Shown: one piece after another, positions 1 to 64,000 of the stretch
Layout of the letters: every line of letters begins with the position of its first letter
Position numbering within the stretch: the first letter of the stretch is position 1
IMG/VR virus record: IMGVR_UViG_2886098363_000001
Coordinates: 12,318-76,317 of that record
Source: a virus
Taxonomy: Duplodnaviria > Caudoviricetes
Length of the DNA: 64,000 nt
Reading direction: 5' to 3' (one strand)
Position numbers and translations under genes: made by a program
Notes under the pieces: generated by a model
What the model saw: the letters and a program-made list of their open reading frames with translations, nothing else
Told to the model about the DNA's origin: nothing
The model's database searches: none

Positions 1-263
1 CATGGGAACCAGGATCCAGAAGGCGTGGTGCAGCGCTCTGAGCCTCCCTTATCCTGATAACGCGACGTTAGTGAATTTTCCTGATAATCCGGAGTACCGG
101 TTTGATCGCAAGTCAGTCCGAGATAGAGATGATAACTTCAACGCATTTCTATTTCGTATGGCGTACCTGAGTAAAAAGAATACGAAGAGCGGCGGCGATG
201 GTTATCGAAACTTCGGTACCAGCCAACTGACCCGAGCTGAGCATTGATTTATTAGGGTGGCAA

Positions 264-545
264 ATGAAGCTTGCATCAAGTGTGTTTACAGATACCCGAT
301 CGTTACGGTCGGCATTAAAGGGATTGTCATCGGAGGATTTGTTAGCACTGAATGCTGAAATCGAGGCGATAGCGCTGGAGCGCATTGAGGAAGAGGAGGC
401 TGCGAGGGTAAGAGCACATGAGCGGCAGCAGGTGATCGCTGACATTAAAGAATTGCTCGCTTTAGAGCGTATTAATCCTGAAGAGCTGTTAGCGTTCACC
501 AGATGCCCTGTAAGCTCGTCTAAGCGAAGCCGGAAACTTGGGTAG
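264..545 (+). CDS. Truncated H-NS-like protein with only the N-terminal oligomerisation domain
   Basis: RSLRSALKGLSSEDL...IKELLALERINPEELL aligns by eye with the N-terminus of the neighbouring H-NS (RSLRAALRELSFEQL...GIDPTEL). The C-terminal TWTGQGR motif is absent. Confidence 0.7.
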   Translation: MKLASSVFTDTRSLRSALKGLSSEDLLALNAEIEAIALERIEEEEAARVRAHERQQVIADIKELLALERINPEELLAFTRCPVSSSKRSRKLG

Positions 546-890
546 TATAAACAACAGCTGCTTCTGTATGAACGTTCTAGTAGCATTTACGGAGATGACT
601 AGTCTGTTAAGCACAGCGAGGGGACCAATCCCCTCGTTTTTATGTGTTGCGTATAAATACAACAAATTCAAATGGACACTGATGACGACAGAATGCTAAA
701 ACGATAATTAATGGCATTTGCATCGATGAGGTGTAATAGCGTAAAATTCAACACTGTTATTACTACCTGAATCGTGCTGTTCACTATTCAGACCAGTCAC
801 CAGAACGATCCAGATTGAAAGACCTATATCACCAGAGTCAGTAGCTATCCATGTGGCTGACGGTGTGCCCCTTATTGAGAGATCTTAATC

Positions 891-1295
891 ATGACTGAAT
901 TTCTGAAAGTGTTGCTGAATATCCGTAGCTTGCGGGCTGCATTGCGTGAGCTCTCTTTTGAACAGTTGCAAGAAGCGAATGAGAAGTTCTCCTCGATTTA
1001 TAACGAGCGGGTTGCTGAGATAGAAAAGACCCGCGCAGCCGATGCCGAGCGTTTGGCCAAGCTGGCCGAATTCCAAGCAATGCTGGCTGATGCTGGCATT
1101 GACCCTACTGAGCTCGTACAGGGCGTTCCAGCCGGGAAAGCTCAACGTGATGGCACGAAACGTGCTCCGCGTCCGCCGAAGTATCGTTATATGGCAAATG
1201 GTGAAGAGCGCACCTGGACCGGCCAGGGACGCACTCCTAAAGCGTTGGCCGCCATGCTGGAGCAAGGCAGGCAGTTGGAAGAATTCCTGATTTGA
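891..1295 (+). CDS. hns: H-NS family nucleoid-associated protein
   Basis: N-terminus LLNIRSLRA and C-terminal KRAPRPPKYRY...TWTGQGRTP DNA-binding signature. Confidence 0.93.
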   Translation: MTEFLKVLLNIRSLRAALRELSFEQLQEANEKFSSIYNERVAEIEKTRAADAERLAKLAEFQAMLADAGIDPTELVQGVPAGKAQRDGTKRAPRPPKYRYMANGEERTWTGQGRTPKALAAMLEQGRQLEEFLI

Positions 1296-1299
1296 TGTC

Positions 1300-1326
1300 A
1301 AAAGGACTGGCTAACCAGTCCTTTTT
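1300..1326. terminator. Bidirectional intrinsic terminator between hns and the convergent integrase
   Basis: AAAAGGACTGG-CTAA-CCAGTCCTTTTT. Confidence 0.8.
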
Positions 1327-1357
1327 CTATTGCGTTGTTGAGTTATTGAAACTTAGC

Positions 1358-2602
1358 TCAGCTGACATTTGACGATGGCAACCACGTCAGTGCTGAACCG
1401 ACTCTGGATGCTGCATCGATATATTCTGACCACCAGACCATCATTTCTCGGCGACGTTCCAGATAATCCGTGCGGTTGTATGCGCTACGGACTTCATCTT
1501 TGTCAGAGTGCGCCAAGGCAGCTTCTATAACGTCTCGATCAAATCCTCTCTCGTTCAGGGTGGTGCTGCCCAAGGCTCGCAGGCCGTGAGCGACCAAGGT
1601 CCCTTCATATCCCATTCTTTTCAAGGCCGCATTGGCTGTTTGCTCGTTGGTGTGCGTTTTAGGATTACGGATACCAGGGAAGATAAATTCACGATGGCCG
1701 CTGATCGGTCGCATGAGGTCCAGGTAGGCAAGTGTCTGCGGCGTCAAGGGCACGTCATGACCTCTGCGCTTCTTCATTCTCTCTGGTGGGATCCGCCAGA
1801 GTTTCTTTTCCATATCGATCTCTGCCCACCTTGCTCCGGCCGCCTCGCTGGGGCGAGCCAAGGTATGCAGGCTCCATTCGATGAGGCAGCGGGTCTGCAA
1901 ATTGATGCTGGCCTTCGATAGCCTGTTCATCAGTTCTGGTAACTGGTTGGGGTTAATGCTGGGCATGTGCTGTTTGGCTGGCCGCTGAAACACCTTGCTG
2001 ATCCCCGAGCAAGGGTTGGCGTCGATCAGACCAGAGTTAACAGCAAAGGTCATGATCTCGTTCACCCGTTGCGTGAGGCGACGCACGGTTTCGAGTTTTC
2101 CAGCAGCAGCGATGGGCTCGATGATCTTGATGGCTCGCTGTGCCTTTATTTCCATAACGGGCACTGTGCCTATCTCGGGGAACAGGTACATTTCGAGAGA
2201 ACGCCAGAGATCCTCGGCATATGCCGGGGTGACGGAAGGGCGCTTAACATCAAACCAGCGCTTGGCGACGGCTTCAAAGGTGTGCTCGCTCTGTGATAAC
2301 GCAGCGGATGCCTGCTCATCACGATGGTGTTGGGGATCGATGTTTTGTTGCAGCAACGTTTTGGCTTCGGAGCGTTTCTCTCTCGCTTCAGCCAACGACA
2401 TCTCCGGCCAGGAGCCAAAGCTGATCATGTTTCTCTGTTTAGTTAGGGGGCGGTAGTAACGCAGGCGCCACAACTTGGAGCCATTGGGCTTGATGACGAG
2501 CTCCAGACCAGCCCCGTCGCAGAGGGTGTATTCCTTCTCTTTGGGCTTGGCTGCTTTGATCTCGGTTGGGGATAAGGGACGGGTGATACGAGGCATAGGC
2601 AT
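1358..2602 (-). CDS. P4-family tyrosine integrase (IntA/SlpA-like, with arm-binding domain)
   Basis: N-terminal DGAGLELVIKPNGSKLWRLRY. Catalytic motifs ARPSE, HGLR and LAH...VRSAYNR. Confidence 0.95.
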   Translation of the reverse strand: MPMPRITRPLSPTEIKAAKPKEKEYTLCDGAGLELVIKPNGSKLWRLRYYRPLTKQRNMISFGSWPEMSLAEAREKRSEAKTLLQQNIDPQHHRDEQASAALSQSEHTFEAVAKRWFDVKRPSVTPAYAEDLWRSLEMYLFPEIGTVPVMEIKAQRAIKIIEPIAAAGKLETVRRLTQRVNEIMTFAVNSGLIDANPCSGISKVFQRPAKQHMPSINPNQLPELMNRLSKASINLQTRCLIEWSLHTLARPSEAAGARWAEIDMEKKLWRIPPERMKKRRGHDVPLTPQTLAYLDLMRPISGHREFIFPGIRNPKTHTNEQTANAALKRMGYEGTLVAHGLRALGSTTLNERGFDRDVIEAALAHSDKDEVRSAYNRTDYLERRREMMVWWSEYIDAASRVGSALTWLPSSNVS

Positions 2603-2622
2603 ACGCTCCGGAAGGCATACAA

Positions 2623-2647
2623 AACGATATGCCTAACGATATGCCTA
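2623..2647. repeat. Tandem direct repeat AACGATATGCCT x2, a probable integrase arm-type site
   Basis: Exact 12-bp tandem repeat between the integrase start and the att core, with GGCATAC copies nearby. Confidence 0.55.
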
Positions 2648-2760
2648 AAAGGGCTGGATGGCAACGCACCCCATTGGACAGCATAAGACAACAAAAAACC
2701 CGCAAAGCCTTATGCTATGCGGGTTTCTTGGACTTCGTTGGTCACTGTTGGACCGGTATT

Positions 2761-2789
2761 TGGTGGAGCTGGGGGGATTTGAACCCCCG
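2761..2789 (-). repeat. ssrA: att core: duplicated 3' end of tmRNA (T-arm plus acceptor CCA), not a full gene
   Basis: Reverse complement reads CGGGGGTTCAAATCCCCCCAGCTCCACCA, the ssrA 3' end. The sequence upstream does not continue as tmRNA. Confidence 0.85.
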
Positions 2790-2826
2790 GACTGAGCAGC
2801 TTTACCAATTGAACTATAAGACTTTT

Positions 2827-4002
2827 TTATTTTCCGGTTGGATTTTGGATCAGGATTGGCGCTTTTGCTGTCTGGCCGTCGTACTCGGCAAGGTAGGATC
2901 CGTAGTGCCGAAACAGCATCTCTGGCCCCTTGTGTCCCATCTGGGTGGAGAGCCAAAACAGGTTGCAGCCGCGGCTGATGTTGGCGGTGGCGAAGGTGTG
3001 GCGGGTTTGGTAGAGGTGGCGGTAGCGAACGCCTGACCGCTTGAGGGTGTAGAGCCAGGCTTTCTTCCTGATGGCGTCGGCCCCGGCCCAGGGCTGGTTG
3101 AGCTTGGGGTCGTCAAAGACATACTCCCCCCGCATGAAGGTGAAGCGCTTCTGGCTGGTCAGCGCCGCCAGCGCCTCGCCGGTCAGTTCGATGGTGCGAG
3201 TTCCGGCCCGGGTCTTGGTGGTCTTGATGACTCCGACCACTTTGGCGCGAGATACCTGCACGGTGTTACCGATCCAGTCGATGGCCTCCCAGCGAAGGGC
3301 GCACAGCTCGGACGGCCGCATCCCGGTTGCGAACGCGAAGGCGAACAGGTTGGCCCACTGCTCATTGATGCCGTGGGCTGTCGAGAGGATGGCGGACACT
3401 TCCTCCGGGGTGAAGGGGTCAACGTCCTTGGCTCCCTGTTCGGGAACTGAACTCCCGTCCAAATACCGGGAAACGGTCACCAGAGAAACAGGGTTTGATG
3501 CCAGCAAACCATCCGTGACAGCCTCGTCGATGGCGCTGCGCAGGAACGACAGCCGGTTGCGGGCCGTCTTCGCGGTAGTGCCTCCCCTGATCAGCCAGTT
3601 TTTCACCTGGGCGGGGGTCAGCTCCGAGACGGTGATCCCGTGCAGATCGGCCAGCGCCTTGTGGCATTTGCGGTACCCAACCATCGTGGATGGGCTCAGC
3701 CCCCGGAGCTCACAACGCTGCAGGTACTCGTCCAGGTAGTCGGCCACCTTGGCGGCGATCGAGGCGCCGCCGAACATCCGCAGCTTCTTGGATTTCGGGA
3801 AGTAGTCGGCGTAGGCGAATTGACCCCGCTCTATCTTGCCCTGGATCTCCCCGAGCAGGCGGGAGGCGTAGCGCACGTTGGCGGTGGTGTTCGGCAAGTT
3901 GGACAGGGGCTCACGACAGCGAACCCCCTTGAACGTGAAGGTGATGTTGATCGTCTCCCCGCGGACCGTTACGCCGCGTGGGAGCTGTTTTTCATTGCCC
4001 AC
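2827..4002 (-). CDS. int: Prophage tyrosine integrase (DUF3596 arm-binding N-terminus)
   Basis: GTG start after a GGAGGT RBS. Motifs TGMRPSEL, RHLYQTRHTFAT, QMGH and HYGSY. Adjacent to the att site. Confidence 0.95.
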   Translation of the reverse strand: MGNEKQLPRGVTVRGETINITFTFKGVRCREPLSNLPNTTANVRYASRLLGEIQGKIERGQFAYADYFPKSKKLRMFGGASIAAKVADYLDEYLQRCELRGLSPSTMVGYRKCHKALADLHGITVSELTPAQVKNWLIRGGTTAKTARNRLSFLRSAIDEAVTDGLLASNPVSLVTVSRYLDGSSVPEQGAKDVDPFTPEEVSAILSTAHGINEQWANLFAFAFATGMRPSELCALRWEAIDWIGNTVQVSRAKVVGVIKTTKTRAGTRTIELTGEALAALTSQKRFTFMRGEYVFDDPKLNQPWAGADAIRKKAWLYTLKRSGVRYRHLYQTRHTFATANISRGCNLFWLSTQMGHKGPEMLFRHYGSYLAEYDGQTAKAPILIQNPTGK

Positions 4003-4226
4003 TTGGTTACCTCCGCGATGTTGACCCAACGCTCCTTTACCCCGTCCACGTTGACGATGTGAACCCCCAACTGCCAGATACCGCGCTGGATCCGCTTGTT
4101 GATGGTGTCCCGGTCGGTGAGCTCGATAGTGCTCAGGTAGGTGCTGAGCGGGATGGCGTCAGGCATTCTCATTATGATGAGCTGGCCCTGAATGTGGGTT
4201 TGCGCCGGGTCTGCTGCTGTTCCCAT
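3969..4226 (-). CDS. xis: Excisionase-like protein
   Basis: Overlaps the int start. DTINKRIQRGIWQLGVH...ERWVN is typical of Xis paired with DUF3596 integrases. An alternative start lies at 4172. Confidence 0.75.
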   Translation of the reverse strand: MGTAADPAQTHIQGQLIIMRMPDAIPLSTYLSTIELTDRDTINKRIQRGIWQLGVHIVNVDGVKERWVNIAEVTKWAMKNSSHAA

Positions 4227-4596
4227 GGTTGTTGGTCCTCGTCAGTCTGGTGATTTCATCCCGGCCCGCTCGGTTGTAGAGGAAGCATTCCACCTGCTTC
4301 CTGCTGCTGACCGCCTGGTCAAGGCGGTACTCCCCGAACGCCGGGCGTTTGAGTTGGTGCTGGTTGGCCAGCCGGCCAATGGCCTGGGCGCTGACCCCCA
4401 GCTCCTTGCCCAGTTCGGTGGCGCTCCAGAGCTGGCCGGCAACCCGGGGCGCTTCGATGGGCAGATCGAAGTGCGCCAGGATGCGGCCGATCTCGGCGAG
4501 CTTGGCCGATCGGGAAAGGGTGGGGGAGCGCACGGCGCTGACCAGCTCGTTGAGAAGCTGGCTGTCCTGGTCGATGGTCAGTTGAAGTTGCTGCAT
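4159..4596 (-). CDS. Antirepressor C-terminal-like DNA-binding protein
   Basis: WSATELGKELGVSAQAIGRLANQHQLK...KQVECFLYN resembles the C-terminus of the ant protein at 62801-63622. Confidence 0.7.
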   Translation of the reverse strand: MQQLQLTIDQDSQLLNELVSAVRSPTLSRSAKLAEIGRILAHFDLPIEAPRVAGQLWSATELGKELGVSAQAIGRLANQHQLKRPAFGEYRLDQAVSSRKQVECFLYNRAGRDEITRLTRTNNHGNSSRPGANPHSGPAHHNENA

Positions 4597-4681
4597 GGCG
4601 TGGCCCTCCTGTCCCAGAGGATGGGGCGCCGGGTGAGTTGAAGGAAGGGCCGTTATTGGCCGTGCGGCTCGCGGATCCAAC

Positions 4682-4708
4682 AAAAACCCCGGCGCTAGGG
4701 CCGGGGTC
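4682..4708 (-). terminator. Intrinsic terminator after the KilA-N gene
   Basis: ACCCCGGC-CCTAGC-GCCGGGGT followed by TTTTT on the minus strand. Confidence 0.7.
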
Positions 4709-4729
4709 TGGGTTGAAATGGGTGGTGCT

Positions 4730-5416
4730 TCAGTGCGACTGCATCAGCGCCTTGGTGCGCCGGGTGACCGAGGCCAGGGTCAGCTTCATCAGGTCGGCCA
4801 GGTCGTCATTGCTCATCAGGTCGAGCATGCGCTGCATGTCGCGCGGGTCGGTGGGGTCGATGACGCAGGCGCGTTCGGCCACCGGCCAGAGGGTGAGACT
4901 GTCACCGCCGTGGCGGCCGCTCATACTGCCACTGTCTGGCTCGATGCTAAGCATGTAACGGGTGGTGCCCAACTTGTGGCAGAGGGCCTTGGCCAGTTGC
5001 TGGGGGCTGCATTTGTGCAGGTCGCTGGCAACGGGCGGGAAGGGGATATCGTTATCAGTCAGCTCAGCAAGCTGGCGGTGCAGTGCTTCGCTTTCGCTGC
5101 GGCGGGCCGCTTGAGCGGCAGCGTACACCTCGACTTCAAAAGCGGGCTCAATCCAGCCTGCATATTTCATGGCCACCAACTCGACCGCCCACACTCCTGG
5201 CTTATTGCCACCCCTCACCGTTTTCAAAGCGGGAAATCCCGCTTTGGCCTCTACCGCTGCGATGTAGGCGCCATTGAAGCGCTTGAACTCGCTGGGCTTG
5301 TGCGATGTGGTAGCTTTGCCTTGGGCGATGGCAGCTTTATGCAGGTCGTTGAGGTTGTACATACCATCGGCTGCAATGGTGATGGAGTGGTTGGCAATGG
5401 TGAGCTTAGTGTTCAT
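4730..5416 (-). CDS. KilA-N domain protein (antirepressor-like)
   Basis: NHSITIAADGMYNLNDLHKAA...WAVELVAMKYAGWIEPAFEVEVY is a KilA-N signature. RBS AAGGA. An in-frame Ash-like extension runs up to 5584. Confidence 0.88.
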   Translation of the reverse strand: MNTKLTIANHSITIAADGMYNLNDLHKAAIAQGKATTSHKPSEFKRFNGAYIAAVEAKAGFPALKTVRGGNKPGVWAVELVAMKYAGWIEPAFEVEVYAAAQAARRSESEALHRQLAELTDNDIPFPPVASDLHKCSPQQLAKALCHKLGTTRYMLSIEPDSGSMSGRHGGDSLTLWPVAERACVIDPTDPRDMQRMLDLMSNDDLADLMKLTLASVTRRTKALMQSH

Positions 5417-5455
5417 AGTTGATTTCCTTCGGTTCAAAGATGAATCGCCACCGAA

Positions 5456-5695
5456 GAGACCAATCTTACTGGTGACGAACTGAGCAGGATTGGTCTTACC
5501 GGGAACCAAAGAAACCGGCGCCCCCGAAGGGGCTCCTGCCCAGCCCGTCATAACTGAAATTGCGGGTACTACTGGGCTGCACATAAAAAAACACGCGGGC
5601 GCGTGTTGTGCGCTTTAGTTCATCGGGAGACCAATCCCGGCAATGGATTTTGCCGTTGCTTTTATAGTATCTAGAAACATTGGCATGGTTGTCAA
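5456..5695 (-). ncRNA. P4 CI / P1 c4-like antisense immunity RNA locus (seqA-seqB-seqC arrangement) with promoter
   Basis: GATTGGTCTC occurs twice (5627-5636 and 5456-5465) flanking its complement AGACCAATC (5488-5496). Promoter TTGACA-18-GATACT at 5666-5695. Ash-family-like shadow peptide. Confidence 0.6.
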
Positions 5696-5701
5696 TCCAT
5701 G

Positions 5702-5728
5702 AAAAAGCCCAGCGCGAGGGCTGGGCTT
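5702..5728 (-). terminator. Terminator of the two-gene moron
   Basis: AAGCCCAGC-CCTCGC-GCTGGGCTTTT. Confidence 0.7.
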
Positions 5729-5753
5729 GACTTGGTCTGGTGACGGAGGGGGG

Positions 5754-6074
5754 TCAGTATGGCCATTTATCAAGATTGTCCCATTTGGAGTCAGCCTTGA
5801 AGTCGCGGGCAAACTCCGCGCAGGCCCTCACCACTGTTGCGCGCCTTGATGAGGGGGTTGAACCTTTTGGATACTTAAACTGCAGCCCTTTGTCGTAAAG
5901 GATGTCCGCCAAGGCGGAGCCATTCCCATAGTTGTACTCACCAGTAAATGAAGATGCAGGCATACGCCTTATGACTTCACAGTTATCAATAATGTCAACC
6001 GCATCTTGGGCCGCTATTTTTTCACCATTAAAGTTGAGACAGGCAACCAACCCCAGCATGCATGAAATTCCCAT
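5754..6074 (-). CDS. Hypothetical moron protein
   Basis: 106-aa ORF, AT-richer than flanks, no recognisable motif. Confidence 0.55.
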   Translation of the reverse strand: MGISCMLGLVACLNFNGEKIAAQDAVDIIDNCEVIRRMPASSFTGEYNYGNGSALADILYDKGLQFKYPKGSTPSSRRATVVRACAEFARDFKADSKWDNLDKWPY

Positions 6075-6099
6075 TATATATCCCCGATAAATGGCGTTA

Positions 6100-6459
6100 T
6101 CACTTATACCTGCATGATCTCACATAGATCGTGTCACTTGGCGATGAGCTGAACCTTGATGGCAGCTCGCTGTGCAATCGACACAAATCTCCGCGAGTGC
6201 TGATTCCTGCCACGATAAAGTCTGTGGCGATCCAGTCGCCATCTTTCTTGTAGCGTATCGGAATTCTGCTTCCATCCTGGATTTTGGTTGGTATCACAAC
6301 GTCATAGTCCGTGCCTTTTGAGAAGAGGAGATAATTGCTCACTATCTCAAGCCGCCCTGTTCCCGGTGTGACAGCCACGATTGCCCACTCATCATCAGCC
6401 ATTGAATGGCCAGAGAGCAGCAGCAATGCCGCACCCAACCCAACCTCCAATCGTCTCAT
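6100..6459 (-). CDS. Hypothetical exported protein (moron)
   Basis: Signal-peptide-like N-terminus, AAGGAGG RBS, and own candidate promoter TTAACG-17-AATAAT upstream. Confidence 0.7.
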   Translation of the reverse strand: MRRLEVGLGAALLLLSGHSMADDEWAIVAVTPGTGRLEIVSNYLLFSKGTDYDVVIPTKIQDGSRIPIRYKKDGDWIATDFIVAGISTRGDLCRLHSELPSRFSSSPSDTIYVRSCRYK

Positions 6460-6540
6460 AACACCTCCTTGTTATTTATGGGGGGTATTATTGCACCGAT
6501 TGGAGCTGACGTTAATGCCCCGGACTTGCCGGGGCTATGG

Positions 6541-6759
6541 TTATGCTCGCCAGCCCCGGTACCCGATAAAGCCGGGATCCATGACTTGCCTGAACGGCAG
6601 GACGGGGAGGTGGGCTATCAGGGTCTTGAGCTGGGGGTTATCGGGTTGGCTGTCGATGGTGACCCGGGCGCCGGGGTTGATGCGGAGGTATCTGGCGCGG
6701 GTCTCTTCGGCTTCGGTGCGGGTCAGGCCGGGCTGAATGATGGGGGCTCGGTAGCGCAC
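6541..6759 (-). CDS. Small phage hypothetical protein
   Basis: 72 aa with AGGAGG RBS, in the leftward early operon. Confidence 0.65.
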   Translation of the reverse strand: MRYRAPIIQPGLTRTEAEETRARYLRINPGARVTIDSQPDNPQLKTLIAHLPVLPFRQVMDPGFIGYRGWRA

Positions 6760-7355
6760 GGCTCACCTCCTTGTAACACCGCAGGCGCGGCGAGATCCGC
6801 CCGCACATACGGCACCTCGCAGCCAGTCACGGAATCAGCGCACCAACTCACCTCGCTGGTATCGCTCGGGAATGGCTCGCTGTGGTAGTGGCTCTGGTCG
6901 CCAACCTGCAGCCAGATGCGCTCCGGCGCGGTGCGGATGGTTTCAGTAATTGTCACGGTAGGGGATGGCAGCTGGTCAGCCAGTAGCGCGTCTATGCGAT
7001 TATGCAAAGCTCGCGCTTCATCTTCGCCGACACCGCCGCACTCCCAGTTGAACGCATCCATGGCCTCCCTAAGTACCGGTTCAGAATCCCGTACGAAATC
7101 AAGCGCCGCCTTCATACGGCTCTGCACTTGGTCGTGCTGGGCCTGCAGCTCACGGTAGTCCTGCTCGTTCGGGGTGGTAGTGGCCTCGGTCCAGTCGGCA
7201 TCTGGTTGCGCTTGTGGGGTGCCAGCCAACGCGGCATCGATGCGATCAAGCAGGTCGCAACCCAGGTAGTGTTCGGAAATGGTCTGCGGTATCGAGGCAC
7301 CGATGTATTCGTGTAGATCTCGCAGCAGATCTGTTATGCGCTGCTGTTCGCTCAT
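6723..7355 (-). CDS. Phage hypothetical protein
   Basis: 210-aa ORF coupled to its neighbours. Confidence 0.65.
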   Translation of the reverse strand: MSEQQRITDLLRDLHEYIGASIPQTISEHYLGCDLLDRIDAALAGTPQAQPDADWTEATTTPNEQDYRELQAQHDQVQSRMKAALDFVRDSEPVLREAMDAFNWECGGVGEDEARALHNRIDALLADQLPSPTVTITETIRTAPERIWLQVGDQSHYHSEPFPSDTSEVSWCADSVTGCEVPYVRADLAAPAVLQGGEPCATEPPSFSPA

Positions 7356-7711
7356 ACATCCCCCAGAATTCTGATTTCGTCGTCCGTCAGGCCAGCGGCC
7401 CGGGCCTTGTCCATCACCCGCAGGCGCTCGGCGTTGAGCGCGTCAGCGCGGCGATCTGCGTCGTTGGGCTCGATGATGCTCACCGGCGCCAGCCAACTGC
7501 CGCGCACCTTCACGGCGATCTCCTTGCTGACGTTGGCGTCGCTCCCCTGGACGCCCTTGCGTATCGCCATGCGTTCCGCGGTTGCGGGTGAGCCGCAGAC
7601 GTGGATCGGGTACTGATACCCACGCCCCTCGGTAAGGTCGGTGTTGGTGTAAACCACCCAGACCTCCTTGGTGTCGGTTATGGTGAGATCGGTCATGACC
7701 CCTTCCCCCAC
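7352..7711 (-). CDS. Phage hypothetical protein
   Basis: 119 aa. WVVYTNTDLTEGRG motif seen in phage early genes. Start may be 7696. Confidence 0.7.
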   Translation of the reverse strand: MGEGVMTDLTITDTKEVWVVYTNTDLTEGRGYQYPIHVCGSPATAERMAIRKGVQGSDANVSKEIAVKVRGSWLAPVSIIEPNDADRRADALNAERLRVMDKARAAGLTDDEIRILGDV

Positions 7712-7965
7712 TTGCGCATGGCCTGCCGTTTGCTCAGGCCCTTGGCGTTGCCAAAAATCATTTGCCCCATGATCTCCGCCCGGCTACGACCGACCTCCAA
7801 CACGCTATCGTCGCCGTGCCGCACCAGCACATACGCCTTCTTGTACTTTCCAGACTTGATTTGCGTGCTGTAGAACGCGAGGCGAAATGCGGTCCTGAAG
7901 CTCTCCGTGTCATCGCTCTCCCTCATGCGCCGGATGTAGAGCGATCCCTTGCGATATTTGCTCAT
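7693..7965 (-). CDS. Basic phage hypothetical protein
   Basis: 90 aa, overlaps the rdgC stop. Confidence 0.6.
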   Translation of the reverse strand: MSKYRKGSLYIRRMRESDDTESFRTAFRLAFYSTQIKSGKYKKAYVLVRHGDDSVLEVGRSRAEIMGQMIFGNAKGLSKRQAMRKWGKGS

Positions 7966-8873
7966 AGCGGGGCCTCCTCACCACCCAGGGCATTGAACAG
8001 GGCCGGGATGAATTGGGAGAGCTCGCCGGTCACCAGGGCGAAGTCTGCGTCCAGGCGGGCGGCGGGATCTTCGCTGGTCACATCATCGTTCTGCTCGCGC
8101 AGCTCCTCGCTGAACTTCAGGCGCTTGATGGAGAGGTCATCGCCCAGCACGAAGCTGATGCTCTCGCCCCAACTCAGGGCTAGCTTGGTCACCAGCTTGT
8201 CGTTGGCGAGGTGGTTTTTCACCTCGTCGGTCATCAGGTCCTGCTGTTTGAAGCGGGCGATGCCGCCATGCTGCTGGGCGCTGCGCAGTTCGGATTCGTC
8301 TTCAAGCAGGAACGGGGCGGGCACGATGCTCTTGCTCAGCCACTCGGTCATGGTGATCTCGGGCGGGTTCTTCAGAGCCACCGGCACCACCGGCAGGCTG
8401 CCAATGGACTTGCGCAGCAGGGCGAGCACGTCGTCCGCCTTCTTGGCGGAGGAGGCATCGACCATCAGCAGGCCGTCTGCCGGGTTGATCCAGGCGAAGG
8501 TCTGGCTGGTGCGGCTGAATGCCCGGGGCAGCAGGGTGTGCAGCAGCTCCTCCTTGAGCGCTTCCTTCTCTTTCTTCTTGAGGGCGCGGCCCTGCTCGTA
8601 CTCGATGGCCTCCACCTTCTCTGCCAGCGCCTCCTTGATGACGGCGGTCGGCAGGATCTTGTCCTCGCGGCGGGCACACAGCAGGATCTGGCCGTTGGCG
8701 ACATGGGTCAGGGTACGACCGAACTTGCCGAGAGGGCGGGTCCAGCCGAAGCGGGAGAGGTCTTGGCTGCCGCAGGGGGTGAAGGCGCATTCCTCGAGCT
8801 GGGTTTCCAGCTGTTCGGCGGTCAACTCGAACGGGCGGGTGAAGCGGTAAACTTGAAGGTTTTTAAACCACAT
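7962..8873 (-). CDS. rdgC: Recombination-associated protein RdgC (phage copy)
   Basis: MWFKNLQVYRF...FTPCGSQDLSRFGW...LDADFAL. Confidence 0.95.
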   Translation of the reverse strand: MWFKNLQVYRFTRPFELTAEQLETQLEECAFTPCGSQDLSRFGWTRPLGKFGRTLTHVANGQILLCARREDKILPTAVIKEALAEKVEAIEYEQGRALKKKEKEALKEELLHTLLPRAFSRTSQTFAWINPADGLLMVDASSAKKADDVLALLRKSIGSLPVVPVALKNPPEITMTEWLSKSIVPAPFLLEDESELRSAQQHGGIARFKQQDLMTDEVKNHLANDKLVTKLALSWGESISFVLGDDLSIKRLKFSEELREQNDDVTSEDPAARLDADFALVTGELSQFIPALFNALGGEEAPL

Positions 8874-8902
8874 GGTCTGGGTCCTTTGGTCGGTTTGGTC
8901 GG

Positions 8903-9082
8903 TTAGTTGCGGGCTTTCTTGGCCTGCAGGTCGTGGATCTTCTTGGCTGCGGCCTCGGCGGTTTGCCGGTCGCAGGTGATGCCGCCGGGCAGGATGAATT
9001 TGCCGGGCTGCTTGGGATCGGGCATGACGACGCCCAACCCGATGACTACTGCACCGCAGTAGGGGTTTTCCGTGGCTTTCAT
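8903..9082 (-). CDS. Small lambdoid protein (DUF1317-like)
   Basis: MKATENPYCGAVVIG...FILPGGITCDRQTAEAAAKKI. Confidence 0.65.
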   Translation of the reverse strand: MKATENPYCGAVVIGLGVVMPDPKQPGKFILPGGITCDRQTAEAAAKKIHDLQAKKARN

Positions 9083-9140
9083 GGGGGTCCTCGACTTATC
9101 CACCGTTTCTGTGTGGCCTGCGGTGGATGGGTTGGGGGTA

Positions 9141-9719
9141 TCAGGCGGCAGCGCTGATGGGCTCTGCTCCGGCAAGCAGCAGGGTGAGCTTGCTGACATC
9201 GCGGATCCGGCATTCACCGCGCCAGTTTGGGGCGAAGATGAGGAGCATGGAGCCCTTGGGGTTGCCCTTCATCTCCTCGCCGGTGGCCTTGTTGATGAAG
9301 CTCACCCGGCCGTTGCGCCATTTGCCATTGGCATCGTGGTAACCAGTGATGTGGCGAACTTCGCTGGCGCGCTCACCGGGGTACCATTCCGTGCTGGTGT
9401 CCTGGGGTACCAGCATGACGGTACCAATGCCGCGCCCCTGCTGCTCGATGGCCTTCTCAACCCACGGCCCGATATCGGAGTAGGGCGGATTGAGCCAGGC
9501 CCATGGGGCCCGCGCCGACGGGCTGATAAAGTCGCCCCAGTCCACGCTCAGGGCGTCGATATCCGGTGTTAGGTACTTCTCGCAGAGCGCCGTTTCCGGC
9601 AGTGCGGCGGCATCAAGGGCGAAGTTGAATTCCAGATCCATCGCCCGGAACAGCCAGAGCGGTGTCTGGGTCATGTCGCGGGTGGCTTCTGGAGTGGTGG
9701 AGCCGCGGTAGTCAGCCAT
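9141..9719 (-). CDS. dam: Phage DNA N6-adenine methyltransferase (lambdoid Dam family)
   Basis: QTPLWLF...FALDAAA...WLNPPYS catalytic motif. Confidence 0.92.
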   Translation of the reverse strand: MADYRGSTTPEATRDMTQTPLWLFRAMDLEFNFALDAAALPETALCEKYLTPDIDALSVDWGDFISPSARAPWAWLNPPYSDIGPWVEKAIEQQGRGIGTVMLVPQDTSTEWYPGERASEVRHITGYHDANGKWRNGRVSFINKATGEEMKGNPKGSMLLIFAPNWRGECRIRDVSKLTLLLAGAEPISAAA

Positions 9720-10326
9720 TGGCGGCCTCCTTGCTGGCGTTGTACTGCTGAATCCCCCAGACGATAGCGTGCAGGATCCACAGGTAGTGGTGGCTGTATC
9801 GCTTCATCGTCAGCCCCTCCATCAACTCATATTGGCTTGGCAGGTCTGAATCGTGGATAGCCTGGCAGGCCTGAAACTCGTGGCTGTAGCTCTCTTCGCA
9901 GATTTCATTGACCGCGCTGATAATGCCTGAGCAGTCCTTGCCATCTTCTTCACAATCTTGTTGCAGCTCCGCTATCCACTCCTGCAGCCCAGACTTGAAG
10001 GATTCCTCGTCAAACTCCATGCAGATTTCATCGCAGCGGCCAGAAGCTCCCATCTGGAGTTTTTCGCCCCAGTACCGCGGATTGACGCCCTTCTCGAAGT
10101 TGCCACCGAAGAACTCGAACATGTCGGCGGTTCGGCTGAATGTCCATGTCCCCATGTCGCCGCAGACCGTGAGGTGGCCAGGCCATGTAACCAGGTCGAA
10201 GCGGTAGACAGAGCTGCCACGGTTAGAAAACTCAAGGTGACGGTAAAGGCCATCATCACGATGCACCTTCATGGTGTGTTCAGAGGTGTCGCGCAGAAAA
10301 TCATTTTTCGCTTGCTGGGTGCTCAT
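9712..10326 (-). CDS. Conserved phage hypothetical protein
   Basis: 204 aa containing FDLVTWPGHLTVCGDMGTWTF. Confidence 0.8.
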   Translation of the reverse strand: MSTQQAKNDFLRDTSEHTMKVHRDDGLYRHLEFSNRGSSVYRFDLVTWPGHLTVCGDMGTWTFSRTADMFEFFGGNFEKGVNPRYWGEKLQMGASGRCDEICMEFDEESFKSGLQEWIAELQQDCEEDGKDCSGIISAVNEICEESYSHEFQACQAIHDSDLPSQYELMEGLTMKRYSHHYLWILHAIVWGIQQYNASKEAANG

Positions 10327-11540
10327 GCCGCCTCCTTGTGCTGTTCAGCCTGCTGGTTGGCTGCAAACTGCTCCTCCCACAGCTTCACCTTGAGCTCGCA
10401 GGCGTAGACGATCTGGCCGACCAGCTTCTCGCCGATACCCTTCACCTTGTCCAGCTTGTTCCCCTGGTGGCTCATCACCTTGTAGAGGGTGTCGATCCCG
10501 GCCTCCTCCAGCGGCTTGATGGTGCGCGGCGGCAGGCCGCATTCATGGATGCTGACTGTCTTGGCCCATTCGGTGCGGGGTTGCAGGTGGGGGTGACTCT
10601 GCTCCAGTGCTTCCTGCATGAAGTCGAAGATGTCCTGAGTCATGTCGTCCGGGGCCCCGGCACCATAGGGCGTCGGGTAGATGGGGTTCATCCACTGGCT
10701 CAGCATGACCGAGCAGCCGGAGCCATCGGATTTCATGGCGTGCAGCTTCCAGTTGAGGTCGTTGATGAGGTAGGGGAGGTTGGATTTCAGGCCATGATCC
10801 ACCAGGTAGACGTTCCAGAGCATGCCATCCTCACCCTTGTAGGTGTTGGCGAGGTGTTTGTGCCAGACCAGCTTGGCGGCGCGGGCGCTTTCCAGCTCCA
10901 TGATGACGGTGTGGCGGCGCTCCAGTTCACGATCCTGATCGTTGATGACGCCCAGCAGCTCACTGATACGGCGCTCCAGCTTCAACACTTCAGCGCGGTA
11001 GGCTGCCTCGTTGCTCTTGTGCTTGGCGATGGCGGTGCGCTGCTCCTCAAGCAGCTCGTTCTTCTCCTTGATGCGGCGTTTCATGCCTGCCGGATCCATG
11101 GCGTTGAGGTCGGCCAGTTGGCGTTCGAGCTGGCGGGCGCTGTATTGCAGGGCGCTGTATTTGGTCTGGACGTCGTTCAGGGCGCGCTGGGCCTTATAGA
11201 GCTCGTCGGCCTTGGCTTCCAACCCGGTGGCGCCTTCTTGTCGTGCGGTAGTAATGCGCTGCTCGGCTTCGGCAATCTGCTGGCGCAGCTCGCTGACCAG
11301 GGCCGCCTGGGTGAGCAGCTCGCCATCCCGGCCTTCCAGCTCGCCGATCAGGGTGTTGAACTCGTCGATATGGGCGTTGGCGGCCTCGCTGATCATGGTC
11401 AGGTTGGCGGTGAGCAGGGTTTCGAAGCTGCCGATGGCGGCCTTGGCCGGGGCGTCCGGCATCAGCAGGATGTTGCGGATCTGGCTGGTGAGGGTGTTCA
11501 GGGCGAGACTGGTCGCCTCGCTGGGGTTCAGCGTGGTCAT
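10323..11540 (-). CDS. Coiled-coil protein with a C-terminal RNAP alpha-CTD-like (HhH) domain
   Basis: Long heptad region, then SIHECGLPPRTIKPLEEAGI...LDKVKGIGEKLVGQI. Confidence 0.7.
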   Translation of the reverse strand: MTTLNPSEATSLALNTLTSQIRNILLMPDAPAKAAIGSFETLLTANLTMISEAANAHIDEFNTLIGELEGRDGELLTQAALVSELRQQIAEAEQRITTARQEGATGLEAKADELYKAQRALNDVQTKYSALQYSARQLERQLADLNAMDPAGMKRRIKEKNELLEEQRTAIAKHKSNEAAYRAEVLKLERRISELLGVINDQDRELERRHTVIMELESARAAKLVWHKHLANTYKGEDGMLWNVYLVDHGLKSNLPYLINDLNWKLHAMKSDGSGCSVMLSQWMNPIYPTPYGAGAPDDMTQDIFDFMQEALEQSHPHLQPRTEWAKTVSIHECGLPPRTIKPLEEAGIDTLYKVMSHQGNKLDKVKGIGEKLVGQIVYACELKVKLWEEQFAANQQAEQHKEAA

Positions 11541-11589
11541 GGTTGGTCCTCTGGGATTGCAAAAGCCCCGTTGGCGGCGGGGCGGGTGA

Positions 11590-12678
11590 TCAGTAGTTGA
11601 TGGTCAGGTGGTCGATCTTGTTGCTGGCGATGTGCTTGATGAGGTTGATGGCTTTCCCCTCATCGATCCCCAAGCCCATCAGGTCCATCAGGATGGCGTT
11701 GTTGATGGTGCGGCGGTGCTCCATGTCGGCGGCGCGCGCAGCATCCTCTGCGGCTTTCTGGCGCTGCTCGTCAGCGATGCGCTGACGCTCTTCCTCAGCA
11801 GCGCGAGCGGCGGCCTCTTCCGCCTGGCGTGCAGCGTTTGCTTCGGCCTGCTGGCGGGCCAGCTCGGCGGCTTCGGAATCACGCCGGGCCTGCTCTGCAG
11901 CCTGCTGTGCCACCTGGGCTTGGCGTTGGGCCTCTTGCTCGCGGTGCTGGGCGGCTTCACGCTCCAGGCGCTGGCGATTCTCTTCCTGAAGGCGGGCTTG
12001 CTCCGCCGCCTGCTCGGCTATCAGGCGCTCGCGGTCGATGCGATCCTGTTCGGCCTGCTTCTGGCGCAGCTGCTCCAGCTCGGCCTGCTCGGCTTCGTAC
12101 TTCTGGCGGGCTGCCAGGGCCTCGCCGAGGCGCTTGGCGGCGAGCTCCTTGGCTACGGTCGCCTGGGGCAGCAGCTCTTGCCAGGTGTCGTCCAGGGGAT
12201 TCTGCTCGGCCTCCTGCAGCATGGCCTGCAGGTTGGCGGCGGCGATCTCGATGCTGGCAGAGGATCCCAGTTCATTGAGGCGGGCCAGTCGGGATTGCAG
12301 TGCTGCCACCCGGGCCTCCTCTGCCGCTTCGTACTGGGTGAGCGGGGCGCGCACCTCGTCTTTCAAGGTGTCCAGGGTGTCGCGCAGGGTTTTGCGGTTG
12401 GCGTCGATGCGCTTGGGGATCTCCTTGTACTGGTCGGTCAGCTCTTTGCCGAGCCCGTCCAGGTAGGTCTTGGTGCGGGCAACGGCATGGGCGACGCTGG
12501 CGATCTCCTTGCGGCCCTTGGCGGTGGTGATGTCGGGTACCAGGCTGGTTGCCTTCTGGCGAATGTCGGCCAGCAGTTCAGCCACGCCCTGGCCCTCGGT
12601 GAACAGGGCGACGGCGGTAGTGGGTTCGATGACAACCAGTTGGGCCTGGGTGTTGTCGGTCTTGGCTTGTTCGGTCAT
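11590..12678 (-). CDS. Conserved phage coiled-coil protein
   Basis: DITTAKGRKEIASVAHAVARTKTYLDGLGK motif and an Ala/Glu/Gln-rich tail. Confidence 0.8.
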   Translation of the reverse strand: MTEQAKTDNTQAQLVVIEPTTAVALFTEGQGVAELLADIRQKATSLVPDITTAKGRKEIASVAHAVARTKTYLDGLGKELTDQYKEIPKRIDANRKTLRDTLDTLKDEVRAPLTQYEAAEEARVAALQSRLARLNELGSSASIEIAAANLQAMLQEAEQNPLDDTWQELLPQATVAKELAAKRLGEALAARQKYEAEQAELEQLRQKQAEQDRIDRERLIAEQAAEQARLQEENRQRLEREAAQHREQEAQRQAQVAQQAAEQARRDSEAAELARQQAEANAARQAEEAAARAAEEERQRIADEQRQKAAEDAARAADMEHRRTINNAILMDLMGLGIDEGKAINLIKHIASNKIDHLTINY

Positions 12679-12726
12679 GACGGGTCCTTAGGATTGAAAA
12701 GGCCCGCAGTGAGCGGGCCTGATGAG

Positions 12727-14655
12727 TTATTGCTGGGCGCCGTTCCCGGCACTGAGTTGCTTCTTGCGCTCGCCGGCGATCTGCTTGATACCTGCGATGA
12801 TGTTCTGGTCGCCGGTTTCGTTGGCCCAGGTCCAGGCGGTGGTGTAGGCCTGCTGCCATTCGGTGGTATCACATGCCCCCTCGATGGCGGCGCAGTGGTC
12901 GGCGTAGGCGTTGGCGTGGTCCGCCTGGGCGGGTTCGGCCATCTGCTCATGCTCCAGGGTGACCGATTCGATGCTCTGGCCGCGGATGGCATCCAGGGTG
13001 CGGCTCTTTGCCGGTGCGCCATGCTGCGGTTGGCTACCTGGGATCTCGTTGATGATGATCTCCTTGCCCTCCATCTCCTCGGCGGTGGGCTCGCTACCGA
13101 TCTCCGGCCAGGCCTTGCGTAGCGCCTGCGCTTCTGTGCAATTTCCACACAGCATAGACAGCCCCTTGCGACGAACAACGATGACGCCGGATGGCACAGT
13201 GACGCACCATACTTGGCCACCTATGTTTGGTTGAATGGTTAGTGAGGCGCGGTTCTTCTCAACGCCCTTTACCACCGGAGAGCTGATGGTTTCCGAGAGT
13301 GTGAACCGGCTACATTGGCCAAGGTCGCTATTTTGAACAGCAGCAACGCTTATCGAGTAGCCAGCTTGCACGGCCAGCACCTCGAAGGCTTTAATGACAT
13401 TGGCGTTCGACTGGTGTAACCGCCGCACCGAACCATTATGTGATCCGTCGAACTCCAAAAGGGCATCAACGACAATCCGCGCTTGGCGCACCGAAAGACT
13501 TAGCGCCCACTCAGGGCTTACAGATTTGTCGTGGCACATGATGCCGTTGACCAGCGCTGCGTCATATGTGAATGACTGTTTGTTACTGGTCGTAGTTATG
13601 GGACGATCACCACCGCTGATCCGGCCTGCATCCCGTTTTATTGTCTTTCGCATGTGCAACTTGAGTGAATCAAGTGCGAGCACCTTGTATGGGCGCGATA
13701 CGGCGATGCGGTACTGGTGATAGCCGGTATGTGAACCATCCGCCAGCAAATACCCAACCAGAGCCAGCAGGGAATCTGAAAATGGTGCGTCTCCACGGTT
13801 TCCCAAAACTGTGCGAGGAATGCTCCATTTATCAGAATCCGTGGTGGCTTGCTCGTAAAGCAACCCCGCCTCGACCCTGCCCTGATTCGTGATCATGTCG
13901 TGATTTGGCGTCACGCAGAAATTTAGGCGAGTGCCATCGGCAACGACCATGGGGCCGTCATAACTCTGAACGAATGGTACAGCATCGGTGTATTCGAGTC
14001 CGGCATCGGTAACCTGCAAAATACGACCTGTAACTTGGGCGAATCGTTGGAACCCCTCGGAAGTAAGCACCTCAGTCTCCGAGTCAAAACATTTTGCCAG
14101 CTGGGCATACGGACGCTTACGCCACATGGCGTTGGGGCACTCGGTCTTTCCGCTCTGGGTTGCGTAGTTCTCCTTCCAGCGCTCCAGGGCGTGGAAGGCA
14201 ACCCGCTGGCCGTTGACCATCTTATAGACGGTGTACTTGCACCACTGCGGGTAGGTGACCTTGATCTTGGCGCTCTGGTTGTAGGGGTCTTGGAACTCTT
14301 CGGTGACATCCGGCCCGAACACGGGTTCATCGGCCCCCGCGTAGTTGCCGGAGCGATCGGCCTGGATCCGGTACATGCCGATCCCGGGCATCGGCACATC
14401 CCGCCAGACCTTCTCTTTGCTGCGGGCATCGGTTACCTGCATGGGGACGAGGTGGACCGGCTTGAGCAGAATATCCAGGCCGCGCGCCTTACAGTAGTCG
14501 ATGGCCATGACCACCGAATCGGGGTTGGCTCCCGGGTAAATGGTGTTGCACAGGGCGTTCCAGGTCGGCTCGTCGATGCCTCGCTGGACAAGAATGGGGA
14601 ACTGGGCGGCGAAGTTATCGGCCGCCTGCTGTTTGAGGCTGGTGATGTTGCTCAT
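12727..14655 (-). CDS. bet: Bet/RecT-family single-strand annealing protein interrupted by an intein
   Basis: YCKARGLDILLKPVHLVP...MPGIGMYR...MWRKRPYAQLAK[intein]CTEAQALRKAWP. Lies downstream of a RecE-like nuclease. Confidence 0.92.
   Translation of the reverse strand: MSNITSLKQQAADNFAAQFPILVQRGIDEPTWNALCNTIYPGANPDSVVMAIDYCKARGLDILLKPVHLVPMQVTDARSKEKVWRDVPMPGIGMYRIQADRSGNYAGADEPVFGPDVTEEFQDPYNQSAKIKVTYPQWCKYTVYKMVNGQRVAFHALERWKENYATQSGKTECPNAMWRKRPYAQLAKCFDSETEVLTSEGFQRFAQVTGRILQVTDAGLEYTDAVPFVQSYDGPMVVADGTRLNFCVTPNHDMITNQGRVEAGLLYEQATTDSDKWSIPRTVLGNRGDAPFSDSLLALVGYLLADGSHTGYHQYRIAVSRPYKVLALDSLKLHMRKTIKRDAGRISGGDRPITTTSNKQSFTYDAALVNGIMCHDKSVSPEWALSLSVRQARIVVDALLEFDGSHNGSVRRLHQSNANVIKAFEVLAVQAGYSISVAAVQNSDLGQCSRFTLSETISSPVVKGVEKNRASLTIQPNIGGQVWCVTVPSGVIVVRRKGLSMLCGNCTEAQALRKAWPEIGSEPTAEEMEGKEIIINEIPGSQPQHGAPAKSRTLDAIRGQSIESVTLEHEQMAEPAQADHANAYADHCAAIEGACDTTEWQQAYTTAWTWANETGDQNIIAGIKQIAGERKKQLSAGNGAQQ
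13141..14091 (-). mobile_element. Intein (317 aa) with LAGLIDADG homing endonuclease
   Basis: Starts CFDSETEVLT. Block B FCVTPNHDM. Motifs LVGYLLADGS and VDALLEFDGS. Ends VWCVTVPSGVIVVRRKGLSMLCGN followed by +1 Cys. Lower GC than the exteins. Confidence 0.93.
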
Positions 14656-15497
14656 GCTGCTTTCCTTGTCGCCCAGGCTGGGCGCTGGAGGGGTTTGAAG
14701 TCGTGCCAGTCGTTGTTGACCCGGCAGTCGTGGAAGCGATGGAGGTCGCGGCGGAACAGGTCCTTGCCCGCATCCTTCCAGTCATCCGTCAGGGGGCGCA
14801 CCCGCACCGGGTAGCGGCCACAGTTCACGCTGGTGCTGACAGCCAGAAAGACGAATTCCGGCTCCTCGCCCATCACCCGGTGGAAGCCTTCGGAGTACAT
14901 GGCATCCTGCACGTGGTAGCGGAAGTCCTCGACATGGCGCTCGAAGCGCCCCATATCGTCCACCGACTTCACGTCGATCATGATGGGGTGATTGCTCAGG
15001 TGGCGGTCGGGGCGGATCCGGCACAGCTCCTGGGTCTGGGGGTCAATCCAGTAGAAGGAGGCCTCGCTGTGCCCTTCCTGCTCCAGCAGCCAGCGGGCGT
15101 CCGGGTGGGCCATCACGCTGTCGCGCATCAGGTAGAGCTTGCGTCCCTCCTCGGCATCCATCACCGTCTTGCCCAGCTCTGCGCAGCTGGCTAGGAACTC
15201 AGCCTCTTCTGCCTTGCCGGCGTTGGTGCGGCGGTTGAACGGTGGGGCGATGATGAAGCGGTCTTTGAACTCGTCGGGCTCCAGCAGCAGGCAGTGGATG
15301 GCGCTGCCCATGTCGAAGGCCTTGAGCTTCTCCTCATCTACCGGGGCATTCTTGGCCCAGATATAGGTGGCTGGGCTTTCGGCGATCTGGTCGAGCTGGC
15401 TTTTGCTGACCCCGGGGCCAGCGTGGTACTCCTCGTTGGAGAGGCCGAACACCCGGCCAAGCAGGTGCGCGGTGGAGGTGTCGGCGATGGCATTCAT
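14652..15497 (-). CDS. recE: RecE/exonuclease VIII-like PD-(D/E)XK nuclease (DUF3799)
   Basis: SNEEYHAGPGVSKSQLD...GSAIHCLLLEP...CRIRPDR...IDVKS...YHVQDAMY. Confidence 0.9.
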   Translation of the reverse strand: MNAIADTSTAHLLGRVFGLSNEEYHAGPGVSKSQLDQIAESPATYIWAKNAPVDEEKLKAFDMGSAIHCLLLEPDEFKDRFIIAPPFNRRTNAGKAEEAEFLASCAELGKTVMDAEEGRKLYLMRDSVMAHPDARWLLEQEGHSEASFYWIDPQTQELCRIRPDRHLSNHPIMIDVKSVDDMGRFERHVEDFRYHVQDAMYSEGFHRVMGEEPEFVFLAVSTSVNCGRYPVRVRPLTDDWKDAGKDLFRRDLHRFHDCRVNNDWHDFKPLQRPAWATRKAA

Positions 15498-15859
15498 GCT
15501 GCGCTCCTGTGTTGGTACTGCTCCCATTGCTCCTCGCTCATGGCGTCGTGCAGGGCGGCGAGGTGACAACCCCATTCTTCCTTGGCCAGGGCGGCCAGGG
15601 CGGCGTCCATCAGCTGCTTGGTGAGCTGCATCAGCGGGGCAGGATCGCCCTCGGTCATCAGCAGGAACATCGCCTGGTTGAGCTGCAGGCCCTGGTCGTA
15701 GTTCACCTCGGCCAGCAGGGTGGACAGGTCGGTATCGAGTTCCCCGGCCAGTAGCAGGGGGCGGTTGGCCGCGGTCCACTCGGCGACCCACTCGGCCTTG
15801 GCGTTGGCCTCGGCCTCGCGGCTTTCGAGCAGGGCGAGCATTTCGTTATCTCGGGTCAT
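15494..15859 (-). CDS. Phage hypothetical protein
   Basis: 121 aa, coupled to recE. Confidence 0.7.
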   Translation of the reverse strand: MTRDNEMLALLESREAEANAKAEWVAEWTAANRPLLLAGELDTDLSTLLAEVNYDQGLQLNQAMFLLMTEGDPAPLMQLTKQLMDAALAALAKEEWGCHLAALHDAMSEEQWEQYQHRSAA

Positions 15860-15861
15860 GG

Positions 15862-16053
15862 CTAGAGCTCCTGGGCAAGTCGCTGAGCACGCCGTTCGTG
15901 ATACTCCTCGATGGCACGGCGGGTGGCGGCCTTGGTCTTGGCCATCCGCTTTTGCTCGGCGGATGGGGCGGCGTCTACGTCATATTTGCGGCGGGTGGGT
16001 GGCACCATCGCGCCGCGAAAGCCCATCAGCTGGGCTTCGGTCAGTGGTTTCAT
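15862..16053 (-). CDS. Small phage hypothetical protein
   Basis: 63 aa with the AGGACCCAGACCATG start context. Confidence 0.7.
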   Translation of the reverse strand: MKPLTEAQLMGFRGAMVPPTRRKYDVDAAPSAEQKRMAKTKAATRRAIEEYHERRAQRLAQEL

Positions 16054-16076
16054 GGTCTGGGTCCTGTGGTGGTTGA

Positions 16077-16553
16077 TTAGTCGCTGGTCACGCTGATGGT
16101 CAGCTGTTTGCCGCGCCCCATAAAGTCAGCCAGGGCGGCGACGCGATCCTGCTGTTGGGTGACGCGGTGGCGCTGGCTGGTATCCAGCACATCCAGATTG
16201 ACGTTGACGCTGACCTCGACCAACTTGCGGGTCTCGCGTTCCAGCGTCTTGGTGTACTGCTTGGCGGCAATGGCTATCTGTTCGGACGGGGAAGCCAGCT
16301 CGTAACCGTGCCCACGCTTGATGTCGAGATAGATCTTGCGCTCGGTCAGCAGCAGCTCCCGCAACTCGTTGACGCTACGCAGCACCCGCCACTCATACTC
16401 GTCGCGGGCAGCATCGTATTCGGGGATGCTGTGGTATTTTTCCGGGAAGGGGCGTTCCAACCCCAGCATGCGGCGCAAGTCTGCGTGACTGATGAAATCG
16501 CCGTAGTGGAGCCCGAGAGCATCCCAGGCTGTCAGTTGTTCTTCCTGAGTCAT
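16077..16553 (-). CDS. Hypothetical protein coupled to the RAMP/Cas7-like gene
   Basis: 158 aa. Its ATG overlaps the upstream TGA by 4 bp. Confidence 0.8.
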   Translation of the reverse strand: MTQEEQLTAWDALGLHYGDFISHADLRRMLGLERPFPEKYHSIPEYDAARDEYEWRVLRSVNELRELLLTERKIYLDIKRGHGYELASPSEQIAIAAKQYTKTLERETRKLVEVSVNVNLDVLDTSQRHRVTQQQDRVAALADFMGRGKQLTISVTSD

Positions 16554-17137
16554 CCGGCCACCTCCACGTTGAAGCGGCCGTAAGTGCCGCCGCAGGCTGG
16601 GCGCCAGTCGCCCACGCCCACATAGCGACCGGCGTTGCCGAGCACGGTCAGCAGTTCGCTGCGATCCAGCCTGGTGTCGTCAAATTCGATGTGAAAGACC
16701 AGTTGCCAGCCAGCAGGGAAGCGCGGGCGGTGGCGCATCACTCGTGCGGTCCCCACCTTGACGCTTTTGGCCAGCGAGAAGCCCGGCGTGTCTACCAGTT
16801 GCTGCGGGTCTTGCGGGCCGTCGTAGCGCAGTGTGATCTCATCTTCCAGCACCAGCAGGCTGCGCTTGAATTCGGTACCCAACTTGTTGAGCTTGGCCGC
16901 CTCGGTCAGGCAGGCTTTCAGGTTGCTGCCCGGCAGGTGGATGCCACTGGCCCTGCTGAAGTAGATCGCCCCCAGTAGTTCGGAGCGGGCGATATCCTCG
17001 TGGTCGGTGTCGGATTTCTTGCGCTTGGAGGTCAATGCCTTGTGCGCCTTGGTCATCGGATCCAGCGGGTCGCTAAAGCGGTCGCTGTGCATCAGTAACG
17101 GGGTGGTGCCCGTCAGTGTCAGTTTCAGTGTTGCCAT
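16550..17137 (-). CDS. RAMP/Cas7-like protein (putative Vipr-type RNA-guided effector)
   Basis: 195 aa. N-terminal LKLTLTGTTPLLMH strand, internal HLPGSNLKACL motif (compare RAMP IPGSSLKG), and Gly-rich C-terminal loop GRYVGVGDWRPACGGTYGRF. RBS GAGGA. Confidence 0.8.
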   Translation of the reverse strand: MATLKLTLTGTTPLLMHSDRFSDPLDPMTKAHKALTSKRKKSDTDHEDIARSELLGAIYFSRASGIHLPGSNLKACLTEAAKLNKLGTEFKRSLLVLEDEITLRYDGPQDPQQLVDTPGFSLAKSVKVGTARVMRHRPRFPAGWQLVFHIEFDDTRLDRSELLTVLGNAGRYVGVGDWRPACGGTYGRFNVEVAG

Positions 17138-17171
17138 TGTGTAGTCCTCGTTGATGTGCCCTTCCGGGCCC

Positions 17172-17226
17172 TTGCCTTGCCCAGCCAAGCCGGGCCCTGC
17201 CACGCCGCGCCCAGCCGGGCCGAGCC
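17172..17226 (-). ncRNA. GGC-NN pentamer array B (11 units), putative guide RNA
   Basis: Minus strand reads (GGC-NN)x11 with NN = TC,CC,TG,GC,GT,AG,CC,TT,TG,AA,AA. Preceded by TGC, followed by GGG. Confidence 0.8.
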
Positions 17227-17294
17227 GCAGGGCCAAACACACTCAGGGAATGCGCTTGGCGCTGGGCGGTTTTTAACGAGGACCGCCACCTCCC

Positions 17295-17349
17295 ACGCCT
17301 TGCCACGCCATGCCACGCCATGCCCGGCCCTGCCTTGCCTCGCCAGGCC
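17295..17349 (-). ncRNA. GGC-NN pentamer array A (11 units), putative guide RNA
   Basis: Minus strand reads (GGC-NN)x11 with NN = CT,GA,AA,AG,CG,AT,GT,AT,GT,AA,GT. Preceded by TGC, followed by GGG. Confidence 0.8.
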
Positions 17350-17763
17350 GCAGCCTGGAACCCCCTGTGACAAGAGGCTCCAGGCTGGCCACTGTCACCA
17401 GTGGCCTGCCGGTTACGTTATCCGGCGCTGTCTGGTCAGCCGTTCGCGGTGTCGCGCTCTTGCCGCTAATAACAGGTATCCACCCCAGAGTTGCGGACTG
17501 CTCTACCCATGCCGCTTGGTTTATTGACCCTGGCCAGATGCAAAGCTGGCTCCCTACAAGGGGACTCGGGGCGCCATCATTACTGGCGCATGGATTGGCC
17601 GCTTTTAACGGCTGTCGGTCACATCGTTCGCACTCCATGTTGTGTTGAGGTCGCAATAGTCGAGTGATAAATCGTTCACGTTCACACGCCGCTTTCCGAA
17701 TTTACGGGTTATCGGCGCATCCCTACCGGCATCGGGATTCGTGGTTGTGAGCCGGTTCCTGGT

Positions 17764-17775
17764 TGTTAAAGAGCG
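17764..17775 (-). promoter_or_regulatory. boxA antitermination element
   Basis: CGCTCTTTAACA on the minus strand matches the lambdoid boxA consensus. Confidence 0.75.
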
Positions 17776-17874
17776 AGCTCAGCCGAATTTGGCGTGAGCG
17801 AAGCCAAAGCATCCTTGCGGTGCTTGTGAAAGAGGCTTTGGCTACGGCGCTATCAGGGAAGCGCCAGACCCGGG

Positions 17875-18186
17875 TCAGATGGCGTTGCGGTGGAACTCAG
17901 CGCGCCAGTGGAGGAGGGCGCGGCATTTCATGGCGGTCATGGTGCGCACCTTGGCAGACTGGGCGGTGCGGGCTGCGACGAGCTGGTGCCGCTCGGTGGC
18001 CATCATGGCAACCGCCAAGCGTTGCTTGATGGTTCGGCGGCGGGCGGCGTTGCCGTTCAGGCGGTCGGCGATGGCGGCAACGATCTGGTCGGCGCGTTTT
18101 GCGGCTCTGGAAATAGTGACTTTCATCATGTTATCCTTGCGTCTGTTGGCGAGTTGGTCCTCGCTAATTCCCAGTTGATTCGTCAT
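17875..18186 (-). CDS. Basic protein, possible N-like antiterminator
   Basis: First substantial ORF after PL. GNAARRRTIKQRLA resembles the arginine-rich motif of P22 N. An alternative start lies near 18129. Confidence 0.5.
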   Translation of the reverse strand: MTNQLGISEDQLANRRKDNMMKVTISRAAKRADQIVAAIADRLNGNAARRRTIKQRLAVAMMATERHQLVAARTAQSAKVRTMTAMKCRALLHWRAEFHRNAI

Positions 18187-18553
18187 GCTGGGTCCTGATT
18201 GCTGGGGTTGGTCCCTCGGCTTTCACTGACCGGGTGGTACCCGGTCCTTCGAAGCCCGCCTTGTGCGGGCTTTGTCGTTCTTACGCGCTGGTCAGGCGCT
18301 TCACTGCTGCCCTGGTTGGGGCTGGGTCCTGTTGCTGGGTGGTACTCAATTCTTTGCTGGCTTTTTACTCCGCCAGATCCGGAGGTTTGCCGGTTACGTC
18401 TCCGGCCCGGGCTCTCACCGTTCGTGTGGCATTACCCAAGACCTTCACCACGATTGGCCGCCTTCCACGCTGCCCCTTGTTGCTCCCGGCCTTGGGTATT
18501 CCATCTCAGCCCTTTCCAATTTGAACCGGTTGTTGCTGTTTTGGAATGAGCTG

Positions 18554-18601
18554 ATTATTGCCAAATAGAAATGAAAGGTCAATGACGTTCCAAAAAGAAA
18601 T
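18554..18601 (-). promoter_or_regulatory. PL promoter with two overlapping putative CI operators
   Basis: TTGACC(18577-82)-17-AATAAT(18554-59). Operator-like ATTGCCAAATAGAAAT (18557-72) and CGTTCCAAAAAGAAAT (18586-601). Confidence 0.7.
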
Positions 18602-18622
18602 TCATAATTTTTTCAGAGCAAC

Positions 18623-18646
18623 AAAAAGCCCGCCAAGTGGCGGGCT
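18623..18646 (-). terminator. cI terminator
   Basis: AGCCCGCCA-CT-TGGCGGGCT followed by TTTTT. Confidence 0.75.
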
Positions 18647-18669
18647 ATCAATGTGCAGTAGAAGGCAGT

Positions 18670-19281
18670 TCAAGAGGGGAGGCGGATCTCGATAACTTTG
18701 CCTATGGGGAGTAGTTGTTTATCGGTGAGAGAACCTGCACGAGGGTCATCCACGCCATAACGCCAATCTGGTAGGCCCTGGATCGCACGCAGGAACATGA
18801 ACTTGTCGTCCACCTTGGCCAGCATGATCTTGTTGTGTTCTGGCTTGTTATCACTGAGATCAACCAAGCACAAGGCTCCATTGGTAATGCCTGCATCAGC
18901 CAGTTGGTCATTGTCAGCTACCACGGCTATCAGGTGGCCGTCCCTCTCTGTAGCCAGCTTGCGGCCTGTGTCTGCGTGGGGCCAGGCATCGATAGTGGGG
19001 TCTTCCAGTAGCCCAGGCATAGTAAAAACAGGCACCATGCCGGGACCCGCTTCGATGTCACGAATAAGGCTGTCTGCGGAGCGCCCTAGATATAGCCAGA
19101 CAGGGTCAACCTTCAACTGCTTGGCAATGGACATGAGGCTACTTGCTCTAACCTCTCGGCCAGGTTCAGAGAGTATTCGGCTGATCACCGGTGGGGATAT
19201 CCCTGTTTTGCGGCTCAGTTCAGCGGCGCTCACATGTAACTCTTTCATCCTTGCCTGCAATCGTTCCGCAAAGTTTTTCAT
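18670..19281 (-). CDS. cI: CI-like repressor (HTH plus degenerate S24 domain)
   Basis: FAERLQARMKELHVSAAELSRKTGISPPVISRIL HTH, divergent from cro. Confidence 0.88.
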   Translation of the reverse strand: MKNFAERLQARMKELHVSAAELSRKTGISPPVISRILSEPGREVRASSLMSIAKQLKVDPVWLYLGRSADSLIRDIEAGPGMVPVFTMPGLLEDPTIDAWPHADTGRKLATERDGHLIAVVADNDQLADAGITNGALCLVDLSDNKPEHNKIMLAKVDDKFMFLRAIQGLPDWRYGVDDPRAGSLTDKQLLPIGKVIEIRLPS

Positions 19282-19326
19282 CGATTCACCTATTGCATTT
19301 TGTAAACCAAGTCTATCAAGGAGGAA

Positions 19327-19378
19327 ATTTCCAATGGGAGCGGATTGGGTTGCAAAAATTTCCGTTTAGAAATAAAGT
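19327..19378 (+). promoter_or_regulatory. PR promoter with putative operators
   Basis: TTGCAA(19350-55)-17-TAAAGT(19373-78). ATTTCCGTTTAGAAAT (19358-73) and ATTTCCAATGGGAGCG (19327-42) share the consensus seen at PL. Confidence 0.7.
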
Positions 19379-19410
19379 TCGTGTGAGCACCAACCACACG
19401 AGGACCACCT

Positions 19411-19626
19411 ATGCGTATCGACGATGTAACCAAGTTCTTTGGCAATGCGGCCAAGGCGTGCAACGCCATCGGCACGAGCCAATCAAATTTCACCAAGTGG
19501 AGGAAGCTGAACAAGGGCATTGTCCCGGCCCAGCATGCCGTCCAGTTTGTGTTGGCCAGCAATGGCGAGCTGCGACTGGGGCTGGAGGATTACTCCCTCA
19601 GCAAGACCCAAGACCAAGCCGCCTAA
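19411..19626 (+). CDS. cro: Cro-like regulator
   Basis: 71 aa, FFGNAAKACNAIGTSQSNFTKW...VP, divergent from cI. Confidence 0.85.
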   Translation: MRIDDVTKFFGNAAKACNAIGTSQSNFTKWRKLNKGIVPAQHAVQFVLASNGELRLGLEDYSLSKTQDQAA

Positions 19627-19658
19627 CCAGCTGCCCAACCACCAACAGGACCCAAACC

Positions 19659-20444
19659 ATGACCAATTTGATTAGCAAGGCCTTTGAAGGGCACAACATT
19701 CGCATCATTACCGACCAGCAGGGCGAGCCCTGGTTCGTGGCTGCCGATATTGCCAGGGCTTTGGGGTACAACGATGCCGATCAAGCCATCCGCCGCCACT
19801 GCAAGGGTGTGACTAAAGCCCCCGTTGAAACGACGGGGGGTATGCAACGAGTCTCTATCATCCCCGAGCGCGACGTTTACCGCCTCGTCATGCGATCCAA
19901 ACTCGAAAGCGCAGAGCGTTTTGAAGAGTGGGTGGTAGGTGAAGTGTTGCCCAGCATCCGCAAGCATGGCGGCTACATTGCCGGTCAGGAGCAGGATGCG
20001 CCGGAGCTGATCATGGCCAAGGCGCTGATGGTAGCGCAATCCGTGATCGACCGGAAAAGCCAAGAGCTGGCTGCCGCCCAGCAGACCATTGCGGCCAACG
20101 CCCCTGCAGTGGCGTTTGCCGGTCTGGTCGCGGAGGATGACAAGGGCGTTTTGCTCGGGAACTTCGCCAAGGCAATTGGCTTTGGCCCCCGGAAGATTTT
20201 CCCGCTGCTGCACGAGCTGCGCATCCTGATGCAGGGTGGCAATCGTCATAACCTGCCGTTCCAGGAGTATCTGGATCGGGGTTATTTCAAGGTGGTCGAG
20301 AAACCTTATAACGCGAATGGCGAAACCCGCATCAGTTTTATCACGCATGTCACCGGTAAGGGCCAGCAGTGGCTGACCAAGCGTCTGCTCGATCTTGGTT
20401 ACCTTAAGGCTAGCGCGGGCAGCGCTAGCTTGGAGGGGATCTAA
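19659..20444 (+). CDS. BRO-N plus KilAC/ANT antirepressor
   Basis: EPWFVAADIARALGY...FEEWVVGEVLPSIRKHGGY...VTGKGQQWL. Confidence 0.92.
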   Translation: MTNLISKAFEGHNIRIITDQQGEPWFVAADIARALGYNDADQAIRRHCKGVTKAPVETTGGMQRVSIIPERDVYRLVMRSKLESAERFEEWVVGEVLPSIRKHGGYIAGQEQDAPELIMAKALMVAQSVIDRKSQELAAAQQTIAANAPAVAFAGLVAEDDKGVLLGNFAKAIGFGPRKIFPLLHELRILMQGGNRHNLPFQEYLDRGYFKVVEKPYNANGETRISFITHVTGKGQQWLTKRLLDLGYLKASAGSASLEGI

Positions 20445-20446
20445 CC

Positions 20447-20803
20447 ATGTCCAATATTCGTCTTGTTTCATTTTCTGACCAATCCAAGCAGAAGCAAAAA
20501 GTGATAACCAGCAGCAGGCGGAACTATGAGTCCCAGGTCATGGCTTACGGCTCCTACAACCTGATCGAGTTTGTTATCAACAGCATATGCTGCGTCGAGT
20601 GCGTGAACGAGGAGGATCAGGCGCTTATCAGCGAGATGTGCGACTGCCTTGAGCACGCGGCGGACATGCTTAAGGCGCATTTGGGCATTCTTGCTGGGCA
20701 CAAGGTGCCAGCCGAAAAGCGCGAAAAGCTGACCAGCTTTATCAAACGCTGGGAAGAGTGCGCCATCAAGAATGGCGACGCATCTCCAACCACCAAAGCC
20801 TAA
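20447..20803 (+). CDS. Hypothetical protein
   Basis: 118 aa, AT-richer, directly after the antirepressor. Confidence 0.6.
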   Translation: MSNIRLVSFSDQSKQKQKVITSSRRNYESQVMAYGSYNLIEFVINSICCVECVNEEDQALISEMCDCLEHAADMLKAHLGILAGHKVPAEKREKLTSFIKRWEECAIKNGDASPTTKA

Positions 20804-20823
20804 ACCACCAGAGGACCAACCCC

Positions 20824-21213
20824 ATGGGAAGAGTAACGCTCCCCGATCATGAAAATATGAGCACCCGCTCCCCGCTGCGGGTGCGCGGCACCCCAGCTCA
20901 GCGCCAGGTATGGCAGGAAGTAGGCGCCGAGTGTGGCATGACTGAAACCGCATTTGCCCGCACCTCGCTGCTGATCCTGCTCCAGGCAATATCTCAGCAT
21001 GAGCCCGGCATCTTGGCGAGGGCCGTCAAACGGGCCAATCGGAGCCTGCTCGAGCAGGGATTTCCGCCCGTGACCGTCGAGGAGATCCTGGATGGCTCCG
21101 GTCTGCCCGAGCGCGGCCTGCTCCAGTTCAGCCAAGAAGACGAGGCCGCCTACAACGAGGAGCGCCCGCTGCGCCCCCTGCAAAAACTCATCAACTTTGT
21201 CCTCGGGAGGTAA
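20824..21213 (+). CDS. Putative DNA-binding regulator in the cII position
   Basis: 129 aa, ribbon-helix-helix-like LRVRGTPAQRQVWQEVGAECGMTETAFAR. Confidence 0.6.
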   Translation: MGRVTLPDHENMSTRSPLRVRGTPAQRQVWQEVGAECGMTETAFARTSLLILLQAISQHEPGILARAVKRANRSLLEQGFPPVTVEEILDGSGLPERGLLQFSQEDEAAYNEERPLRPLQKLINFVLGR

Positions 21214-21216
21214 CCC

Positions 21217-21435
21217 ATGACCATGCAATTACGTCCGCCGCGCCCGGCATCCCAGCACGTCAGCGATCGCGACAACATCATCCTGAAGTCGGTCATGCAT
21301 GAGCTGGCCCTGGCCCTCGATGAGCCGCTGATTTCGACTGCCCATGCCGCCGGTACCGACCGGCAGGCCCTGCGCCTGGCCCGCGAGCTGGAAGCCCGCA
21401 CCCTGGAGCGTGCCGGGTCGCAGCCCAGCGCATAA
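21217..21435 (+). CDS. Phage hypothetical protein
   Basis: 72 aa with GGAGG RBS. Confidence 0.6.
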   Translation: MTMQLRPPRPASQHVSDRDNIILKSVMHELALALDEPLISTAHAAGTDRQALRLARELEARTLERAGSQPSA

Positions 21436-21485
21436 CCACCATTCGCCTGCCTCACCACCAGGCTTACTGAATCAGGATCTGACCA

Positions 21486-21641
21486 ATGACCAATCCGACC
21501 ATGGCCCATGGGGGCCATTCCTTGCCGCATGATCTCGACCATTGCCCGCTGTGTGGCGGCGAGCTGCAATCCGGTACCCATGACCGCGCTTACGAGTGCC
21601 CCGCCTGTGAGTACACCGAGCAGGAGGTGACCAATGGCTAA
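21486..21641 (+). CDS. Small Zn-ribbon protein (not in the ORF track)
   Basis: My translation: MTNPTMAHGGHSLPHDLDHCPLCGGELQSGTHDRAYECPACEYTEQEVTNG, with two CxxC. Confidence 0.6.
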   Translation: MTNPTMAHGGHSLPHDLDHCPLCGGELQSGTHDRAYECPACEYTEQEVTNG

Positions 21642-21765
21642 TCCGTCATCTGTTGCCACCTGGGAGCTCTATGAGCTCAAGAAGCGTGAATTGCAAGCAA
21701 TGGGGTTATCCCAGCGTGAGTACGAGCTGGCCGTGCGCCAGCTTGCTGATGAGCTGGGGGTGTGA
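21634..21765 (+). CDS. Small conserved phage protein (not in the ORF track)
   Basis: MANPSSVATWELYELKKRELQAMGLSQREYELAVRQLADELGV with a GGAGGT RBS. Confidence 0.65.
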   Translation: MANPSSVATWELYELKKRELQAMGLSQREYELAVRQLADELGV

Positions 21766-21766
21766 G

Positions 21767-22564
21767 ATGAGCATGGCTCTTATGGTTAAGGCGATGAGCA
21801 TCAAGGTAGGTAACCCGCTTCGCAAACTGGTGCTGATCAAGCTGGCAGACAATGCCAGCGACAACGGTGAATGCTGGCCATCACATCAGCATATTGCCGA
21901 TCAGTGTGAGATCTCCCGGCGTTCAGTGATCAATCACATTGAGGCTCTGTGTGAATCCGGCTTGCTGAAAAAAGAGGGTCGATTAGGGCCTAATGGCAAG
22001 AAGTCGAACATGTACGTTTTGAGTCTTGATGGTGCAGGAGCTGCACATCAGAATGTGCAGGAGATTCACCAGGGTGGTGCAGGAGCTGCACATCCGAATG
22101 TGCAGGAGATTCACCAGGGTGGTGCAGGAGCTGCACAAGGGGGTGGTGCAGGAGCTGCACATAGAATCAGTCACTCTTTAGAACCAGTCATTGAACCAGT
22201 AATACCCCCTGTATCCCCCAAGGGGGAAAAATCAAAGCGCGGGACGCGTTTGCCTGATGACTGGAAACTTCCCAAAGCCTGGGGTGAGTGGGCAATGACC
22301 GAGCTTGGCCTGTTGCGAAACCAGATCCTGCTGGAGGCGGAAACTTTCGCCGACTACTGGCAATCACTGCCAGGCGCCAAGGCGGTGAAGCTGGACTGGG
22401 AGAAGACCTGGCGAAACTGGGTCCGTCGCTCCTGCACCAGCCCGTCGCGAAAACCTGCTAACCGCAAACCGGAGCCGCCGATGCCACGGGCCTTTGGCGA
22501 GGACGCTGCCCCGAGCGGCAAGCCATCGGCTCCGGCCTTCCGTCCACGCGCTTTCGGGGAGTGA
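21767..22564 (+). CDS. Replication initiator (lambda O-like, HTH_36)
   Basis: KLVLIKLADNASDNGECWPSHQHIADQCEISRRSV. Contains internal iterons and precedes DnaB. Confidence 0.9.
   Translation: MSMALMVKAMSIKVGNPLRKLVLIKLADNASDNGECWPSHQHIADQCEISRRSVINHIEALCESGLLKKEGRLGPNGKKSNMYVLSLDGAGAAHQNVQEIHQGGAGAAHPNVQEIHQGGAGAAQGGGAGAAHRISHSLEPVIEPVIPPVSPKGEKSKRGTRLPDDWKLPKAWGEWAMTELGLLRNQILLEAETFADYWQSLPGAKAVKLDWEKTWRNWVRRSCTSPSRKPANRKPEPPMPRAFGEDAAPSGKPSAPAFRPRAFGE
22032..22160. repeat. Replication origin iterons inside the initiator gene
   Basis: 4x GTGCAG-GAG-CTGCAC (inverted symmetry) and 2x GTGCAGGAGATTCAC. Confidence 0.85.
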
Positions 22565-22568
22565 TGCC

Positions 22569-23912
22569 ATGAGAAACCAAAACGTTAGCGCCATCGCCCC
22601 GCAACAGGCCGAACACCACCTGAGCGAGCGGCTCTACAGCCACGATGCGGAGTCCTCCGTGCTGGGCTGTGTGCTGCTCGATGCCAGCCTGATGGCCGAG
22701 TGCCGCCTGACCCAGGAGTCGTTCAACTCGCAGGTCCATCGCCGGATCTTTGCCGCCTGTCTGGCGCTGCACCTGAGCCGGACGCCCATCGATCTCATCA
22801 CCCTGCAGGGGGAGCTGGAGCGCCGCAACGAGCTGGACATGATCGGCGGGTTCGCCTACCTGGTCGAGATCGCCAAGAACACCCCAAGCTCGGCGAACTT
22901 CAGCGCCTACCAGGAGATCGTGCAGTCCCGTTACCAGTTGCGTAAGACCTACCTGATGCTGCGTGAGGCCCTGCCGCGGCTGGAGCGCGGCGAGAACGTC
23001 TCTGACGAGCTGGCATCCTCGCTGATGCGCATAGCTCAGCCCAGTGGCCGCTACGAGCATGGTCCGGAGGAGATTGCCAGGGCGGCAGTCGATGCCATCG
23101 AGCGCTACCAGATGGGGCTTGAGCAGGGGGTCACCTACGGGATCCCCGATCTGGATGCGGCCGCCAACGGAGCGCATAACTCGGACCTGGTGATCATCGC
23201 CGCCCGCCCGGCCATGGGGAAAACCGCGCTGCTGCTGAACATGATCCTGGGCGCTCTGGCGGTGCCCGCCGGCCATTCGGTGGGGTTTATCTCAGCCGAG
23301 ATGCCGGTCGCGCAGATTGGCACCCGGATCTGCTGCATGGATGGCCGCGTGAACAGCCACAAGATGCGCACCGGCCAGTTGGATGACGAGGACTGGGCGC
23401 GGCTGACGGCCGCCACCGGGCGCCTGATTGGCTCCAAGCTGCGGGTGTTCGACAAGTCCGGGGTGAGCATTGGCGAGATTGAGCGGCTCGCCCGGCGCTG
23501 GAAGCACGAGCACGGCCTGACGGCGCTCTACGTGGATTACCTGCAGCGCATCAAGGGGGTGAACCCCAACGCCGAGCGCTGGCAGCAGGTGGGGGACAAC
23601 GTCATGCGGCTCAAGGAGCTGGCCCGCGAGCTGGATATCCCGGTGATCTGCCTGGCCCAGGTGAACCGGGCCTGCGAAGAACGTGGCAACAAGCGGCCCG
23701 GCATGGGGGACATCGCCAACTCGTCCGAGGTCGAGAAGGAGGCCGACCAGATCATGGTGTTGTATCGGGATGAGGTCTACGACGAGAACAGCACCGACAA
23801 GGGGACCGCCGAGATCAACTACGTGAAGAATCGCCACGGCCCGACCGGGGTGGTGCGGGTGCGCTGGCAGGCGCCATTCATGCGGTTCTGCAACCTGAAG
23901 GAGGAATACTGA
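22569..23912 (+). CDS. dnaB: DnaB-like replicative helicase
   Basis: AARPAMGKT Walker A, VDYLQ, LAQVNR, SSEVEKEAD, KNRHGPTG. Confidence 0.95.
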   Translation: MRNQNVSAIAPQQAEHHLSERLYSHDAESSVLGCVLLDASLMAECRLTQESFNSQVHRRIFAACLALHLSRTPIDLITLQGELERRNELDMIGGFAYLVEIAKNTPSSANFSAYQEIVQSRYQLRKTYLMLREALPRLERGENVSDELASSLMRIAQPSGRYEHGPEEIARAAVDAIERYQMGLEQGVTYGIPDLDAAANGAHNSDLVIIAARPAMGKTALLLNMILGALAVPAGHSVGFISAEMPVAQIGTRICCMDGRVNSHKMRTGQLDDEDWARLTAATGRLIGSKLRVFDKSGVSIGEIERLARRWKHEHGLTALYVDYLQRIKGVNPNAERWQQVGDNVMRLKELARELDIPVICLAQVNRACEERGNKRPGMGDIANSSEVEKEADQIMVLYRDEVYDENSTDKGTAEINYVKNRHGPTGVVRVRWQAPFMRFCNLKEEY

Positions 23913-24091
23913 TGGACGCTATTGCTGTGCCAGCAAGCCAGATCTTGCAAGAGTGGGAGGCTGAGATGCGCATCAGGGCGAAGTTGACACTACCAGAGTT
24001 GGCAGCTCGGGAGCGCCAGCAACGCATGGTCAGAGAACGGGAGATATCCCGTGCCTTTGGGCGGCGCTATCGCATCGAGGAGGATTGCTGA
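23912..24091 (+). CDS. Small hypothetical protein (not in the ORF track)
   Basis: 59 aa beginning MDAIAVPASQILQEWEAE. Its ATG overlaps the dnaB stop. Confidence 0.55.
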   Translation: MDAIAVPASQILQEWEAEMRIRAKLTLPELAARERQQRMVREREISRAFGRRYRIEEDC

Positions 24092-24092
24092 C

Positions 24093-24395
24093 ATGTTCAA
24101 TCCTGACGTGAGTGCCGCGGTCGTGGCCGCGAAATTCTGCCGGGTGGTGATCTATCCGCCCGTTCGGGGTTGGTGCGGGGAGCGTGTGCAGCTGGAGGTG
24201 GCCGACGAGATCGACGCGCTGGGCCACACCGACCAGCTGCGTGGCGCAGGGCATTGGCTGGTGCAAAGCACGACGCCGGAGCGAGTGGCGGAGGAGGCTG
24301 CACGGCTGAGAGCCGCGCCAGTGCTGGTGTTGCGGTGTAGTGCTTCGTTTGGGGCTGTGGATAACTTCGAAGGGGAGGGCCTTGCCAACCAGTGA
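24093..24395 (+). CDS. Phage hypothetical protein
   Basis: 100 aa with GAGGAGG RBS. Confidence 0.6.
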   Translation: MFNPDVSAAVVAAKFCRVVIYPPVRGWCGERVQLEVADEIDALGHTDQLRGAGHWLVQSTTPERVAEEAARLRAAPVLVLRCSASFGAVDNFEGEGLANQ

Positions 24396-24470
24396 CACAG
24401 GGGGTAGCGCCCCGTACCATTGCCAGTGCCGGACCTAGACCACCCGGCCGTTGACCAAAGGACCCAGACC

Positions 24471-24764
24471 ATGACCAAACCGCATACCCGAGATCTCTCC
24501 ATCGCGACCCAACTTGGCCGCGTGATTGCGATCATGAGCGACGGAAAAGCCCGTACCCTGCGCGACATCGAGCGCGAGTGCTGGAGCCGCTACGGCCACG
24601 CCGACACCCAGGCCGCCATCAGCGCCCGCCTGCGCGAAGTCAGCTGCCACGGCTGGGTGAAACATTCCAGCAATCAGGTCATCGACGGCAAGCAGGTGTG
24701 GCATTACCGCATCGAGCTGCCTCCCACCACCGAGGCCGTTGCGGCTAAGGCGGTGGCAGCATGA
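24471..24764 (+). CDS. Putative winged-helix protein
   Basis: RTLRDIERECWSRYGHADTQAAISARLRE. Confidence 0.7.
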   Translation: MTKPHTRDLSIATQLGRVIAIMSDGKARTLRDIERECWSRYGHADTQAAISARLREVSCHGWVKHSSNQVIDGKQVWHYRIELPPTTEAVAAKAVAA

Positions 24765-24940
24765 GATTCACCCACGCTATCGCAGCCGTTCTGGCCGCCA
24801 CTGCTGCCCAATCGCCCTGGTTCAACCCGCTTGATTTCAAGCCTGGCCATGGCTTCTGCATCCCCAACCCGCGCAATGACCGGGCCGCACAGCGTCAGCG
24901 TGCCGCCTCCAAGCGCCGCAACAAAGCCAAGCGGGGGTGA
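24761..24940 (+). CDS. Small basic hypothetical protein (not in the ORF track)
   Basis: 59 aa from MRFTHAIAAVLA to KRRNKAKRG, with ATGA coupling. Confidence 0.55.
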   Translation: MRFTHAIAAVLAATAAQSPWFNPLDFKPGHGFCIPNPRNDRAAQRQRAASKRRNKAKRG

Positions 24941-24942
24941 GC

Positions 24943-25383
24943 ATGAGCTACCCCAAGTATTTTCTGCGCAGCCCCGATATCCGGGCCCGCGCCAGCCAGT
25001 TGGTTGCCAGCCTGCCGGTTGACCAGGACAAGCCGCTGGTCATCGAGATCAAGGAGCTGACCCGGACCCTGGCCCAGAACGCTCTGTTTTGGGCGGTAAT
25101 GACCGACATCGCCGAGCAGGTCAACTGGCACGGCCGCAAGCTCTCCAAGGAGGACTGGAAGCACGTTCTCTCCGCCGCCCTGTACCAGCAGGACGTGGTG
25201 CCGAACATCGACGGCAATGGCTTCGTGGTGCTGGGTAAGTCCACTTCCAAGATGACCGTGCGCGAGATGCGCGATCTCATTGAGCTGGCCCAATCCTTCG
25301 GCGCCCAGCAGGGCGTGAAGTTCGGGGATGAATCCCGCCGAGGTTTCGACTGGGTGGCGGCCTACGGGAGGGCTGCAGCATGA
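24943..25383 (+). CDS. ninB: NinB-family recombination protein
   Basis: RTLAQNALFWAVMTDIAEQVNWHGRKLSKEDWK...STSKMTVREMRDLIE. Confidence 0.92.
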   Translation: MSYPKYFLRSPDIRARASQLVASLPVDQDKPLVIEIKELTRTLAQNALFWAVMTDIAEQVNWHGRKLSKEDWKHVLSAALYQQDVVPNIDGNGFVVLGKSTSKMTVREMRDLIELAQSFGAQQGVKFGDESRRGFDWVAAYGRAAA

Positions 25384-25697
25384 GCAAGACCAAGGCTGAT
25401 AAGCAGTGGTTGGACGATGTGAGCTCTCTGTGCTGCATTGCTTGCCGAAATGCTGGCCTGGGGGCGAGCCTCGCCGAAATTCACCATGTGCGCTCTGGCG
25501 CCGGGATGGCGCAGCGCTCTGCTCACACCCAGGTGCTGCCTCTTTGCCCTCGCCATCATCGCGCCTGCTACCCCACCGGCTTCCACGCCGCACCGCGCAC
25601 ATGGCAGCAGGAGCACGGCAGCGAGGAGGCCCTGCTGGAGCAGGTAGCCAGAGAAGTCACCGAACTGCGCAAGAACACCATCGGGAGGGCGGCATGA
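25380..25697 (+). CDS. Ref/DUF968-like HNH nuclease
   Basis: CIAC...EIHH...LPLCPRHH. Confidence 0.8.
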   Translation: MSKTKADKQWLDDVSSLCCIACRNAGLGASLAEIHHVRSGAGMAQRSAHTQVLPLCPRHHRACYPTGFHAAPRTWQQEHGSEEALLEQVAREVTELRKNTIGRAA

Positions 25698-26116
25698 TCC
25701 ACCTTTCCGCCCTTGATGCGGCCCGGTTGCTGGGTAGCAGCCCGAAGGTCAGGGGCGCAGCCAACCAGGTGCGTAAGGCCCAGCAGGTCACGTCCCTGCA
25801 CGACAAGGTGCTGAGCCAACTGGTCGGCCTTCCTGACCCCGCCACCGAGCTGTTGTTTCACCCCAAGCGCAAATGGCGCTTCGACTATGCCTGGCCCACT
25901 CGCATGATCGCCCTTGAGGTCCACGGCGGGATCCACTCCGGTGGCCGGCACACCCGGGGGAGGGGGTTCGTAGAGGACCGGGCCAAGATGAACGAGGCCA
26001 CCTTGCTCGGGTGGACCGTGCTGGAAGTTACCCCGGAACACATCAAATCCGGCCAGTTGCGTGCCTGGCTGCTCGCCGCTTTCAATCAGGACCCAGGCCT
26101 GAGGACCAAACCATGA
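25694..26116 (+). CDS. PD-(D/E)XK endonuclease-like protein (DUF559/Vsr-like)
   Basis: WRFDYAWP...IALEVHGG...GRHTRGRGF...KMNEATLLGWTVL. Confidence 0.75.
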   Translation: MIHLSALDAARLLGSSPKVRGAANQVRKAQQVTSLHDKVLSQLVGLPDPATELLFHPKRKWRFDYAWPTRMIALEVHGGIHSGGRHTRGRGFVEDRAKMNEATLLGWTVLEVTPEHIKSGQLRAWLLAAFNQDPGLRTKP

Positions 26117-26814
26117 CCAACTCTATCGAAATGGCTCTGCGCCTATTCTCGCCGAAGGGGGCGCTCCATGAGCCCGCCGCCGGCAGGCAGTTCAATGCTC
26201 TGGGCCGGGACGAGTTTATCGGCGCCCTGCAGGTTGCTGCAAAGAACAACCCCCAGGGGCTCCAGTTCCTCATGGCTGACCACCTGGGGGATGAACAAGC
26301 CCTTGCGTCGCTGCTGACGCACTTCAGCGCCACGCTGGGCAGCGACGAGGCCGGTGGTATGGCCATGGCAATCCTGCTGCGCCGCCCGCTGCCTGAGCAG
26401 TTGGAGCACTTGGTGCTGTCTCACCCGCACTATGACAAGGAGCGCCGCCGGGCCGCCGTGGTGATGGAGAAGGCCAAGCGCGCCCACCGGTCCGGCAATG
26501 ACCACGAGTACCAGCGCCTGCTGGCCGAGCGGAACGAGATCCTGCAGTTGGCTCGCGACCACTGTGTCGCCGAGATGCTGCGGTCAGGGCGTTGCCCGCA
26601 CTGCAATGGCACCGGGATCCGCCCGCGTAAGGGTGACGACTGCCCCAAGTGCCAAGGCACCGGCCGGGTCGTGCCACACGTAGAGTTGGTGTCGCGGCGG
26701 TTCGGGCAGGAGATGCGGCAGGCCGTAGAGCGTGCCGTTGATGAGGTGATCCACCAGGCGTCAGACCTGTCAAAGCTTATGGGCCGGCAGGTGAGGGAGA
26801 TGCGGGCGGCTTAG
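26113..26814 (+). CDS. Late antiterminator Q-like protein with Zn finger
   Basis: Last early gene before the late promoter and lysis genes. CPHCNGTG and CPKCQGTG motifs. Confidence 0.75.
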   Translation: MTNSIEMALRLFSPKGALHEPAAGRQFNALGRDEFIGALQVAAKNNPQGLQFLMADHLGDEQALASLLTHFSATLGSDEAGGMAMAILLRRPLPEQLEHLVLSHPHYDKERRRAAVVMEKAKRAHRSGNDHEYQRLLAERNEILQLARDHCVAEMLRSGRCPHCNGTGIRPRKGDDCPKCQGTGRVVPHVELVSRRFGQEMRQAVERAVDEVIHQASDLSKLMGRQVREMRAA

Positions 26815-26866
26815 GTGCGGAGCATTCGCCGCCGAGCAGGCGCAACCCCATGAATAGACGCAGTGA

Positions 26867-26965
26867 TTGAATCCACCCCTCCCCGGCGTTAGTATTGCTC
26901 AAAGATGGCCAGAGTCCCCGTGACCCTGGCCTTTTTCATTTCTGGCCCGCCTCGTGCGGGCTTTG
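26867..26965 (+). promoter_or_regulatory. Late promoter 1 with pause-like element and tandem terminators
   Basis: TTGAAT-17-TAGTAT, then AAAGAT, a GGCCAG hairpin with T5, and a GCCCGC hairpin. Confidence 0.75.
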
Positions 26966-26982
26966 TCGTTTCTGGAGGGGCG

Positions 26983-27297
26983 ATGACGCCTGACAAGGAC
27001 CCACAGAACTACAGCGTGCTCGCCTATCTGGCATTCGGTGGGCTGAGCGTATGGGGAGGGCTTGTGACCTACATACAGACGGTGAAACGCGAGGGAAGGC
27101 AGTTCCGATGGGCCGAGGCGCTGCTGCAGGTGGTGGTGTCAGGGTTCGCCGGGATGTTGACCATGCTGCTGAGCTGGTACATCGCAGCCCCGCTCCCGTT
27201 GTGCGGCTTCATGGCTGGCCTGGCTGGCTTGATGGGGTCGAAAGCACTGGAGCTGTACGAACGCCGGGCAACCGGCTGGATGGGAGGGAAGGAGTGA
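26983..27297 (+). CDS. Holin
   Basis: 104 aa with about 3 TM segments, first gene of the lysis cassette. Confidence 0.85.
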   Translation: MTPDKDPQNYSVLAYLAFGGLSVWGGLVTYIQTVKREGRQFRWAEALLQVVVSGFAGMLTMLLSWYIAAPLPLCGFMAGLAGLMGSKALELYERRATGWMGGKE

Positions 27298-27779
27298 TGG
27301 TGAAAATGCGCTGGGTAGATGAAGCCCGTAGGCATATCGGGTTGACGGAGATTAAGGGGCCCCAACACAACCCCGAGATCGTGGCGATGTGGAAGGCCAT
27401 CAAGCGGGGTGGCATCCGTGATGATGAAACCCCGTGGTGTGCCGCCTTTGTTGGAGCGTGCCTAGAGCGGGTCGGTATTCAGTCCACCCGGTTCGAGGGT
27501 GCGCGTTCCTATGCCTCCTGGGGGGAGAAGCTGGAAAAGCCGGTGGCAGGCTGCGTAGTGGTGTTTTCCCGGGATGGTGGCGGACACGTTGGGTTCGTAG
27601 TGGGGCAGGACAAGGCTGGCAATCTGCTGGTATTGGGCGGCAACCAAGCGGACGCGGTGAACGTGAAGGCGTTTCCTCGCTCTCGGGTAACCGCATACCG
27701 CTGGCCCGCCGGTGAGCCGAAGCCTGTGGGGGAATTGCCTGTGATGGCTGCGGCAGAGTTCTCGAAGTCCGAGGCATAG
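27297..27779 (+). CDS. TIGR02594-type NlpC/P60 (CHAP-like) protein, probable endolysin
   Basis: DETPWCAAFVG...GGGHVGFV...LGGNQ. Sits between the holin and spanins. Confidence 0.85.
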   Translation: MVKMRWVDEARRHIGLTEIKGPQHNPEIVAMWKAIKRGGIRDDETPWCAAFVGACLERVGIQSTRFEGARSYASWGEKLEKPVAGCVVVFSRDGGGHVGFVVGQDKAGNLLVLGGNQADAVNVKAFPRSRVTAYRWPAGEPKPVGELPVMAAAEFSKSEA

Positions 27780-27832
27780 GCGCAAGCCTTGCCAATATCG
27801 CCGGATAACCGGTAACAGCAGAGGAGAGTGCG

Positions 27833-28057
27833 ATGGAACACATCGTTGAGGTGGTCATCAACTGGATTGTCATCCTGATGGCTGTAGTGGGCGGCGCGTC
27901 CATGGTGGTGCAGGGGCTGGCCAAGATCGCGGCCGTCACCCCGTCCACCCGGGACGATGAGGTGATCGGGAAGGTGCAGGCCTTCTTGGTTGGCCTGACC
28001 AAGGTGCTGGACAAGCTGGCTATGAACCTGCCGGCTGAGAAAGCCAGGAAGCAATAA
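27833..28057 (+). CDS. Small membrane protein in the lysis cassette
   Basis: Hydrophobic N-terminus and a TPSTRDD motif. Confidence 0.7.
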   Translation: MEHIVEVVINWIVILMAVVGGASMVVQGLAKIAAVTPSTRDDEVIGKVQAFLVGLTKVLDKLAMNLPAEKARKQ

Positions 28058-28058
28058 C

Positions 28059-28289
28059 ATGAACAGCTTGCTCCAACTGCTCGACATTCTAACGGCCCTT
28101 CTGGGCCGTTGGCTTAAGCAGGAGAGGGCAAGGGAGGTGCAGGAACGCTATGACAAGAATCATGCGGACCCACAGGGGTGTTTTGCTGAGCGTTTCGGTG
28201 CTGCTTCTGGTCAGTTGCCAGACAGCTCCAAGCCAAACAGCGAACTGCCCGCCACCCACACCCAGGCTGACATGGAACCCCGCCGCTAA
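28059..28289 (+). CDS. Putative i-spanin (Rz-like)
   Basis: N-terminal hydrophobic helix, overlapped by a +1-frame lipoprotein ORF. Confidence 0.6.
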   Translation: MNSLLQLLDILTALLGRWLKQERAREVQERYDKNHADPQGCFAERFGAASGQLPDSSKPNSELPATHTQADMEPRR

Positions 28290-28368
28290 TGGCGGGGTTT
28301 GTCTTTCTGGGGAATCCACAGCCGACCTACTGGACTATCTCGATGCACTGGAGCGATGCGGTGGTTAA
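28150..28368 (+). CDS. Putative o-spanin lipoprotein (Rz1-like)
   Basis: Lipobox LLVSC and Pro-rich CPPPTP. Overlaps the previous gene. Confidence 0.7.
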   Translation: MTRIMRTHRGVLLSVSVLLLVSCQTAPSQTANCPPPTPRLTWNPAANGGVCLSGESTADLLDYLDALERCGG

Positions 28369-28522
28369 TGGCATTACCGTGACCGGGGTTGTTACTCAGG
28401 TGAGGGAGTATGACGGGAGTCAGGCCCTGGTCACCCTGAATACTGGCGTCTCCGTCGTGGTACCGGCTACCCATGAGCCTGTACCTGGTGATGCCATCGT
28501 CGAAGGCGAGCTATCTCTCTAA

Positions 28523-29413
28523 ATGGCAAAGACCGACTGGGCACAGCTCAATGCAGAGTTCCTGCAGGAGCATGAAGCGACAGGCATCACTGCGAAAGAC
28601 TGGTGTGACAGCCGCGGCCTGAACTACAACTCGGCGCGTCGCTATTTGAAATCTCGGGGGCAATCTCCTGCGCAACCTGATAAATCTCGCGTAGCTGCGC
28701 AATCTGCGCATTCCGAAGTGCGCAAAACTGCGCAATCTGCGCAAAGTGCGCAAACCAAGGAGAATGAGGCCAAGGCCAAAGGGGGAGAGCGAAGAGGGGA
28801 GAAGTCCTCGGCATCCACTTATACCCCGGCCAGCTTGGACCAGAACTCGAAAACCAACTCGGGGCGCCAGCCAGATGGGCGCTTTGACAAGGGAAATCGG
28901 GAGTCCGTAGGCAACCAAGGCAACCAGAACCCACCGAATAAGTGGCAACCCGGCGACCGGCCTGCACTGACCCATGGCGGTTATGCCAAGTACCTCGATG
29001 CGGAGGAGCTGTTCGACCAGGCTCGCGAGCTGCAACTGCGCGACGAGCTGGACTTCACCCGGGCGCGAGTCATTTCCGTCACCAAGCTGCTCAAGGGTCT
29101 GCAGCAGGACCTGGTCACGGCCAGCGAGATGACCGACCGGATTGCGCTCTATGACAAGATCCTGAAAGCAGAGCAGGCCCTCGACCGCAACATCCAGCGG
29201 ATTGAGTCCATCGAGCGAACCCTAAGCGCCCTTCGCATCGACGAAGTGAGTGTGCCGAAGATTGAGGAAGATACTCGCCGGATCCGGGCTGCTGCGCGCA
29301 AGCTGACCGCCGAAGCCGACCGGCTCGAGAAGGATGGCGGCAGCGAGGCCACTCCGGTCAGCGAGATGGTTTCCGAGCTCCACGACATGGGGACCGGGGG
29401 GCTGATGTCGTGA
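28523..29413 (+). CDS. terS: Terminase small subunit
   Basis: N-terminal HTH (DWAQLNAEF...GLNYNSARRY), GRFDKGN and HGGYAKY. Lies upstream of terL. Confidence 0.8.
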   Translation: MAKTDWAQLNAEFLQEHEATGITAKDWCDSRGLNYNSARRYLKSRGQSPAQPDKSRVAAQSAHSEVRKTAQSAQSAQTKENEAKAKGGERRGEKSSASTYTPASLDQNSKTNSGRQPDGRFDKGNRESVGNQGNQNPPNKWQPGDRPALTHGGYAKYLDAEELFDQARELQLRDELDFTRARVISVTKLLKGLQQDLVTASEMTDRIALYDKILKAEQALDRNIQRIESIERTLSALRIDEVSVPKIEEDTRRIRAAARKLTAEADRLEKDGGSEATPVSEMVSELHDMGTGGLMS

Positions 29414-29425
29414 TAGTATTTACAA

Positions 29426-29743
29426 ATGTCATTAGCGCGGGTTGGTGAGATGAAAATTTACAGCGTGGGAGAATCAGGAGCTTTGGTGAGCATTGGTGAT
29501 GATAGCGTGCTGCCAAAGGATGTAAGTCACGCCCTACGCCGTGGTGAGAGGCTAACCTATTGTCTGACGGATGCGATGGATGGCTTTGATGGTGGCTCTG
29601 TTACGTTTGAGCCGACATTGATATATCAAGATGGCAAACTTCATGAGTGTGGGTCTGTAATCCGGGATGCCAGAGAAGCTCAGGCATTCGCAGAGTATTA
29701 CGAGCGTTACACAGAGCTCACCCCATGCAGGAGCCAGCCATGA
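29426..29743 (+). CDS. Hypothetical moron between terS and terL
   Basis: 105 aa, AT-richer, followed by a terminator-like hairpin near 29775-29795. Confidence 0.55.
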   Translation: MSLARVGEMKIYSVGESGALVSIGDDSVLPKDVSHALRRGERLTYCLTDAMDGFDGGSVTFEPTLIYQDGKLHECGSVIRDAREAQAFAEYYERYTELTPCRSQP

Positions 29744-29811
29744 AACAAGTAGCCACAGCTTCAACAACACCAACCCGCCTCGGCGGGTTTTTTATTGCCT
29801 GAGATCCCACG

Positions 29812-31509
29812 ATGACCGAACTCGACACCTCCGCCATGACTGAGCAGGAGCAGATGGCCTACATCCGCTCGAAGCTCAGCGATAAGTGGTGGCGGATGAA
29901 CAACCTCTACATGATCGAGAACGAGCAGGGCCAGCTGGTGCGCTTCCGGCTGCGCCCAGCACAGGAGCTGCTGTTCCGGACCATGTGGTACCTGAACATC
30001 ATCCTCAAGGCGCGTCAGCTCGGATTCTCCACGGCCATCGACATCTATCTGCTGGACGAGGCGCTGTTCAACAAGAACCTCAAGTGCGGGATCATCGCCC
30101 AGGACCTGACGGCCGCCGGCGAGATCTACCGCACCAAGATCGAAGTCCCGTTCGATAACCTGCCGGGCTGGCTCAAGGCCCAGTTCAAGGTGGTGACCCG
30201 GCGCGGCGGGGCGAATGGCGGACACATCCTGTTCCGGCATGGCTCCAGCATCCAGGTGGCTACCTCGTTCCGGTCCGGTACCGTCCAGCGCCTGCATGTC
30301 TCCGAGCACGGGAAGATCTGCGCCAAGTACCCCGAGAAGGCCAAGGAGGTGCGTACCGGTACCCTGCAGGCAATCCACCCGGGCGCCGTGGCCTTCATCG
30401 AGAGCACAGCCGAAGGGGTAGGGGGCGACTTCCACGCTATGAGCATGAAGTCCCTCGAGCTGGCCAGGGCATCCGGTGAGCTCAGCCAGCTTGATTGGAA
30501 GTTCCACTTCTTCGCCTGGTGGCAGGATCCCAAGTATCGCGCCGACGTGCCGGCATCCGGCGTAGTGATGAGCAAGACCCAGGCGGAGTATTTCGCCGCG
30601 GTCGAGAGGTCGATGGGTTGCACCATTACCGACGAGCAGCGGCAATGGTACGTGCTGAAAGAGTCCACCTTGGGCGCCGAGATGAAGCAGGAGTTCCCCA
30701 GCACGCCGCTGGAGGCCTTCCTGACCTCTGGGCGCCGGGTGTTCGACCCCATCCATACCATGGATGCCGAGGGCGATTGCATGGCCCCGCTCATCGTCTA
30801 CGACATCGACCCGGTGACCGGCAAGCGCGAGAAGGCTCGCAAGCCGGAGAAGCTGGACGAGCGTGGCCAGCGCTCCCTCGAGAACATGCTGCTGGTCTGG
30901 GAGCTGCCAGACCCCGACGAGGATTACGCCATCGGCGCCGACGTGGCGGAAGGACTGGAGCACGGCGACCGCTCAAGCCTCGACGTGACAGCCAAGAGCG
31001 ACGGCCGGCAGGTGGCCCACTGGTTTGGGCATCTCGACCCGGGGCTGTTTGCCCAACTGCTTGCCCACGTTGGCAGGTTCTACGGCACCGCAGAGCATGG
31101 CCCGGCCTACATCGGCCCGGAGCGCAACAACCACGGCCACGCTGTGCTGCTCAAGCTCCGTGAAATCTACCCAACCCGGCGCATCTACACCCAGGAGCAC
31201 ATCGACCGGGACCGCGACGACGAGACCCCGCGCCTCGGCTGGCTCACCACTCGGCAGTCCAAGCCGATCCTGGTTGATGGCCTCAAGGCCCTGCTGCGTG
31301 CCGGGCAGTCCGGGATCCGCTGGATCGGTACCATTTCCGAAGCCACCACCTACGTCTACGACAAGAGCGGCAGCATGAACGCCCAGGACGGCTGCTACGA
31401 CGACCAGCTCATGAGCTACATGATTGCCCAAGAGATGCGTGCCCGGATGCCGGCCCGCATCGTCAAACCTGAATCCTTCCGCAAACCCAAGCACTGGATG
31501 GCCAACTGA
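29812..31509 (+). CDS. terL: Terminase large subunit
   Basis: ILKARQLGFST Walker A, LHVSEHG Walker B, ESTAEG, IGADVAEG nuclease, DDQLMS. Confidence 0.95.
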   Translation: MTELDTSAMTEQEQMAYIRSKLSDKWWRMNNLYMIENEQGQLVRFRLRPAQELLFRTMWYLNIILKARQLGFSTAIDIYLLDEALFNKNLKCGIIAQDLTAAGEIYRTKIEVPFDNLPGWLKAQFKVVTRRGGANGGHILFRHGSSIQVATSFRSGTVQRLHVSEHGKICAKYPEKAKEVRTGTLQAIHPGAVAFIESTAEGVGGDFHAMSMKSLELARASGELSQLDWKFHFFAWWQDPKYRADVPASGVVMSKTQAEYFAAVERSMGCTITDEQRQWYVLKESTLGAEMKQEFPSTPLEAFLTSGRRVFDPIHTMDAEGDCMAPLIVYDIDPVTGKREKARKPEKLDERGQRSLENMLLVWELPDPDEDYAIGADVAEGLEHGDRSSLDVTAKSDGRQVAHWFGHLDPGLFAQLLAHVGRFYGTAEHGPAYIGPERNNHGHAVLLKLREIYPTRRIYTQEHIDRDRDDETPRLGWLTTRQSKPILVDGLKALLRAGQSGIRWIGTISEATTYVYDKSGSMNAQDGCYDDQLMSYMIAQEMRARMPARIVKPESFRKPKHWMAN

Positions 31510-33635
31510 TGATCAACGCCCAACCCAAGGCCCCTGAAAAAGGCGGCCTCGATACCCCGCGCCTGCTCAAACTGATGAGCGATATCAACGGCCAGCCGGA
31601 CTGGCGAAGCCTTGCCAATCGAGCTTGCGCTTACTACGACAACGACCAACTGCCACCTGCGGTAAAAAAGGCACTCGATGAACGCGGGCAGCCCGTCACG
31701 ATCCACAACCTCATCGCCCCGACTATCGACGGCGTGCTGGGGATGGAGGCCAAGAGCCGCACCGATCTGATGGTGATCGCCGATGACCACGACGACGAGC
31801 TGGAGCAGCTGGCGGAGGCCGTCAACGCTGAATATGCCGATATGTGCCGCCTGGGTGGACTGGACCGCGCCCGAGGCGAGGCGTATGGCGGCCAGATAAA
31901 GACCGGTGTGGGCTGGGTTGAGGTATGCCGCCGCGATGACCCGTTCGGCCCGCGCTACAAGTTCAGCAACGTCCACCGAGACGAGGTTTATTGGGACTGG
32001 CACAGCAGGGAGCCGGACCTAAGCGACTGCCGCTGGTTGATGCGCCGCCGCTGGGTCGATCTGGATGAGGCCAAGACCATGTTCCCGAGCAAGGCACAGG
32101 CGCTGCAGTGGGGCGTCAACGACTGGGAGGGGATGGTAAGCCTGACCGCCATCGAGGGGATGGATCCCAACCTAGTCAGTGCCTATGACGAGTGGAGTCA
32201 GTTCAGCGGCAAGGAGATAGAGTGGTGCAGCCGGGAGCGGGACCGGGTGCTGCTGCAAGTGGTCTACTACCGCACCTACACCATGCGTCAGGTGCTGAAG
32301 CTCGACTCAGGCCGGGCGTTGGAATACGACAAGACCAATCAACTGCATCTCGCTGCTGTGGCCATGGGGCGCGCCAAGCTGGAACGCTGCCCGGTGGCCG
32401 TGATCCGGGAATCCTGGTTCGTCGGCCCTCATCATCTGGTTGATCGACCCTGCTCTGCTCCCCACAACATGTACCCGCTGGTGCCGTTCTGGGGGTATCG
32501 CAAAGACCGCACCGGCGAACCCTATGGGCTGATTGCTCGAGCCATGCCGGCGCAGGACGAGGTGAACCTGCGGCGTATCAAGCTCACCTTCCTGCTGCAG
32601 GCCAAGCGCGTCATCATGGACAAGGACGCCACCAACATGAGCCGGGATCAGGTGCTGGAGCAAGTCGAGCGCCCCGATGGCTATATCGAGCTCAACCCTG
32701 ACCGAGCCAACAAGACCAGCGTGAGCGATGCCTTCAAGGTAGAGCAGGACTTCAACGTGGCGGCCCAGCAGTTTCAGGTGATGCAGGACTCGGTGAAGCT
32801 GATCCAGGACACCATGGGGGTTTATGCCGCCTTCCTGGGCCAGGGCTCCACCGGACAATCTGGTGTGGCCATCAGCAACCTGGTGGAGCAGGGGGCAACC
32901 ACGCTTTCCGAGATCAACGACAACTACAGGATGGGCTGCCAGCAAGTGGGGCAGTTGGCACTGGCATACCTGCTGGAAGACATGGCCAGCAAGCGCAACT
33001 ACAAGGTGACAGTGAACCGGGATGACCCCCGCCGCCGCAAGGCCGTAGTGGTCAACGTGGAGCAGGAGGATGGCAAACTCACCAATGATGTGACCCGGCT
33101 GCGGGCACATATCGCACTGGCGCCGATCCAGCAGACTGCCGCCTACAAGCAACAACTGGCCGAGCGGATGACCCAGGCTATGTCCCAACTTCCGCCAGAG
33201 GCTGCAGGTGCCTGCTTTGACCTGCTGGTCGAGCTGATGGATGTACCGCGCAAGGCCGAGTTTGTGGAGCGGATCCGCAATGCCCTGAACATCCCGAAAG
33301 ACCCGGACGAGATGAACGAGGAGGAGCGCGCAGCCGCCGAGCAGCAAGCCCAGCAGGCCCAGATGCAGCAGGAGCTTGCCATGCGCGAGATGCAGGCCAA
33401 GCTGGCCGAGCTGGAGGGCAAGGCCGCCAAGTGGCAGGCAGAGGCCCAGCGCATCGCCAAGCTGACCGACTCCATCCGGTTCGAGGATGCCCTCAAGCAG
33501 GCCCAGACCGGCAAGACGCTGCAGGAGATGGAACGGCTCGCCGCCGAGCAGCAGAGCATCCAGGGGGAGCAGGCCGTGCTGCAGGCTCAGCTGTTGGACA
33601 CCATCCAACAGCAGATCGACGCCATCGCGCTCTGA
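31509..33635 (+). CDS. Portal protein (P22/933W-like)
   Basis: 708 aa after terL. NLIAPTIDGVLGME motif and a C-terminal coiled-coil barrel. Confidence 0.9.
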   Translation: MINAQPKAPEKGGLDTPRLLKLMSDINGQPDWRSLANRACAYYDNDQLPPAVKKALDERGQPVTIHNLIAPTIDGVLGMEAKSRTDLMVIADDHDDELEQLAEAVNAEYADMCRLGGLDRARGEAYGGQIKTGVGWVEVCRRDDPFGPRYKFSNVHRDEVYWDWHSREPDLSDCRWLMRRRWVDLDEAKTMFPSKAQALQWGVNDWEGMVSLTAIEGMDPNLVSAYDEWSQFSGKEIEWCSRERDRVLLQVVYYRTYTMRQVLKLDSGRALEYDKTNQLHLAAVAMGRAKLERCPVAVIRESWFVGPHHLVDRPCSAPHNMYPLVPFWGYRKDRTGEPYGLIARAMPAQDEVNLRRIKLTFLLQAKRVIMDKDATNMSRDQVLEQVERPDGYIELNPDRANKTSVSDAFKVEQDFNVAAQQFQVMQDSVKLIQDTMGVYAAFLGQGSTGQSGVAISNLVEQGATTLSEINDNYRMGCQQVGQLALAYLLEDMASKRNYKVTVNRDDPRRRKAVVVNVEQEDGKLTNDVTRLRAHIALAPIQQTAAYKQQLAERMTQAMSQLPPEAAGACFDLLVELMDVPRKAEFVERIRNALNIPKDPDEMNEEERAAAEQQAQQAQMQQELAMREMQAKLAELEGKAAKWQAEAQRIAKLTDSIRFEDALKQAQTGKTLQEMERLAAEQQSIQGEQAVLQAQLLDTIQQQIDAIAL

Positions 33636-33638
33636 CAG

Positions 33639-33745
33639 TTGCTTTCCTGACCTGCCAGCGTTACGATTTCCCCAACATGGCCCAGTCTCTCGAGATTGGG
33701 CCTTTTTCATTTCCAGACCCGGCCATTGTGCCGGGTTTTTTATTT
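33639..33745 (+). promoter_or_regulatory. Late promoter 2 with tandem terminators
   Basis: TTGCTT-17(...CAGCGT)-TACGAT, CAACAT, a GGCCC hairpin with T5, and a CCCGGC hairpin with T6. Confidence 0.7.
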
Positions 33746-33755
33746 GGAGCTGGAC

Positions 33756-34721
33756 ATGACCGACAAGGTTGAGTTGAAAGGTGTACTTGAAGCAGCCCTC
33801 AGTGAAGATGGTGGCATTATCCTCATCCGTAACGCGATGGCCGAGTTCCAGTCGCACAAGAAGGTTCATGCGGCAGTAATCTCCGAGATTCATCCGTGTG
33901 ATGATCATGGCAGCTTCATGATCGACATCTCCAGCCCCCTCAATGCCGATATCACCATTCCCTACATGGTTACCCCTGACATGGTTGCCCGCTTTACCCC
34001 CAGCATTGGTGACTACATCGTGCTCTATGAGAACGACTATGTGTCATTCAGCCCGAAAGATGTGTTTGAGGGTGGATACCTCATGATCGAAGAACCGGCC
34101 GTGTGCGCCAGTGAAGAAGATGCCGAGATGGAGCGCGAGATCCAGACTCTCGGACTGACCGCGCCGCGTGTTACTCCGGACCAGATCGATGCTCTGATGC
34201 GTGGCGTTCGCTATGAGGTTCAGGTTGTTCCCGGTACCACAACCACGCTGGCTACCGCCATTGCTGCCAACGGCTTCACCCTGGCCATCGGCATGACCGC
34301 CTGCGCCGACCCGGCCAACTTCAATGCAGATCTTGGCGCCAAGTACGCCATCAAGGATGCCGAAGCCAAGGCCCGCCAAGAGCTGTGGAAGCTGGAAGGG
34401 TGGCGGCTCAAGTGCCAGCTGGCAGAACAGTCGAGCCTCTCACCCACCCCAGATCCCATTTTCACCGGGTTCGCCAACTATCATTCCAAGCCTATCGTGC
34501 GCACCGCTCACCAGATCACCGAGGCCGATATCGTTGACGATATTGACGAGGTAGACGGCAGAGGAAGCTACATACTGGCCTTCATCAAGAATGGCGAGGA
34601 ACATATCTACAACTTCTTTGCCAACAAGCGTCCGGTGTTGGGGGATTACGTCGTATTCCTCAACGCTGATGATATGTATCACTGCGACAAGGCCACGTTC
34701 GACGAGCGCAACCACACCTGA
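33756..34721 (+). CDS. Three-domain protein: PGDYG/Tad2-like, Gp49 (N4 gp49/Sf6 gp66), PGDYG-like
   Basis: PSIGDYIVLYENDYVSFSPKDVFEGGY; APRVTPDQID...ACADPANFNADLG...LWKLEGW; PVLGDYVVF...YHCDKATF. Confidence 0.75.
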   Translation: MTDKVELKGVLEAALSEDGGIILIRNAMAEFQSHKKVHAAVISEIHPCDDHGSFMIDISSPLNADITIPYMVTPDMVARFTPSIGDYIVLYENDYVSFSPKDVFEGGYLMIEEPAVCASEEDAEMEREIQTLGLTAPRVTPDQIDALMRGVRYEVQVVPGTTTTLATAIAANGFTLAIGMTACADPANFNADLGAKYAIKDAEAKARQELWKLEGWRLKCQLAEQSSLSPTPDPIFTGFANYHSKPIVRTAHQITEADIVDDIDEVDGRGSYILAFIKNGEEHIYNFFANKRPVLGDYVVFLNADDMYHCDKATFDERNHT

Positions 34722-34857
34722 CCCTATTACCTACCAGCCAGTTAGCCCGCCCCGTGCGGGCTTTTTTATGCCCAGCTCCAGCCGGAGAGGGCTTTCACCG
34801 AGAGCCTTCCCCCGCTTGGGCAGCGATACCACCCACTGAAAACCCACGAGGACAACC

Positions 34858-35784
34858 ATGGATATGAACATCGACGACCTGAACGGCACTGAGAGCCTGG
34901 ACGAACTGGAAGCCATGCTGGAAGCGATCGAGCGTGAGCCCGATAGCGAGCTGGATGATGGCACTGGCACCGAGCAAACGGACGTACAACCCGCGCCGTC
35001 GGCGGGCGAGGTGGCAGCCGGTAACGAACAGGGCAGCACCGAGCAGGGCGGTGAAGGGGTCGCGGAGCCTGAGAAGGTGATCCTGGCCAAGAGCGGTCAA
35101 CACACCATCCCGTATGAAGTGCTGGAGCAGGCGCGCAATGAAGCCAAGCAACTGCGTGAGCAGCTGGCTCAGTCGCAGCAGGCCCAAGCCGAGCGGGACA
35201 AGCTGCAGGCGCTGATGGAGAAGCACGGGATCAACCCCGACGTGGACCCTGACGATATCAGCCAGGAGGAGCTCGAGCAGTTGGCGCAGGACTACCCGGA
35301 TCTCGGCAAGTCCATCGCCGCCATTGCCCGCAAGCTCCAAAAGCTGGAGCCCCAGGTCGCCCCGCAGCAGGTTCAACCCACCCTCAACCCGGTACAGGCC
35401 GCACTGCAGGCGGTACCTGATCTGGTGAGCTGGCGGGAAAAGGACCAGGACCGTTTCGACTTCGCCATCATCGTCGATGAGAAGCTCCAGGCTGATCCCG
35501 CGTGGCAAGGCAAGTCGCTGGATGAGCGATTCGCAGAGGCGGCGCGCCGCACCAAGCTGGCCTTTGGTGATGAGGTTATTCCTCCCACCAAGGCCCCCAG
35601 CAAGGAGGCGGAGAAACCTGCCGATTTCATCCCGTCCAGCCCTTCGGCACTCGGCCAGACCCATCATGCCGCCCCCACTGGAGTGGAGCGCTTTGGCGCC
35701 ATGTCTCAGACCGAACTTATCGGCGAGATGGGCGCCATGACGGACGCCCAGATGGAGGCGCTGCTGGAGCAGGCCGGGTTCTAA
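34858..35784 (+). CDS. Capsid scaffolding protein
   Basis: Acidic, coiled-coil, HTIPYEVL motif, directly upstream of the capsid gene. Confidence 0.8.
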   Translation: MDMNIDDLNGTESLDELEAMLEAIEREPDSELDDGTGTEQTDVQPAPSAGEVAAGNEQGSTEQGGEGVAEPEKVILAKSGQHTIPYEVLEQARNEAKQLREQLAQSQQAQAERDKLQALMEKHGINPDVDPDDISQEELEQLAQDYPDLGKSIAAIARKLQKLEPQVAPQQVQPTLNPVQAALQAVPDLVSWREKDQDRFDFAIIVDEKLQADPAWQGKSLDERFAEAARRTKLAFGDEVIPPTKAPSKEAEKPADFIPSSPSALGQTHHAAPTGVERFGAMSQTELIGEMGAMTDAQMEALLEQAGF

Positions 35785-35855
35785 CCCACCACCCATTTCA
35801 ATAAGCCAACCCCGACCACTGTGTCGGGGTTTTTGTTTTCATGTAGGAGAGGACC

Positions 35856-37073
35856 ATGACCCAAGTCACCTCGGCGCAAGCCAACAAGATTTTGCAGGCC
35901 GCACTGTTTACGGCGGCCAACCGTTCTCAATCGCTGGTGAACATGCTGACCGAAGAGGCCCCCAAGGGTGCCAAGGTCAACGGCGGCAAACAGACCAGCG
36001 CCGGCGCCCCCGTGGTGCGCATCACCGACCTCGGTAAAGGCGCCGGGGATGAAGTGGACATGCAGCTGTTCCACCAACTGTCTGGCCGCCCGACCATGGG
36101 TGACAAGAAGCTGGCAGGGCGCCTCGAGAGCATGTCCTTCGCGGACTTCTCGCTCAAGATCAACCAGACCCGCCACGGTGTGGACGCAGGCGGCAAGATG
36201 AGCCAGAAGCGCACCAAGCACGACCTGATCAAGACGGCTCGCGTGCTGCTGGGCGATGGCTACTACGGTCGCCTGGTTGACCAGCGTGGCTTTGCTCAGC
36301 TGGCCGGTGCTCGCGGGGATTACTCGGCCACCGATATCATCCTGCCGCTGGCGGATGACCCCGAGTTTGCCGACATCATGATCAACTCATTGACTGCACC
36401 GACCTACGAACGCCACTTCTTCGGTGGTGATGCGACCAGCTTCGAAGCCCTCGATGCAGCGGATCGCTTCAACCTCGGCTGCGTGGACAACATGGCGCTC
36501 TATCTGTCCGAGATGGCCAACCCCATCCAGCCGATCCGCATGGTGGCGGACCCGTCCGGTGGTGAGCCGCTCTATGTGCTCTACGTGACCCCGCGCCAGT
36601 GGCACGACTTCTACACCTCCAGCTCCGGCAAGGACTGGAACGCCATGCTGGCGGCGGTGGCGGAGCGAGCCAAAGGCTGGAATCACCCCATCTTCCGCGG
36701 GGAAGGCGCCATGTGGCGCGGCATCCTGGTCAAGCCCTACAAGGGCATGCCGATCCGCTTCAACCAGGGCAGCATCGTCAAGGTGTGTGCGGCCAACTCC
36801 GCGACCGGGGCGGAAGTGGACAAGGTTGCGGGCACCCTGATCGACCGCGCCGTGCTGCTGGGCGGCCAGGCGCTGGCCAATGCCTTTGGCTCTGGCGAGC
36901 AGGGCGGCTCTTTCGGCATGCACGAAGAGAAGACCGACCACGGCAACAGCACCGAGATCTCTATCAGCTGGGTCTCCGGCCTGCAGAAGATCCGCTTCAA
37001 GCAGCGCAACGGCAACATTCAGGACCATGGCTGCATGGTGTTGGATACCGCCGTCAGCGCCGTCGGCCGCTAA
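35856..37073 (+). CDS. Major capsid protein (N4-gp56/DUF4043 type)
   Basis: 405 aa containing ITDLGKGAGDEV...INQTRHGVDAGGKMSQKRT. Confidence 0.9.
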   Translation: MTQVTSAQANKILQAALFTAANRSQSLVNMLTEEAPKGAKVNGGKQTSAGAPVVRITDLGKGAGDEVDMQLFHQLSGRPTMGDKKLAGRLESMSFADFSLKINQTRHGVDAGGKMSQKRTKHDLIKTARVLLGDGYYGRLVDQRGFAQLAGARGDYSATDIILPLADDPEFADIMINSLTAPTYERHFFGGDATSFEALDAADRFNLGCVDNMALYLSEMANPIQPIRMVADPSGGEPLYVLYVTPRQWHDFYTSSSGKDWNAMLAAVAERAKGWNHPIFRGEGAMWRGILVKPYKGMPIRFNQGSIVKVCAANSATGAEVDKVAGTLIDRAVLLGGQALANAFGSGEQGGSFGMHEEKTDHGNSTEISISWVSGLQKIRFKQRNGNIQDHGCMVLDTAVSAVGR

Positions 37074-37140
37074 TCCACCCACCAGAGCGAGGGGGCGATG
37101 CCCCCTCCTGTTGATATCTGACCAGACAAGGAGCCATATC

Positions 37141-37530
37141 ATGGCCAAGATTACCCTGCTCGCCCGAGCGTACCGCTGGTTTGTCGGCGCGTTCGGCAAC
37201 CTCTCTATCTCCCCGACCCTGGTGGCCAAGCTGGCTGCCGTACCCGCTGGCGATGTTGTCGCATACGGCGACAAGGTGGAGCCCAACCTGAAAGTGGTGG
37301 GTGTGACGATGTTCAGCACTGCGCTGGGCGCGAGTACCACCATCACAGCCAAGATCGGCACGACCACCATCATCAACGCCGAGAGTACGGTGGGGACGGT
37401 GGCAAAGTATTACCCGGTCGATGACCTGATGACCGAGCCTGACCAGGAGCTCACCCTCACCGTTGGTGGCGGCGCTGCGACGGGCACCGTCAAGCTCAAG
37501 CTGTATTACGAGGTAGTCGGCAACCTGTAA
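37141..37530 (+). CDS. Putative capsid decoration protein
   Basis: 129 aa, beta-rich, directly after the capsid gene. Confidence 0.7.
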   Translation: MAKITLLARAYRWFVGAFGNLSISPTLVAKLAAVPAGDVVAYGDKVEPNLKVVGVTMFSTALGASTTITAKIGTTTIINAESTVGTVAKYYPVDDLMTEPDQELTLTVGGGAATGTVKLKLYYEVVGNL

Positions 37531-37596
37531 GGCAGCCGATCACTGTCCGCCCGGCCCTGTGCCGGGCTTTTTCGTTTCTGAATAGGAGTCATCGCC

Positions 37597-38034
37597 ATGA
37601 GCGACAAGATTGCCGTGGTTTACATCGGCGACAAGCCGAGCAAGAAAGACACGGTCACCGGCAGCCGCCTGGTCTTCCCGCGCCATACCGCAGTGGATGT
37701 GGAGAGTCACATCGCCATGCAATTGCTGGAGTTCCCGACCGTCTGGATCCGCCATGAGGCACTGGCTGGCGAGCTGGCGCGTCAGGAGACTGTTGCCGAG
37801 ATGGAAGCCCTGGAGCTTCAGCGCCTCGCCGCCGAGCAGGCCCGCCTGGCGGAAGAGCAGAGCATGGTGGTCGGTGAGCGCGATCTGGCCAAGATGACCT
37901 CTGCCCAACTGGCCACCCTGGTGGAGGGGGAAGATCTGGATATCGAGCCACAGGGCCCGCAAGAAAAGGTGCCCGATTACCGGGTGCGCGTGCGTGATGC
38001 CCTGAAGGCCAAGCTGGCAGAGCAGGGGGAATAG
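37597..38034 (+). CDS. Virion-associated hypothetical protein
   Basis: 145 aa in the position conserved in 933W-like modules. Confidence 0.7.
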   Translation: MSDKIAVVYIGDKPSKKDTVTGSRLVFPRHTAVDVESHIAMQLLEFPTVWIRHEALAGELARQETVAEMEALELQRLAAEQARLAEEQSMVVGERDLAKMTSAQLATLVEGEDLDIEPQGPQEKVPDYRVRVRDALKAKLAEQGE

Positions 38035-38035
38035 C

Positions 38036-38617
38036 ATGCAGATGGTGTCGCGTGAGCAGTTCCTGCCCACTGTCAGGCTGCACATCACCGGCCCGCTCGA
38101 AGTCATGCTGAGTGAGGCCGTCACAGAGGCGGCCATCACGTTCTGCCGGGAGTCGGCCTTGCTGACCCTTGACCGACTGCTGCCCAGCGCGTCAGCCGGC
38201 AGCCTGGTGGAGGTCTGCAACATCAGCGGGATGACATCGTGCAATGTGCTGCACCTGACTGGTGAAGGGGGCTCGCCATTTGTCAGTGGGCGTGACTACT
38301 TCGCCATGTCTGCCAATGAGCTGAGCATCCTGACCGACCTCAGTAATGTGCGGATCTGGTACGTGGCGGCCCCGGTAAAAGGCGCCAAGGAGCTACCGGC
38401 ACAGCTCTACACAGACCATGCCGAGGCCATTGCCCATGGTGTGGCCGCGCTGCTCTATGCCCAACCGGATCGCCCTTGGTCTGATCCCAAGCGGGCCAAC
38501 TTCCATCGCGTCGAGTTTGTCGAGGGGTGGCGTCGTGCCGGCCGCTTCCGCAAGCAGCACAGCGCCCCGACCCAAGTCGAATACTACAACCCGCCCCGCA
38601 AACACAGCTTTTTCTAA
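38036..38617 (+). CDS. Putative head-tail adaptor
   Basis: 193 aa with AAITFCRES and IAHGVAALLYAQPDRPWSDP. Confidence 0.7.
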   Translation: MQMVSREQFLPTVRLHITGPLEVMLSEAVTEAAITFCRESALLTLDRLLPSASAGSLVEVCNISGMTSCNVLHLTGEGGSPFVSGRDYFAMSANELSILTDLSNVRIWYVAAPVKGAKELPAQLYTDHAEAIAHGVAALLYAQPDRPWSDPKRANFHRVEFVEGWRRAGRFRKQHSAPTQVEYYNPPRKHSFF

Positions 38618-38626
38618 GGAGTCGCC

Positions 38627-39304
38627 ATGGCTACCGTGCCTATTGCAATAATCATCAAGCGGGTTAACACCCTGCTGGTCGATCCGACCTTTACCCGCTG
38701 GCCCAAGCAGGAGCTGCTGGACTACTACAACGACGCCACCAAGGCGATCGTGCTGGTTCGCCCTGATGCCCACACCAAGAACGTCGAGTTTTCCTGTACT
38801 GCTGGCACCAGGCAGGTATTGCCAGCGGACGCCTTGCGGCTGATTGAGGTGCTGCGTAACGCCAATGGGAAGGTGGTTCGCTTCGTACCACGCAAGGCGC
38901 TTGATGACAGCTATCCCGACTGGCACTCAGGTAAGACAGCAACCTCAGTAGATAACTACTGCTATGAAGACCGTGACCCCAAGAACTTCTATCTGCACCC
39001 TGGCCCCGCCGCGGATGTGAAGGTAGACGTGATCTACTCGGTGGCGCCGCAATCAAGAGCGCTGGCTGATGTAGAGGACGCCAGCACCCCTGCGCTGGCT
39101 GACCTGGATGATATCTATATCAACCCAATCATCGACTTCATGCTTTATCGCTGCTTCTCCAAGGATGCCGAGTACGCCGCCAACAGCAACCGCGCTGCCG
39201 GTCACTACAACGCATTCCTGCAGCAGCTGGGTGAGAAAACCCAGGCTGACGCCAATATGGAAGCCAGACAACAAGCTGGTTTTAACCGTACCACTGGTCA
39301 GTAA
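38627..39304 (+). CDS. DUF6682-like head-tail connector protein
   Basis: TRWPKQELLDYYND...LVRPDA...YRCFSKDAEY. Confidence 0.75.
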   Translation: MATVPIAIIIKRVNTLLVDPTFTRWPKQELLDYYNDATKAIVLVRPDAHTKNVEFSCTAGTRQVLPADALRLIEVLRNANGKVVRFVPRKALDDSYPDWHSGKTATSVDNYCYEDRDPKNFYLHPGPAADVKVDVIYSVAPQSRALADVEDASTPALADLDDIYINPIIDFMLYRCFSKDAEYAANSNRAAGHYNAFLQQLGEKTQADANMEARQQAGFNRTTGQ

Positions 39305-39315
39305 GGGGGGCATAG

Positions 39316-40950
39316 ATGGCGGGTCTTTGGTATCGGGCTGGCACGGTGGCTGTCACCAACGCCAGTAAAAAAGTAGTTGGCACAGGCACAACCTGGAAGA
39401 GTGGTGCATCCAAGCCAGACAAGGGGCATACGGTATGGGCCCCCGACGGCAAGGCTTATGAGCTCGACTATGTGGAGAGCGACACAGTGCTCTACCTGGT
39501 CACCGCCTATAGTGGCGTGACTGCATCGGGGATGGCCTACTCCATCGACATCAGTCGCAGCGGGTCAAACTCGGCATTCAGCCGCGACCTGTCAGCATTT
39601 GTTGCCTATCACCAGTTGCAGATGGACGGCTGGCAGCAGCTGCTCACCGGCACCGGCGATGTGACGCTCACCGCACCTGATGGCACAAAGCTCACCGTGC
39701 CTAGCTGGGAAAAGGTGATGAACGCAGGCAGCGGTGTGGTGGCGATGGCCAAGACTGAGGCAGACCGCGCCAAGAATGAGGCGACCAAGGCCGCTGCCAG
39801 CGCCACCGCTGCGGGTGATGTGGTGGCCGCCTCCGCTCTGCCATTGCCGGATGTGTGGGCCCCGCTCTCTGATAGCCTGCGCCTTATTACTGGCTATGGC
39901 CGGGATGTGCTGGTTGGGTCGGATGTGGTGGCGCGGATGGTGAATTTCAGCCGCAACTCAACAAAGATCTATCGTGCAAAGGATGGAACGCTCAAGGTAG
40001 CCGCTGTCAACGAGCCCGCGTTCGAGGTGGAGGGGCTGCTGCTTGAGGGGCCGAGCACAAATTTAATTACTGCATCAGCATCTCCATCCCGTCTGGATGG
40101 CTACGTTCAGGGTGGGGTGGTTGGCGCCCCATTGGCGGGTCAGAGCGCAAAGGTGTTTGCATTGACAGGCGCCCCCTCATCGTTAATTCGTTTTAATGAC
40201 GCGATCAGCCTCAGCGTATCGGATACAAAAACGGCCAGTTGCTTTGTCATGGCCATTGGATCGCCCATGACCGTCACCATTCGCTGTGAGGGATCTGTAG
40301 CGAAAGATTTCGCTTTACCTGCCAATGAGTGGGTGCGGCTGTATGTTACGAGAACGATTCCAACCACCGGGCAATACTCAAATTTTTTAGATGTTTGGAT
40401 AAAGGGTGGGTCAGTAGGGCAGAAGATTGCAGCATGGGGCGCCCAGCTAGAGGCGCTGCCATTCGCCAGCTCTACCATTCTGACAGATGGCGCAGCGGTC
40501 ACTCGGGCGGGCGACATCGTAACCATTCCGTGGTCGATGAACATCAATCCTTCTGCTGTCACGGTTGCGCTGAACTATGACCTGTTGGGTGTGGGTCAGG
40601 CGAACCAGCGGATCCTGGAATATGCCGCGCAAGTTAACCCCCGCTATTTAATGCAGGTAACGCTAGCTGGCGAGTTTGAATCCTATTGCGGAAGCTCTGC
40701 GTTGAAGGTGACCGACCCTCCTGTCGGCCCTGGGTCGCTGGTTGTTGCGTCAACATCCCCCAACCGCCACGCTTTGCGTTTGACAGGGAAAAACATTGCA
40801 ACAGCCGCGCCAACCGGGCCAGCAGGCGCCACCGCAAACATCGCTATCGGCTCAGCCATTGCCGGATCATCGCCAATATATGGCCATGTTCGTAACCTTC
40901 GCATCTGGCATCGTGCCCTCACTGATGATCAACTCAAGGCGGTAGCATGA
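39316..40950 (+). CDS. Tail fibre/spike with a C-terminal ConA/LamG-like domain
   Basis: WYRAGTVAVTNASKKVVGTGTTW N-terminal anchor, and GLLLEGPSTNL...GHVRNLRIWHRALT. Confidence 0.8.
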   Translation: MAGLWYRAGTVAVTNASKKVVGTGTTWKSGASKPDKGHTVWAPDGKAYELDYVESDTVLYLVTAYSGVTASGMAYSIDISRSGSNSAFSRDLSAFVAYHQLQMDGWQQLLTGTGDVTLTAPDGTKLTVPSWEKVMNAGSGVVAMAKTEADRAKNEATKAAASATAAGDVVAASALPLPDVWAPLSDSLRLITGYGRDVLVGSDVVARMVNFSRNSTKIYRAKDGTLKVAAVNEPAFEVEGLLLEGPSTNLITASASPSRLDGYVQGGVVGAPLAGQSAKVFALTGAPSSLIRFNDAISLSVSDTKTASCFVMAIGSPMTVTIRCEGSVAKDFALPANEWVRLYVTRTIPTTGQYSNFLDVWIKGGSVGQKIAAWGAQLEALPFASSTILTDGAAVTRAGDIVTIPWSMNINPSAVTVALNYDLLGVGQANQRILEYAAQVNPRYLMQVTLAGEFESYCGSSALKVTDPPVGPGSLVVASTSPNRHALRLTGKNIATAAPTGPAGATANIAIGSAIAGSSPIYGHVRNLRIWHRALTDDQLKAVA

Positions 40951-41261
40951 CCGACTTTATCGACCTCAACTTAAAGGCGGCCGACAAGGCCGCTATGTTC
41001 AGCGCTATGCTGGGGGCGGGCTTTATCGAGGACAGCGAGACCGGCACTCTCTATCACCCCGCCGCCAGCTTGCAACTGCTGCCCACTGGCATGGTCACCC
41101 GCCCCACAGGCGAGGTGCAGGTTGTCGATGGGATGGATATCGCGATGCGCGAGCCGGTGCCGGGCTATCATGCCAATGTGCGCACTACTGACGCCGCGAT
41201 GTCAGCTGCGCTGGCGCCGGTTACGGTAGTCGTAGACAAGCCACAATATGTCTGGGCATAG
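40947..41261 (+). CDS. Tail fibre-associated small protein
   Basis: 104 aa with GYHANVR motif and ATGA coupling. Confidence 0.7.
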   Translation: MTDFIDLNLKAADKAAMFSAMLGAGFIEDSETGTLYHPAASLQLLPTGMVTRPTGEVQVVDGMDIAMREPVPGYHANVRTTDAAMSAALAPVTVVVDKPQYVWA

Positions 41262-41371
41262 AATACGGCCACGGCCATGGGCCGGTCTGCCAAGTGCAGG
41301 AGGTTCACCAGGGTAAAACCATCCTGGTGCCGCACCCCTGCGCCGATGTGCTGCAGCCAGCCAAGTGAGCC

Positions 41372-41440
41372 TTGCCTCCTGACGCTGGCAGCGTTAGGAT
41401 TTACCCATCATGGCCCGCTCTGTTCTGAGTGGGCCTTTTT
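41372..41440 (+). promoter_or_regulatory. Late promoter 3 with terminator
   Basis: TTGCCT-17(...CAGCGT)-TAGGAT, CATCAT, then a GGCCC hairpin with T5. Confidence 0.7.
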
Positions 41441-41464
41441 GTTTTCTGCCTGCCGAGATCTCCC

Positions 41465-43069
41465 ATGTCAGTCATCGATATCGTCACCATGCGAGGCATT
41501 ACGCCGCGCGTGGAATCTCACCTTTTGCCTGATGAAGTGGCAGTAGTGGCCAGAGATTGCCACTTTGACCACGGCGTTATCTCACCGCTTGAGGAAGATG
41601 TCAGCGCTGGCGTTACCTTGCCAATCACCCCCAAGACCCTGTTCAAGTACGGCCAGAACTGGTTTGCATGGAACAAGATTGTTGAGGCAATCAATTCCCC
41701 GATCGCGCAGGATGCCTATGGCCGCGTCTATTACACCGATGGCGAGTACCCGAAAGTCACCCACTTCCAGATCGCGACTGGTGGTGTCAACAAGCCGACG
41801 GCGTGGCACCGCCTTGGTGTGCCCTCTCCCGGCGTTCCAGTAGGGATTGGTGCCATTACGCCGCCAACTGGTAGCAAAGATGACGACGCCACCGATGATG
41901 AGACCCGCTACTACGTTGATACCTACGTCACGGCGATGGGCGAGGAGGGGCCTCCCGGGCCTGCAAGCGGCAAGGCCAGCATCACCATCCCGAACTCCAC
42001 AGTGACGCTATCCCTCACACCCCCACAGTCACAGGACAACAATATCACCAAGCGCCGGGTATACCGCTCCGTTTCTGGTGGCGGCCTGGCTGATTACCTG
42101 CTGGTTGCTGAGCTGCCGATTGCGCAAGCCTCGTTTGTGGACAATCGCGCTGATGGTGAACTTGGGCCTGTGCTGGAAACCTACGGTTATACCCCGCCAC
42201 CGGCTGCCATGCGCGGCCTGTGCCAGATGGCAAACGGCATGTGTGCTGGCTTTGCTGGCAACTCACTCTATCTGTGCGAGCCGTATCTGCCATATGCCTG
42301 GCCGGAGAAGTACCGGCTCACTACCGAGCACGACATTGTGGCAATCGCCGCTATCGATACCACACTGGTGATTGGTACCAAGGGGTACCCCTATCTTGCA
42401 CAAGGTGTCAGCCCTGCTTCGGTGACCAACCAGAAGTTGAGCCAACTGCCACAGGCGTGCATTAGCTCCCGCTCCATGGTGGCGATGGATGGCGTGGTGC
42501 TCTACGCCTCGCCAGATGGGCTGGTCGGGATCGGCGCCAGCGGTGGGCAAGTGGTGACAGAGCAGATCATCACTCGCAAGCAGTGGCAGGCCATGAAGCC
42601 TGAGACCCTGCGCGCATGGCATCACGAAGGCAAGTATGTGGCGATGACCGATACCCATGCCTTAGTCTTTGATCCCAAGAGTGGGGATTTGCGCGAGCTT
42701 ACCAACCGCTGGGATGCAGGCGTCTCTGATATGGAGAGCGATCGTCTATTTGTGGCAAAGGGGATGGCCTTGCAGATATGGCGCGGTGGACAGGCTGGCA
42801 ATGGCCAGCTTGTCTGGCGTTCCAAGCTGTTTATGATGCCTGATAGCACGCAGCTTGGCTGTTGCCGGGTGCTTGCAGACGAGATCCACCTGGTTGGAAT
42901 CAAGCTGCTCGTGGATGGTGAGCAGGTGATGGATCTGCCGCCAGGCAACTTGGCATCGGGCACATTCAGGTTGCCCCCGGTGCGAGGTCGGTGGTGGCAG
43001 GTGGAGGTATATGGAACCTCTGTGGTGAAGCGCATTACCCTGGCGGGCTCAATGGCGGAGTTGATGTAA
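41465..43069 (+). CDS. Tail nozzle / packaged-DNA stabilisation protein
   Basis: 534 aa beta-propeller-like protein containing LYLCEPYLPYAWP and YASPDGLV. Confidence 0.75.
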   Translation: MSVIDIVTMRGITPRVESHLLPDEVAVVARDCHFDHGVISPLEEDVSAGVTLPITPKTLFKYGQNWFAWNKIVEAINSPIAQDAYGRVYYTDGEYPKVTHFQIATGGVNKPTAWHRLGVPSPGVPVGIGAITPPTGSKDDDATDDETRYYVDTYVTAMGEEGPPGPASGKASITIPNSTVTLSLTPPQSQDNNITKRRVYRSVSGGGLADYLLVAELPIAQASFVDNRADGELGPVLETYGYTPPPAAMRGLCQMANGMCAGFAGNSLYLCEPYLPYAWPEKYRLTTEHDIVAIAAIDTTLVIGTKGYPYLAQGVSPASVTNQKLSQLPQACISSRSMVAMDGVVLYASPDGLVGIGASGGQVVTEQIITRKQWQAMKPETLRAWHHEGKYVAMTDTHALVFDPKSGDLRELTNRWDAGVSDMESDRLFVAKGMALQIWRGGQAGNGQLVWRSKLFMMPDSTQLGCCRVLADEIHLVGIKLLVDGEQVMDLPPGNLASGTFRLPPVRGRWWQVEVYGTSVVKRITLAGSMAELM

Positions 43070-46059
43070 TGGCAAAACCGGCATATCGAGCAGGGCGGGA
43101 TCAGGCCGCAACTTTTGAAAACGTTGAGCTGCTAACTGGGCAACGTGGCGACAAGCTGGATAAGGCCGTCACCTTTCGCGAGCTGAATGCTCTAGGGTTG
43201 GCCACGTTGCGCCCTGGTGCTGGCGGTATCTATGTGCCGGGTAAGAACCCGGATCTCTTTCCTGTTGGCATCTACGACAAGCCACATGCACCGGTAAACG
43301 TGCAGGCCAGCGGTGCGTTTCATACCGTGCTGGTTGATTGGGACGGGCCTACTTACCGTGGGCATTCCCACGCCGAGGTGTGGCGGGCGGAGACGGACAG
43401 TCTACCCGCCGCGATGTTGGTCGGCACTACTATCGCCAATATGTTCTCTGACGCCATCGGCAAAGGGGCCAAGTTTTACTACTGGGTCAGGTTCGTCAAT
43501 GGCAAAGACGACAGCGGCCCGTTCCAGGGTGAGCATGGCGTTGTGGCTGAAACCAGCCGGGATGTGCAGGATATTCTTGACGAATTGCAGGGGAAGATTG
43601 AAAGCAGCCACCTTGCGCAGGAACTGCTCAAGCCCATTCTCGATGTGCCGCAACTGTCAGTCATTGTCAACGAAACCAAGGCTAATCTTGCTGCGCTGGA
43701 TGCCAGAGAGAAGCAGATAAATGATCTCCTAAACCATGCTCAGGGTCAGCTGGGTGACAACTACATCAATGTCACGCTGATTCAGGAGCAACTGCGCCAG
43801 CTGATCAACGGCTACCAGACCGATTTTGAGGACTTCCGTAATGCGGTGTTCTCGGTTAATCCGAGCACCGGCGAGATCACCATGGAGGCGGTCAACGCCG
43901 TCAGATCAGAGCTCGGCGCGCAAATCACCCAAGTCAGCCAGCACCTTGATGCTGTCGAGGCCATCGTCAAGACCTGTGTTACCAGAGCTGAGATTAGTGG
44001 AGATCTGGAGAAGATCACCTCCATTGAGCAGCAGATAGACGGCATTAATGGAAAGCTGACCCAGACAGCTACAAAGTCTGAGGTTACCGCTGTCGGGTCA
44101 CAGGTGACGCAAGTTGGGCAGGAACTGGATGTTGTAAAGGGGGCCTTGACGCAGAAGGCGGCTAAAACGGAAATGGACGCACAAGGCCAGCGCCTTACCA
44201 TTGCCGAGCAGCAGATCAGTGCTAACACTACCGCAAACTCTGCTACCGCCGAGCGCATCGAGCAACTCAAGAGTGAGCTGCAACTGGCAGACCAGACCAT
44301 CAAGAGCTCCATCACAGAGCTGGCTCAGAGCGTAGCCACCGACACGCAAGCACTGGCGCAGAAGATGAGCGCCATGGAAGTGGCCATGAATGGCAATGCA
44401 GCTGCCATCAGTGAGTTGAAGCAGGCCGTATCAGGCGATGGACAATCGCTCGCCAGCAAATTTGAAAACATCAGTGCTAGTGTGGATCTGACCGGTGATG
44501 CCGCTATCGGCGCCACGCTGGCAGGCGCCGAAGAGAGTGACCGCCAGCGCAAGGCGACCGGCAAGATCCGGCGTGAGCAGAAGGTGATTAGCGACCAGCA
44601 GCAGGCAATGGCTACCACCCTTGAGCAGCTTGATGCAGAGTTTCAGGCTGAGTCAGCTGATTTGCGCGGCCAAATCATCAACGAACAGACCGTGCGCGCC
44701 ACGGAAACAGGCGCATTGGCTCAGCGGGTCGGCACGGTTGAAGCAGAGTTCAAGGCAGCCGACAAAACATTTAGTGCCAATATCTCCGAGGTGGCAAAGA
44801 CCAGCGCTGATGCAGATGCATCGCTGGCCACCCAGATCCAGCAGATTACTGCCGACTATCAAGGGGAAGATGAGCGTCTGACCGCTCAGATTACAGAGGA
44901 GTCCACTGCTCGGGCCAACGCAGTACAGTCGCTGGCCAGCCAGATAAACACGGTTTCCGCCGTCGCCGGCAGTAAGAACAAGACATTCTTCCAAGCCACT
45001 GCCCCAGGGTCAGCGATGGGCACCGGTGATCTGTGGTTTGACACAGCCAACAACAACAGGCCGTACCGTTACAGTGGTACTGCTTGGGTTGCCACTGACG
45101 ACCCGAGGATTGCAGCCAATGCCGCCGCCGTTCAACTCCAGAGCCAAGCTATTGCCGACTTGCAAAATGGTGCCCAGGCCATGTGGACGGCGAAAGCCAG
45201 CGCGGGCCAGATCACTGCCGGGATAGGGTTGATTGCAAACTCTGACGGCACGAGTCAGGTGGCTATCTCTGCCTCTCAGGTGTTCGTATTCAACCCGAAT
45301 AGCTCAACGCCCATGGCGCCGCTGTTTGCCATCGACAACGGGCAGGCCGTGATTGCCGAGGCCATCATCCGAAAGGCCACCATCCAGATCATCCAGTCAG
45401 AGAAGATCACCGCCGACTACATCAAAGCTGGGGTCAGCATGTCGGCGCCTGCGATCTCGGGCGGTTCCATCGATATGGGCAATGCCTTCCTGTCTGGCGG
45501 GGCAGCAGGGTTCGGTAAAGGCGGGCCTTATGCCAGTTGGGGATTCGGCTGGTACACGATGATCTATGCGGACGGCAGCATCTATACCAATCGACTTCGT
45601 GCAGAAGGCGGTTATGTGAAGAACATGACTATGAACAACTGCACGATTGCTGCCGATTGCGTGGTCCTGGGGACGTTGGAAGCGGATCGGATTGTGGGTG
45701 ATATCACAAGGATGATCAGGGCGTCAGGTAACTTCTCTTTGACAGGTTACAAGCGAGCCAGAAACATGGTCTGCATCAAACCACTCACAGGTCTAGCAGA
45801 GGTTTCCGGAGCCGGCACGATAGGGCTCATATTGTTGTGCAAGCTCAACGGCACTGAAGTAGCCAGGGCTACGTCCACAGCCTCGTTCCCTGTGGGTACG
45901 AATAGAGCGCCAATGAGTGTGACCTTCCAAGATGCTTTCGTGATCCCCGCTGGGACTGAGACCGTCAACATCACCTTCGAAGTGGTGGCCTATCCTGGGT
46001 CATCTATCCAGAACCAGCGCCTTATCGGGGAGAGCCTATGGCTGATGGGTCTATGGTGA
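43069..46059 (+). CDS. Host-specificity tail protein (J-like, DUF1983-like C-terminal region)
   Basis: Fn3-like YYWVRFVN, long coiled coil, and AGIGLIANSDG...FAIDNGQAVI. Confidence 0.8.
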   Translation: MAKPAYRAGRDQAATFENVELLTGQRGDKLDKAVTFRELNALGLATLRPGAGGIYVPGKNPDLFPVGIYDKPHAPVNVQASGAFHTVLVDWDGPTYRGHSHAEVWRAETDSLPAAMLVGTTIANMFSDAIGKGAKFYYWVRFVNGKDDSGPFQGEHGVVAETSRDVQDILDELQGKIESSHLAQELLKPILDVPQLSVIVNETKANLAALDAREKQINDLLNHAQGQLGDNYINVTLIQEQLRQLINGYQTDFEDFRNAVFSVNPSTGEITMEAVNAVRSELGAQITQVSQHLDAVEAIVKTCVTRAEISGDLEKITSIEQQIDGINGKLTQTATKSEVTAVGSQVTQVGQELDVVKGALTQKAAKTEMDAQGQRLTIAEQQISANTTANSATAERIEQLKSELQLADQTIKSSITELAQSVATDTQALAQKMSAMEVAMNGNAAAISELKQAVSGDGQSLASKFENISASVDLTGDAAIGATLAGAEESDRQRKATGKIRREQKVISDQQQAMATTLEQLDAEFQAESADLRGQIINEQTVRATETGALAQRVGTVEAEFKAADKTFSANISEVAKTSADADASLATQIQQITADYQGEDERLTAQITEESTARANAVQSLASQINTVSAVAGSKNKTFFQATAPGSAMGTGDLWFDTANNNRPYRYSGTAWVATDDPRIAANAAAVQLQSQAIADLQNGAQAMWTAKASAGQITAGIGLIANSDGTSQVAISASQVFVFNPNSSTPMAPLFAIDNGQAVIAEAIIRKATIQIIQSEKITADYIKAGVSMSAPAISGGSIDMGNAFLSGGAAGFGKGGPYASWGFGWYTMIYADGSIYTNRLRAEGGYVKNMTMNNCTIAADCVVLGTLEADRIVGDITRMIRASGNFSLTGYKRARNMVCIKPLTGLAEVSGAGTIGLILLCKLNGTEVARATSTASFPVGTNRAPMSVTFQDAFVIPAGTETVNITFEVVAYPGSSIQNQRLIGESLWLMGLW

Positions 46060-46415
46060 GGGCTGCTTTGAACCGCATAGTCAGGGATACCGGGAATCCT
46101 AATCTCCCTCTCAAACTGCAAGACGCCATCCGAAACCGGATGGCGTTTTTGTTTGTGCGCGGTGCTGACGGGTTTGTGCTCAAGCCGCTGGCCGAAGATG
46201 GCGTGATCGGCGTCCTGGTCTGGGTGGGGTGGGGGGATGGCGGGGCGCCTGAGCGGCACCTGCCGGAAGTGAAGCGCATGGCACGCCTGATTGGGGCACG
46301 CTGGCTGCGCTTCCACTCGGCGCGTAAGGGGTGGCTCAAGGTTGCGCCAAGAATGGGATGGGTCCGTCAGCCGGATGATGCTGATGGGCTCTATGTGTTT
46401 CAGATCAACCTATGA
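46053..46415 (+). CDS. GNAT-fold-like small virion-region protein
   Basis: ARLIGARWLRFHSARKGW motif. Confidence 0.6.
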   Translation: MVRAALNRIVRDTGNPNLPLKLQDAIRNRMAFLFVRGADGFVLKPLAEDGVIGVLVWVGWGDGGAPERHLPEVKRMARLIGARWLRFHSARKGWLKVAPRMGWVRQPDDADGLYVFQINL

Positions 46416-46422
46416 GGTGTAG

Positions 46423-47058
46423 GTGATGGGGAAGGGTGGCTCGAACGAAATTCAGGAGACCGAGGCTCAGAAGGCTGCGGCCAGTGTGGCCATGGAGCAG
46501 TGGGATCTCTACAAGAACGACCTGCAGAAATACGAGGACATCTTCATCGAGAAGGTGGATGACCTCAACAGCGAGGGGGAGTTCGACAAACTGGCGGGCA
46601 CCGCAGCGCTTGGCACCGCGAAAACTTTTGGCGAGGCCCGAGCTGGCTTGGCTGATTCCATGGCTGCCAGCGGGGCAGACCCGACCAGTGGCCGGTACCA
46701 GGAGGCAATGGAAGGCCTGGCAACTGACCAGGCATTGAGCCAGACGGACACCGCCAACCGGGCCCAATCCAGCCAGCAGGACAAGCATGTTGCTGGGCTC
46801 AAGGATGTGGTGAGCATTGGCGCGGGGCAGAAGGCTGAATCTATGGCTGGTATGGGGGATGTGGCCACAACCAGCTTGCGCAAGGCAACCAGTGACGCAC
46901 AGAGCTCTTATCAAAGCCAGCAGGCGACGACTGGTTTGGTGGGGACCCTGGCAGGAGCTGCCACCTCGTATGGGCTGGCCAGCCTGAAAGCGCCGGCTGC
47001 AACGGAGATCAAGAAAATCAGCCCGACAGCATCCGTGCTGCAGGGCAAGGGTTACTAA
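46423..47058 (+). CDS. Putative ejection (internal virion) protein
   Basis: MGKGGS start, Ala/Gln/Gly-rich. Confidence 0.65.
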   Translation: MMGKGGSNEIQETEAQKAAASVAMEQWDLYKNDLQKYEDIFIEKVDDLNSEGEFDKLAGTAALGTAKTFGEARAGLADSMAASGADPTSGRYQEAMEGLATDQALSQTDTANRAQSSQQDKHVAGLKDVVSIGAGQKAESMAGMGDVATTSLRKATSDAQSSYQSQQATTGLVGTLAGAATSYGLASLKAPAATEIKKISPTASVLQGKGY

Positions 47059-47067
47059 GGGGGTTCC

Positions 47068-47448
47068 ATGGGTTACGCCGCAGACACTTACGCCAAAATC
47101 ACCCGAGAGCAGTACCAGGACTGGAAGACGCGCTTCTACCCCAAGCAGCAGGAACTGATGGAACTGGCCACCAACGGCCAGTTGCTGCGGGAGCAACTGG
47201 GGCGGGTGGATGAGAACAACGCCAACGCGCTCCGCTCAGCTCAGCAGGCTACGGCCAACCGCAATGCGCGGATGGGGCTGGGCACCAGCAGCAATGCCAA
47301 TGATAACAGCCAGGGGCTGCGCATGGCGCTGATGACGGCAGGCACCGAGAACGGCCTGCGTGAACAGGAGCAGACCCGGCAAATGGGGATCCTGACCGGC
47401 GCGGATGCGGGGCTGCGTGAGGCAATTAAAACCGGAGGGGGTGTGTGA
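47068..47448 (+). CDS. Putative ejection protein
   Basis: 126 aa, Ala/Gln-rich, in the ejection cluster. Confidence 0.6.
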   Translation: MGYAADTYAKITREQYQDWKTRFYPKQQELMELATNGQLLREQLGRVDENNANALRSAQQATANRNARMGLGTSSNANDNSQGLRMALMTAGTENGLREQEQTRQMGILTGADAGLREAIKTGGGV

Positions 47449-47705
47449 TGGGGTACGGCATTTTGGATATCGGCGGTCAGACTCGCCAGCAAGGTCTGGC
47501 AGGCCTGCGCGATGCGGCCAACAGAGAGTCGGAGATGGAGGCTGCCAACAAGAGTCTCAAGACCGCTCGCAAGGGGCAAACCCTGAGCACCATCGGCACT
47601 GGCGCATCGATGGGCGCCATGTTGGGCATGGCGGGTTCACTCGGTGGCCCTCTGGGCGCACTGGCAGGTGCTGGGGTTGGTTTTCTGGCAGACAGCTTGT
47701 TTTAA
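47445..47705 (+). CDS. Glycine-zipper protein (putative ejection or membrane-penetrating)
   Basis: C-terminal GTGASMGAMLGMAGSLGGPLGALAGAGVG. Confidence 0.7.
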   Translation: MMGYGILDIGGQTRQQGLAGLRDAANRESEMEAANKSLKTARKGQTLSTIGTGASMGAMLGMAGSLGGPLGALAGAGVGFLADSLF

Positions 47706-47711
47706 GGAGGC

Positions 47712-49115
47712 ATGATGAGCGTATCGGGATTGGCGGAAGGTTTTCTGGCTGGCTTCAACACCATGGACCGTTATCAACGTGGCCAGAAAGAAGATGAGCG
47801 GATGGATAAGGCCATGGGCCTGCGAGATGCCATGTGGCAGAACGAGCAGGAGCGGCAGAAAGTGGCAGATGAGCGCTACCAGAGCGAGCTGGCGTACCGC
47901 GAGGGGCGCGATAAGCTGGCGGATGCCAAGTATGACAGGCAGTTCGCCCTCACCGAGCGGCAGATGAAGGCGTCAGAGGCGCGAGCCGGTGCTGCTGAAC
48001 GGCGAGCGGCGGCACAGGAAGCTCGGCAGCAGCAGGAGTATGAGTGGCAAAAGACACTGCGGGACAAGCAGCTTTTCCAGCAGGAGAACCTGCCAATTTA
48101 CCAATCTGGCTGGCAACTATTGCGAGAGGGTAAAGACCCTGGAGAGCAATTTTGGGCGGCAGCTAAGGACGAGCGAGCAGGTCTATTTAACCCTCATCGC
48201 TGGGTGGAGCCGGGTGCACTTGACAAATCTACCTACGTAGTCAAACACACCGGCAATCTTATGAATTTGCTCAAAGATGGCAAATTGGACCCCAGCACGC
48301 CGGAAGGGAATGCACTGATTAATGACGCTAAATACCTTGAGGGAATGGACTATTTGTATCGGGATGAGGTGCGTAAAGGTGTGGGAGATATAGATCCCGC
48401 CAGCGGCAAGACCATCACCGATAAGAAACTGGCGAATATGATGATCACCCCTGATGGAAGAGGCTTGGTGTTGGGGGTGGAGGTCACCTATAACGATGGC
48501 AGCAAGGATGTGCGCCCAGTAACGAATAACCGAACTTCTGCGCCGGATGACCACCCCAAGGTGATACCCATCAATGACTTCCTGAAGCCTGCCTTCCAGC
48601 GAGCAGCTTTAGTAAAGGAGATTTCCTCCAAAGCAGGCGACATAAGTAGATGGATAGGCCTGGCGGCCGGGCCTGATCAGGGTGGCTACAAGAAGGCGGT
48701 CACCGAGCTGGAGAAGCAGCACGGCCAGAACAGGGCGCGCATCTCTGCCAGCAACGCAGAGGATAAAGACTTGCAACTGGATGCGCTGGACGCCCAGCTG
48801 GAGCAGAGCAAGGCGGCGTTGGCCGACACCTTCGGCATGACTTCCAAAGCTGAGGAGAAGGAGGCGGGTACCCCTATCAAAGAGTGGACTGGCGGCGATC
48901 CCGAGCGCCTGCAGTTCGTGAAGGAGGCCAACCAACATGGCAAACTGAGCAGTCTGCTGGATTCCCCGGCCAAGATGAACATGGCCTTTGAGCTTTGGCG
49001 CCAGCAGGCGGCCAAACAGCGGCAGACTGAGCAGGCTACCGTCACGGCCAATCGACTCCGTGACACGGAGACCAACGCCTATCAGGCAATGAGCCTGGCC
49101 CAGGCTCGCCGATAG
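47712..49115 (+). CDS. Putative DNA ejection protein
   Basis: 467 aa, GLAEGFLAGF start and charged coiled coil. Confidence 0.7.
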   Translation: MMSVSGLAEGFLAGFNTMDRYQRGQKEDERMDKAMGLRDAMWQNEQERQKVADERYQSELAYREGRDKLADAKYDRQFALTERQMKASEARAGAAERRAAAQEARQQQEYEWQKTLRDKQLFQQENLPIYQSGWQLLREGKDPGEQFWAAAKDERAGLFNPHRWVEPGALDKSTYVVKHTGNLMNLLKDGKLDPSTPEGNALINDAKYLEGMDYLYRDEVRKGVGDIDPASGKTITDKKLANMMITPDGRGLVLGVEVTYNDGSKDVRPVTNNRTSAPDDHPKVIPINDFLKPAFQRAALVKEISSKAGDISRWIGLAAGPDQGGYKKAVTELEKQHGQNRARISASNAEDKDLQLDALDAQLEQSKAALADTFGMTSKAEEKEAGTPIKEWTGGDPERLQFVKEANQHGKLSSLLDSPAKMNMAFELWRQQAAKQRQTEQATVTANRLRDTETNAYQAMSLAQARR

Positions 49116-49222
49116 TTGCCTTTCACCTACCCCAGCGTTAGCATCTCTCCATCGTCGATCAGTCTGCATGCTGATCGCCCCATCTCAAAAGCCCCGAACG
49201 GTTCGCCGCTCGGGGCTTTTCT
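49116..49222 (+). promoter_or_regulatory. Late promoter 4 with hairpin and terminator
   Basis: TTGCCT-17(...CAGCGT)-TAGCAT, CATCGT, a CGATCAG hairpin, and an AAAAGCCCCGA...TCGGGGCTTTT terminator. Confidence 0.7.
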
Positions 49223-49245
49223 TTTGCTCGAAATCCGAGGACACC

Positions 49246-52200
49246 ATGGACAAACCTGGACTGCGTGACGCCCTGCCACAACCGCGACAATCTGACACTC
49301 GTAATGACCCCTTCTGGAGCTCGCTCGATAGCAGCCTGTCTGCCGCAGCGGCTGCAACACCCCAACCATCCGAGCCTGTAGCCAAACGTGATCTTGATGT
49401 CGGCCTGGGCGATGTCGCCCGCGGGGTGGGCGCTGGCGCACTTGATCTGGTGGGCGGCATTGGTGAGCTGGCACGGCAGGCAAGCAACTTCGGCAAAGAG
49501 AATGCCGGGAAGCAGGGGGGCGACTACCTGGAACAGGCTCGTGCCAATATGGCCAACAAACTGAGCCCGGTTCTGGATGTGGTCGCAGGTGCAGGCGATC
49601 TGGCCGCGTCTGGGGCGGAATCACTGAATGATGGGATGAGTGCTGACGCCAAGGAGGCACTGGGACGCCGACTGGTCGATGAAACGCCAGAAGGCCGGTT
49701 GACCCTGGGGGATGGCGCAGGGGATATCGATGTCTGGGCGATGAAAATGGCGCAGGGCGTTGGCTCTTTGCTACCGACACTCGCCGCTGGCGGGGTGACT
49801 GGGGTGGCCGCCAAAGCCTCTATCGGCCGCGCTGTCACTGCATCCATGGTCAAGCGTGGCGCGACCCAGGAGGTAGCCGAAGCGGTCGCCGCCAAGGCAG
49901 TATCCAAAATTGCCACCGGCGCCGCTGTGACCACTGGGGCGACAGGATCGGTGGGCAGTGCCGGGGTGAACACTCGAGACACCGTGCTGGGCATGAGCTT
50001 TGACGAGCTGGCGGCCAGCGATACCTTCCGCCAAGCGTTCACTCGCATCGACCAGGATCAGCAGACCGCCTATCTCTCTGATGAGGAAAAGCTGGGGCTG
50101 GCCCGGGAGGAAACGGCCAACTTGGCCAGCCGCGCCACCATGAGTGATGCCAAGGTGTGGGGAGCTGCCGCCATGGGCTCCATGATGGGCGACGCCATGC
50201 TGTTCAAGATGCTGGCTGGCAAGGCGGCCACCGGTGGAGTGCTGAAAGGTGCTGCCAAGGGGGCGGCAGGTGAGGGTATCAGCGAAACCCTGGAGGAGGG
50301 GGTGCAGCAATACGCCGTCAACGAATCCCTCAACGAGGTGGCCGCCGCTGATATCGACCCGATGAAGGGGGTCATGTCGAGCGCGATCGAGGGCGGCTTG
50401 ATAGGGATGGGGACAGGTGGTGCGGTAGGTGCTGTCGGTGGGGCGCGAGGCGGTAAGCATGCCAGCCAGGAAGATGGCGTTGGGACCGATCCGGTTGCAG
50501 AGCCTTCCGCGCCGGTGACGGAGGGCGCTGCTGGTCCGGCAGTGGATCCGAACTTTGCTTCTGTTCCACTGGAAGAAGGCGAGCAGGCGCCATCCGCCTC
50601 GCAGGCCGAGGGGGAGCTGAATCCGCTCGGCCCCAGCGCAAGCCAGTTTGACGAGCTGCGTGATGTGCCGGCCTATCTGCGTCAAGACGATACCGCCGAT
50701 CGCTACAAGGGGATGGCGGCTGATAGCGAGGTGCAGCGCGCCTTGGCGGGTGAGTTCGGCCAGACCGTGCAGGAGCTGGTTGCCTCCCAGATGAAGGCTG
50801 GCGATCAGGGCAAGAGCCTTTATGAGCGAGCTCAGGCTGGTGAGCTTGGGCTTGACCCGTTCGCGGGTAACAAGAGCGCCCAGCAGGTAGCCATGGAGAA
50901 CCAGCGCCTAGCCCTGCCGCTCAAGGATGTGATCTTTGCAGGTGACGCCAATGCCAAGCCCAAGGGAGAGGCGTTGGCTGCACCAGGGGATCACGATGAT
51001 CATCAGGCCGGTCCCGGCCCGCAGTTTCGTGGCACAGAGCGCACCCGGTGGCAGAGCGGGCAGGAAGGCGACCTGCTTCCGCCAGAGCGTGATCCGCGGT
51101 ATTACGCTGCCGAGGCGCTGCCCGGAGCCACTATCGAGGGTGAAGGGCGCGAAGTCGGCACCGAGTTGCCACACCGTAATGTGGTGTACGGCACAGATGG
51201 CCGCCCGGCACAGCAGCAAGCTGCCAATCTGGCACAGCGCGAGCGTGAGTTAGCCAACCAGCCGCCCCAGATCGGCCAATCAGACACCATCTTTGCCGGT
51301 GGTGCGTCGGGCAGCGACCCGCGCAACAGCGCCTATACCCCGCCCAAGCTATCCCGCGATCAGGTGGATGGCTCACTCGATACCCAATCAACCCGCGACC
51401 CGCGCAGCGAGGTAGCCCGTTCGATTGAGGGGGCAGGCAAGGACACCGATTCAGTATTCGGCCCGCTCCAGACACTCCGAATCACCCGCAAAGGCAAGCC
51501 GTTCGCAACCGAGAAAGAGGCGGCCATGGCCAGCCGCAAGGGCCAGGAGATGCCGGTGCCGCTCAATGGAGGTGGCTTTGGGGTAGCGGCTATCGGTGAG
51601 GTGCAACAGGCCCAAGCGCAGCAGGGCGGAGTCAAGCAACCGTCAAGCAATTCGGCCCAGCAGGATCGCCAAGACGGAAAGACTGAGATCGCGCAAAATG
51701 GCATGGTGATCGTTCATGGTTCCGGCAATCCAGGCATGAGCGAGCAGGATATTCAGATTGTCCGCGCAAGTGGTCAGAAGCAGGGCAAAAAGGGCCGTGT
51801 CTATGGTGGCTTCTATGGCACCAGCGAGCAGGACGCGCACCAAGCGCAAGCCTACGCCGATATGATGGGCGGCACGCCCACCCTGTACGATGTCAAGATT
51901 AAGCCTGGCACTAAGGTGTTGCACAAGCAGGGGGATATTACCCGCCTTTCTGAAAGCTACATCAACGAGTTGGTGAGTCAGGGATATGGTGTGGTCACCG
52001 GCACCGACCCGCGCGGCCAGACAGAGCATGTAGTTATCGACAAAAGCGCCGTAGCAAGCATGGCCCCGCGCGGCACTCAATCTACCACGTCCCAAGTAGA
52101 CGAAACTAATGTCGCTGACATGCGTCAACCATCTGATCTGCCAGCCAATCGCGTAAGCGCTGAAACAGTTCCGGCACCGTCTGCCACAGCGGGCGAGGCC

Positions 52201-55200
52201 AGCCAATTAGTACCAGCTATCGATACCGGATACCGCGAGGTGATCCCCGGCAACCAACCCCAAGCAGAGGTGAGCAATGAGCCAGTTACCCCGATACCTG
52301 CAATCAGCAGTGAGCGATCAGGTGATCAGCCTGGCGCAGGCGATCCGGTTGCAACAAGTGTTGGACCAACCCCTGCCGAACTCGCGGAACGAGCTGGACC
52401 CGGAGATCCGGCAGATGGCACTTCTCTTGCACCTGTACCTGTTACCCAACCAGGAGAGGAAAATTCACTGACAGCCCCGGCACCTGCCGGGGTTGCTGTA
52501 TCTGAAGAGGCGCAAGCTGAACAGGCTCGCACGACTGCCGGGCCAGCGGCGGCGCCGACACCCTGGTCGGAGATGATTGATAACCCTGATGGCACCATCA
52601 CCCTGAAAGGCGAAGTGCCGATCATCAAGCAGTGGGCTAAGGATAACGGCGTGAAGGCGATCCCGGGTAAGGGTGGCCTGGTAGTAGCCAAGTCGTTCAC
52701 TGCCAAGGTGCGAGGCCTTACTGCTCCGGCCGCCAATGAGCCTTCGGCACTGGTCGAGGCTGCTCGAGGTGGGGTAGTTCCGGAGCCAACCGAGGTAGAT
52801 CTTATTGATCGCGACTTGCTGAAGGAGCATGCCGGACGCTGGAAGTACCGATCTGCTGTTGGGGCTGGCTGGTTTACCTCCAACACCAAAGAGGGCGCTA
52901 TTGACAGGGCGCGGGAGGCCTACCGGAGGGCTTTCGAGAAGGGGGACCCCGTGCCGACTCGCGAGGAGCGCTGGGAACAGTCTGAGCGCGAGTTTGCTGG
53001 GCGCATGGACAACCGCTTTGGCGGGATGACCATAAATGAGTTGGAAAAACGCCACCAGAACCTCGGCGGTACCATTGCGGATTTGCAGTTGGCTGGCCGG
53101 CACGAGATGAATGGCAATGGCGGGCGTCGCACCGGTGCCGCAGTAGCCAATGAGGGGGCTCGTCAGGCAGGCCAAGAGAAGATGGATCTCGAGCGTTATA
53201 TCCAGTTGCGCCGTGATCGAGAAGAGATGGCAGGCAGTGCGCCGGCTCGGATGATAGAGGCGGCTCGCTCCGAGGTTGCGCCGGAACCCACCGAGGCGCA
53301 GAAGGAGGCGGGGAACTACAAGAAGGGCCACCTCACGCTGCAGGGGCTGGATATCGCCCTCGAAAACCCCAAGGGATCCACCCGCTCAGGCACTGACCCG
53401 GATGGCAAGGCGTGGCAGTCAACCATGGCCCATGACTACGGGTACATCAAGCGCACCCAGGGGGCGGACGGCGATCACGTCGATGTGTTCATCGGTGACA
53501 AGCCAGATAGCGAGACGGTCTATGTGGTTGACCAGGTTGACCCCAAAACCGGCAAGTTTGACGAACACAAGGTGATGATGGGCTTTTCCGATGAGCAGGC
53601 CGCCCGGGAAGGCTACCTTGGCAACTACGAGGCGGGCTGGAAAGGACTGGGTGCCATCAAGGCGATGCCGGTGGAATCGTTCAAGCGCTGGGTGAAGGAG
53701 GGGGATACCACTAAGGCAGTCAGTGACTTGCCCGCCAGTGAACCAACCATCAAGCAATGGGTTGACTCCGCCCCAGACGACCTGCTGGGTGGTATGAGCA
53801 GGCTGTTCAAGGGTGACATGAGCTATGGGGAGTTCCGCGACTTCGCCGAGCGGACCATCATCAGCGGTGAGGGCATCAAGGCCATGTTCGGCGGCTGGAC
53901 CGTGCCCAGGCTGAAGGAGTACCTGACCGCCAACAATGCCTATGTGTTCAGTGGCACCAAGAAGGCTGAGCTGGTCGAGCGTGCCACCCGCATCATGCAG
54001 GGCGAGGTGCGCTGGCCGTCTGCCGGTGGAGCCGGCGTGCTGACCACCACCAACAACCCCTTCGCCAAGAGCAATGCCAGCCCGGCCGATGCGCTGCGCG
54101 CCGAGGTGCAGGGCATCACCGAGGCCCGCTATGGCGAGTTCGTTGCTCGCCGCAAGGAGCTGAACGCCGCACACGAGGCTCGCAAGCAGGCCATCGCCAA
54201 GGCTATCGAGAACCCGCAGACCCTGGACGACTATCGCACCCTGGCCCGCATGAAGGGGCGCGAGGGCATGACCGCCGAGCAGGTGGGCGAGTATGAGCGC
54301 CTGCTGACCGAGGCTCAGCTTGATAAGCAGGACGCCGACAAGGCCGCCGAGCAGGCCGCCAAGCTGACCGCCACCCCCAGCGGGGACATCATCAAGACCA
54401 AGCACACCAAGCACGGCTACGACCTGTTTGTGGTGCAGATGGCCAACCGCGTGGAGAAGGACGAATACACCCGGATCAACGCTAAGGCGAAAGAAACGGG
54501 CGGCTGGTACTCCTCCTTCAAGGGATCCGGTGCCGTGCCCGGCTTCCAGTTCAAAGAGGAGGCCCAGGCTACCGACTTCCGGGCATGGTTGACCGGTCAG
54601 GGGCAGGCAGAGAGCAAGCCCAGCGTGACCGCCGAGGCGCCGACTGTGAACATGGAGGAGCCCGCCAGCAGCCCAGACGATAACGTGGCCAAGCAGATCG
54701 CCGGCCTGCGCCAACGCGCCGAGACGATCCGCACCAAGGCCAACGCTGCCCTGGCAGTGGACCGCAAGGCCAACACCCTGCGCCGTGCTGGCATGGCAGC
54801 CCGCGCCACTGCCGCTGCCGAGGAAGAGCTGAAAACCGCCGATCTGCTGGACGCCATTGCTGACGGCGTGACCACGGGCAAGGCCAACATCCTGCGCAAC
54901 CTGACCACCAAGGCCCAGCTTGCCACCCTGCGCAGCCGACTGGCCCGCGCCATGTATGATCTGCCGAACGCCGAGTACGAGCGCCTGAAGGGTGAGGGGC
55001 TGATCCGCATGGGTAGCCAGGGTCGCCACGAGTGGACCGATAAGGCTGGCCCGCTGGTGCGCGTCGAGGGCGCCAAAATGCCAGGTCTGGACTACTGGAC
55101 TCGCCAACTGGACGATCTCGCCAGCGAAATGCAGGCCAGCAGCAACCGCAGCCACAAGGCGGCCGGGGTCAAACTGAAGAATCTGGCCAAGGCGGCTGAA

Positions 55201-58200
55201 GCGAACCAGTTGCGGCAGGTGGCCGTGACGGATCGCGACCTGATCGACAAGCTGACCGCGTTCGTTCGTGGCAGCCAGGAGGGCACCCAGGCGTTCCGCG
55301 TAGCCGAGCAACTGACGGATGCTGACCGCCTCAACAAGATGGGGATCTTCTCCCGCGCCAACCTGAGAGCGGCACTGGTGGAGCTGCAAGCCATCGAGGC
55401 AGGGCTGGGCAAGCGGGCCGAGGTGAGCCCGCTGCGCACCAAGGAGCAGGCGCTCAAGCTGAAGCTGCTGGGCAACCGCAATGCCTTCATCGACTTCTTC
55501 CCCACCACTGAAGACGACGCCGCCGATCTGGCCGGTCGCCTCGGGATTGAGCCTGGCATGACCGTGCTCGAGCCTTCTGCCGGTCACGGGATGCTGGCCG
55601 ATGCCGCCCGCGATGCCGGGGCCAAGGTGGATGCCGTCGAGATTGCCGGCGACCTGCGCGACATTCTGACCGAGAAGGGGCACACCCTGATCGGCAACGA
55701 CTTCATGGCGCTGACCCCGACCGCCAGCTATGACGCGGTGATCATGAACCCGCCATTCTCCAACGGCATGGACATGGACCATGTGCGCCATGCTTATGAC
55801 TTCCTCAAGCCGGGCGGGCGACTGGCGGCCATCGTGTCGGCCGGCGCAGGCCAGCAATCCACCCGCAAGGGGCAGGAGTTTGCGGCGTGGCTGGATGCCC
55901 TGGGCGCCGAGGTGGAGCTGATGCGCGAGGGAGCATTCAAGGACTCGCTGAACCCGACCAGCGTCAGAACCAAGATCATCGTGCTGGAGAAGCCGGTCGG
56001 AGAAACCGCTCCGTCGCCGTCTCCCGAGGGCAAGCGCGTGACCGTGGCCACGCCGAAGGGGAATGCGGTCGAGGTGCAATACCGCGTCGTGGAAGCGGCG
56101 GATCTGGTGACGTCCCACGACTTCGAGGGGAACATCAATCACAACTACCCGCAGCAACTCCAGCCCCGGGATCGCTCCAAGCAGACCTACCGGGTGCAGG
56201 TGGGCCAACTGGCCGCCGCGCCGGACGGAGCGCGACTGGCGGCCAGCCCGGAGACAGATCGCGGCGCCCCCATTGTCAGTGGGCTTGTCGTGGAAAGCGG
56301 AAACGGTCGCTCTATCGGGCTGAGGCAGGCTTACCAGCGCGGTGACGCCGACGCTTACCGCCGCTACATCGAGGCCAATGCGGCCGACTTCGGGATCGAC
56401 CCGGCCGTGATCGGCGCCATGAAGCAGCCCGTACTGGTGCGCGAGCGGATCACCACCATGACCGACGACCAACTGCGTGACTTCGTGGTGGACTCCAACA
56501 CCGACGCCAAGATGGCGAACAGTGCCGCCGAGGATGCCGGCGCCGACGCGGGCAAGCTGACCGACGACATGCTGGATCTGCTCAACATCCCCGAGGGGGG
56601 CGACGTACTGGCGAGCCAGAACAACCGATTCCTCCAGGCGTTCCTGTCTGCCATCGGCGAGAACCAGAGCAACAGCTATGTGAGCCGGGACGGGCAGTGG
56701 AATGATGCCTACCGCAAGCGGGTGACGGCGGCCATCTTCGCCTACGGCTACGACAACCAGCGGCTGCTGGATGCGGCCACCGGCGAAGTGGACGCGGACG
56801 GCCGTAACATCACTACCGCCCTGATCAACAACGCCGTGGGCATGGCCAAGTTGCGCCAGCACTCGCCGGAGCGGGCCAAGGTTATCTCCAACTACCTCGC
56901 CGAGGCAGTGGAGAGCATCGCCCGCGCCAAGCGCAGCGGGCAGTCCCTGCAAGAAATGGCCGCTCAGTCTGATATGCTGGGAGGCGACACCAGCCCAGAG
57001 GGCAGCCTGCTGGCCCAGGCCATCGCGGCCAGCGCCCGCAGTGCCAAGGCGATCACCGGCATGGTTGGCGACATCCTGACTATGCTCAACAAGACCACTT
57101 CCGCCGACATGTTCGGCGCGGCGGTGGACCCTGCAACCCCGGAGACAGCGATCAATGAAACCCTCAAGGCCATCAGCGCCTACAACCAGCAAAAAGCCAG
57201 CCAACCCAAGCCCGGCGGCGATCTTTTTGGCCTCGCCGGAGCACGGAATAACCACGGCGCAGCGCCAAGCGTTCCGCGATCTGGTGACGCAAGCGCAGCA
57301 AAAGGCGCAGGAGGAGTAACCGAGGGGCGCCTCGAGCTGGACGGGGTAAGTATCCGTATTCCGGCCATCGACGAGGAGCAGCAACGCCTCTACAACCAAG
57401 CCACCCACCGGGGCCAGGGCGTGAACTTTGCCAGCGGCATCAGCACCGGTGTGGGGCGGATCCTCAATGACCTGAAGGATGCCGGCCTACTGGACACGGC
57501 AGAGCAGAGGGCGGCCGCCGAGGCTGAGGTGCAAGCCTGGGCCAATGAGGAGGCCATCAACGCCCGCAAGCTGATGCGCGACGGCATCAAAAACCCGAGC
57601 TGGGCGATCACCGGCCGTTCTGGTCGCAAGGCCCAGAGCAGCGCCGCCCAGGACGCCGAGAACCGCCGCCAAGCCGCCCACCACAAAGACCAGTCAGACC
57701 GCATCACGGCCCTGCGCGGAGAGCTGAAGAAGCTGCGCCCGAAGGAGGTGATCGGGAAAGAGTCGTTCAACTACGCATGGGGCAAGGCCAAAGGCATGAT
57801 CGCCGACTACGCCAGCGCCCAGAGCAACGGGCAGCCCAATCTGCTGGCCAGTCTGCGCAAGAGCATGAATGCCGAGCTGGCCCGCTACCTGCAATCCATG
57901 GGCAAGATCGACGCACCCAACTTCATCAAGACCCTGAAGGAGCAGGATCAGCGCCTGAAGGCCGCCGGCCATGACGGTTTGGTGGCCATCGTGGGTGCGC
58001 GCTCCAACCCGGGCAAGATCATCTCCAACGCCATCGATGGTCGGATCCGCTTCTCCAAGCAAGCCATGTCACAAGGGATGCGACCTGCTAAACACCTGAC
58101 TCGCAAGGAGGCTGAGCTGGTAACCAAGGGGTGGTTCAAGCAGTACCGCGGCGCTTCCGGCATAGATGTGCAGATCCACGCAACCCAGGCTGAACTGGAG

Positions 58201-61200
58201 GAATCCCTCGGGCTGGATGCCAAGGAGGGATTGATCCGCCGCGCCGCGTTTGACGACGATGCCGGCACCCTGCACGTTGCTGCGGACACCATTTCCGACC
58301 CCAAGCGGATGCGCGAGATCCTGCGCCATGAGGTGCTGGCCCACTATGGCCTGGCCAACGTCCTGGGTGACGGGGAATATACCAAGCTGATGAGCCGCCT
58401 CATCGGGTCCCAGGAGGACCCCAGCATGAAGCCGGTGTGGGACTGGGTAAACACCCATTACGCCGACGAGGACATCGGCACCAAAGCCGAGGAAGTGGTG
58501 GCTCATTTGGCGGAATTGGAGCAGGGGGCCTGGGGCCGTGGCTGGGATCGGGTCGTGGCCTGGGTCACCCGGGCGCTGCGTGCGGTCGGCTTTGTACCTG
58601 ATGGCATTACCGCCGCGGAGACGCGTTCCCTGATCGAGGGGCTGGGCAAGAAGTTGCAGCGTAGCGGCCCAGACGACAGCGGGCCGGATGGCGGGAAGAA
58701 GTTCAGCCAGGAAGCCGAGCGGCCAGCCCAGAAAGGCGGTATCAAGATGAGCCAGGCCAGTACCGCAGCTGATGCGGCCATGGAGAAGCTCAACCTGGGC
58801 CCCAAGCCCGACATCATCGACAAGACCAAGGCCAGCCTGAACAAGCTCCGTCAAGTTGACCGAGGCGTGGTCAGCTCATGGATCGATCGCGTCATCAAGA
58901 AAGCCAACACCGAGGTGCTCGACGCGCTGGCCCCCATCAAATACGCCGAGGAGGCTGCCGGCATTACTGATGCCGCAGACTCCGGTTATGTGGCGGCACG
59001 GATGGCGACGGGGGCCGCCTCCACCATGCAGGCGACCATGCTCTATGGTCTGCCGGAGTGGAATGACGGGGTGATCCAGCGCAAGGCGGGTACCGGCGAG
59101 AAAGACGCGCTGCTGGGCATCTTTGCCGACCTGGGAGCTGATCTGCACAACTGGCTTGGCTGGATGGCTGGTCACCGGGCGGAACTGCTGATGGCGCAGG
59201 GCAGAGAGAACCTGCTCGATGCCAATGACATTGCGGCGCTCAAGGGGCAAGGCAAGGGCAAGGAGGCCAAATTCCTTGATGCCAAAGCCCGCTGGAACCG
59301 CCTCAATGCCGCAACCCTGGACCTGGCACAAGAAGCTGGGCTCTTCACCAAAGAGGCGCGGGCCGAGTTTGAAAGCGAATGGTACATCCCGTTCTTCCGT
59401 GAATCAGATGACGGCGACGTGATCGCCCCCTTCAAGACGAAGGGCATTGCCAACCAGAACGCCGGCATCAAGAAGCTCAAGGGCGGGGAGGCCAACACCA
59501 ACGACCTGCTCGAGAACATCTTCACCTCCACCTCCAAGCTGATCGACGCGTCCATGAAGAACATGGCGGCCCAGAAGACGGTTTGGAACCTGGCGGATAC
59601 CGGCATCATCGAGGTCATTCCGAAGCCAAACAAGATGGATTACCAGGCCCTTGCCAATGGCAAAGACAGGATCATGGTCAAGCTGGAGGGGGAGGACTAC
59701 ATGATCCGGGTTGAGGATCCGGACCTCTATCGCGCTATGACCTTCTTCGACCGCAAGCCGTTCAGCGCCATGGTCAATGTGGCGGCCAAGGCCAAGCGCC
59801 TGCTTACTGCTGGGGTCACTGCATCTCCCGAATTCATGCTGCGCAACTTCCTGCGCGACTCACTCTCCAGCTGGGCGATCAGCAAAGACGGCTTCAGGCC
59901 GGTGATCGACTCCATCAAGGGGGTGAAAAAGACCCTGGCGATGGACGGCAGTACCATTGATGTGATGTTCAGCGGAGCCTCCTTCCTGGGCGGCTACGTG
60001 AATGGCAATGACCCAGAGGCGATGGCCGATACCGTGCGTAAGTCGCTGCGACGCAAGGGGATGACGCCCGAGCAAATCGCCCGCTACGAAAAGAGCATTA
60101 TCCGCAACGCCGCTCAGGCAAAGGGCGTGGTTGCCAATGTGTGGGAGAAGTACAACCGCTATGGCGAGGCTTTCGAGAATGCCAACCGCGAGGCGGTCTA
60201 TGCCGCAGCCATCAAGGCTGGCAAGAGCCACGCCCAGGCGGCGTTCGAGTCGAAGGACCTGATGGATTTCTCCATGCTGGGTGCCTCACGCACCATGCAG
60301 GTCATGACCCAACTGCTGCCGTTCTTCAATGCCCGGGTCCAGGGTCTCGGCAAGCTGAGCCGTGAGCTGCGCGACAACCCGCGCGAGATCGCCAAGCGTG
60401 CCGGCATGATCACGGCTGCGAGCCTGGCTCTGCTGGCCGCCAACTGGGACGATGAGCGATACGAAGAGCTGCCGGATTGGGACAAGGATGCCAACTGGCA
60501 CTTCTTTGTCGGCGATCAGCACTTCCGGATCCCCAAGCCGTTCGAGATTGGCGTGTTGTTCGGCACCATCCCCGAGCGCATGGTCCGAGCCCTGGGTGAC
60601 AAGGACACCGGGGCCCAGTTCGGTAAGGCGGTGGCCAGGGCGGTCGGTGAAACGTTCGCGCTCAACCCCACGCCGCAGATCGTCAAGCCGTTGGTGGAAT
60701 CCTACTTCAACTACGATGCCTTCCGTGGCATCCCCATCGAGAACGCGCAGGACCTCGCAGTGCAGGCGGAGGCTCGCTACAACGAGCAGACCAGTCTGAT
60801 GATGCGTGAGCTTGGCGAAACCCTGGGTATGTCACCCAAAAAGCTGGAGCACCTGCTGATCGGCTACACGGGCACCATCGGCAGTTACGTGATGGCGGCG
60901 GCCGATGGCCTGATCCGGGCCGGCACGCCCGGGGAGTCTGCAAGCTGGCGCGCCGATGAGATCCCGCTGGTGAAGGCCGTGTACCGAGGCAGCGGCCCTG
61001 CCAAGTCCACTCAGCACATGGAGGAGTTCTACCGGATGCTGAACGAGGTGAACCAGCTCAAGCGCACCGTTGATCAGTACCGCAGCGAAGGGCTGACCGA
61101 CAAGGCAAACGAGCTACTGGAAGAGCAGGGCGGGATCCTGAAGTCGCGCCGAAGCCTGAGTCGAACCCAGCAGCAAGTGCGTGTGGTACGCAACAGGATT

Positions 61201-61326
61201 GAGCTGATCCAGCGCGACCGCACACTGACCGCAGAAGAGAAGCGCCGGCGCATCGATGAGATGCTGGCCCGCCGTAATGACCTAGTGTATCAGGCAGTCA
61301 ATAAGAACAAGGCGAACTGGGAGTAA
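49246..61326 (+). CDS. Giant (4026 aa) polyvalent virion protein
   Basis: ART-like HGS/GFY domain (~51700-52055), PPase-like domain (~53310-53700), N6-adenine MTase LEPSAG...NPPF (~55490-55990), DdrB-ParB-like domain (~56030-56520), HEVLAH peptidase-like motif (~58325), and LPD38-like C-terminus (RIPKPFEIG). Confidence 0.9.
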   Translation: MDKPGLRDALPQPRQSDTRNDPFWSSLDSSLSAAAAATPQPSEPVAKRDLDVGLGDVARGVGAGALDLVGGIGELARQASNFGKENAGKQGGDYLEQARANMANKLSPVLDVVAGAGDLAASGAESLNDGMSADAKEALGRRLVDETPEGRLTLGDGAGDIDVWAMKMAQGVGSLLPTLAAGGVTGVAAKASIGRAVTASMVKRGATQEVAEAVAAKAVSKIATGAAVTTGATGSVGSAGVNTRDTVLGMSFDELAASDTFRQAFTRIDQDQQTAYLSDEEKLGLAREETANLASRATMSDAKVWGAAAMGSMMGDAMLFKMLAGKAATGGVLKGAAKGAAGEGISETLEEGVQQYAVNESLNEVAAADIDPMKGVMSSAIEGGLIGMGTGGAVGAVGGARGGKHASQEDGVGTDPVAEPSAPVTEGAAGPAVDPNFASVPLEEGEQAPSASQAEGELNPLGPSASQFDELRDVPAYLRQDDTADRYKGMAADSEVQRALAGEFGQTVQELVASQMKAGDQGKSLYERAQAGELGLDPFAGNKSAQQVAMENQRLALPLKDVIFAGDANAKPKGEALAAPGDHDDHQAGPGPQFRGTERTRWQSGQEGDLLPPERDPRYYAAEALPGATIEGEGREVGTELPHRNVVYGTDGRPAQQQAANLAQRERELANQPPQIGQSDTIFAGGASGSDPRNSAYTPPKLSRDQVDGSLDTQSTRDPRSEVARSIEGAGKDTDSVFGPLQTLRITRKGKPFATEKEAAMASRKGQEMPVPLNGGGFGVAAIGEVQQAQAQQGGVKQPSSNSAQQDRQDGKTEIAQNGMVIVHGSGNPGMSEQDIQIVRASGQKQGKKGRVYGGFYGTSEQDAHQAQAYADMMGGTPTLYDVKIKPGTKVLHKQGDITRLSESYINELVSQGYGVVTGTDPRGQTEHVVIDKSAVASMAPRGTQSTTSQVDETNVADMRQPSDLPANRVSAETVPAPSATAGEASQLVPAIDTGYREVIPGNQPQAEVSNEPVTPIPAISSERSGDQPGAGDPVATSVGPTPAELAERAGPGDPADGTSLAPVPVTQPGEENSLTAPAPAGVAVSEEAQAEQARTTAGPAAAPTPWSEMIDNPDGTITLKGEVPIIKQWAKDNGVKAIPGKGGLVVAKSFTAKVRGLTAPAANEPSALVEAARGGVVPEPTEVDLIDRDLLKEHAGRWKYRSAVGAGWFTSNTKEGAIDRAREAYRRAFEKGDPVPTREERWEQSEREFAGRMDNRFGGMTINELEKRHQNLGGTIADLQLAGRHEMNGNGGRRTGAAVANEGARQAGQEKMDLERYIQLRRDREEMAGSAPARMIEAARSEVAPEPTEAQKEAGNYKKGHLTLQGLDIALENPKGSTRSGTDPDGKAWQSTMAHDYGYIKRTQGADGDHVDVFIGDKPDSETVYVVDQVDPKTGKFDEHKVMMGFSDEQAAREGYLGNYEAGWKGLGAIKAMPVESFKRWVKEGDTTKAVSDLPASEPTIKQWVDSAPDDLLGGMSRLFKGDMSYGEFRDFAERTIISGEGIKAMFGGWTVPRLKEYLTANNAYVFSGTKKAELVERATRIMQGEVRWPSAGGAGVLTTTNNPFAKSNASPADALRAEVQGITEARYGEFVARRKELNAAHEARKQAIAKAIENPQTLDDYRTLARMKGREGMTAEQVGEYERLLTEAQLDKQDADKAAEQAAKLTATPSGDIIKTKHTKHGYDLFVVQMANRVEKDEYTRINAKAKETGGWYSSFKGSGAVPGFQFKEEAQATDFRAWLTGQGQAESKPSVTAEAPTVNMEEPASSPDDNVAKQIAGLRQRAETIRTKANAALAVDRKANTLRRAGMAARATAAAEEELKTADLLDAIADGVTTGKANILRNLTTKAQLATLRSRLARAMYDLPNAEYERLKGEGLIRMGSQGRHEWTDKAGPLVRVEGAKMPGLDYWTRQLDDLASEMQASSNRSHKAAGVKLKNLAKAAEANQLRQVAVTDRDLIDKLTAFVRGSQEGTQAFRVAEQLTDADRLNKMGIFSRANLRAALVELQAIEAGLGKRAEVSPLRTKEQALKLKLLGNRNAFIDFFPTTEDDAADLAGRLGIEPGMTVLEPSAGHGMLADAARDAGAKVDAVEIAGDLRDILTEKGHTLIGNDFMALTPTASYDAVIMNPPFSNGMDMDHVRHAYDFLKPGGRLAAIVSAGAGQQSTRKGQEFAAWLDALGAEVELMREGAFKDSLNPTSVRTKIIVLEKPVGETAPSPSPEGKRVTVATPKGNAVEVQYRVVEAADLVTSHDFEGNINHNYPQQLQPRDRSKQTYRVQVGQLAAAPDGARLAASPETDRGAPIVSGLVVESGNGRSIGLRQAYQRGDADAYRRYIEANAADFGIDPAVIGAMKQPVLVRERITTMTDDQLRDFVVDSNTDAKMANSAAEDAGADAGKLTDDMLDLLNIPEGGDVLASQNNRFLQAFLSAIGENQSNSYVSRDGQWNDAYRKRVTAAIFAYGYDNQRLLDAATGEVDADGRNITTALINNAVGMAKLRQHSPERAKVISNYLAEAVESIARAKRSGQSLQEMAAQSDMLGGDTSPEGSLLAQAIAASARSAKAITGMVGDILTMLNKTTSADMFGAAVDPATPETAINETLKAISAYNQQKASQPKPGGDLFGLAGARNNHGAAPSVPRSGDASAAKGAGGVTEGRLELDGVSIRIPAIDEEQQRLYNQATHRGQGVNFASGISTGVGRILNDLKDAGLLDTAEQRAAAEAEVQAWANEEAINARKLMRDGIKNPSWAITGRSGRKAQSSAAQDAENRRQAAHHKDQSDRITALRGELKKLRPKEVIGKESFNYAWGKAKGMIADYASAQSNGQPNLLASLRKSMNAELARYLQSMGKIDAPNFIKTLKEQDQRLKAAGHDGLVAIVGARSNPGKIISNAIDGRIRFSKQAMSQGMRPAKHLTRKEAELVTKGWFKQYRGASGIDVQIHATQAELEESLGLDAKEGLIRRAAFDDDAGTLHVAADTISDPKRMREILRHEVLAHYGLANVLGDGEYTKLMSRLIGSQEDPSMKPVWDWVNTHYADEDIGTKAEEVVAHLAELEQGAWGRGWDRVVAWVTRALRAVGFVPDGITAAETRSLIEGLGKKLQRSGPDDSGPDGGKKFSQEAERPAQKGGIKMSQASTAADAAMEKLNLGPKPDIIDKTKASLNKLRQVDRGVVSSWIDRVIKKANTEVLDALAPIKYAEEAAGITDAADSGYVAARMATGAASTMQATMLYGLPEWNDGVIQRKAGTGEKDALLGIFADLGADLHNWLGWMAGHRAELLMAQGRENLLDANDIAALKGQGKGKEAKFLDAKARWNRLNAATLDLAQEAGLFTKEARAEFESEWYIPFFRESDDGDVIAPFKTKGIANQNAGIKKLKGGEANTNDLLENIFTSTSKLIDASMKNMAAQKTVWNLADTGIIEVIPKPNKMDYQALANGKDRIMVKLEGEDYMIRVEDPDLYRAMTFFDRKPFSAMVNVAAKAKRLLTAGVTASPEFMLRNFLRDSLSSWAISKDGFRPVIDSIKGVKKTLAMDGSTIDVMFSGASFLGGYVNGNDPEAMADTVRKSLRRKGMTPEQIARYEKSIIRNAAQAKGVVANVWEKYNRYGEAFENANREAVYAAAIKAGKSHAQAAFESKDLMDFSMLGASRTMQVMTQLLPFFNARVQGLGKLSRELRDNPREIAKRAGMITAASLALLAANWDDERYEELPDWDKDANWHFFVGDQHFRIPKPFEIGVLFGTIPERMVRALGDKDTGAQFGKAVARAVGETFALNPTPQIVKPLVESYFNYDAFRGIPIENAQDLAVQAEARYNEQTSLMMRELGETLGMSPKKLEHLLIGYTGTIGSYVMAAADGLIRAGTPGESASWRADEIPLVKAVYRGSGPAKSTQHMEEFYRMLNEVNQLKRTVDQYRSEGLTDKANELLEEQGGILKSRRSLSRTQQQVRVVRNRIELIQRDRTLTAEEKRRRIDEMLARRNDLVYQAVNKNKANWE

Positions 61327-61399
61327 GGGGTAATAGCAGCCCTAGCTGAGCCTCTGTGATAGGGGTAATCTGGGGCCTTTATCGCAGAGGGCCCTGACC

Positions 61400-61603
61400 A
61401 TGTGGATTCTGTTTGCACTGATAATGATGGTGGTGGCGCTGAAAGCGTTCAGTTTCAGCTTTACGCTGGCCCTGATCCCCTTTGCTGCCGGGTGTTGGTG
61501 TTTTAGCAAATCCAGCCGGAGCGATCTGGATGATTTTATGGCATTCAGTTTTTTTATTGCTCTGGTTGGATTTGCATTGAATGTATTGATATCAGTTTGG
61601 TGA
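61400..61603 (+). CDS. Small membrane protein (moron)
   Basis: 67 aa, almost entirely hydrophobic. Confidence 0.65.
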   Translation: MWILFALIMMVVALKAFSFSFTLALIPFAAGCWCFSKSSRSDLDDFMAFSFFIALVGFALNVLISVW

Positions 61604-61607
61604 ATAG

Positions 61608-61958
61608 CTAGTAGCAGCCATATTCGTTACAGGTCTGACTGAAAGCATTGCCATCACTATCTATCCCATTTGTGATGGTTGAGTTGCCGACTCTTGTAGA
61701 GGTGCTATTCCAAGAATTACCATCAGCATCCTGGCCGGTGGTATAGGTACTATTGCCAATTCGCTGACTCTGCTGATTCCAACTTGATCCCGTGCTGGGG
61801 TTCTGCCCGTTGACGTAAGTAGAGTTGCCAAATTTCTGAACGGTATATGTATTCCCGCTATCGTCATAGCAGGTCTTAAAATTATCAGTTCCAATGCAGT
61901 CTGCTGATACTGAACCAGACAAAAGCACCAGCGCAGCGATGAATGCTACACGCATCAA
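61608..61958 (-). CDS. Small exported protein (moron)
   Basis: Signal peptide and repeated Ser/Thr/Asn/Gly beta-hairpin units. Confidence 0.75.
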   Translation of the reverse strand: MMRVAFIAALVLLSGSVSADCIGTDNFKTCYDDSGNTYTVQKFGNSTYVNGQNPSTGSSWNQQSQRIGNSTYTTGQDADGNSWNSTSTRVGNSTITNGIDSDGNAFSQTCNEYGCY

Positions 61959-62030
61959 GATTCTCCTTTTCTATCTGCATAAATCAAATGTTGCATCGTT
62001 TGAGGCTGTGCGTCAGTGACTGCGATCACA

Positions 62031-62414
62031 TCAGCTTTTCTTGTTTTTCATTTCCTGTCTAATGTAGTCCAGCACTTCCTGTATTTCCTCGCGCCGAACG
62101 TAAGGGGTATAACGAGGATCATCCTTGTCGATCTCGTGAGGCGTGAGGACAGTGCCGGGTGGCAGTGTGAGTGCGGGGCGATCAAGGTTGAGACCTTCAA
62201 TGATCTTCATTCCTTCAATGATTTTCACACCACTTTCAGCAAGCGCGGTATCTTCGTCGATGGTTCGCTGGATGCGATGAACCAACTCGGCGTTCATGGA
62301 TCTGCCACTTGCCTTTGCCAACTCAGAAATAGTGTCCCTCATGCCGTCAGGCAGCCTGAGTACAAACTTGTCTGATTCCCGGCTGGTTGGAACGGTACTT
62401 TTCTTACTCATCAT
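62031..62414 (-). CDS. Arc/Mnt-family repressor (mnt position)
   Basis: DKFVLRLPDGMRDTISELAKASGRSMNAELVHRI. Confidence 0.9.
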   Translation of the reverse strand: MMSKKSTVPTSRESDKFVLRLPDGMRDTISELAKASGRSMNAELVHRIQRTIDEDTALAESGVKIIEGMKIIEGLNLDRPALTLPPGTVLTPHEIDKDDPRYTPYVRREEIQEVLDYIRQEMKNKKS

Positions 62415-62471
62415 CTACTTACGTTTGCTTAAACATATAAGAGAAGCATACAGGCACGGTGACATACATCA

Positions 62472-62549
62472 ATGGTGGCACAGAGCCATCTTTTGTATTG
62501 ACAGTGCTAGATAGCTGACATAATCTCACGATGGTGGCACAGGGCCATC
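62472..62549 (+). promoter_or_regulatory. Pant-like promoter flanked by two 19-bp operators
   Basis: ATGGTGGCACAG(A/G)GCCATC at 62472-90 and 62531-49, flanking TTGACA(62498)-17-TAATCT. Confidence 0.8.
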
Positions 62550-62569
62550 ATCCATAGAGGAGATGCAGA

Positions 62570-62719
62570 GTGAGGGATTGGGACAAGTTTATGGTGCGGC
62601 TGCCACCCGGCTTTCGGGAGAGAGTTAAGGAGCTGGCAAAGGAGAATGGCCGTTCGATGAATGCCGAGATCGTGCAGCGATTGAAGGAGGCGCTGAAAAA
62701 TGAAGGTAAGTTGGCTTGA
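62570..62719 (+). CDS. arc: Arc-like repressor (not in the ORF track)
   Basis: GTG start after GAGGAG. Translation MRDWDKFMVRLPPGFRERVKELAKENGRSMNAEIVQRLKEALKNEGKLA. Confidence 0.88.
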   Translation: MRDWDKFMVRLPPGFRERVKELAKENGRSMNAEIVQRLKEALKNEGKLA

Positions 62720-62800
62720 TGCCAGAAAGAATTCGGCCAAGACGGTAGCCGCCGTCTTGGCCGAGGAATGTAAACCCCACGACCAAGTAAGGATTACGGT

Positions 62801-63622
62801 ATGACTATACAACAACAGTATCAGCAAACCAAAGTTATTGGCAGGGCCGCGAATCAGTCCATGGTCGTGCCGTTCCGTGGCGACAACCTCTATCTGGTCG
62901 ATCACCAAGGCGAACCCTATGTTCCAATGAAGCCGGTGGTTGAGGGGATGGGGCTGGCTTGGCAGGGCCAGCATGCGAAGCTGACAACCAAGTTCAGCAA
63001 AGGTATCAAGGAAATCGTGATACCTTCAGCCGGTGGCAATCAGACAATGACTTGCCTTCCACTCCGCAAGCTGCCGGCCTGGCTCTACTCGGTTCAGCCG
63101 GGCAAGGTCTCCCCCGAGATCCGCGAGAAGGTGGTGGCCTATCAGGAAGAGTGCGACGAAGTGCTGTGGCAGTACTGGACCACCGGTAAGGCCGATCGCC
63201 AATCCGTCAGGAAGGCTGCCAAGTCCTACTTGCCGGAATACCGTCAGGCACGGGCGATCAAGATGACCGCAGATGCCATTACGGTGGCGCTCTCGGTCAT
63301 GCCCAACCTGAGCCAGGAGGCAAGGCAAACTGCGATGGCGACGGCCGTCAACACGGTGGTTGGTGACAACATCCTTCCTCTTCCGGTGCTGACAGAGCGT
63401 TACTACACCGCCGGAGAGGTGGGTAAGCGGTTTGGTATCAGCGCCAACAAGGTGGGCCGCATCGCCAACGAGCACAACCTGAAAACCGAGCGATACGGGA
63501 AGTTCTTCTTGGACAAATCCCGCAGCTCGACCAAGCAGGTGGAGACTTTCCGCTACAACGAGGCGGGGGCTGAAGCGGTTGGCGTCATCATCACCGCGCT
63601 GGAAGTTGGGGGTGCCGCATGA
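62801..63622 (+). CDS. ant: P22 Ant-like antirepressor
   Basis: VPFRGDNLYLVDHQGEPYVPMKPVVEGMGLAWQGQ...YQEECDEVLWQYW. Lies downstream of arc. Confidence 0.88.
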   Translation: MTIQQQYQQTKVIGRAANQSMVVPFRGDNLYLVDHQGEPYVPMKPVVEGMGLAWQGQHAKLTTKFSKGIKEIVIPSAGGNQTMTCLPLRKLPAWLYSVQPGKVSPEIREKVVAYQEECDEVLWQYWTTGKADRQSVRKAAKSYLPEYRQARAIKMTADAITVALSVMPNLSQEARQTAMATAVNTVVGDNILPLPVLTERYYTAGEVGKRFGISANKVGRIANEHNLKTERYGKFFLDKSRSSTKQVETFRYNEAGAEAVGVIITALEVGGAA

Positions 63623-63750
63623 GCGCCGCCCAACTGCAGGTTGAGTTGAATGCCCTGCTGGGGGAATTGGAGGTTATCGACCTCTGTCCTCAGGATCGCA
63701 GGGCGCTTGTTGACAGGATCCAGAGCATGATGCCTGACCTGGCTGAATGA
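63619..63750 (+). CDS. Small acidic protein (not in the ORF track)
   Basis: MSAAQLQVELNALLGELEVIDLCPQDRRALVDRIQSMMPDLAE, with ATGA overlap with ant. Confidence 0.6.
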   Translation: MSAAQLQVELNALLGELEVIDLCPQDRRALVDRIQSMMPDLAE

Positions 63751-63819
63751 TACTGATGTGGCTACGGCCCCATTTTTAATACCCAAATCAGTCCGAAAAT
63801 GATAAATTCAAGGAGTGTA

Positions 63820-63835
63820 CTGTATGGGTATACAG
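63820..63835. promoter_or_regulatory. LexA (SOS) box
   Basis: CTGTATGGGTATACAG fits CTGT-N8-ACAG and is preceded by TA. Confidence 0.8.
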
Positions 63836-63877
63836 TGTTTCACAGTCGAGAGACTGGGAGAGCAAGGGGGAGATCGG

Positions 63878-64000
63878 ATGGAATCACTACTAAGCGAACT
63901 GGAAGAGTTTGTTGAGACGCTGGACCTGGCGCCTGAGGAGGAGAGCAAGATCGCGCGCATTCTGGAAAAACTACGCGATGAAGCCACCGCGTCAGCGTGA
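63878..64000 (+). CDS. Small acidic protein downstream of the LexA box
   Basis: MESLLSELEEFVETLDLAPEEESKIARILEKLRDEATASA (40 aa), preceded by an AAGGGGGAG RBS-like sequence. Confidence 0.65.
   Translation: MESLLSELEEFVETLDLAPEEESKIARILEKLRDEATASA

What the first reader, a model, noticed from the sequence alone, without database searches (positions are those of the whole stretch)
16550..17430. Phage-encoded RAMP/Cas7-like gene with two 11-unit GGC-NN arrays: candidate compact RNA-guided (VIPR-like) system
Seen: directly upstream of a 195-aa gene, on the same (minus) strand, are two 55-nt arrays (17295-17349 and 17172-17226). Each is exactly 11 x GGC-NN, with invariant GGC and freely varying NN, opened by TGC and closed by GGG. 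Identical length and framing with unrelated NN content is not how microsatellites evolve. It looks like a constant scaffold carrying 22 variable information bases. The protein has RAMP/Cas7 hallmarks: an N-terminal beta strand (LKLTLTGTTPLLMH), LPGSNLKA, and a Gly-rich C-terminal loop (GVGDWRP...YGRF). No cas1, cas2, cas3 or CRISPR array is present in the window. Recalled and to be verified: this matches the recently described VIPR systems, in which a Vipr protein binds GGY/NN repeat RNA and recognises dsDNA through a gapped code in inter-phage conflict. Inference: one protomer binds each pentamer, giving two distinct guides.
Basis: partly seen in the sequence, partly recalled or inferred. Interest (0 to 1): 0.97.

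Follow-up and report, generated by a model that had tools for sequence, protein, structure and literature searches.

The report
Aeromonas prophage VIPR RNA-guided silencer
This is a genuine member of the VIPR family described in 2026: a small Cas7-like protein, its partner gene and two guide RNAs made of GGC-NN repeats, carried by an Aeromonas prophage, with one guide predicted to silence the first early gene of rival related prophages.

Summary
Two arrays of exactly 11 GGC-NN units lie on the minus strand at 17295-17349 and 17172-17226. They sit directly upstream of a 195-aa gene.

That protein matches the solved SUSP1 Vipr protein (PDB 36pp, E 1.5e-47) and keeps its RNA-contact residues. Its model (pLDDT 94) has a Csm3/Cas7 fold. 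The overlapping 158-aa gene is a Vap1 homolog.

The 1.5-kb cassette sits in the early-left operon of an Aeromonas lambdoid prophage. The order is cI, a pL-like promoter, an N-position gene, boxA, then the cassette. The 92%-identical phage phiARM81mr lacks the cassette.

Relatives whose Vipr is 96-100% identical carry 1-3 arrays of 9-13 units. The NN content differs and the tails are the same.

Under the published 1-nt-skip rule, guide A matches the N-position gene of related prophages. Units 1-9 match 18/18 and the whole guide 19/22. Skip bases fall on wobble positions. The footprint lies on a 30-nt hypervariable patch where the host phage's own allele scores only background.

Guide B has no detectable target, and there is no self-target.

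VIPR was published in three 2026 bioRxiv preprints, so this is a new member of a known kind.

The parts
16066..17590 (-). VIPR cassette as an indel relative to Aeromonas phage phiARM81mr
   Evidence: blastn of the window against L010. The flanks 15493-16065 and 17591-18351 are homologous. In phiARM81mr about 76 bp (L010 6354-6431) stand where the window has 1.5 kb.
16550..17137 (-). vipr: 195-aa Vipr protein (stand-alone RAMP/Cas7-like)
   Evidence: phrog_4652, E 1.5e-63. PDB 36pp_D 'SUSP1 Vipr protein', E 1.5e-47 over residues 3-193. AF2 model pLDDT 94.4. Foldseek top hits are Csm3/Cas7. H17, K33, R137 and R179 are invariant and D177 nearly so in 41 homologs.
16077..16553 (-). vap1 homolog: 158 aa, start overlaps the vipr stop (ATGA)
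   Evidence: phrog_5926, E 2.3e-23. tblastn gives 30% identity, E 4e-12, to the gene immediately downstream of vipr in Felixounaviruses including SUSP2 (coordinates compared).
17295..17349 (-). vrRNA-A guide region: 11 x GGC-NN (CT GA AA AG CG AT GT AT GT AA GT)
   Evidence: Predicted target found.
17227..17294 (-). tail 1 of vrRNA-A: cap hairpin or possible H-type pseudoknot, then a G-U-rich hairpin ending CUG+C before array B
   Evidence: RNA fold -31.2 kcal/mol, z -3.3. The sequence is near-identical after non-terminal arrays in L002, L004, L005, L006 and L043.
17172..17226 (-). vrRNA-B guide region: 11 x GGC-NN (TC CC TG GC GT AG CC TT TG AA AA)
   Evidence: No target found.
17138..17171 (-). 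tail 2 of vrRNA-B: GCCC-GGAA-GGGC cap hairpin, then the vipr Shine-Dalgarno
   Evidence: Conserved before vipr in all VIPR+ relatives.
17351..17405 (-). conserved structured leader: GNRA-loop hairpin (17405-17388) and a hairpin (17387-17351) ending CUG+C before array A
   Evidence: Alignment A1. Conserved in all VIPR+ relatives and in the solo-vrRNA locus L043. The loop is GUGA in some and GCAA in others.
17764..17774 (-). boxA-like element (GCTCTTTAACA) between the N-position gene and the arrays
   Evidence: Exact and unique in the window. Also present in relatives' leaders.
17875..18186 (-). N-position gene: 103 aa, first gene after the pL-like promoter, function unknown. Its homologs in rival prophages are the predicted target of vrRNA-A.
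   Evidence: No Pfam or PHROG hit.
18114..18143 (-). own-allele version of the 30-nt hypervariable patch that coincides with the vrRNA-A footprint in rivals
   Evidence: Alignment A3. vrRNA-A scores only 14/22, on another site, in genes with this allele.
17870..17904 (+). site in the window's own N-position gene (3' end) matched 19/22 by a solo vrRNA of the VIPR-null relative L043
   Evidence: The skip bases are in phase with wobble positions, derived from the coordinates of the stop codon (17875-17877).
18554..18582 (-). sigma-70-like promoter (pL-like) downstream of the cI terminator (18627-18646)
   Evidence: It is the only promoter-like site found in 15800-19400.
18670..19281 (-). cI-type repressor (HTH_3 + Peptidase_S24)
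   Evidence: Synteny with phiARM81mr CI.

Best explanation
The locus is a type II-like VIPR system (Viral Interference Programmable Repeat). It is carried as a 1.5-kb accessory cassette in the early-left operon of an Aeromonas lambdoid prophage.

Shown by sequence and homology: vipr, vap1 and two GGC-NN arrays with conserved structured flanks are present. Relatives swap the NN content while keeping the protein.

Taken from the published mechanism: one Vipr protomer binds each GGY. The protomers form a helical filament that presents the NN dinucleotides. The ribonucleoprotein binds dsDNA whose sequence reads NN-x-NN-x (1-nt skip), and this blocks transcription.

Inferred here:
- The arrays are probably transcribed from the pL-like promoter through the N-position gene and boxA, and then cut out at the flanking hairpins.
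- vrRNA-A directs Vipr to codons about 17-27 of the N-position gene of co-resident or incoming related prophages. A roadblock there would stop their early-left transcription ahead of boxA, the recombination genes and int.
- The host phage escapes because its own allele is rewritten exactly under the footprint.
- The target of vrRNA-B is unknown.
For: Family membership:
- PDB 36pp_D SUSP1 Vipr, E 1.5e-47.
- SUSP1 contact residues H17, K33, R138, D177, W178 and R179 (paper) are all conserved.
- The AF2 model has pLDDT 94, and Csm3/Cas7 are the top folds.
- The partner gene is a Vap1 homolog.
- Arrays in six relatives with 96-100% identical Vipr have 9-13 units with unrelated NN and conserved tails.
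- Pseudomonas phage LESphi2 has the same synteny: cI, arrays, vipr, vap.

Context:
- 92% nucleotide identity to phiARM81mr, which lacks the cassette.
- A promoter and terminator are predicted downstream of cI, and boxA is present.

Target of vrRNA-A:
- The 18-base pattern from units 1-9 gave only 3 hits in IMG/VR. All three fall on the same site of the N-position gene of related proviruses. About 0.6 hits were expected by chance, scaled from the 9 hits that a 16-base pattern gave.
- The whole guide matches 19/22, which exceeds all 300 shuffled guides.
- Skip bases fall on the wobble positions.
- 10 of 48 related loci score at least 18/22.
- The footprint coincides with a hypervariable patch in an otherwise near-invariant gene.
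- The own allele scores background, and the best self-match in the 76-kb record is 15-16/22.
Against: No expression, processing or binding data exist for this locus.

The three mismatches of vrRNA-A all fall in the last two units. Those units look semi-constant across arrays, and their role in pairing is unknown.

Most rival alleles score only 17/22, below the published 80% cut-off.

vrRNA-B has no target in IMG/VR, in JGI metagenomes or in 48 related loci.

The function of the N-position gene is unknown; it has no Pfam, PHROG or Atlas match.

No promoter specific to the cassette was found, so expression timing is inferred from position only.

The pseudoknot in tail 1 is read by eye and is not supported by covariation.
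Confidence: 0.85

Rival explanations
1. It is a VIPR system, but the match of vrRNA-A to the N-position gene is fortuitous or non-functional. The real targets of both guides would then be elements absent from the databases searched, such as Aeromonas satellites, plasmids or host loci.
For: vrRNA-A matches only 19/22, and most alleles score 17/22. Shuffled guides reach 18/22 in 12 of 300 trials. vrRNA-B has no target at all. Aeromonas chromosomes could not be selected for scanning.
Against: All three IMG/VR-wide exact hits fall on one homologous site, in the gene that lies upstream of the cassette (with boxA between them) in the host phage's relatives. The match is in wobble phase. It coincides with a hypervariable patch. 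Other guides of the clade also land on this gene: L058 array 1, and L043 solo guide 1 at 20/22.
Confidence: 0.2
2. The arrays are decoys or regulators of vipr itself rather than guides against rivals. For example, array B abuts the vipr ribosome-binding site, so Vipr bound to it could autoregulate translation.
For: Tail 2 ends 8-20 nt before the vipr start, and the Shine-Dalgarno lies just after the cap hairpin. The published work describes decoy-directed solo vrRNAs (abstract).
Against: The NN content of the last array is as variable among relatives as that of the others. Pure autoregulation would not require that. Autoregulation and guiding are not mutually exclusive.
Confidence: 0.1
3. The arrays are an ordinary GC-rich microsatellite or a piece of a short Gly/Trp/Ala-rich ORF, and the neighbouring gene is an unrelated phage protein.
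For: ORFs of 82 aa can be drawn across the arrays.
Against: GGC is invariant while NN varies freely. Array length changes in 5-nt steps. The arrays are flanked by conserved hairpins. The protein matches the solved Vipr structure's sequence at E 1.5e-47.
Confidence: 0.01

Closest known systems
Type II VIPR systems (Escherichia phage SUSP1; Pseudomonas fulva prophage clade), bioRxiv 10.64898/2026.04.26.720920
   Same: It has a Vipr homolog (45% identity to SUSP1 Vipr) with the RNA-contact residues conserved. It has a Vap1 homolog immediately downstream. Its GGY-NN arrays have 11 units, within the published 9-16. The arrays lie upstream of vipr, as in the P. fulva locus (vrRNA1-3, vipr, vap1). 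It is prophage-borne. The predicted target is an early gene of rival prophages, with skip bases at wobble positions. There is no self-targeting.
   Different: The host is Aeromonas, which is not mentioned in the main text of the discovery paper. Its Vipr clade is distinct: the nearest proteins outside the clade are 66-70% identical and P. aeruginosa LESphi2 is 48%. There are two tail types. The internal tail has a possible pseudoknot plus a long hairpin. The terminal tail is a 4-bp GGAA hairpin abutting the vipr ribosome-binding site. The target is the N-position gene downstream of pL, not a cI/cro-type regulator or a satellite recombinase.
VIPR-null phages with solo vrRNAs ('guns for hire'), bioRxiv 10.64898/2026.10.15.759431
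   Same: The relative L043 keeps two arrays with the same leader and tail but lacks vipr and vap. Its first guide matches relatives' DNA at 19-20/22, including this window, and spares its own copy at 16/22 or less.
   Different: That paper describes Enterobacteriaceae SUSP1-like lytic phages whose solo guides hit vipr, vrRNAs or satellites. Here the carrier is a temperate Aeromonas phage, and the guide hits the 3' end of the N-position gene.
Class 1 CRISPR backbone subunits (Cas7/Csm3)
   Same: The protein has an RRM/RAMP fold with a G-loop and a thumb. Csm3 and type VII Cas7 are the top structural matches. One protomer binds per repeat period.
   Different: The protein is stand-alone at 195 aa. 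There is no CRISPR array, and I found no sign of an adaptation module, though I did not search for cas genes. The guide is a 5-nt repeat with 2 informative bases per unit. Sequence identity to Cas7 proteins is only 10-18%.

Membership tests
VIPR (type II) | Vipr protein homologous to characterised Vipr | tested here: met
   phmmer against PDB: 36pp_D SUSP1 Vipr, E 1.5e-47, residues 3-193. phrog_4652, E 1.5e-63.
VIPR (type II) | Minimal RAMP fold: RRM core, G-loop and thumb | tested here: met
   AF2 model pLDDT 94.4, pTM 0.87. Foldseek top hits are Csm3/Cas7, probability 1.00. I did not inspect the thumb and G-loop individually in 3D. The G-loop motif GVGDWRP is identical to that of SUSP1.
VIPR (type II) | GGY-binding residues of SUSP1 Vipr (H17, R138, D177, W178, R179) and the skip-base contact K33 | tested here: met
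   All six are aligned and identical in the window protein (residue list from the paper). H17, K33, R137 and R179 are invariant, and D177 is at least 90% conserved, in 41 homologs.
VIPR (type II) | vrRNA: 9-16 tandem GGY/NN units with conserved GGY and hypervariable NN | tested here: met
   Two arrays of 11 units. Relatives with 96-100% identical Vipr have unrelated NN and 9-13 units.
VIPR (type II) | Invariable structured 3' tail capping the repeat tract (a pseudoknot in the SUSP1 clade) | tested here: inconclusive
   The tails are conserved, and hairpins are predicted (z -3.3). The pseudoknot pairing GAGG/CCTC with GGCGGT/ACCGCC is read by eye. There is too little variation for a covariation test.
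VIPR (type II) | vap1 accessory gene next to vipr | tested here: met
   The 158-aa ORF overlaps the vipr stop. It is homologous to the gene downstream of vipr in SUSP2 and Felixounaviruses.
VIPR (type II) | Placement in the type II clade of the published Vipr phylogeny | not tested
   The reference tree and sequences of the paper are not at hand. The type is inferred from similarity to SUSP1 Vipr, vap1 and the array layout.
VIPR (type II) | Natural targets under the 1-nt skip rule (at least 80% NN match) in competing mobile elements, with no self-target | tested here: met
   vrRNA-A scores 19/22 (86%) in three rival proviruses and 18/22 in seven more, in wobble phase. The best self-match is 15-16/22. 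vrRNA-B has no target.
VIPR (type II) | vrRNAs are transcribed, co-purify with Vipr, and the RNP binds dsDNA and represses transcription | not testable with these tools
   This needs sRNA-seq, pull-down, EMSA and reporter assays.
CRISPR-Cas (class 1) | CRISPR repeat-spacer array and further cas genes (cas1/2, large subunit) | tested here: not met
   No spaced direct repeats of 22 nt or more in the window. Within the cassette, vipr and vap are the only ORFs with family or homology support.

The most novel reading that the evidence does not exclude
The N-position gene of this group of Aeromonas lambdoid prophages is a VIPR battleground. A 30-nt hypervariable patch in an otherwise invariant gene sits exactly under guide footprints. 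The VIPR+ phage carries both the guide against the common allele and a rewritten, immune allele of its own. This would amount to a new RNA-guided layer of 'heteroimmunity' between temperate phages.

A VIPR-null relative (L043) keeps solo guides aimed at the same gene, including this phage's copy.

Guide repertoires turn over by exchange or loss of whole hairpin-array-tail modules and by recombination inside arrays. The single 9-unit array in L003 is units 1-4 of A joined to units 7-11 of B across a shared 9-nt GGCAGGGCC. This gives a first hint of how VIPR guides change without an adaptation machine.
Probability: 0.45. Interest if true: 0.6.

Novelty: new member of a known kind. Interest (0 to 1): 0.45.

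Why it matters
VIPR is a months-old discovery, tested experimentally only for Escherichia phage SUSP1 and a Pseudomonas fulva prophage.

This locus extends it to temperate Aeromonas phages and offers a compact natural test case. The guide, its predicted target allele and the matching immune allele are all identified. A natural cassette-minus phage (phiARM81mr) and a natural solo-guide relative are also at hand.

It could be used to ask whether VIPR decides which of several related prophages wins after induction. It could also be used to ask how guide sets evolve.

It does not reveal a new kind of system.

Tried and rejected
1. vrRNA-B target. I searched the full 22-base pattern and the 9-unit pattern in IMG/VR, an 8-unit pattern in IMG/VR, and the full and 9-unit patterns in JGI metagenomes. 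The hits have mixed G+C (0.39-0.70), mostly non-coding contexts and no similarity to Aeromonas prophages. I judged them to be chance.

2. Scanning Aeromonas chromosomes with mismatches. This was not possible. A virus record has no 'relatives', a taxon name is not accepted as a centre, and the class-level sample carries no taxon labels. That sample showed only that 0 of 400 other genomes, drawn from the class of the Cellvibrionaceae MAG that served as centre, have a close Vipr.

3. Full 22-base vrRNA-A pattern in IMG/VR: 0 hits. The match appears only when the two 3'-most, semi-constant units are left out.

4. Rfam search of 15500-19500: nothing relevant.

5. Function of the N-position protein: no Pfam, PHROG or Atlas match.

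6. A cassette-specific promoter: none predicted, and no conserved promoter-like block upstream of the leader.

7. The L041 array-1 match to window 20944-20978 (17/20) equals the maximum of the shuffled-guide null, so I did not count it.
Full report
**Observation**

The minus strand of 17140-17410 reads: structured leader, TGC, 11 x GGC-NN, GGG plus a 68-nt tail, TGC, 11 x GGC-NN, GGG plus a short hairpin, Shine-Dalgarno, ATG. The arrays are at 17295-17349 (A) and 17172-17226 (B).
- GGC is invariant in all 22 units, and the NN differ between the arrays.
- The next-best GGY-NN run on either strand of the 64-kb window has 4 units.
- The 195-aa ORF is at 16550-17137(-). A 158-aa ORF at 16077-16553(-) starts on an ATGA overlap with its stop.
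- No CRISPR-like spaced repeats occur in the window.

**What the protein is**

- Pfam finds nothing. PHROGs gives phrog_4652, of unknown function, at E 1.5e-63.
- Against PDB sequences the only real hit is 36pp chain D, 'SUSP1 Vipr protein', at E 1.5e-47 over residues 3-193.
- The cryo-EM paper (10.64898/2026.04.26.720927) names the contacts that hold the GGY bases (H17, R138, D177, W178, R179) and the skip-base contact K33. All six are aligned and identical here.
- In an alignment of 41 homologs, H17, K33, R137, G174 and R179 are invariant and D177 is nearly so.
- An AlphaFold2 model built from that alignment has pLDDT 94.4 and pTM 0.87. Its best PDB folds are Csm3/Cas7 subunits of type III and type VII CRISPR complexes, with E about 5e-6 and probability 1.00.
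- The 158-aa neighbour is phrog_5926. It is 30% identical (E 4e-12) to the gene that lies immediately downstream of vipr in Felixounaviruses, including SUSP2 (coordinates compared). It is therefore a Vap1 homolog.

**What is known**

Three 2026 bioRxiv preprints describe VIPR.
- Vipr is a phage-borne minimal RAMP.
- vrRNAs consist of 9-16 GGY/NN units followed by a structured tail.
- Recognition of dsDNA follows a 1-nt skip rule (NN-x-NN), with skip bases usually on codon wobble positions.
- The outcome is transcriptional silencing of competing phages and satellites.
- Type II includes SUSP1 and a Pseudomonas fulva prophage clade whose locus is vrRNA1-3, vipr, vap1.

The window's layout is the same as that of the P. 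fulva locus.

**Genomic context**

- The window is part of a 76-kb IMG/VR provirus.
- It is 92% identical over long stretches to Aeromonas phage phiARM81mr.
- That phage lacks the cassette. Window 16066-17590 is replaced there by about 76 bp, between conserved flanks.
- On the minus strand the order is: cI (18670-19281; HTH plus S24); terminator-like hairpin (18627-18646); the only sigma-70-like promoter of the region (18554-18582); a 103-aa gene of unknown function in the position of lambda N (17875-18186); a boxA-like element (17764-17774); the leader and arrays; vipr; vap1; then the exo/RecT recombination genes.
- Pseudomonas phage LESphi2 has the same arrangement: cI, arrays, vipr, vap.
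- I infer, but have not shown, that the cassette is expressed as part of the early-left transcript and that the vrRNAs are cut out of it.
- The leader is conserved in all relatives. It has a hairpin with a GNRA loop (GUGA or GCAA) and a second hairpin that ends CUG+C exactly at the array start. The long hairpin in tail 1 ends in the same way before array B.

**Relatives**

- IMG/VR holds six records with Vipr 96-100% identical to this one and two more at 69%. A Cellvibrionaceae MAG is also at 69%. The large protein collection holds proteins at 66-70% identity.
- The near-identical ones carry one to three arrays of 9-13 units. Their NN content is unrelated, and their tails are the same. The guides therefore turn over far faster than the protein.
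- The single 9-unit array of L003 equals units 1-4 of A joined to units 7-11 of B, across a 9-nt stretch that both arrays share. This is a deletion of exactly one 123-nt module.
- Of 48 related prophage loci retrieved through the N-position protein, only four have vipr/vap.
- One locus, L043, has two arrays with the usual leader and tail but no vipr/vap. It is a solo-vrRNA locus of the kind reported for SUSP1-like phages.

**Targets**

I converted each guide to the published NN-x pattern.
- For vrRNA-A the full 22-base pattern has no exact match in IMG/VR.
- The pattern from units 1-9 has three matches. All three lie at the same site of the N-position gene of related proviruses.
- A 16-base pattern from guide B gave 9 scattered hits. 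About 0.6 chance hits are therefore expected for an 18-base pattern.
- Over the whole guide the match is 19/22. None of 300 shuffled guides reached 19 in the 1.86 Mb of related loci.
- The three mismatches fall in the last two units. These units (AA GT, AA AA and the like) recur at the ends of many arrays and may be part of the scaffold.
- The guide has the sense of the antisense strand. The skip bases coincide with the third codon positions of the stretch E-C-T-M-T-I-R-L-F-S-R.
- Ten of the 48 loci score at least 18/22, and most others score 17/22.
- The gene is nearly invariant in the first 127 nt examined, except for a 30-nt patch (alignment columns 44-73) with at least five alleles. The footprint (columns 49-80) sits on that patch.
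- The window and five relatives carry a different patch (window 18114-18143). In their genes vrRNA-A finds only a background 14/22, elsewhere in the gene. L029, the record with the A/B chimera, is one of these five.
- Nothing in the 76-kb record scores above 15-16/22 for either guide.
- The first solo guide of L043 matches the 3' end of the N-position gene at 19-20/22 in 30 of 50 sequences. This includes the window at 17870-17904, again in wobble phase. L043 itself scores 16 or less.
- L058 array 1 also lands on the 5' part of this gene, at 17/20.
- One IMG/VR contig carries two N-position genes about 50 kb or more apart (L049 and L062). Related prophages therefore do co-reside.

For vrRNA-B I found no target: 16/22 at best in related loci, and only chance-like hits in IMG/VR and metagenomes.

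**Mechanism**

- Taken from the papers: one protomer binds per unit; the filament presents the NN; dsDNA is bound with every third base skipped; transcription is blocked on either strand.
- Shown here by sequence: every component is present and conserved. One guide has a statistically supported, wobble-phased match in rivals, and the host phage carries a non-matching allele.
- Inferred: the cassette is expressed from pL. Binding inside the first gene of a rival's early-left operon would stop transcription before boxA, the recombination genes and the integrase. This would hold back the rival after co-induction or superinfection.

**Verdict**

The system belongs to a kind that was already published in 2026, so it is a new member (Aeromonas clade) and not a new system.

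The added value lies in the identified guide/target/immune-allele triplet, the hypervariable patch, the natural cassette-minus and solo-guide relatives, and the evidence for modular and intra-array recombination of guides.

The scan had also noted this stretch in other first-reader notes. The boxA lead came from there, and I checked it.

Noticed in passing
window 13141-14091 (within RecT ORF 12727-14655, minus strand): The RecT gene is 642 aa here against 325 aa in phiARM81mr. About 950 bp are inserted in frame between conserved RecT halves, consistent with an intein, as an earlier first-reader note said. Pfam RecT covers only residues 31-189.
   Followed up: partly
L043 10570-10629 and 10698-10757 (IMGVR_UViG_2639762719_000002): A related prophage has two GGY-NN arrays with the same leader and tail 1 but no vipr or vap within 10 kb. 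These are solo vrRNAs. Guide 1 matches the 3' end of the N-position gene of 30 of 50 relatives at 19-20/22, including window 17870-17904, and spares its own copy.
   Followed up: partly
L003 2922-2966 (= L029 10564-10608; IMGVR_UViG_2879030280_000001): The single 9-unit array is a chimera of window array A (units 1-4) and array B (units 7-11), joined across the shared 9-nt GGCAGGGCC. This is loss of one 123-nt module by recombination inside the arrays. This phage also carries the window's immune N-gene allele.
   Followed up: yes
L064 2049-2343 (Pseudomonas phage vB_Pae_LESphi2, OQ594955.1): The Liverpool-epidemic-strain prophage LESphi2 has three GGY-NN arrays, some with degenerate units, between a gene annotated 'sigma factor' and a vipr/vap pair annotated as hypothetical. 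Each array ends in GG followed by a short hairpin of different sequence.
   Followed up: partly
window 22030-22161: A 45-bp tandem repeat (2.4 copies, 98% identical) with nested 22-bp repeats lies inside the ORF 21653-22564. This ORF is the counterpart of phiARM81mr replication protein O. The repeats are probably origin iterons.
   Followed up: no
L049 and L062 (both IMGVR_UViG_2687453145_000002, 116 kb): One provirus record contains two different N-position genes about 50 kb or more apart. Two related prophages therefore lie on one contig, which is the situation in which inter-prophage VIPR targeting would matter.
   Followed up: no
window 17405-17388 and relatives (alignment A1): The leader hairpin keeps a GNRA tetraloop while its sequence changes: GUGA in the window, L029 and L058, and GCAA in L041, L054 and L043. 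This suggests a structural or processing role.
   Followed up: partly
window 17405-17590: The stretch between the boxA region shared with phiARM81mr and the conserved leader is specific to the window. It does not align with the other VIPR+ relatives. Its content is unknown.
   Followed up: no

What the first reader, a model, noticed from the sequence alone, without database searches (positions are those of the whole stretch)
17150..17430. Hairpin scaffold around the arrays suggests processing into two guide RNAs
Seen on the minus strand: array A is preceded by three stacked hairpins. These are GCCGG-ATAACGTAA-CCGGC (17408-26), GCCACTG-GTGA-CAGTGGC (17388-405) and a 16-bp stem with loop GTCAC (17351-87). 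GTGACA in the second is complementary to TGTCAC in the third, so a kissing loop is possible. Array B is preceded by GGCGGT...ACCGCC and an 11-bp stem CCAAGCGCATT-CCCTG-AGTGTGTTTGG (17233-59). It is followed by GCCC-GGAA-GGGC (a GNRA tetraloop) just before the RBS. Inference: each unit is a 5' hairpin handle, an 11-mer array and a 3' hairpin, cut from the early leftward transcript.
Basis: partly seen in the sequence, partly recalled or inferred. Interest (0 to 1): 0.7.

Follow-up and report, generated by a model that had tools for sequence, protein, structure and literature searches.

The report
Phage VIPR guide-RNA genes with hairpins

Summary
The region folds better than all 200 shuffles (z = -4.0). 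Two stems carry compensatory changes in relatives.

The arrays are 11 + 11 phase-locked GGC-NN pentamers on the minus strand. They lie just upstream of a 195-aa gene whose product matches the solved SUSP1 Vipr protein (PDB 36pp, E = 1.5e-47) and keeps its GG-binding residues. A vap1-like gene follows. This is a type II VIPR locus (bioRxiv 10.64898/2026.04.26.720920 and .720927).

- The published unit is a repeat tract plus a 3' tail.
- GGCGGT...ACCGCC is stem 2 of an H-type pseudoknot that caps guide A. It is not a 5' handle of guide B.
- Hairpin 1 belongs to an unrelated 297-nt structured insert.
- The kissing loop is not conserved.
- Processing could not be tested.

New here:
- Hairpins bracket the arrays in most of 80 related loci.
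- Guide A matches 17 of its first 18 informative bases, in wobble phase, at the start of an Arg-rich early gene of rival Aeromonas-type prophages.
- Rival guides match this phage in return.
- No target was found for guide B.

This scan has found VIPR loci on other DNA before. Verdict: real, a new member of a known kind.

The parts
17388..17406 (-). Leader hairpin 2: a 7-8 bp stem with a GNRA tetraloop (GUGA). This is the start of the VIPR leader that is conserved in kin loci.
   Evidence: The stem is invariant in 5 relatives and the loop is GUGA or GCAA.
17351..17387 (-). Leader hairpin 3: a 16-bp stem that ends 1 nt before the first GGC unit of array A.
   Evidence: Five pairs have compensatory changes, and the G-U pairs fit only the minus-strand RNA.
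17295..17349 (-). vrRNA A guide tract: 11 GGC-NN units, with NN = CT GA AA AG CG AT GT AT GT AA GT.
   Evidence: The same protein carries quite different NN sets in L101-L110.
17265..17294 (-). 3' tail of vrRNA A: an H-type pseudoknot. S1 is GAGG (17292-17289) with CCUC (17281-17278). S2 is GGCGGU (17287-17282) with ACCGCC (17270-17265). The linker GUUAAAA is A-rich.
   Evidence: The three tails of the Felixounavirus ESCO50 have the same topology with different stem sequences; 8 of 300 shuffles give a pseudoknot this good. A terminal pseudoknot was seen by cryo-EM in SUSP1.
17233..17259 (-). Inter-array hairpin: an 11-12 bp stem that ends 6 nt before array B.
   Evidence: Three pairs have compensatory changes and 98% of cells are paired.
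17172..17226 (-). vrRNA B guide tract: 11 GGC-NN units, with NN = TC CC TG GC GT AG CC TT TG AA AA.
   Evidence: In a wastewater RNA-run contig, 12 of 13 differences fall on NN positions and the thirteenth is C to U at the Y position.
17158..17171 (-). 3' tail of vrRNA B: GG followed by the GCCC-GGAA-GGGC hairpin. This is a simple hairpin tail like those of LESphi2-type loci. The vipr ribosome-binding site follows it.
16550..17137 (-). vipr: a 195-aa RAMP (Cas7-like) protein that binds one GGY-NN unit per protomer.
   Evidence: PDB 36pp SUSP1 Vipr: E = 3.6e-66 with the profile and 1.5e-47 with the single sequence. AF2 pLDDT 95.4. The best Foldseek matches are Csm3/Cas7 chains. phrog_4652.
16077..16553 (-). 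vap1-like accessory gene (158 aa).
   Evidence: phrog_5926. 30% identity, E = 1e-18, to the gene that follows vipr in Felixounavirus ESCO50; 27% identity, E = 3e-12, to the one in LESphi2.
17407..17703 (-). A separate structured RNA insert that is not part of VIPR.
   Evidence: It is absent from kin loci and is skipped in one contig.
18554..18582 (-). PL-like sigma-70 promoter (TTGACC-17-AATAAT), downstream of the cI terminator. It probably drives the early leftward operon that holds the vrRNAs.
   Evidence: a consensus match only. cI-like repressor at 18670-19281.
17875..18186 (-). Arg-rich early-left gene, a candidate N-type antiterminator by inference. It is this phage's own allele of the gene that guide A appears to target in rivals. 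Its 3' end (17870-17904) is matched 21/24 by a rival guide.

Best explanation
Window 17150-17430 is the guide-RNA part of a type II VIPR locus. The locus has two vrRNA genes, then vipr, then a vap1-like gene. It sits in the early leftward operon of a lambdoid temperate phage of Aeromonas type.

Shown here by sequence:
- There are two tracts of 11 GGC-NN pentamers.
- Tract A ends in an H-type pseudoknot and tract B in a GNRA-capped hairpin.
- Conserved hairpins stand directly before each tract.
- The next gene encodes a Vipr homologue that keeps the residues which hold the two G's.

Taken from the published work on SUSP1 and P. fulva VIPR:
- One Vipr protomer binds each pentamer.
- It hides the GGY and presents the NN.
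[quoted passage not shown] Inferred:
- Both RNAs are released from the PL-type transcript, each carrying 22 informative bases.
- The flanking hairpins act as punctuation, setting RNA ends or limiting the filament.
- Guide A silences the start of an Arg-rich, N-like early gene of rival prophages.
For: Protein:
- Vipr homology to PDB 36pp. H17, K33, R138 (R137 here), D177, W178 and R179 are conserved.
- RAMP fold.
- vap1-like neighbour gene.

Arrays:
- They are unique in the window and far beyond chance.
- Same-strand arrays lie beside vipr homologues in all but one of the phages checked: LESphi2, Felixounavirus ESCO50, Medea1 and Gordonia phage Trine; none was found in the phiHSIC locus.
- 66 of 80 viral-contig loci have arrays: 164 on the same strand as vipr and 3 on the opposite strand, mostly of 10-12 units.
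- An identical Vipr protein occurs with 25 distinct NN sets.
- Population variants are confined to NN positions.

Structure:
- Covariation in hairpin 3 and the inter-array hairpin.
- Pseudoknot of SUSP1 type.
- Hairpins bracket arrays across the family.

Targeting:
- No self-target; the best own-genome scores are 15-16 of 22.
- Guide A matches 17/18 (18/22 overall) at the RBS, start codon and first 7 codons of an 81-aa gene. Its skip bases fall on wobble positions.
- 0 of 1000 shuffled guides reach 17/18.
- The site is identical in 10 further rival prophages.
- All 3 carriers of guide A have the other allele, and the window's own site scores 11/22.

Papers read.
Against: - No RNA ends, expression or Vipr binding were measured for this locus. 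RNA-run contigs cannot show them.
- Guide B has no target in anything searched. Exact-pattern scans of the viral and metagenome collections gave only chance-level hits.
- The guide A match is 18/22 overall, only just at the papers' 80% line, and it was found in a small hand-gathered set of 362 kb.
- Three pocket residues for the pyrimidine differ from SUSP1: S71, N72 and V173 here against E71, M72 and C173.
- Calling the target gene N-like rests only on an Arg-rich motif. It has no PHROG or Pfam hit.
Confidence: 0.9

Rival explanations
1. The arrays are a cis-regulatory leader. A multimeric protein, possibly the product of the downstream gene, binds the 11 G-rich triplets spaced 2 nt apart, much as TRAP binds the trp leader. 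This would control translation or termination of the downstream genes, and no trans-acting guides would be made.
For: The geometry of 11 triplets with a 5-nt period equals that of TRAP sites. Array B ends 20 nt before the ribosome-binding site. The arrays lie in the 5' untranslated region of vipr.
Against: - The protein is a RAMP homologous to Vipr, not to TRAP.
- In other phages the arrays lie downstream of the gene pair or far from any ribosome-binding site.
- NN is hypervariable with an identical protein, which a pure binding site would not need.
- NN sets match rival phage genes in wobble phase.
- Published assays show trans guide function.

Autoregulation in addition to guide function is not excluded.
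Confidence: 0.05
2. The arrays act at the DNA level, for example as protein-binding iterons, G-quadruplex-forming DNA or a recombination hot spot. The hairpins would then be incidental inverted repeats.
For: GG runs spaced 3 nt apart could form two-layer quadruplexes. Recombination genes (RecE-like and RecT) lie in the same operon. One kin locus has a chimeric array made by recombination between A and B.
Against: - The strand bias is strict: 164 arrays on the gene strand against 3 on the other.
- The stems keep G-U pairs that would be C-A mismatches on the other strand, and they covary.
- The Y position keeps a pyrimidine.
- The protein partner is a known RNA binder.
Confidence: 0.02
3. This is a decayed or inactive VIPR remnant. 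The sequences are recognisable but the RNAs are no longer made or used.
For: No expression data exist for this locus. VIPR-null prophages that carry leftover arrays do exist in the same group (L113, L120).
Against: - All 22 units are perfect GGC.
- vipr and vap are intact.
- The identical protein is listed in 434 blocks of the assembly collection.
- The key residues are kept.
- Population variation spares GGY.
- Guide A has a phase-correct candidate target that its carriers themselves lack.
Confidence: 0.03

Closest known systems
Type II VIPR system of Escherichia phage SUSP1 and other Felixounaviruses (Vipr, Vap1, vrRNAs; bioRxiv 10.64898/2026.04.26.720920 and 10.64898/2026.04.26.720927; PDB 36pp)
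   Same: - The Vipr protein is about 45% identical, with H17, K33, R138, D177, W178 and R179 kept.
- A vap1-like gene follows vipr.
- The vrRNAs are 11-12 GGY-NN units.
- Guide A ends in an H-type pseudoknot of the same topology: a 4-bp S1, a 5-7 bp S2 and a UUAAAA linker.
- There is no self-targeting.
   Different: - The host is a temperate lambdoid phage of Aeromonas type, not a virulent myovirus.
- Both guides lie upstream of vipr inside the early-left operon.
- Y is always C here.
- Guide B has a simple hairpin tail.
- Three residues of the pyrimidine pocket differ.
- The candidate target is a rival prophage's early gene rather than a satellite.
P. fulva-clade type II VIPR of Pseudomonas prophages (same preprint). 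LESphi2 (OQ594955.1) carries a similar locus.
   Same: - A temperate lambdoid context downstream of cI.
- Two or three vrRNAs upstream of vipr.
- Simple hairpin tails that begin GGGC.
- Published targets are lysis-lysogeny regulators of resident prophages and other VIPR loci, which matches the cross-targeting seen here.
   Different: - About 48% protein identity.
- The inter-array spacer in that clade has three hairpins (tail, long stem, GNRA stem). Here it is a pseudoknot plus one long stem.
- Pseudoknot and hairpin tails are mixed within one locus here.
Class 1 CRISPR-Cas backbone (Cas7/Csm3 bound to crRNA)
   Same: RAMP fold (Foldseek E about 1e-5 to Csm3 chains). One protomer binds per repeat of the guide. 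A thumb interrupts the pairing periodically.
   Different: There is no CRISPR repeat-spacer array, no other cas genes and no adaptation module. The guide period is 5 nt with only 2 paired bases, against 6 nt with 5 paired bases.
TRAP and the trp leader of Bacillus
   Same: Eleven G-rich triplets separated by 2-nt spacers in a 5' leader.
   Different: There is no TRAP-like protein. The triplet is GGY, not (G/U)AG. The spacers carry information. The resemblance is one of geometry only.

Membership tests
VIPR system (type II) | A Vipr protein: a minimal RAMP homologous to SUSP1 Vipr | tested here: met
   The profile hits PDB 36pp_D at E = 3.6e-66. The single sequence hits at E = 1.5e-47 over residues 3-193. 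AF2 pLDDT is 95.4. The best structural matches are Csm3/Cas7 chains.
VIPR system (type II) | Residues that hold the GGY motif and the skipped base (H17, K33, R138, D177, W178, R179; also E71, M72 and C173 for the pyrimidine pocket) | tested here: met
   The alignment shows H17, K33, R137 (equivalent to R138), D177, W178 and R179 identical. E71, M72 and C173 are S71, N72 and V173 here, so the pocket lining is not identical.
VIPR system (type II) | vrRNA genes: 9-16 tandem GGY-NN units with GGY conserved and NN hypervariable, on the vipr strand in flanking intergenic DNA | tested here: met
   Two tracts of 11 exact GGCNN units. 25 distinct NN sets occur with an identical protein. 12 of 13 population variants fall on NN.
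VIPR system (type II) | A conserved, structured 3' tail after the repeat tract (a pseudoknot in the SUSP1 clade) | tested here: met
   Guide A has an H-type pseudoknot with the same topology as three ESCO50 tails but different stem sequences. Guide B has a GGAA-capped hairpin like the GGGC-hairpin tails of 92 of 133 related arrays.
VIPR system (type II) | An accessory vap gene next to vipr (vap1 in type II) | tested here: met
   The 158-aa gene at 16077-16553 is phrog_5926. It is 30% identical (E = 1e-18) to the gene after vipr in a Felixounavirus.
VIPR system (type II) | vrRNAs accumulate as roughly 100-nt RNAs and co-purify with Vipr | not testable with these tools
   Only assembled contigs of metatranscriptome runs were available. 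They cannot show ends, strand or level.
VIPR system (type II) | Guides match competing mobile elements by the 1-nt skip rule and do not match their own genome | tested here: inconclusive
   No self-match; the best own-genome scores are 15-16 of 22. Guide A matches 17/18 (18/22 overall) in wobble phase at a rival prophage gene, and 0 of 1000 shuffled guides reach that. Guide B has no target.
VIPR system (type II) | RNA-guided binding of double-stranded DNA with transcriptional silencing | not testable with these tools
   This needs a reporter or binding assay. It has been shown only for the SUSP1 system in the preprints.
CRISPR-Cas (class 1) | A CRISPR array of identical repeats separated by unique spacers, plus cas genes beyond a single RAMP | tested here: not met
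   The repeat and tandem-repeat scans show only the pentamer tracts. The neighbouring genes are vap1-like, RecE-like and RecT.
TRAP-regulated leader | A TRAP-family ring protein and (G/U)AG triplets | tested here: not met
   The triplets are GGC. The partner protein has a RAMP fold.

The most novel reading that the evidence does not exclude
The hairpins that bracket every vrRNA tract may be required punctuation that sets RNA ends or filament limits. The published descriptions that I read name only a 3' tail.

Aeromonas-type lambdoid prophages may also form a reciprocal, allele-specific VIPR network. One prophage type silences the 5' end of the rival's Arg-rich N-like early gene. The rival in turn silences the 3' end of this type's allele and the junction of its guide A with the pseudoknot tail. 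That would amount to RNA-programmed superinfection exclusion aimed at the antitermination switch.
Probability: 0.35. Interest if true: 0.5.

Novelty: new member of a known kind. Interest (0 to 1): 0.35.

Why it matters
The locus extends VIPR to lambdoid temperate phages of Aeromonas type. These are common: the identical Vipr protein is listed in 434 blocks of the assembly collection, and the phage turns up in wastewater runs from many studies.

It offers a compact natural test case:
- The protein is identical across carriers.
- There are two kinds of 3' tail in one locus.
- Dozens of natural guide sets exist.
- There is a candidate pair of prophage types that appear to target each other's early regulator.

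The family-wide hairpin bracketing points to a processing or boundary rule for vrRNAs. The preprint text that I read does not address such a rule.

Tried and rejected
1. Rfam, sensitive mode on 16000-19000 and gathering mode on the whole window: nothing in the region. Only C4 and isrK RNAs at 5468-5659.

2. TRAP-like ring-protein leader. This was my first idea, from the 11 triplets with a 5-nt period. I dropped it once the protein matched Vipr.

3. Exact 1-nt-skip patterns in viral contigs:
   - All 11 units of A and of B: no match.
   - Units 2-10 of A: one hit, L018. It scores 19/22 in a 43% GC contig, the skip bases are not at wobble positions, and about 2 such hits are expected by chance.
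   - Units 2-10 of B: none.

4. Units 1-10 of A in metagenome contigs: one hit, L019. It is intergenic, next to ribF and trp genes of an unrelated bacterium, and about 1 hit is expected by chance. I rejected it as a target.

5. Pattern search with 3 mismatches in five related phage or provirus records: no match.

6. Getting a genome handle for the host genus, to scan its species genomes: not possible. None of the loci lies in a held genome. The single genome-contig scan found only a Cellvibrionaceae relative.

7. RNA-run contigs laid on the region. They cover vipr and the leader, break inside the arrays, and cannot show expression or ends.

8. The 297-nt insert as an HK022 put-type antiterminator. 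A covariance model of its core found nothing in HK022 22-30 kb, so this stays unresolved.

9. PHROGs and Pfam for the Arg-rich early gene and for ORF 20758-21213: no family.

10. Kissing loop between hairpins 2 and 3: not conserved in relatives.

Full report
**What is there**

Read on the minus strand, the stretch 17430-17137 holds these elements in order:
- a hairpin GCCGG-ATAACGTAA-CCGGC (17426-17408);
- a 7-8 bp hairpin with a GUGA loop (17406-17388);
- a 16-bp hairpin (17386-17351);
- eleven exact GGCNN pentamers (17349-17295);
- a GGG-led tail (17294-17265);
- an 11-12 bp hairpin (17259-17233);
- eleven more GGCNN pentamers (17226-17172);
- GG plus GCCC-GGAA-GGGC (17171-17158);
- a GAGGA ribosome-binding site and the ATG at 17137.

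The inverted-repeat scan and the RNA fold recover the stems. The 291 nt fold at -165.5 kcal/mol against -142.7 +/- 5.7 for shuffles, and none of 200 shuffles does as well. A scan for phase-locked GG pentamers finds only these two arrays in 64 kb, while shuffled windows give 0.04 hits on average.

**Context**

The genome held for this window is a 76-kb virus record. The features on the minus strand, in transcription order, are:
- a cI-like repressor (18670-19281);
- its terminator;
- a PL-like promoter (18582-18554);
- a small Arg-rich gene (17875-18186);
- boxA, CGCTCTTTAACA (17775-17764);
- the non-coding region;
- a 195-aa gene (phrog_4652) and a 158-aa gene (phrog_5926);
- a RecE-like exonuclease and RecT.

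DNA matches to Aeromonas phages point to the host.

**Identification**

Relatives of the 195-aa gene in viral contigs all carry one to three such arrays upstream. GGC is kept and the two following bases vary freely.

The same holds for distant homologues:
- Pseudomonas phage LESphi2, 48% identity, three arrays;
- the Felixounavirus ESCO50, 45% identity, GGT/GGC units in an AT-rich genome;
- Medea1;
- Gordonia phage Trine.

No array was found in the locus of Listonella phage phiHSIC.

A profile of the family hits one solved structure, PDB 36pp 'SUSP1 Vipr protein', at E = 3.6e-66. The AlphaFold model (pLDDT 95.4) matches Csm3/Cas7 chains best.

Three 2026 preprints describe VIPR systems:
- They consist of a Vipr RAMP, a Vap protein and vrRNAs made of 9-16 GGY/NN repeats with a conserved 3' tail.
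- One protomer binds each repeat.
- The NN bases pair with double-stranded DNA of the form NNx.
- The outcome is transcriptional silencing of competing phages and satellites.

The window's protein keeps H17, K33, R138 (R137 here), D177, W178 and R179. The next gene is 30% identical to the gene after vipr in a Felixounavirus. All sequence-level criteria of a type II VIPR locus are met. Expression and DNA binding could not be tested.

**The hairpins, one by one**

The three tails of the Felixounavirus have the same topology and linker with entirely different stem sequences. Only 8 of 300 shuffles give a pseudoknot as good. Cryo-EM of SUSP1 shows a terminal pseudoknot capping the 3' end.

*Tail of array B.* It is a simple GGAA-capped hairpin, like the GGGC-hairpin tails that follow 92 of 133 related arrays. 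This one locus therefore mixes both tail kinds.

*Hairpin 3 and the inter-array hairpin.* They stand 1 and 6 nt before the two arrays. They have 5 and 3 pairs with compensatory changes among only five relatives, and 96-98% of cells are paired. Slid controls give 0-1 such pairs. Their G-U pairs fit only the minus-strand RNA.

*Hairpin 2.* It is invariant apart from a GUGA/GCAA loop swap.

*Hairpin 1.* It is not part of the VIPR leader. It is the 3' end of a 297-nt insert (17407-17703) that the kin loci lack and that one wastewater contig skips.

*Kissing loop.* The complementarity is present only in this sequence and its identical copies. It is lost in four relatives.

*Family-wide pattern.* I examined 80 related loci. 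In 122 of 138 distinct upstream flanks a helix ends within 8 nt of the first unit. In 114 of 133 tails a helix starts within 3 nt of the last unit. Mean fold z-scores are -2.9 upstream and -3.1 downstream. Hairpin bracketing is therefore a general feature of these arrays. Its role in end formation or filament limits is inferred, not shown.

**Variation**

The identical 195-aa protein is listed in 434 blocks of the assembly collection, including complete chromosomes. Ten such loci have the same tails and 25 distinct NN sets. Two of them carry the window's own guides. Two carry a chimera of units 1-4 of A with units 7-11 of B.

In a metatranscriptome contig laid on the window, 12 of 13 differences within array B fall on NN positions. 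The thirteenth is C to U at the Y position.

**Targets**

Neither guide matches its own 76-kb genome; the best scores are 15-16 of 22. Exact-pattern scans of the viral and metagenome collections gave nothing beyond chance.

I then scanned 362 kb of kin prophage DNA with the 1-nt skip rule.

*Guide A.*
- It matches 18/22, and 17/18 over its first nine units, at the ribosome-binding site, start codon and first seven codons of an 81-aa Arg-rich gene (MTRRLFS...NGNAARRR...). Its skip bases fall on wobble positions.
- No shuffled guide out of 1000 reaches 17/18, and 8 of 1000 reach 18/22.
- The site is identical in ten further prophages.
- The window's own allele of this gene begins differently (MMKVTIS), and its homologous site scores 11/22.
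- All three carriers of guide A have that non-target allele.

*Rival guides against this phage.*
- A guide carried by eight loci with the target allele matches the 3' end of the window's allele (17870-17904) at 21/24, in wobble phase.
- Another kin guide matches 23/24 across the junction of array A and its pseudoknot (17273-17307). The third preprint describes this class of vrRNA-targeting vrRNAs.
- A third matches ORF 20758-21213 at 21/24.

*Other kin guides.* They hit P22_Cro-type genes (20/22) and a divergent vipr allele (20/22).

This fits the published picture for Pseudomonas prophages. I rate the guide A target as a candidate at about 0.5, because the overall match sits at the 80% line and the search set was small. 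Guide B has no target in anything searched.

**Verdict**

The hairpins and arrays are real and selected. They are the vrRNA genes of a VIPR system, which is a known kind (2026 preprints) that this scan has met on other DNA before.

The proposed unit layout, the kissing loop and the membership of hairpin 1 are not supported, and processing remains untested.

Noticed in passing
window 17407-17703 (-), core 17479-17615: A 297-nt insert lies between boxA and the VIPR leader. Its core is a structured RNA: a hairpin followed by a three-way junction, with 12 of 29 predicted pairs changed on both sides across 5 sequences.

The same element occurs in Aeromonas phages PCAh2 and phiARM81ld, in Klebsiella phage phiKO2 (just before a putative terminator) and in Stx2c-type E. 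coli prophages. In E. coli it is found in 53 of 5426 genomes, unannotated, downstream of cI on the leftward strand.

It matches no Rfam family. It may be an antitermination or leader RNA, but a covariance model of the core found nothing in HK022 22-30 kb.
   Followed up: partly
window 17764-17775 (-): A consensus boxA (CGCTCTTTAACA) is followed by a hairpin, downstream of the Arg-rich gene. In kin loci L005-L008 the same boxA lies about 120 nt before the first vrRNA array. The arrays may therefore be transcribed by an antiterminated polymerase.
   Followed up: partly
window 17273-17307 (-), 17870-17904 (+), 20944-20978 (-): This phage is itself matched by guides of kin VIPR loci. The matches are 23/24 at the junction of array A with its pseudoknot, 21/24 at the 3' end of its Arg-rich early gene, and 21/24 in ORF 20758-21213. 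The last two are in wobble phase.
   Followed up: yes
L113 10513-10700; L120 10513-10572: Prophages of the same group carry vrRNA arrays but no vipr or vap gene. These are solo vrRNAs, like those reported for vipr-null Felixounaviruses.
   Followed up: partly
L006 2422-2466; L102 2922-2966: These loci have a single array made of units 1-4 of guide A joined to units 7-11 of guide B. This looks like a deletion by recombination between the two arrays, which creates a new guide.
   Followed up: partly
L015 (Gordonia phage Trine) 3040-3200: The vrRNA array is flanked on both sides by tRNA-like T-arm minihelices (GGGGTTCGACTCCCC). This suggests punctuation by tRNA-processing enzymes. The array lies inside the annotated gp40 reading frame.
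   Followed up: no
window 5468-5555 (-) and 5586-5659 (-): Rfam C4 antisense RNA (79.8 bits) and isrK RNA (66.4 bits) lie side by side. This is the P1/N15-type antirepressor immunity module.
   Followed up: no
window 49168-61326 (+): A single open reading frame of 4052 codons lies in the late region of this 76-kb phage.
   Followed up: no

What the first reader, a model, noticed from the sequence alone, without database searches (positions are those of the whole stretch)
17172..17349. Decoded putative guide content of the two arrays
Seen: array A NN = CT GA AA AG CG AT GT AT GT AA GT; array B NN = TC CC TG GC GT AG CC TT TG AA AA. Inference: if every third target base is skipped (my recollection of the VIPR geometry), the targets are CTnGAnAAnAGnCGnATnGTnATnGTnAAnGT and TCnCCnTGnGCnGTnAGnCCnTTnTGnAAnAA, or their reverse complements. 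If the skip falls on the codon wobble position, A reads L-[DE]-[KN]-[SR]-R-[IM]-V-[IM]-V-[KN]-V. The reverse complement of B then reads [FL]-[FL]-[HQ]-[KN]-G-L-T-A-[HQ]-G-[DE]. Both are stop-free and protein-like, which would make targeting immune to synonymous escape. I found no such peptide in the supplied ORF track, which suggests a non-self target, but I could not scan the DNA exhaustively.
Basis: inference. Interest (0 to 1): 0.85.

Follow-up and report, generated by a model that had tools for sequence, protein, structure and literature searches.

The report
Aeromonas prophage VIPR guide RNAs decoded
The two five-base repeat tracts are guide RNAs of a recently described phage RNA-guided silencing system (VIPR); one guide matches a variable early gene of rival Aeromonas prophages, and no target was found for the other.

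Summary
These are the only such tracts in the 76-kb provirus; shuffles give at most 4-5 units. They lie just upstream of a 195-aa homolog of SUSP1 Vipr (PDB 36pp, E 1.5e-47). Units 1-9 match exactly (19/22 overall, all skips on wobble positions) a variable N-terminal cassette (..TMTIRLFSR..) of a small early-left gene in rival Aeromonas lambdoid prophages. All 3 IMG/VR hits fall on those codons. A 1.08-Mb panel has 45 sites at 17/22 or better, against 0.25 expected, only at skip 1. The phage's own allele scores 11/22. Guides from sister loci hit the same gene, including this phage's own allele. Guide B has no match above chance in anything searched; Aeromonas chromosomes and plasmids could not be searched. 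Verdict: a new member of a known kind. Earlier first-reader notes of this scan on this same stretch had flagged the locus as VIPR-like.

The parts
17295..17349 (-). vrRNA A guide tract: 11 x GGC-NN (NN = CT GA AA AG CG AT GT AT GT AA GT), preceded by CTGC at 17350-17353
   Evidence: units 1-9 match the rival early-gene allele exactly
17227..17294 (-). 3' tail of vrRNA A. It begins GGGAGGTGGCGG and contains a hairpin; the start is conserved in the distal vrRNAs of sister loci. Its last bases (..CCCTGC) form the 5' boundary of vrRNA B.
   Evidence: fold z = -3.45; the same tail start in 12 of 27 unique guides, with one further variant (GGGAGGCGGCGG). A rival guide from L015 matches 17273-17307 at 23/24.
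17172..17226 (-). vrRNA B guide tract: 11 x GGC-NN (NN = TC CC TG GC GT AG CC TT TG AA AA); target not found
   Evidence: negative searches
17138..17171 (-). Sequence 3' of vrRNA B. It begins GGGCCCGGAAGG (small GCCC-GGAA-GGGC hairpin) and runs into the vipr ribosome-binding site and start codon. It is conserved in all vipr-proximal arrays.
   Evidence: not significantly structured (z = -0.62)
16550..17137 (-). vipr: 195-aa stand-alone RAMP protein
   Evidence: full-length match to SUSP1 Vipr, PDB 36pp_D, E 1.5e-47; phrog_4652 at E 1.5e-63. SUSP1 residues H17, K33, R39, K82, R138, D177, W178 and R179 are identical in the alignment.
16077..16553 (-). Probable vap accessory gene, 158 aa, overlapping the vipr stop by 4 nt
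   Evidence: phrog_5926; always follows vipr in the 10 sister loci. No domain recognised.
17350..17425 (-). Two strong hairpins immediately 5' of vrRNA A; also present in VIPR-negative relatives
   Evidence: fold z = -5.05; conservation
17875..18186 (-). Small early-left gene (103 aa), own 'self' allele (cassette RRKDNMMKVTI). Other alleles of this gene are guide A's target. This allele is itself matched by a rival guide (from L008/L014) at 17870-17904, 21/24.
18554..18582 (-). Promoter-like site (TTGACC-17-AATAAT) downstream of the repressor gene's terminator; candidate leftward early promoter driving the small gene, the vrRNAs, vipr and vap
   Evidence: a consensus match only

Best explanation
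This is a type II-like VIPR locus sitting in the leftward early operon of a lambdoid Aeromonas provirus. On the minus strand the order is: repressor gene, promoter-like site, small 103-aa gene, hairpins, vrRNA A, vrRNA B, vipr, vap, then the exonuclease/RecT recombination genes. By homology to the SUSP1 and P. fulva systems, Vipr protomers are expected to polymerise on each GGC-NN tract. They would hide the GGC bases and present the NN pairs, which then pair with double-stranded DNA of the form NN-x-NN and block transcription there. Guide A is aimed at the variable N-terminal cassette (codons ~17-27, ..ECTMT(I/R)RLFSR..) of the same small early-left gene in rival Aeromonas lambdoid prophages, with every skipped base on a codon third position. 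Its own allele (..KDNMMKVTISR..) is not matched. Binding at the first gene of the rival's early-left operon would be expected to silence that gene and whatever lies downstream of it, namely the recombination genes and, in VIPR-positive rivals, their own vrRNAs and vipr. Guide B is probably also a working guide, because other vipr-proximal guides of this clade have clear targets, but its target is not in any data I could search. What is shown: the repeat anatomy, the Vipr homology, hypervariable NN under an identical protein, the skip-1-specific wobble-phased match of A, self-avoidance, and convergence of sister guides on the same gene. What is inferred: expression and processing of the vrRNAs, silencing itself, the importance of the small gene, and any role for B.
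For: Anatomy. Vipr homology over the full length to a solved SUSP1 Vipr, with the RNA- and DNA-contact residues conserved. The exact same Vipr protein occurs on many Aeromonas contigs (434 index blocks) with 1-3 upstream arrays whose NN differ while GGC, the CTGC boundary and the tails are kept; there are 27 unique guides. Guide A: an 18-base exact pattern (units 1-9) has 3 IMG/VR hits, all on the same codons of the same gene family, all in wobble phase, 19/22 overall. The comparable 18-base scan for B gave 0 hits and the 16-base scans gave 9 each, so about 0.5 chance hits are expected. In a 1.08-Mb panel of 59 related records, skip 1 gives 45 sites at 17/22 or better, against 0.25 for shuffled guides (null maximum 17); skips 0, 2 and 3 give nothing apart from the arrays themselves. 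The own allele scores 11/22 at the homologous site. Allele classes: 19/22 in 3 loci, 18/22 in 8, 15-17/22 in 26, and 11/22 in the 11 loci of the self class. Convergence: guides from L017 and L013 (20-22/24) and from L008 (21-22/24) hit the same gene at its two variable cassettes. Other guides of the clade hit cro, an antirepressor, an early-right gene, a variant vipr and the vrRNA tail, which is the target spectrum published for type II VIPR. No self-target.
Against: The best match for A is 19/22, not perfect. The two 3'-most units mismatch, and no 22/22 site exists in IMG/VR. The 45 panel sites are homologous copies of one site, so they amount to one independent hit. Most rival alleles score only 17/22, below the published 80% threshold. 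The function of the targeted gene is unknown. No expression data exist for these vrRNAs, and no promoter-like site was found between the small gene and the arrays, so VIPR may be silent in the lysogen. Guide B has no target and its 3' flank is not significantly structured.
Confidence: 0.8

Rival explanations
1. Guide A's true target is something else, and the 19/22 match to the small early gene is chance or a by-product of local sequence composition.
For: The match is imperfect, the panel sites are not independent, and the panel was built by baiting with that very gene family, which enriches for it.
Against: The first hit (18/22) came from loci baited with Vipr, not with the gene. The unbiased IMG/VR scan gave 3 of 3 hits in this gene, all in wobble phase. 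The analytic chance of 19/22 or better in 2.2 million positions is about 0.005. Three other guides from sister loci hit the same gene.
Confidence: 0.07
2. Guide B is not an offensive guide. It could be a decayed or spare array, a leader that lets Vipr bound just upstream of the vipr ribosome-binding site regulate its own translation, or a guide for a host chromosomal site.
For: No target in any searched set. B ends 34 nt from the vipr start codon and lacks the structured tail of A. Most vipr-proximal guides of the clade also lack hits in the panel.
Against: B has 11 perfect GGC units. Proximal arrays are as hypervariable as distal ones. Two proximal guides do have phased targets: L008 guide 3 on a variant vipr at 20/22, and L015 guide 3 on an antirepressor at 18/22. 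An array with only a regulatory role would not need variable NN.
Confidence: 0.25
3. The tracts are ordinary GC-rich simple repeats or a structured 5' UTR of the downstream gene, not guide RNAs.
For: No expression data. Tandem Repeats Finder sees them only as imperfect repeats of period 5-25.
Against: Exact period 5 with an invariant GGC over 11 units, twice, against 4-5 units by chance. They are adjacent to a clear Vipr homolog. NN is hypervariable between loci with an identical protein. The skip-1-specific target matches would be unexplained.
Confidence: 0.02

Closest known systems
Type II VIPR of the Pseudomonas fulva prophage (bioRxiv 10.64898/2026.04.26.720920 and .720927)
   Same: It is prophage-borne with 1-3 vrRNAs upstream of vipr, followed by a small vap gene. 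It uses GGY/NN guides and the one-base-skip code. Its natural targets are regulators and early genes of other resident prophages and other VIPR systems, and it shows no self-targeting.
   Different: The host genus differs (Aeromonas). I could not compare the protein sequence directly with the P. fulva Vipr because no sequence was available to me. Here the favoured target is a small gene of unknown function at the head of the early-left operon. The two tail types differ, and the vipr-proximal vrRNA runs into the vipr ribosome-binding site.
SUSP1 VIPR of an Escherichia phage (PDB 36pp; same preprints plus 10.64898/2026.10.15.759431)
   Same: The Vipr protein is homologous over its full length (E 1.5e-47) with the key contact residues conserved. 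vrRNAs have 9-16 repeats plus a structured tail, and targeting is codon-phased so that synonymous changes do not escape.
   Different: As described in the papers, SUSP1 infects and carries one vrRNA upstream and three downstream, and it mainly targets a satellite's recombinase. The present element is an integrated lambdoid provirus with both vrRNAs upstream, and its identified target is a rival prophage gene.
Class 1 CRISPR-Cas crRNA-Cas7 filaments
   Same: A RAMP protein polymerises on a guide RNA, with periodic thumb-induced breaks in guide-target pairing (the papers' comparison).
   Different: There are no CRISPR repeats or spacers, no adaptation genes and no nuclease. The guide is non-contiguous (2 of every 5 RNA bases read 2 of every 3 DNA bases).

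Membership tests
VIPR (Viral Interference Programmable Repeat) system | A Vipr protein: a minimal stand-alone RAMP homologous to characterised Viprs | tested here: met
   phmmer against PDB: SUSP1 Vipr 36pp_D, E 1.5e-47, residues 3-193 of 195. H17, K33, R39, K82, R138, D177, W178 and R179 are conserved.
VIPR (Viral Interference Programmable Repeat) system | Adjacent non-coding tracts of 9-16 tandem GGY-NN units | tested here: met
   Two tracts of 11 perfect GGC-NN units, 35 and 158 nt upstream of vipr on the same strand.
VIPR (Viral Interference Programmable Repeat) system | GGY invariant and NN hypervariable among close relatives | tested here: met
   Loci encoding the identical Vipr protein carry different guides; 27 unique guides in the panel, with the GGY scaffold, CTGC boundary and tail starts conserved.
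VIPR (Viral Interference Programmable Repeat) system | A conserved, structured 3' tail after the repeat tract | tested here: inconclusive
   The vrRNA A tail is conserved and folds better than shuffles (z = -3.45), and a GAGG/CCUC loop pairing (pseudoknot) is possible by eye. The vrRNA B flank is conserved but not significantly structured (z = -0.62). No covariation test was possible because the tails are nearly invariant.
VIPR (Viral Interference Programmable Repeat) system | Natural targets obey the one-base-skip rule, mostly in coding DNA with the skip on the wobble base, in competing mobile elements, with no self-target | tested here: met
   Met for guide A and for at least eight sister guides. 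Not met for guide B, for which no target was found. No self-target for either guide.
VIPR (Viral Interference Programmable Repeat) system | An accessory vap gene next to vipr (in type II, a predicted DNA-binding protein) | tested here: inconclusive
   A 158-aa ORF is translationally coupled to vipr and always follows it, and it matches phrog_5926. No DNA-binding domain was detected by Pfam or by PDB sequence search. Its structure was not predicted.
VIPR (Viral Interference Programmable Repeat) system | vrRNAs are expressed as ~100-nt RNAs, bind Vipr and silence transcription at the target | not testable with these tools
   Needs small-RNA sequencing, pull-down and reporter assays.
CRISPR-Cas | A repeat-spacer array with cas genes including adaptation genes or an effector nuclease | tested here: not met
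   No repeat-spacer array, no cas families in the neighbouring ORFs and no CRISPR RNA family.

The most novel reading that the evidence does not exclude
Aeromonas lambdoid prophages may form reciprocal VIPR 'targeting groups'. The small early-left gene would carry two swap-able variable cassettes that are kept diverse because rival guides read them. In support, this phage's guide A reads the L008-type allele while the L008-type guide 1 reads this phage's allele. The vrRNA genes and vipr itself are also targets. Arrays would be remodelled by recombination between tracts (L009 has an A/B hybrid). The 3'-most NN unit (AA in 21 of 27 guides, matched in only 9 of 48 guide-site pairs) would be scaffold rather than guide, which would refine the published code. 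Guide B would then point to an unsampled competitor or to a host locus.
Probability: 0.35. Interest if true: 0.65.

Novelty: new member of a known kind. Interest (0 to 1): 0.5.

Why it matters
VIPR was described only in 2026, and its natural targets have so far been mapped only for the SUSP1 (Escherichia) and Pseudomonas fulva type II clades and for types III and V against IMG/VR. This locus adds a third, widespread type II-like clade: the exact Vipr protein appears in 434 index blocks of public Aeromonas data. Its guide-to-target network can be read directly from sequence. That network includes reciprocal targeting between alleles of one early gene, guides against a rival's vipr and vrRNA tail, and an array made by recombination. 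It offers a natural test bed for how many mismatches VIPR tolerates and whether the terminal repeat contributes to recognition. Most of the concept is already published; what is new is one specific target.

Tried and rejected
1. Self-targeting: none. The best self scores are 15-16/22, equal to shuffled guides.

2. Skips of 0, 2 and 3 bases as controls: nothing above the null apart from the arrays themselves at skip 3.

3. Full 22-base exact scans of IMG/VR for A and B: no hits.

4. Guide B sub-windows in IMG/VR (units 1-9, 2-9, 1-8 and 3-10): 0, 9, 9 and 9 hits. All score 16-18/22, come from unrelated contigs and have no blastn similarity to the Aeromonas panel.

5. Guide B units 1-9 in JGI metagenomes: 20 hits, about what chance predicts. 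They are mostly marine housekeeping genes out of wobble phase. The one attractive hit (L071: 20/22, in phase, in a TylF-type methyltransferase on a capsid/primase contig) has no Aeromonas link, so I rejected it as chance.

6. Guide B in 45 whole related viral records with up to 3 mismatches: none.

7. Guide B against Vipr homologs and small-gene alleles at the codon level: at the null level.

8. Reaching Aeromonas chromosomes failed. The NCBI assemblies that carry the locus are not held. Class-level samples centred on the only held relative contained no aerolysin-positive or SeqA-positive genome. No tRNA or tmRNA marker exists in the window.

9. Function of the targeted small gene: no Pfam, PHROG or Atlas assignment. 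My idea that it is a lambda N-like antiterminator rests only on its position and an arginine-rich stretch recalled from memory, so it is not claimed.

10. Co-residence of the target allele and the VIPR phage in one assembly: the look-up found no record.

11. An orphan array in phage PCAh2 next to the look-alike non-coding segment: none.

Full report
**What is there.** Read on the minus strand, window 17353-17295 is CTGC followed by 11 perfect GGC-NN units (array A). Window 17230-17172 is CTGC followed by 11 more (array B). Each tract ends in a GGG-NN unit. A scan of the whole record (76,317 nt, an IMG/VR provirus rated complete) finds only these two tracts. The longest run in 50 shuffles was 4-5 units.

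**What system it is.** "VIPR" is real and recent. Three 2026 preprints describe a stand-alone RAMP protein (Vipr) that polymerises on vrRNAs made of 9-16 GGY-NN repeats plus a structured 3' tail. It recognises double-stranded DNA of the form NN-x-NN. The skipped base usually falls on the codon wobble, and binding silences transcription in competing satellites and prophages. Here the ORF directly downstream of array B (16550-17137, minus strand, 195 aa) matches the solved SUSP1 Vipr over its full length (PDB 36pp_D, E 1.5e-47). In that alignment the residues the structural paper names as contacting G1, G2, the skipped base and the non-target strand are identical: H17, K33, R39, K82, R138, D177, W178 and R179. 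A 158-aa ORF overlaps the vipr stop by 4 nt and always follows vipr in relatives, so it is a probable vap, although no domain was recognised. The neighbourhood is a lambdoid early-left operon. It runs from a CI-type repressor and its terminator through a promoter-like site (18582-18554), a 103-aa gene (18186-17875), about 520 nt of non-coding DNA ending in two strong hairpins, vrRNA A, vrRNA B, vipr and vap, to small ORFs, an exonuclease VIII-like gene and RecT. The P. fulva type II locus is described with the same layout, vrRNA1-3 then vipr then vap1.

**Sister loci.** The identical Vipr protein is indexed in 434 blocks of public assemblies. The source names attached to homologs of the adjacent small gene are Aeromonas hydrophila, A. 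caviae and A. rivipollensis. Ten fetched loci carry 1-3 arrays in the same place. The GGC scaffold, the CTGC boundary and the three tail types are conserved, but the NN content is almost entirely different. With the IMG/VR relatives there are 27 unique guides. L010 has the same two guides as the window. L009 has a single 9-unit array equal to A units 1-4 joined to B units 7-11, which indicates recombination between the tracts. A Cellvibrionaceae MAG with a 69%-identical Vipr also has two GGN-NN tracts upstream of the gene.

**Guide A.**
- *No self-target:* the best self match is 15/22, the same as shuffled guides.
- *First lead:* against the Vipr-baited loci, A scored 18/22 on L008 and L014. 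The site lies in the 5' part of the homolog of the window's own 103-aa gene, on the antisense strand, with every skip on a codon third position.
- *Codon-level scoring:* among 120 alleles of that gene, the best (19/22) carry ..ECTMTIRLFSR...
- *Unbiased IMG/VR scan:* the 18 specified bases of units 1-9 returned three contigs, all at those same codons, all in wobble phase, and 19/22 over the full guide. The mismatches are confined to units 10-11.
- *Chance expectation:* the equivalent 18-base scan for B gave 0 hits, and three 16-base scans gave 9 each, so about 0.5 chance hits are expected.
- *Panel test:* in a 1.08-Mb panel of 59 related records, skip 1 gives 45 sites at 17/22 or better, all at this one site, against 0.25 for shuffled guides (null maximum 17). 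Skips 0, 2 and 3 give nothing. These 45 are homologous copies, so they count as one independent hit. The analytic chance of 19/22 or better in the panel is about 0.005.
- *Where the site sits:* the gene family has a conserved core and two variable cassettes, and A's site is the N-terminal one.

Guide A's score on each allele class of the N-terminal cassette:

| Cassette | Guide A score | Loci |
|---|---|---|
| RSECTMTIRLF | 19/22 | 3 |
| RSECTMTRRLF | 18/22 | 8 |
| five other non-self cassettes | 15-17/22 | 26 |
| RRKDNMMKVTI (self class, including this phage) | 11/22 | 11 |

**Convergence.**
- Guides from L017 and L013 hit the same gene just upstream of A's site (20-22/24).
- L008 guide 1 hits its C-terminal cassette (21-22/24), including this phage's own allele at window 17870-17904. 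This phage and the L008 type therefore target each other.
- Other guides of the clade hit P22-type cro (20/22), an antirepressor N-terminus (18/22), a 129-aa early-right gene (21/24, 39 sites) and a variant vipr allele (20/22).
- L015 guide 1 hits the repeat/tail junction of other phages' vrRNAs (23/24), including window 17273-17307.
- This is the target spectrum published for type II VIPR.

**The 3' end of the guides.** Across 48 distinct guide-site pairs at 80% or better, the last unit matches in 9 and the penultimate in 28. Internal units match in 39-48. The last unit is AA in 21 of 27 guides. The pairs are not independent, but this suggests that the last unit belongs to the scaffold. If so, A's 19/22 is effectively 18/18 over the units that matter.

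**Guide B.** Nothing exceeded chance in any of the following:
- the own contig;
- the panel at any skip;
- 45 whole viral records with up to 3 mismatches;
- IMG/VR scans with 11, 9 or 8 units;
- JGI metagenomes, where 20 hits look like chance and one attractive hit has no Aeromonas link;
- Vipr homologs and small-gene alleles scored at the codon level.

Aeromonas chromosomes and plasmids could not be reached. Other vipr-proximal guides do have phased targets, so B is probably a real guide for an unsampled element or a host locus. A decayed or regulatory role cannot be excluded.

**Mechanism.** The assembly and the silencing mechanism are inferred from homology. Expression, processing at the CTGC boundary and the effect on a rival phage are untested. 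No promoter-like site lies between the small gene and the arrays. The cassette is therefore likely transcribed with the early-left operon, and so would act on infection or induction rather than in the quiescent lysogen. That timing is inference.

**Verdict.** The system and its wobble logic are already published. What is new here is the Aeromonas clade and one specific target.

Noticed in passing
window 17870-17904 and 17273-17307: This phage is itself a predicted target of rival VIPR guides. L008/L014 guide 1 matches the 3' end and stop codon of its small early gene at 21/24 in wobble phase. L015 guide 1 matches the last repeats plus tail hairpin of its vrRNA A gene at 23/24.
   Followed up: partly
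L009:9922-9966 (GCA_003265605.1): A single 9-unit array equals window guide A units 1-4 joined to guide B units 7-11. This looks like a deletion by recombination between the two tracts and shows one way arrays are remodelled.
   Followed up: partly
27 unique guides in L008-L017, L046, L048, L054, L056 and the window: The 3'-most NN unit is AA in 21 of 27 guides and matches the target in only 9 of 48 guide-site pairs, whereas internal units match in 39-48 of 48. It behaves like scaffold rather than guide.
   Followed up: partly
window 17350-17875: The non-coding stretch between the small gene and vrRNA A is modular. The first ~200 nt and the last ~70 nt (two hairpins, z = -5) also occur in VIPR-negative relatives. 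The middle ~250 nt is an optional insert, 84% identical to an intergenic region upstream of the terminase genes of Aeromonas phage vB_AhyM_UALMA_PCAh2. Its function is unknown.
   Followed up: partly
window 5468-5555 and 5586-5659 (minus strand): Rfam matches above the gathering score to the C4 antisense RNA (P1/P7-type immunity RNA) and to isrK.
   Followed up: no
window 1358-2602 and 2827-3777 (minus strand); G000 1-14900: Two integrase-like ORFs lie side by side. The left ~15 kb of the provirus record looks like a second integrative element with a P4-type integrase, together with YqaJ-like, RecT-like and primase-sized ORFs. This is judged from ORF starts only. Neither guide matches it.
   Followed up: no
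window 12730-14655 (minus strand): The RecT-family protein is 642 aa, against 303-344 aa in sister loci. I did not check it.
   Followed up: no
L003:700-900 (Cellvibrionaceae MAG JAGKWU010000022.1): A 69%-identical Vipr has two upstream tracts that include GGA-NN and CGC-NN units, which is a looser scaffold than GGY.
   Followed up: no
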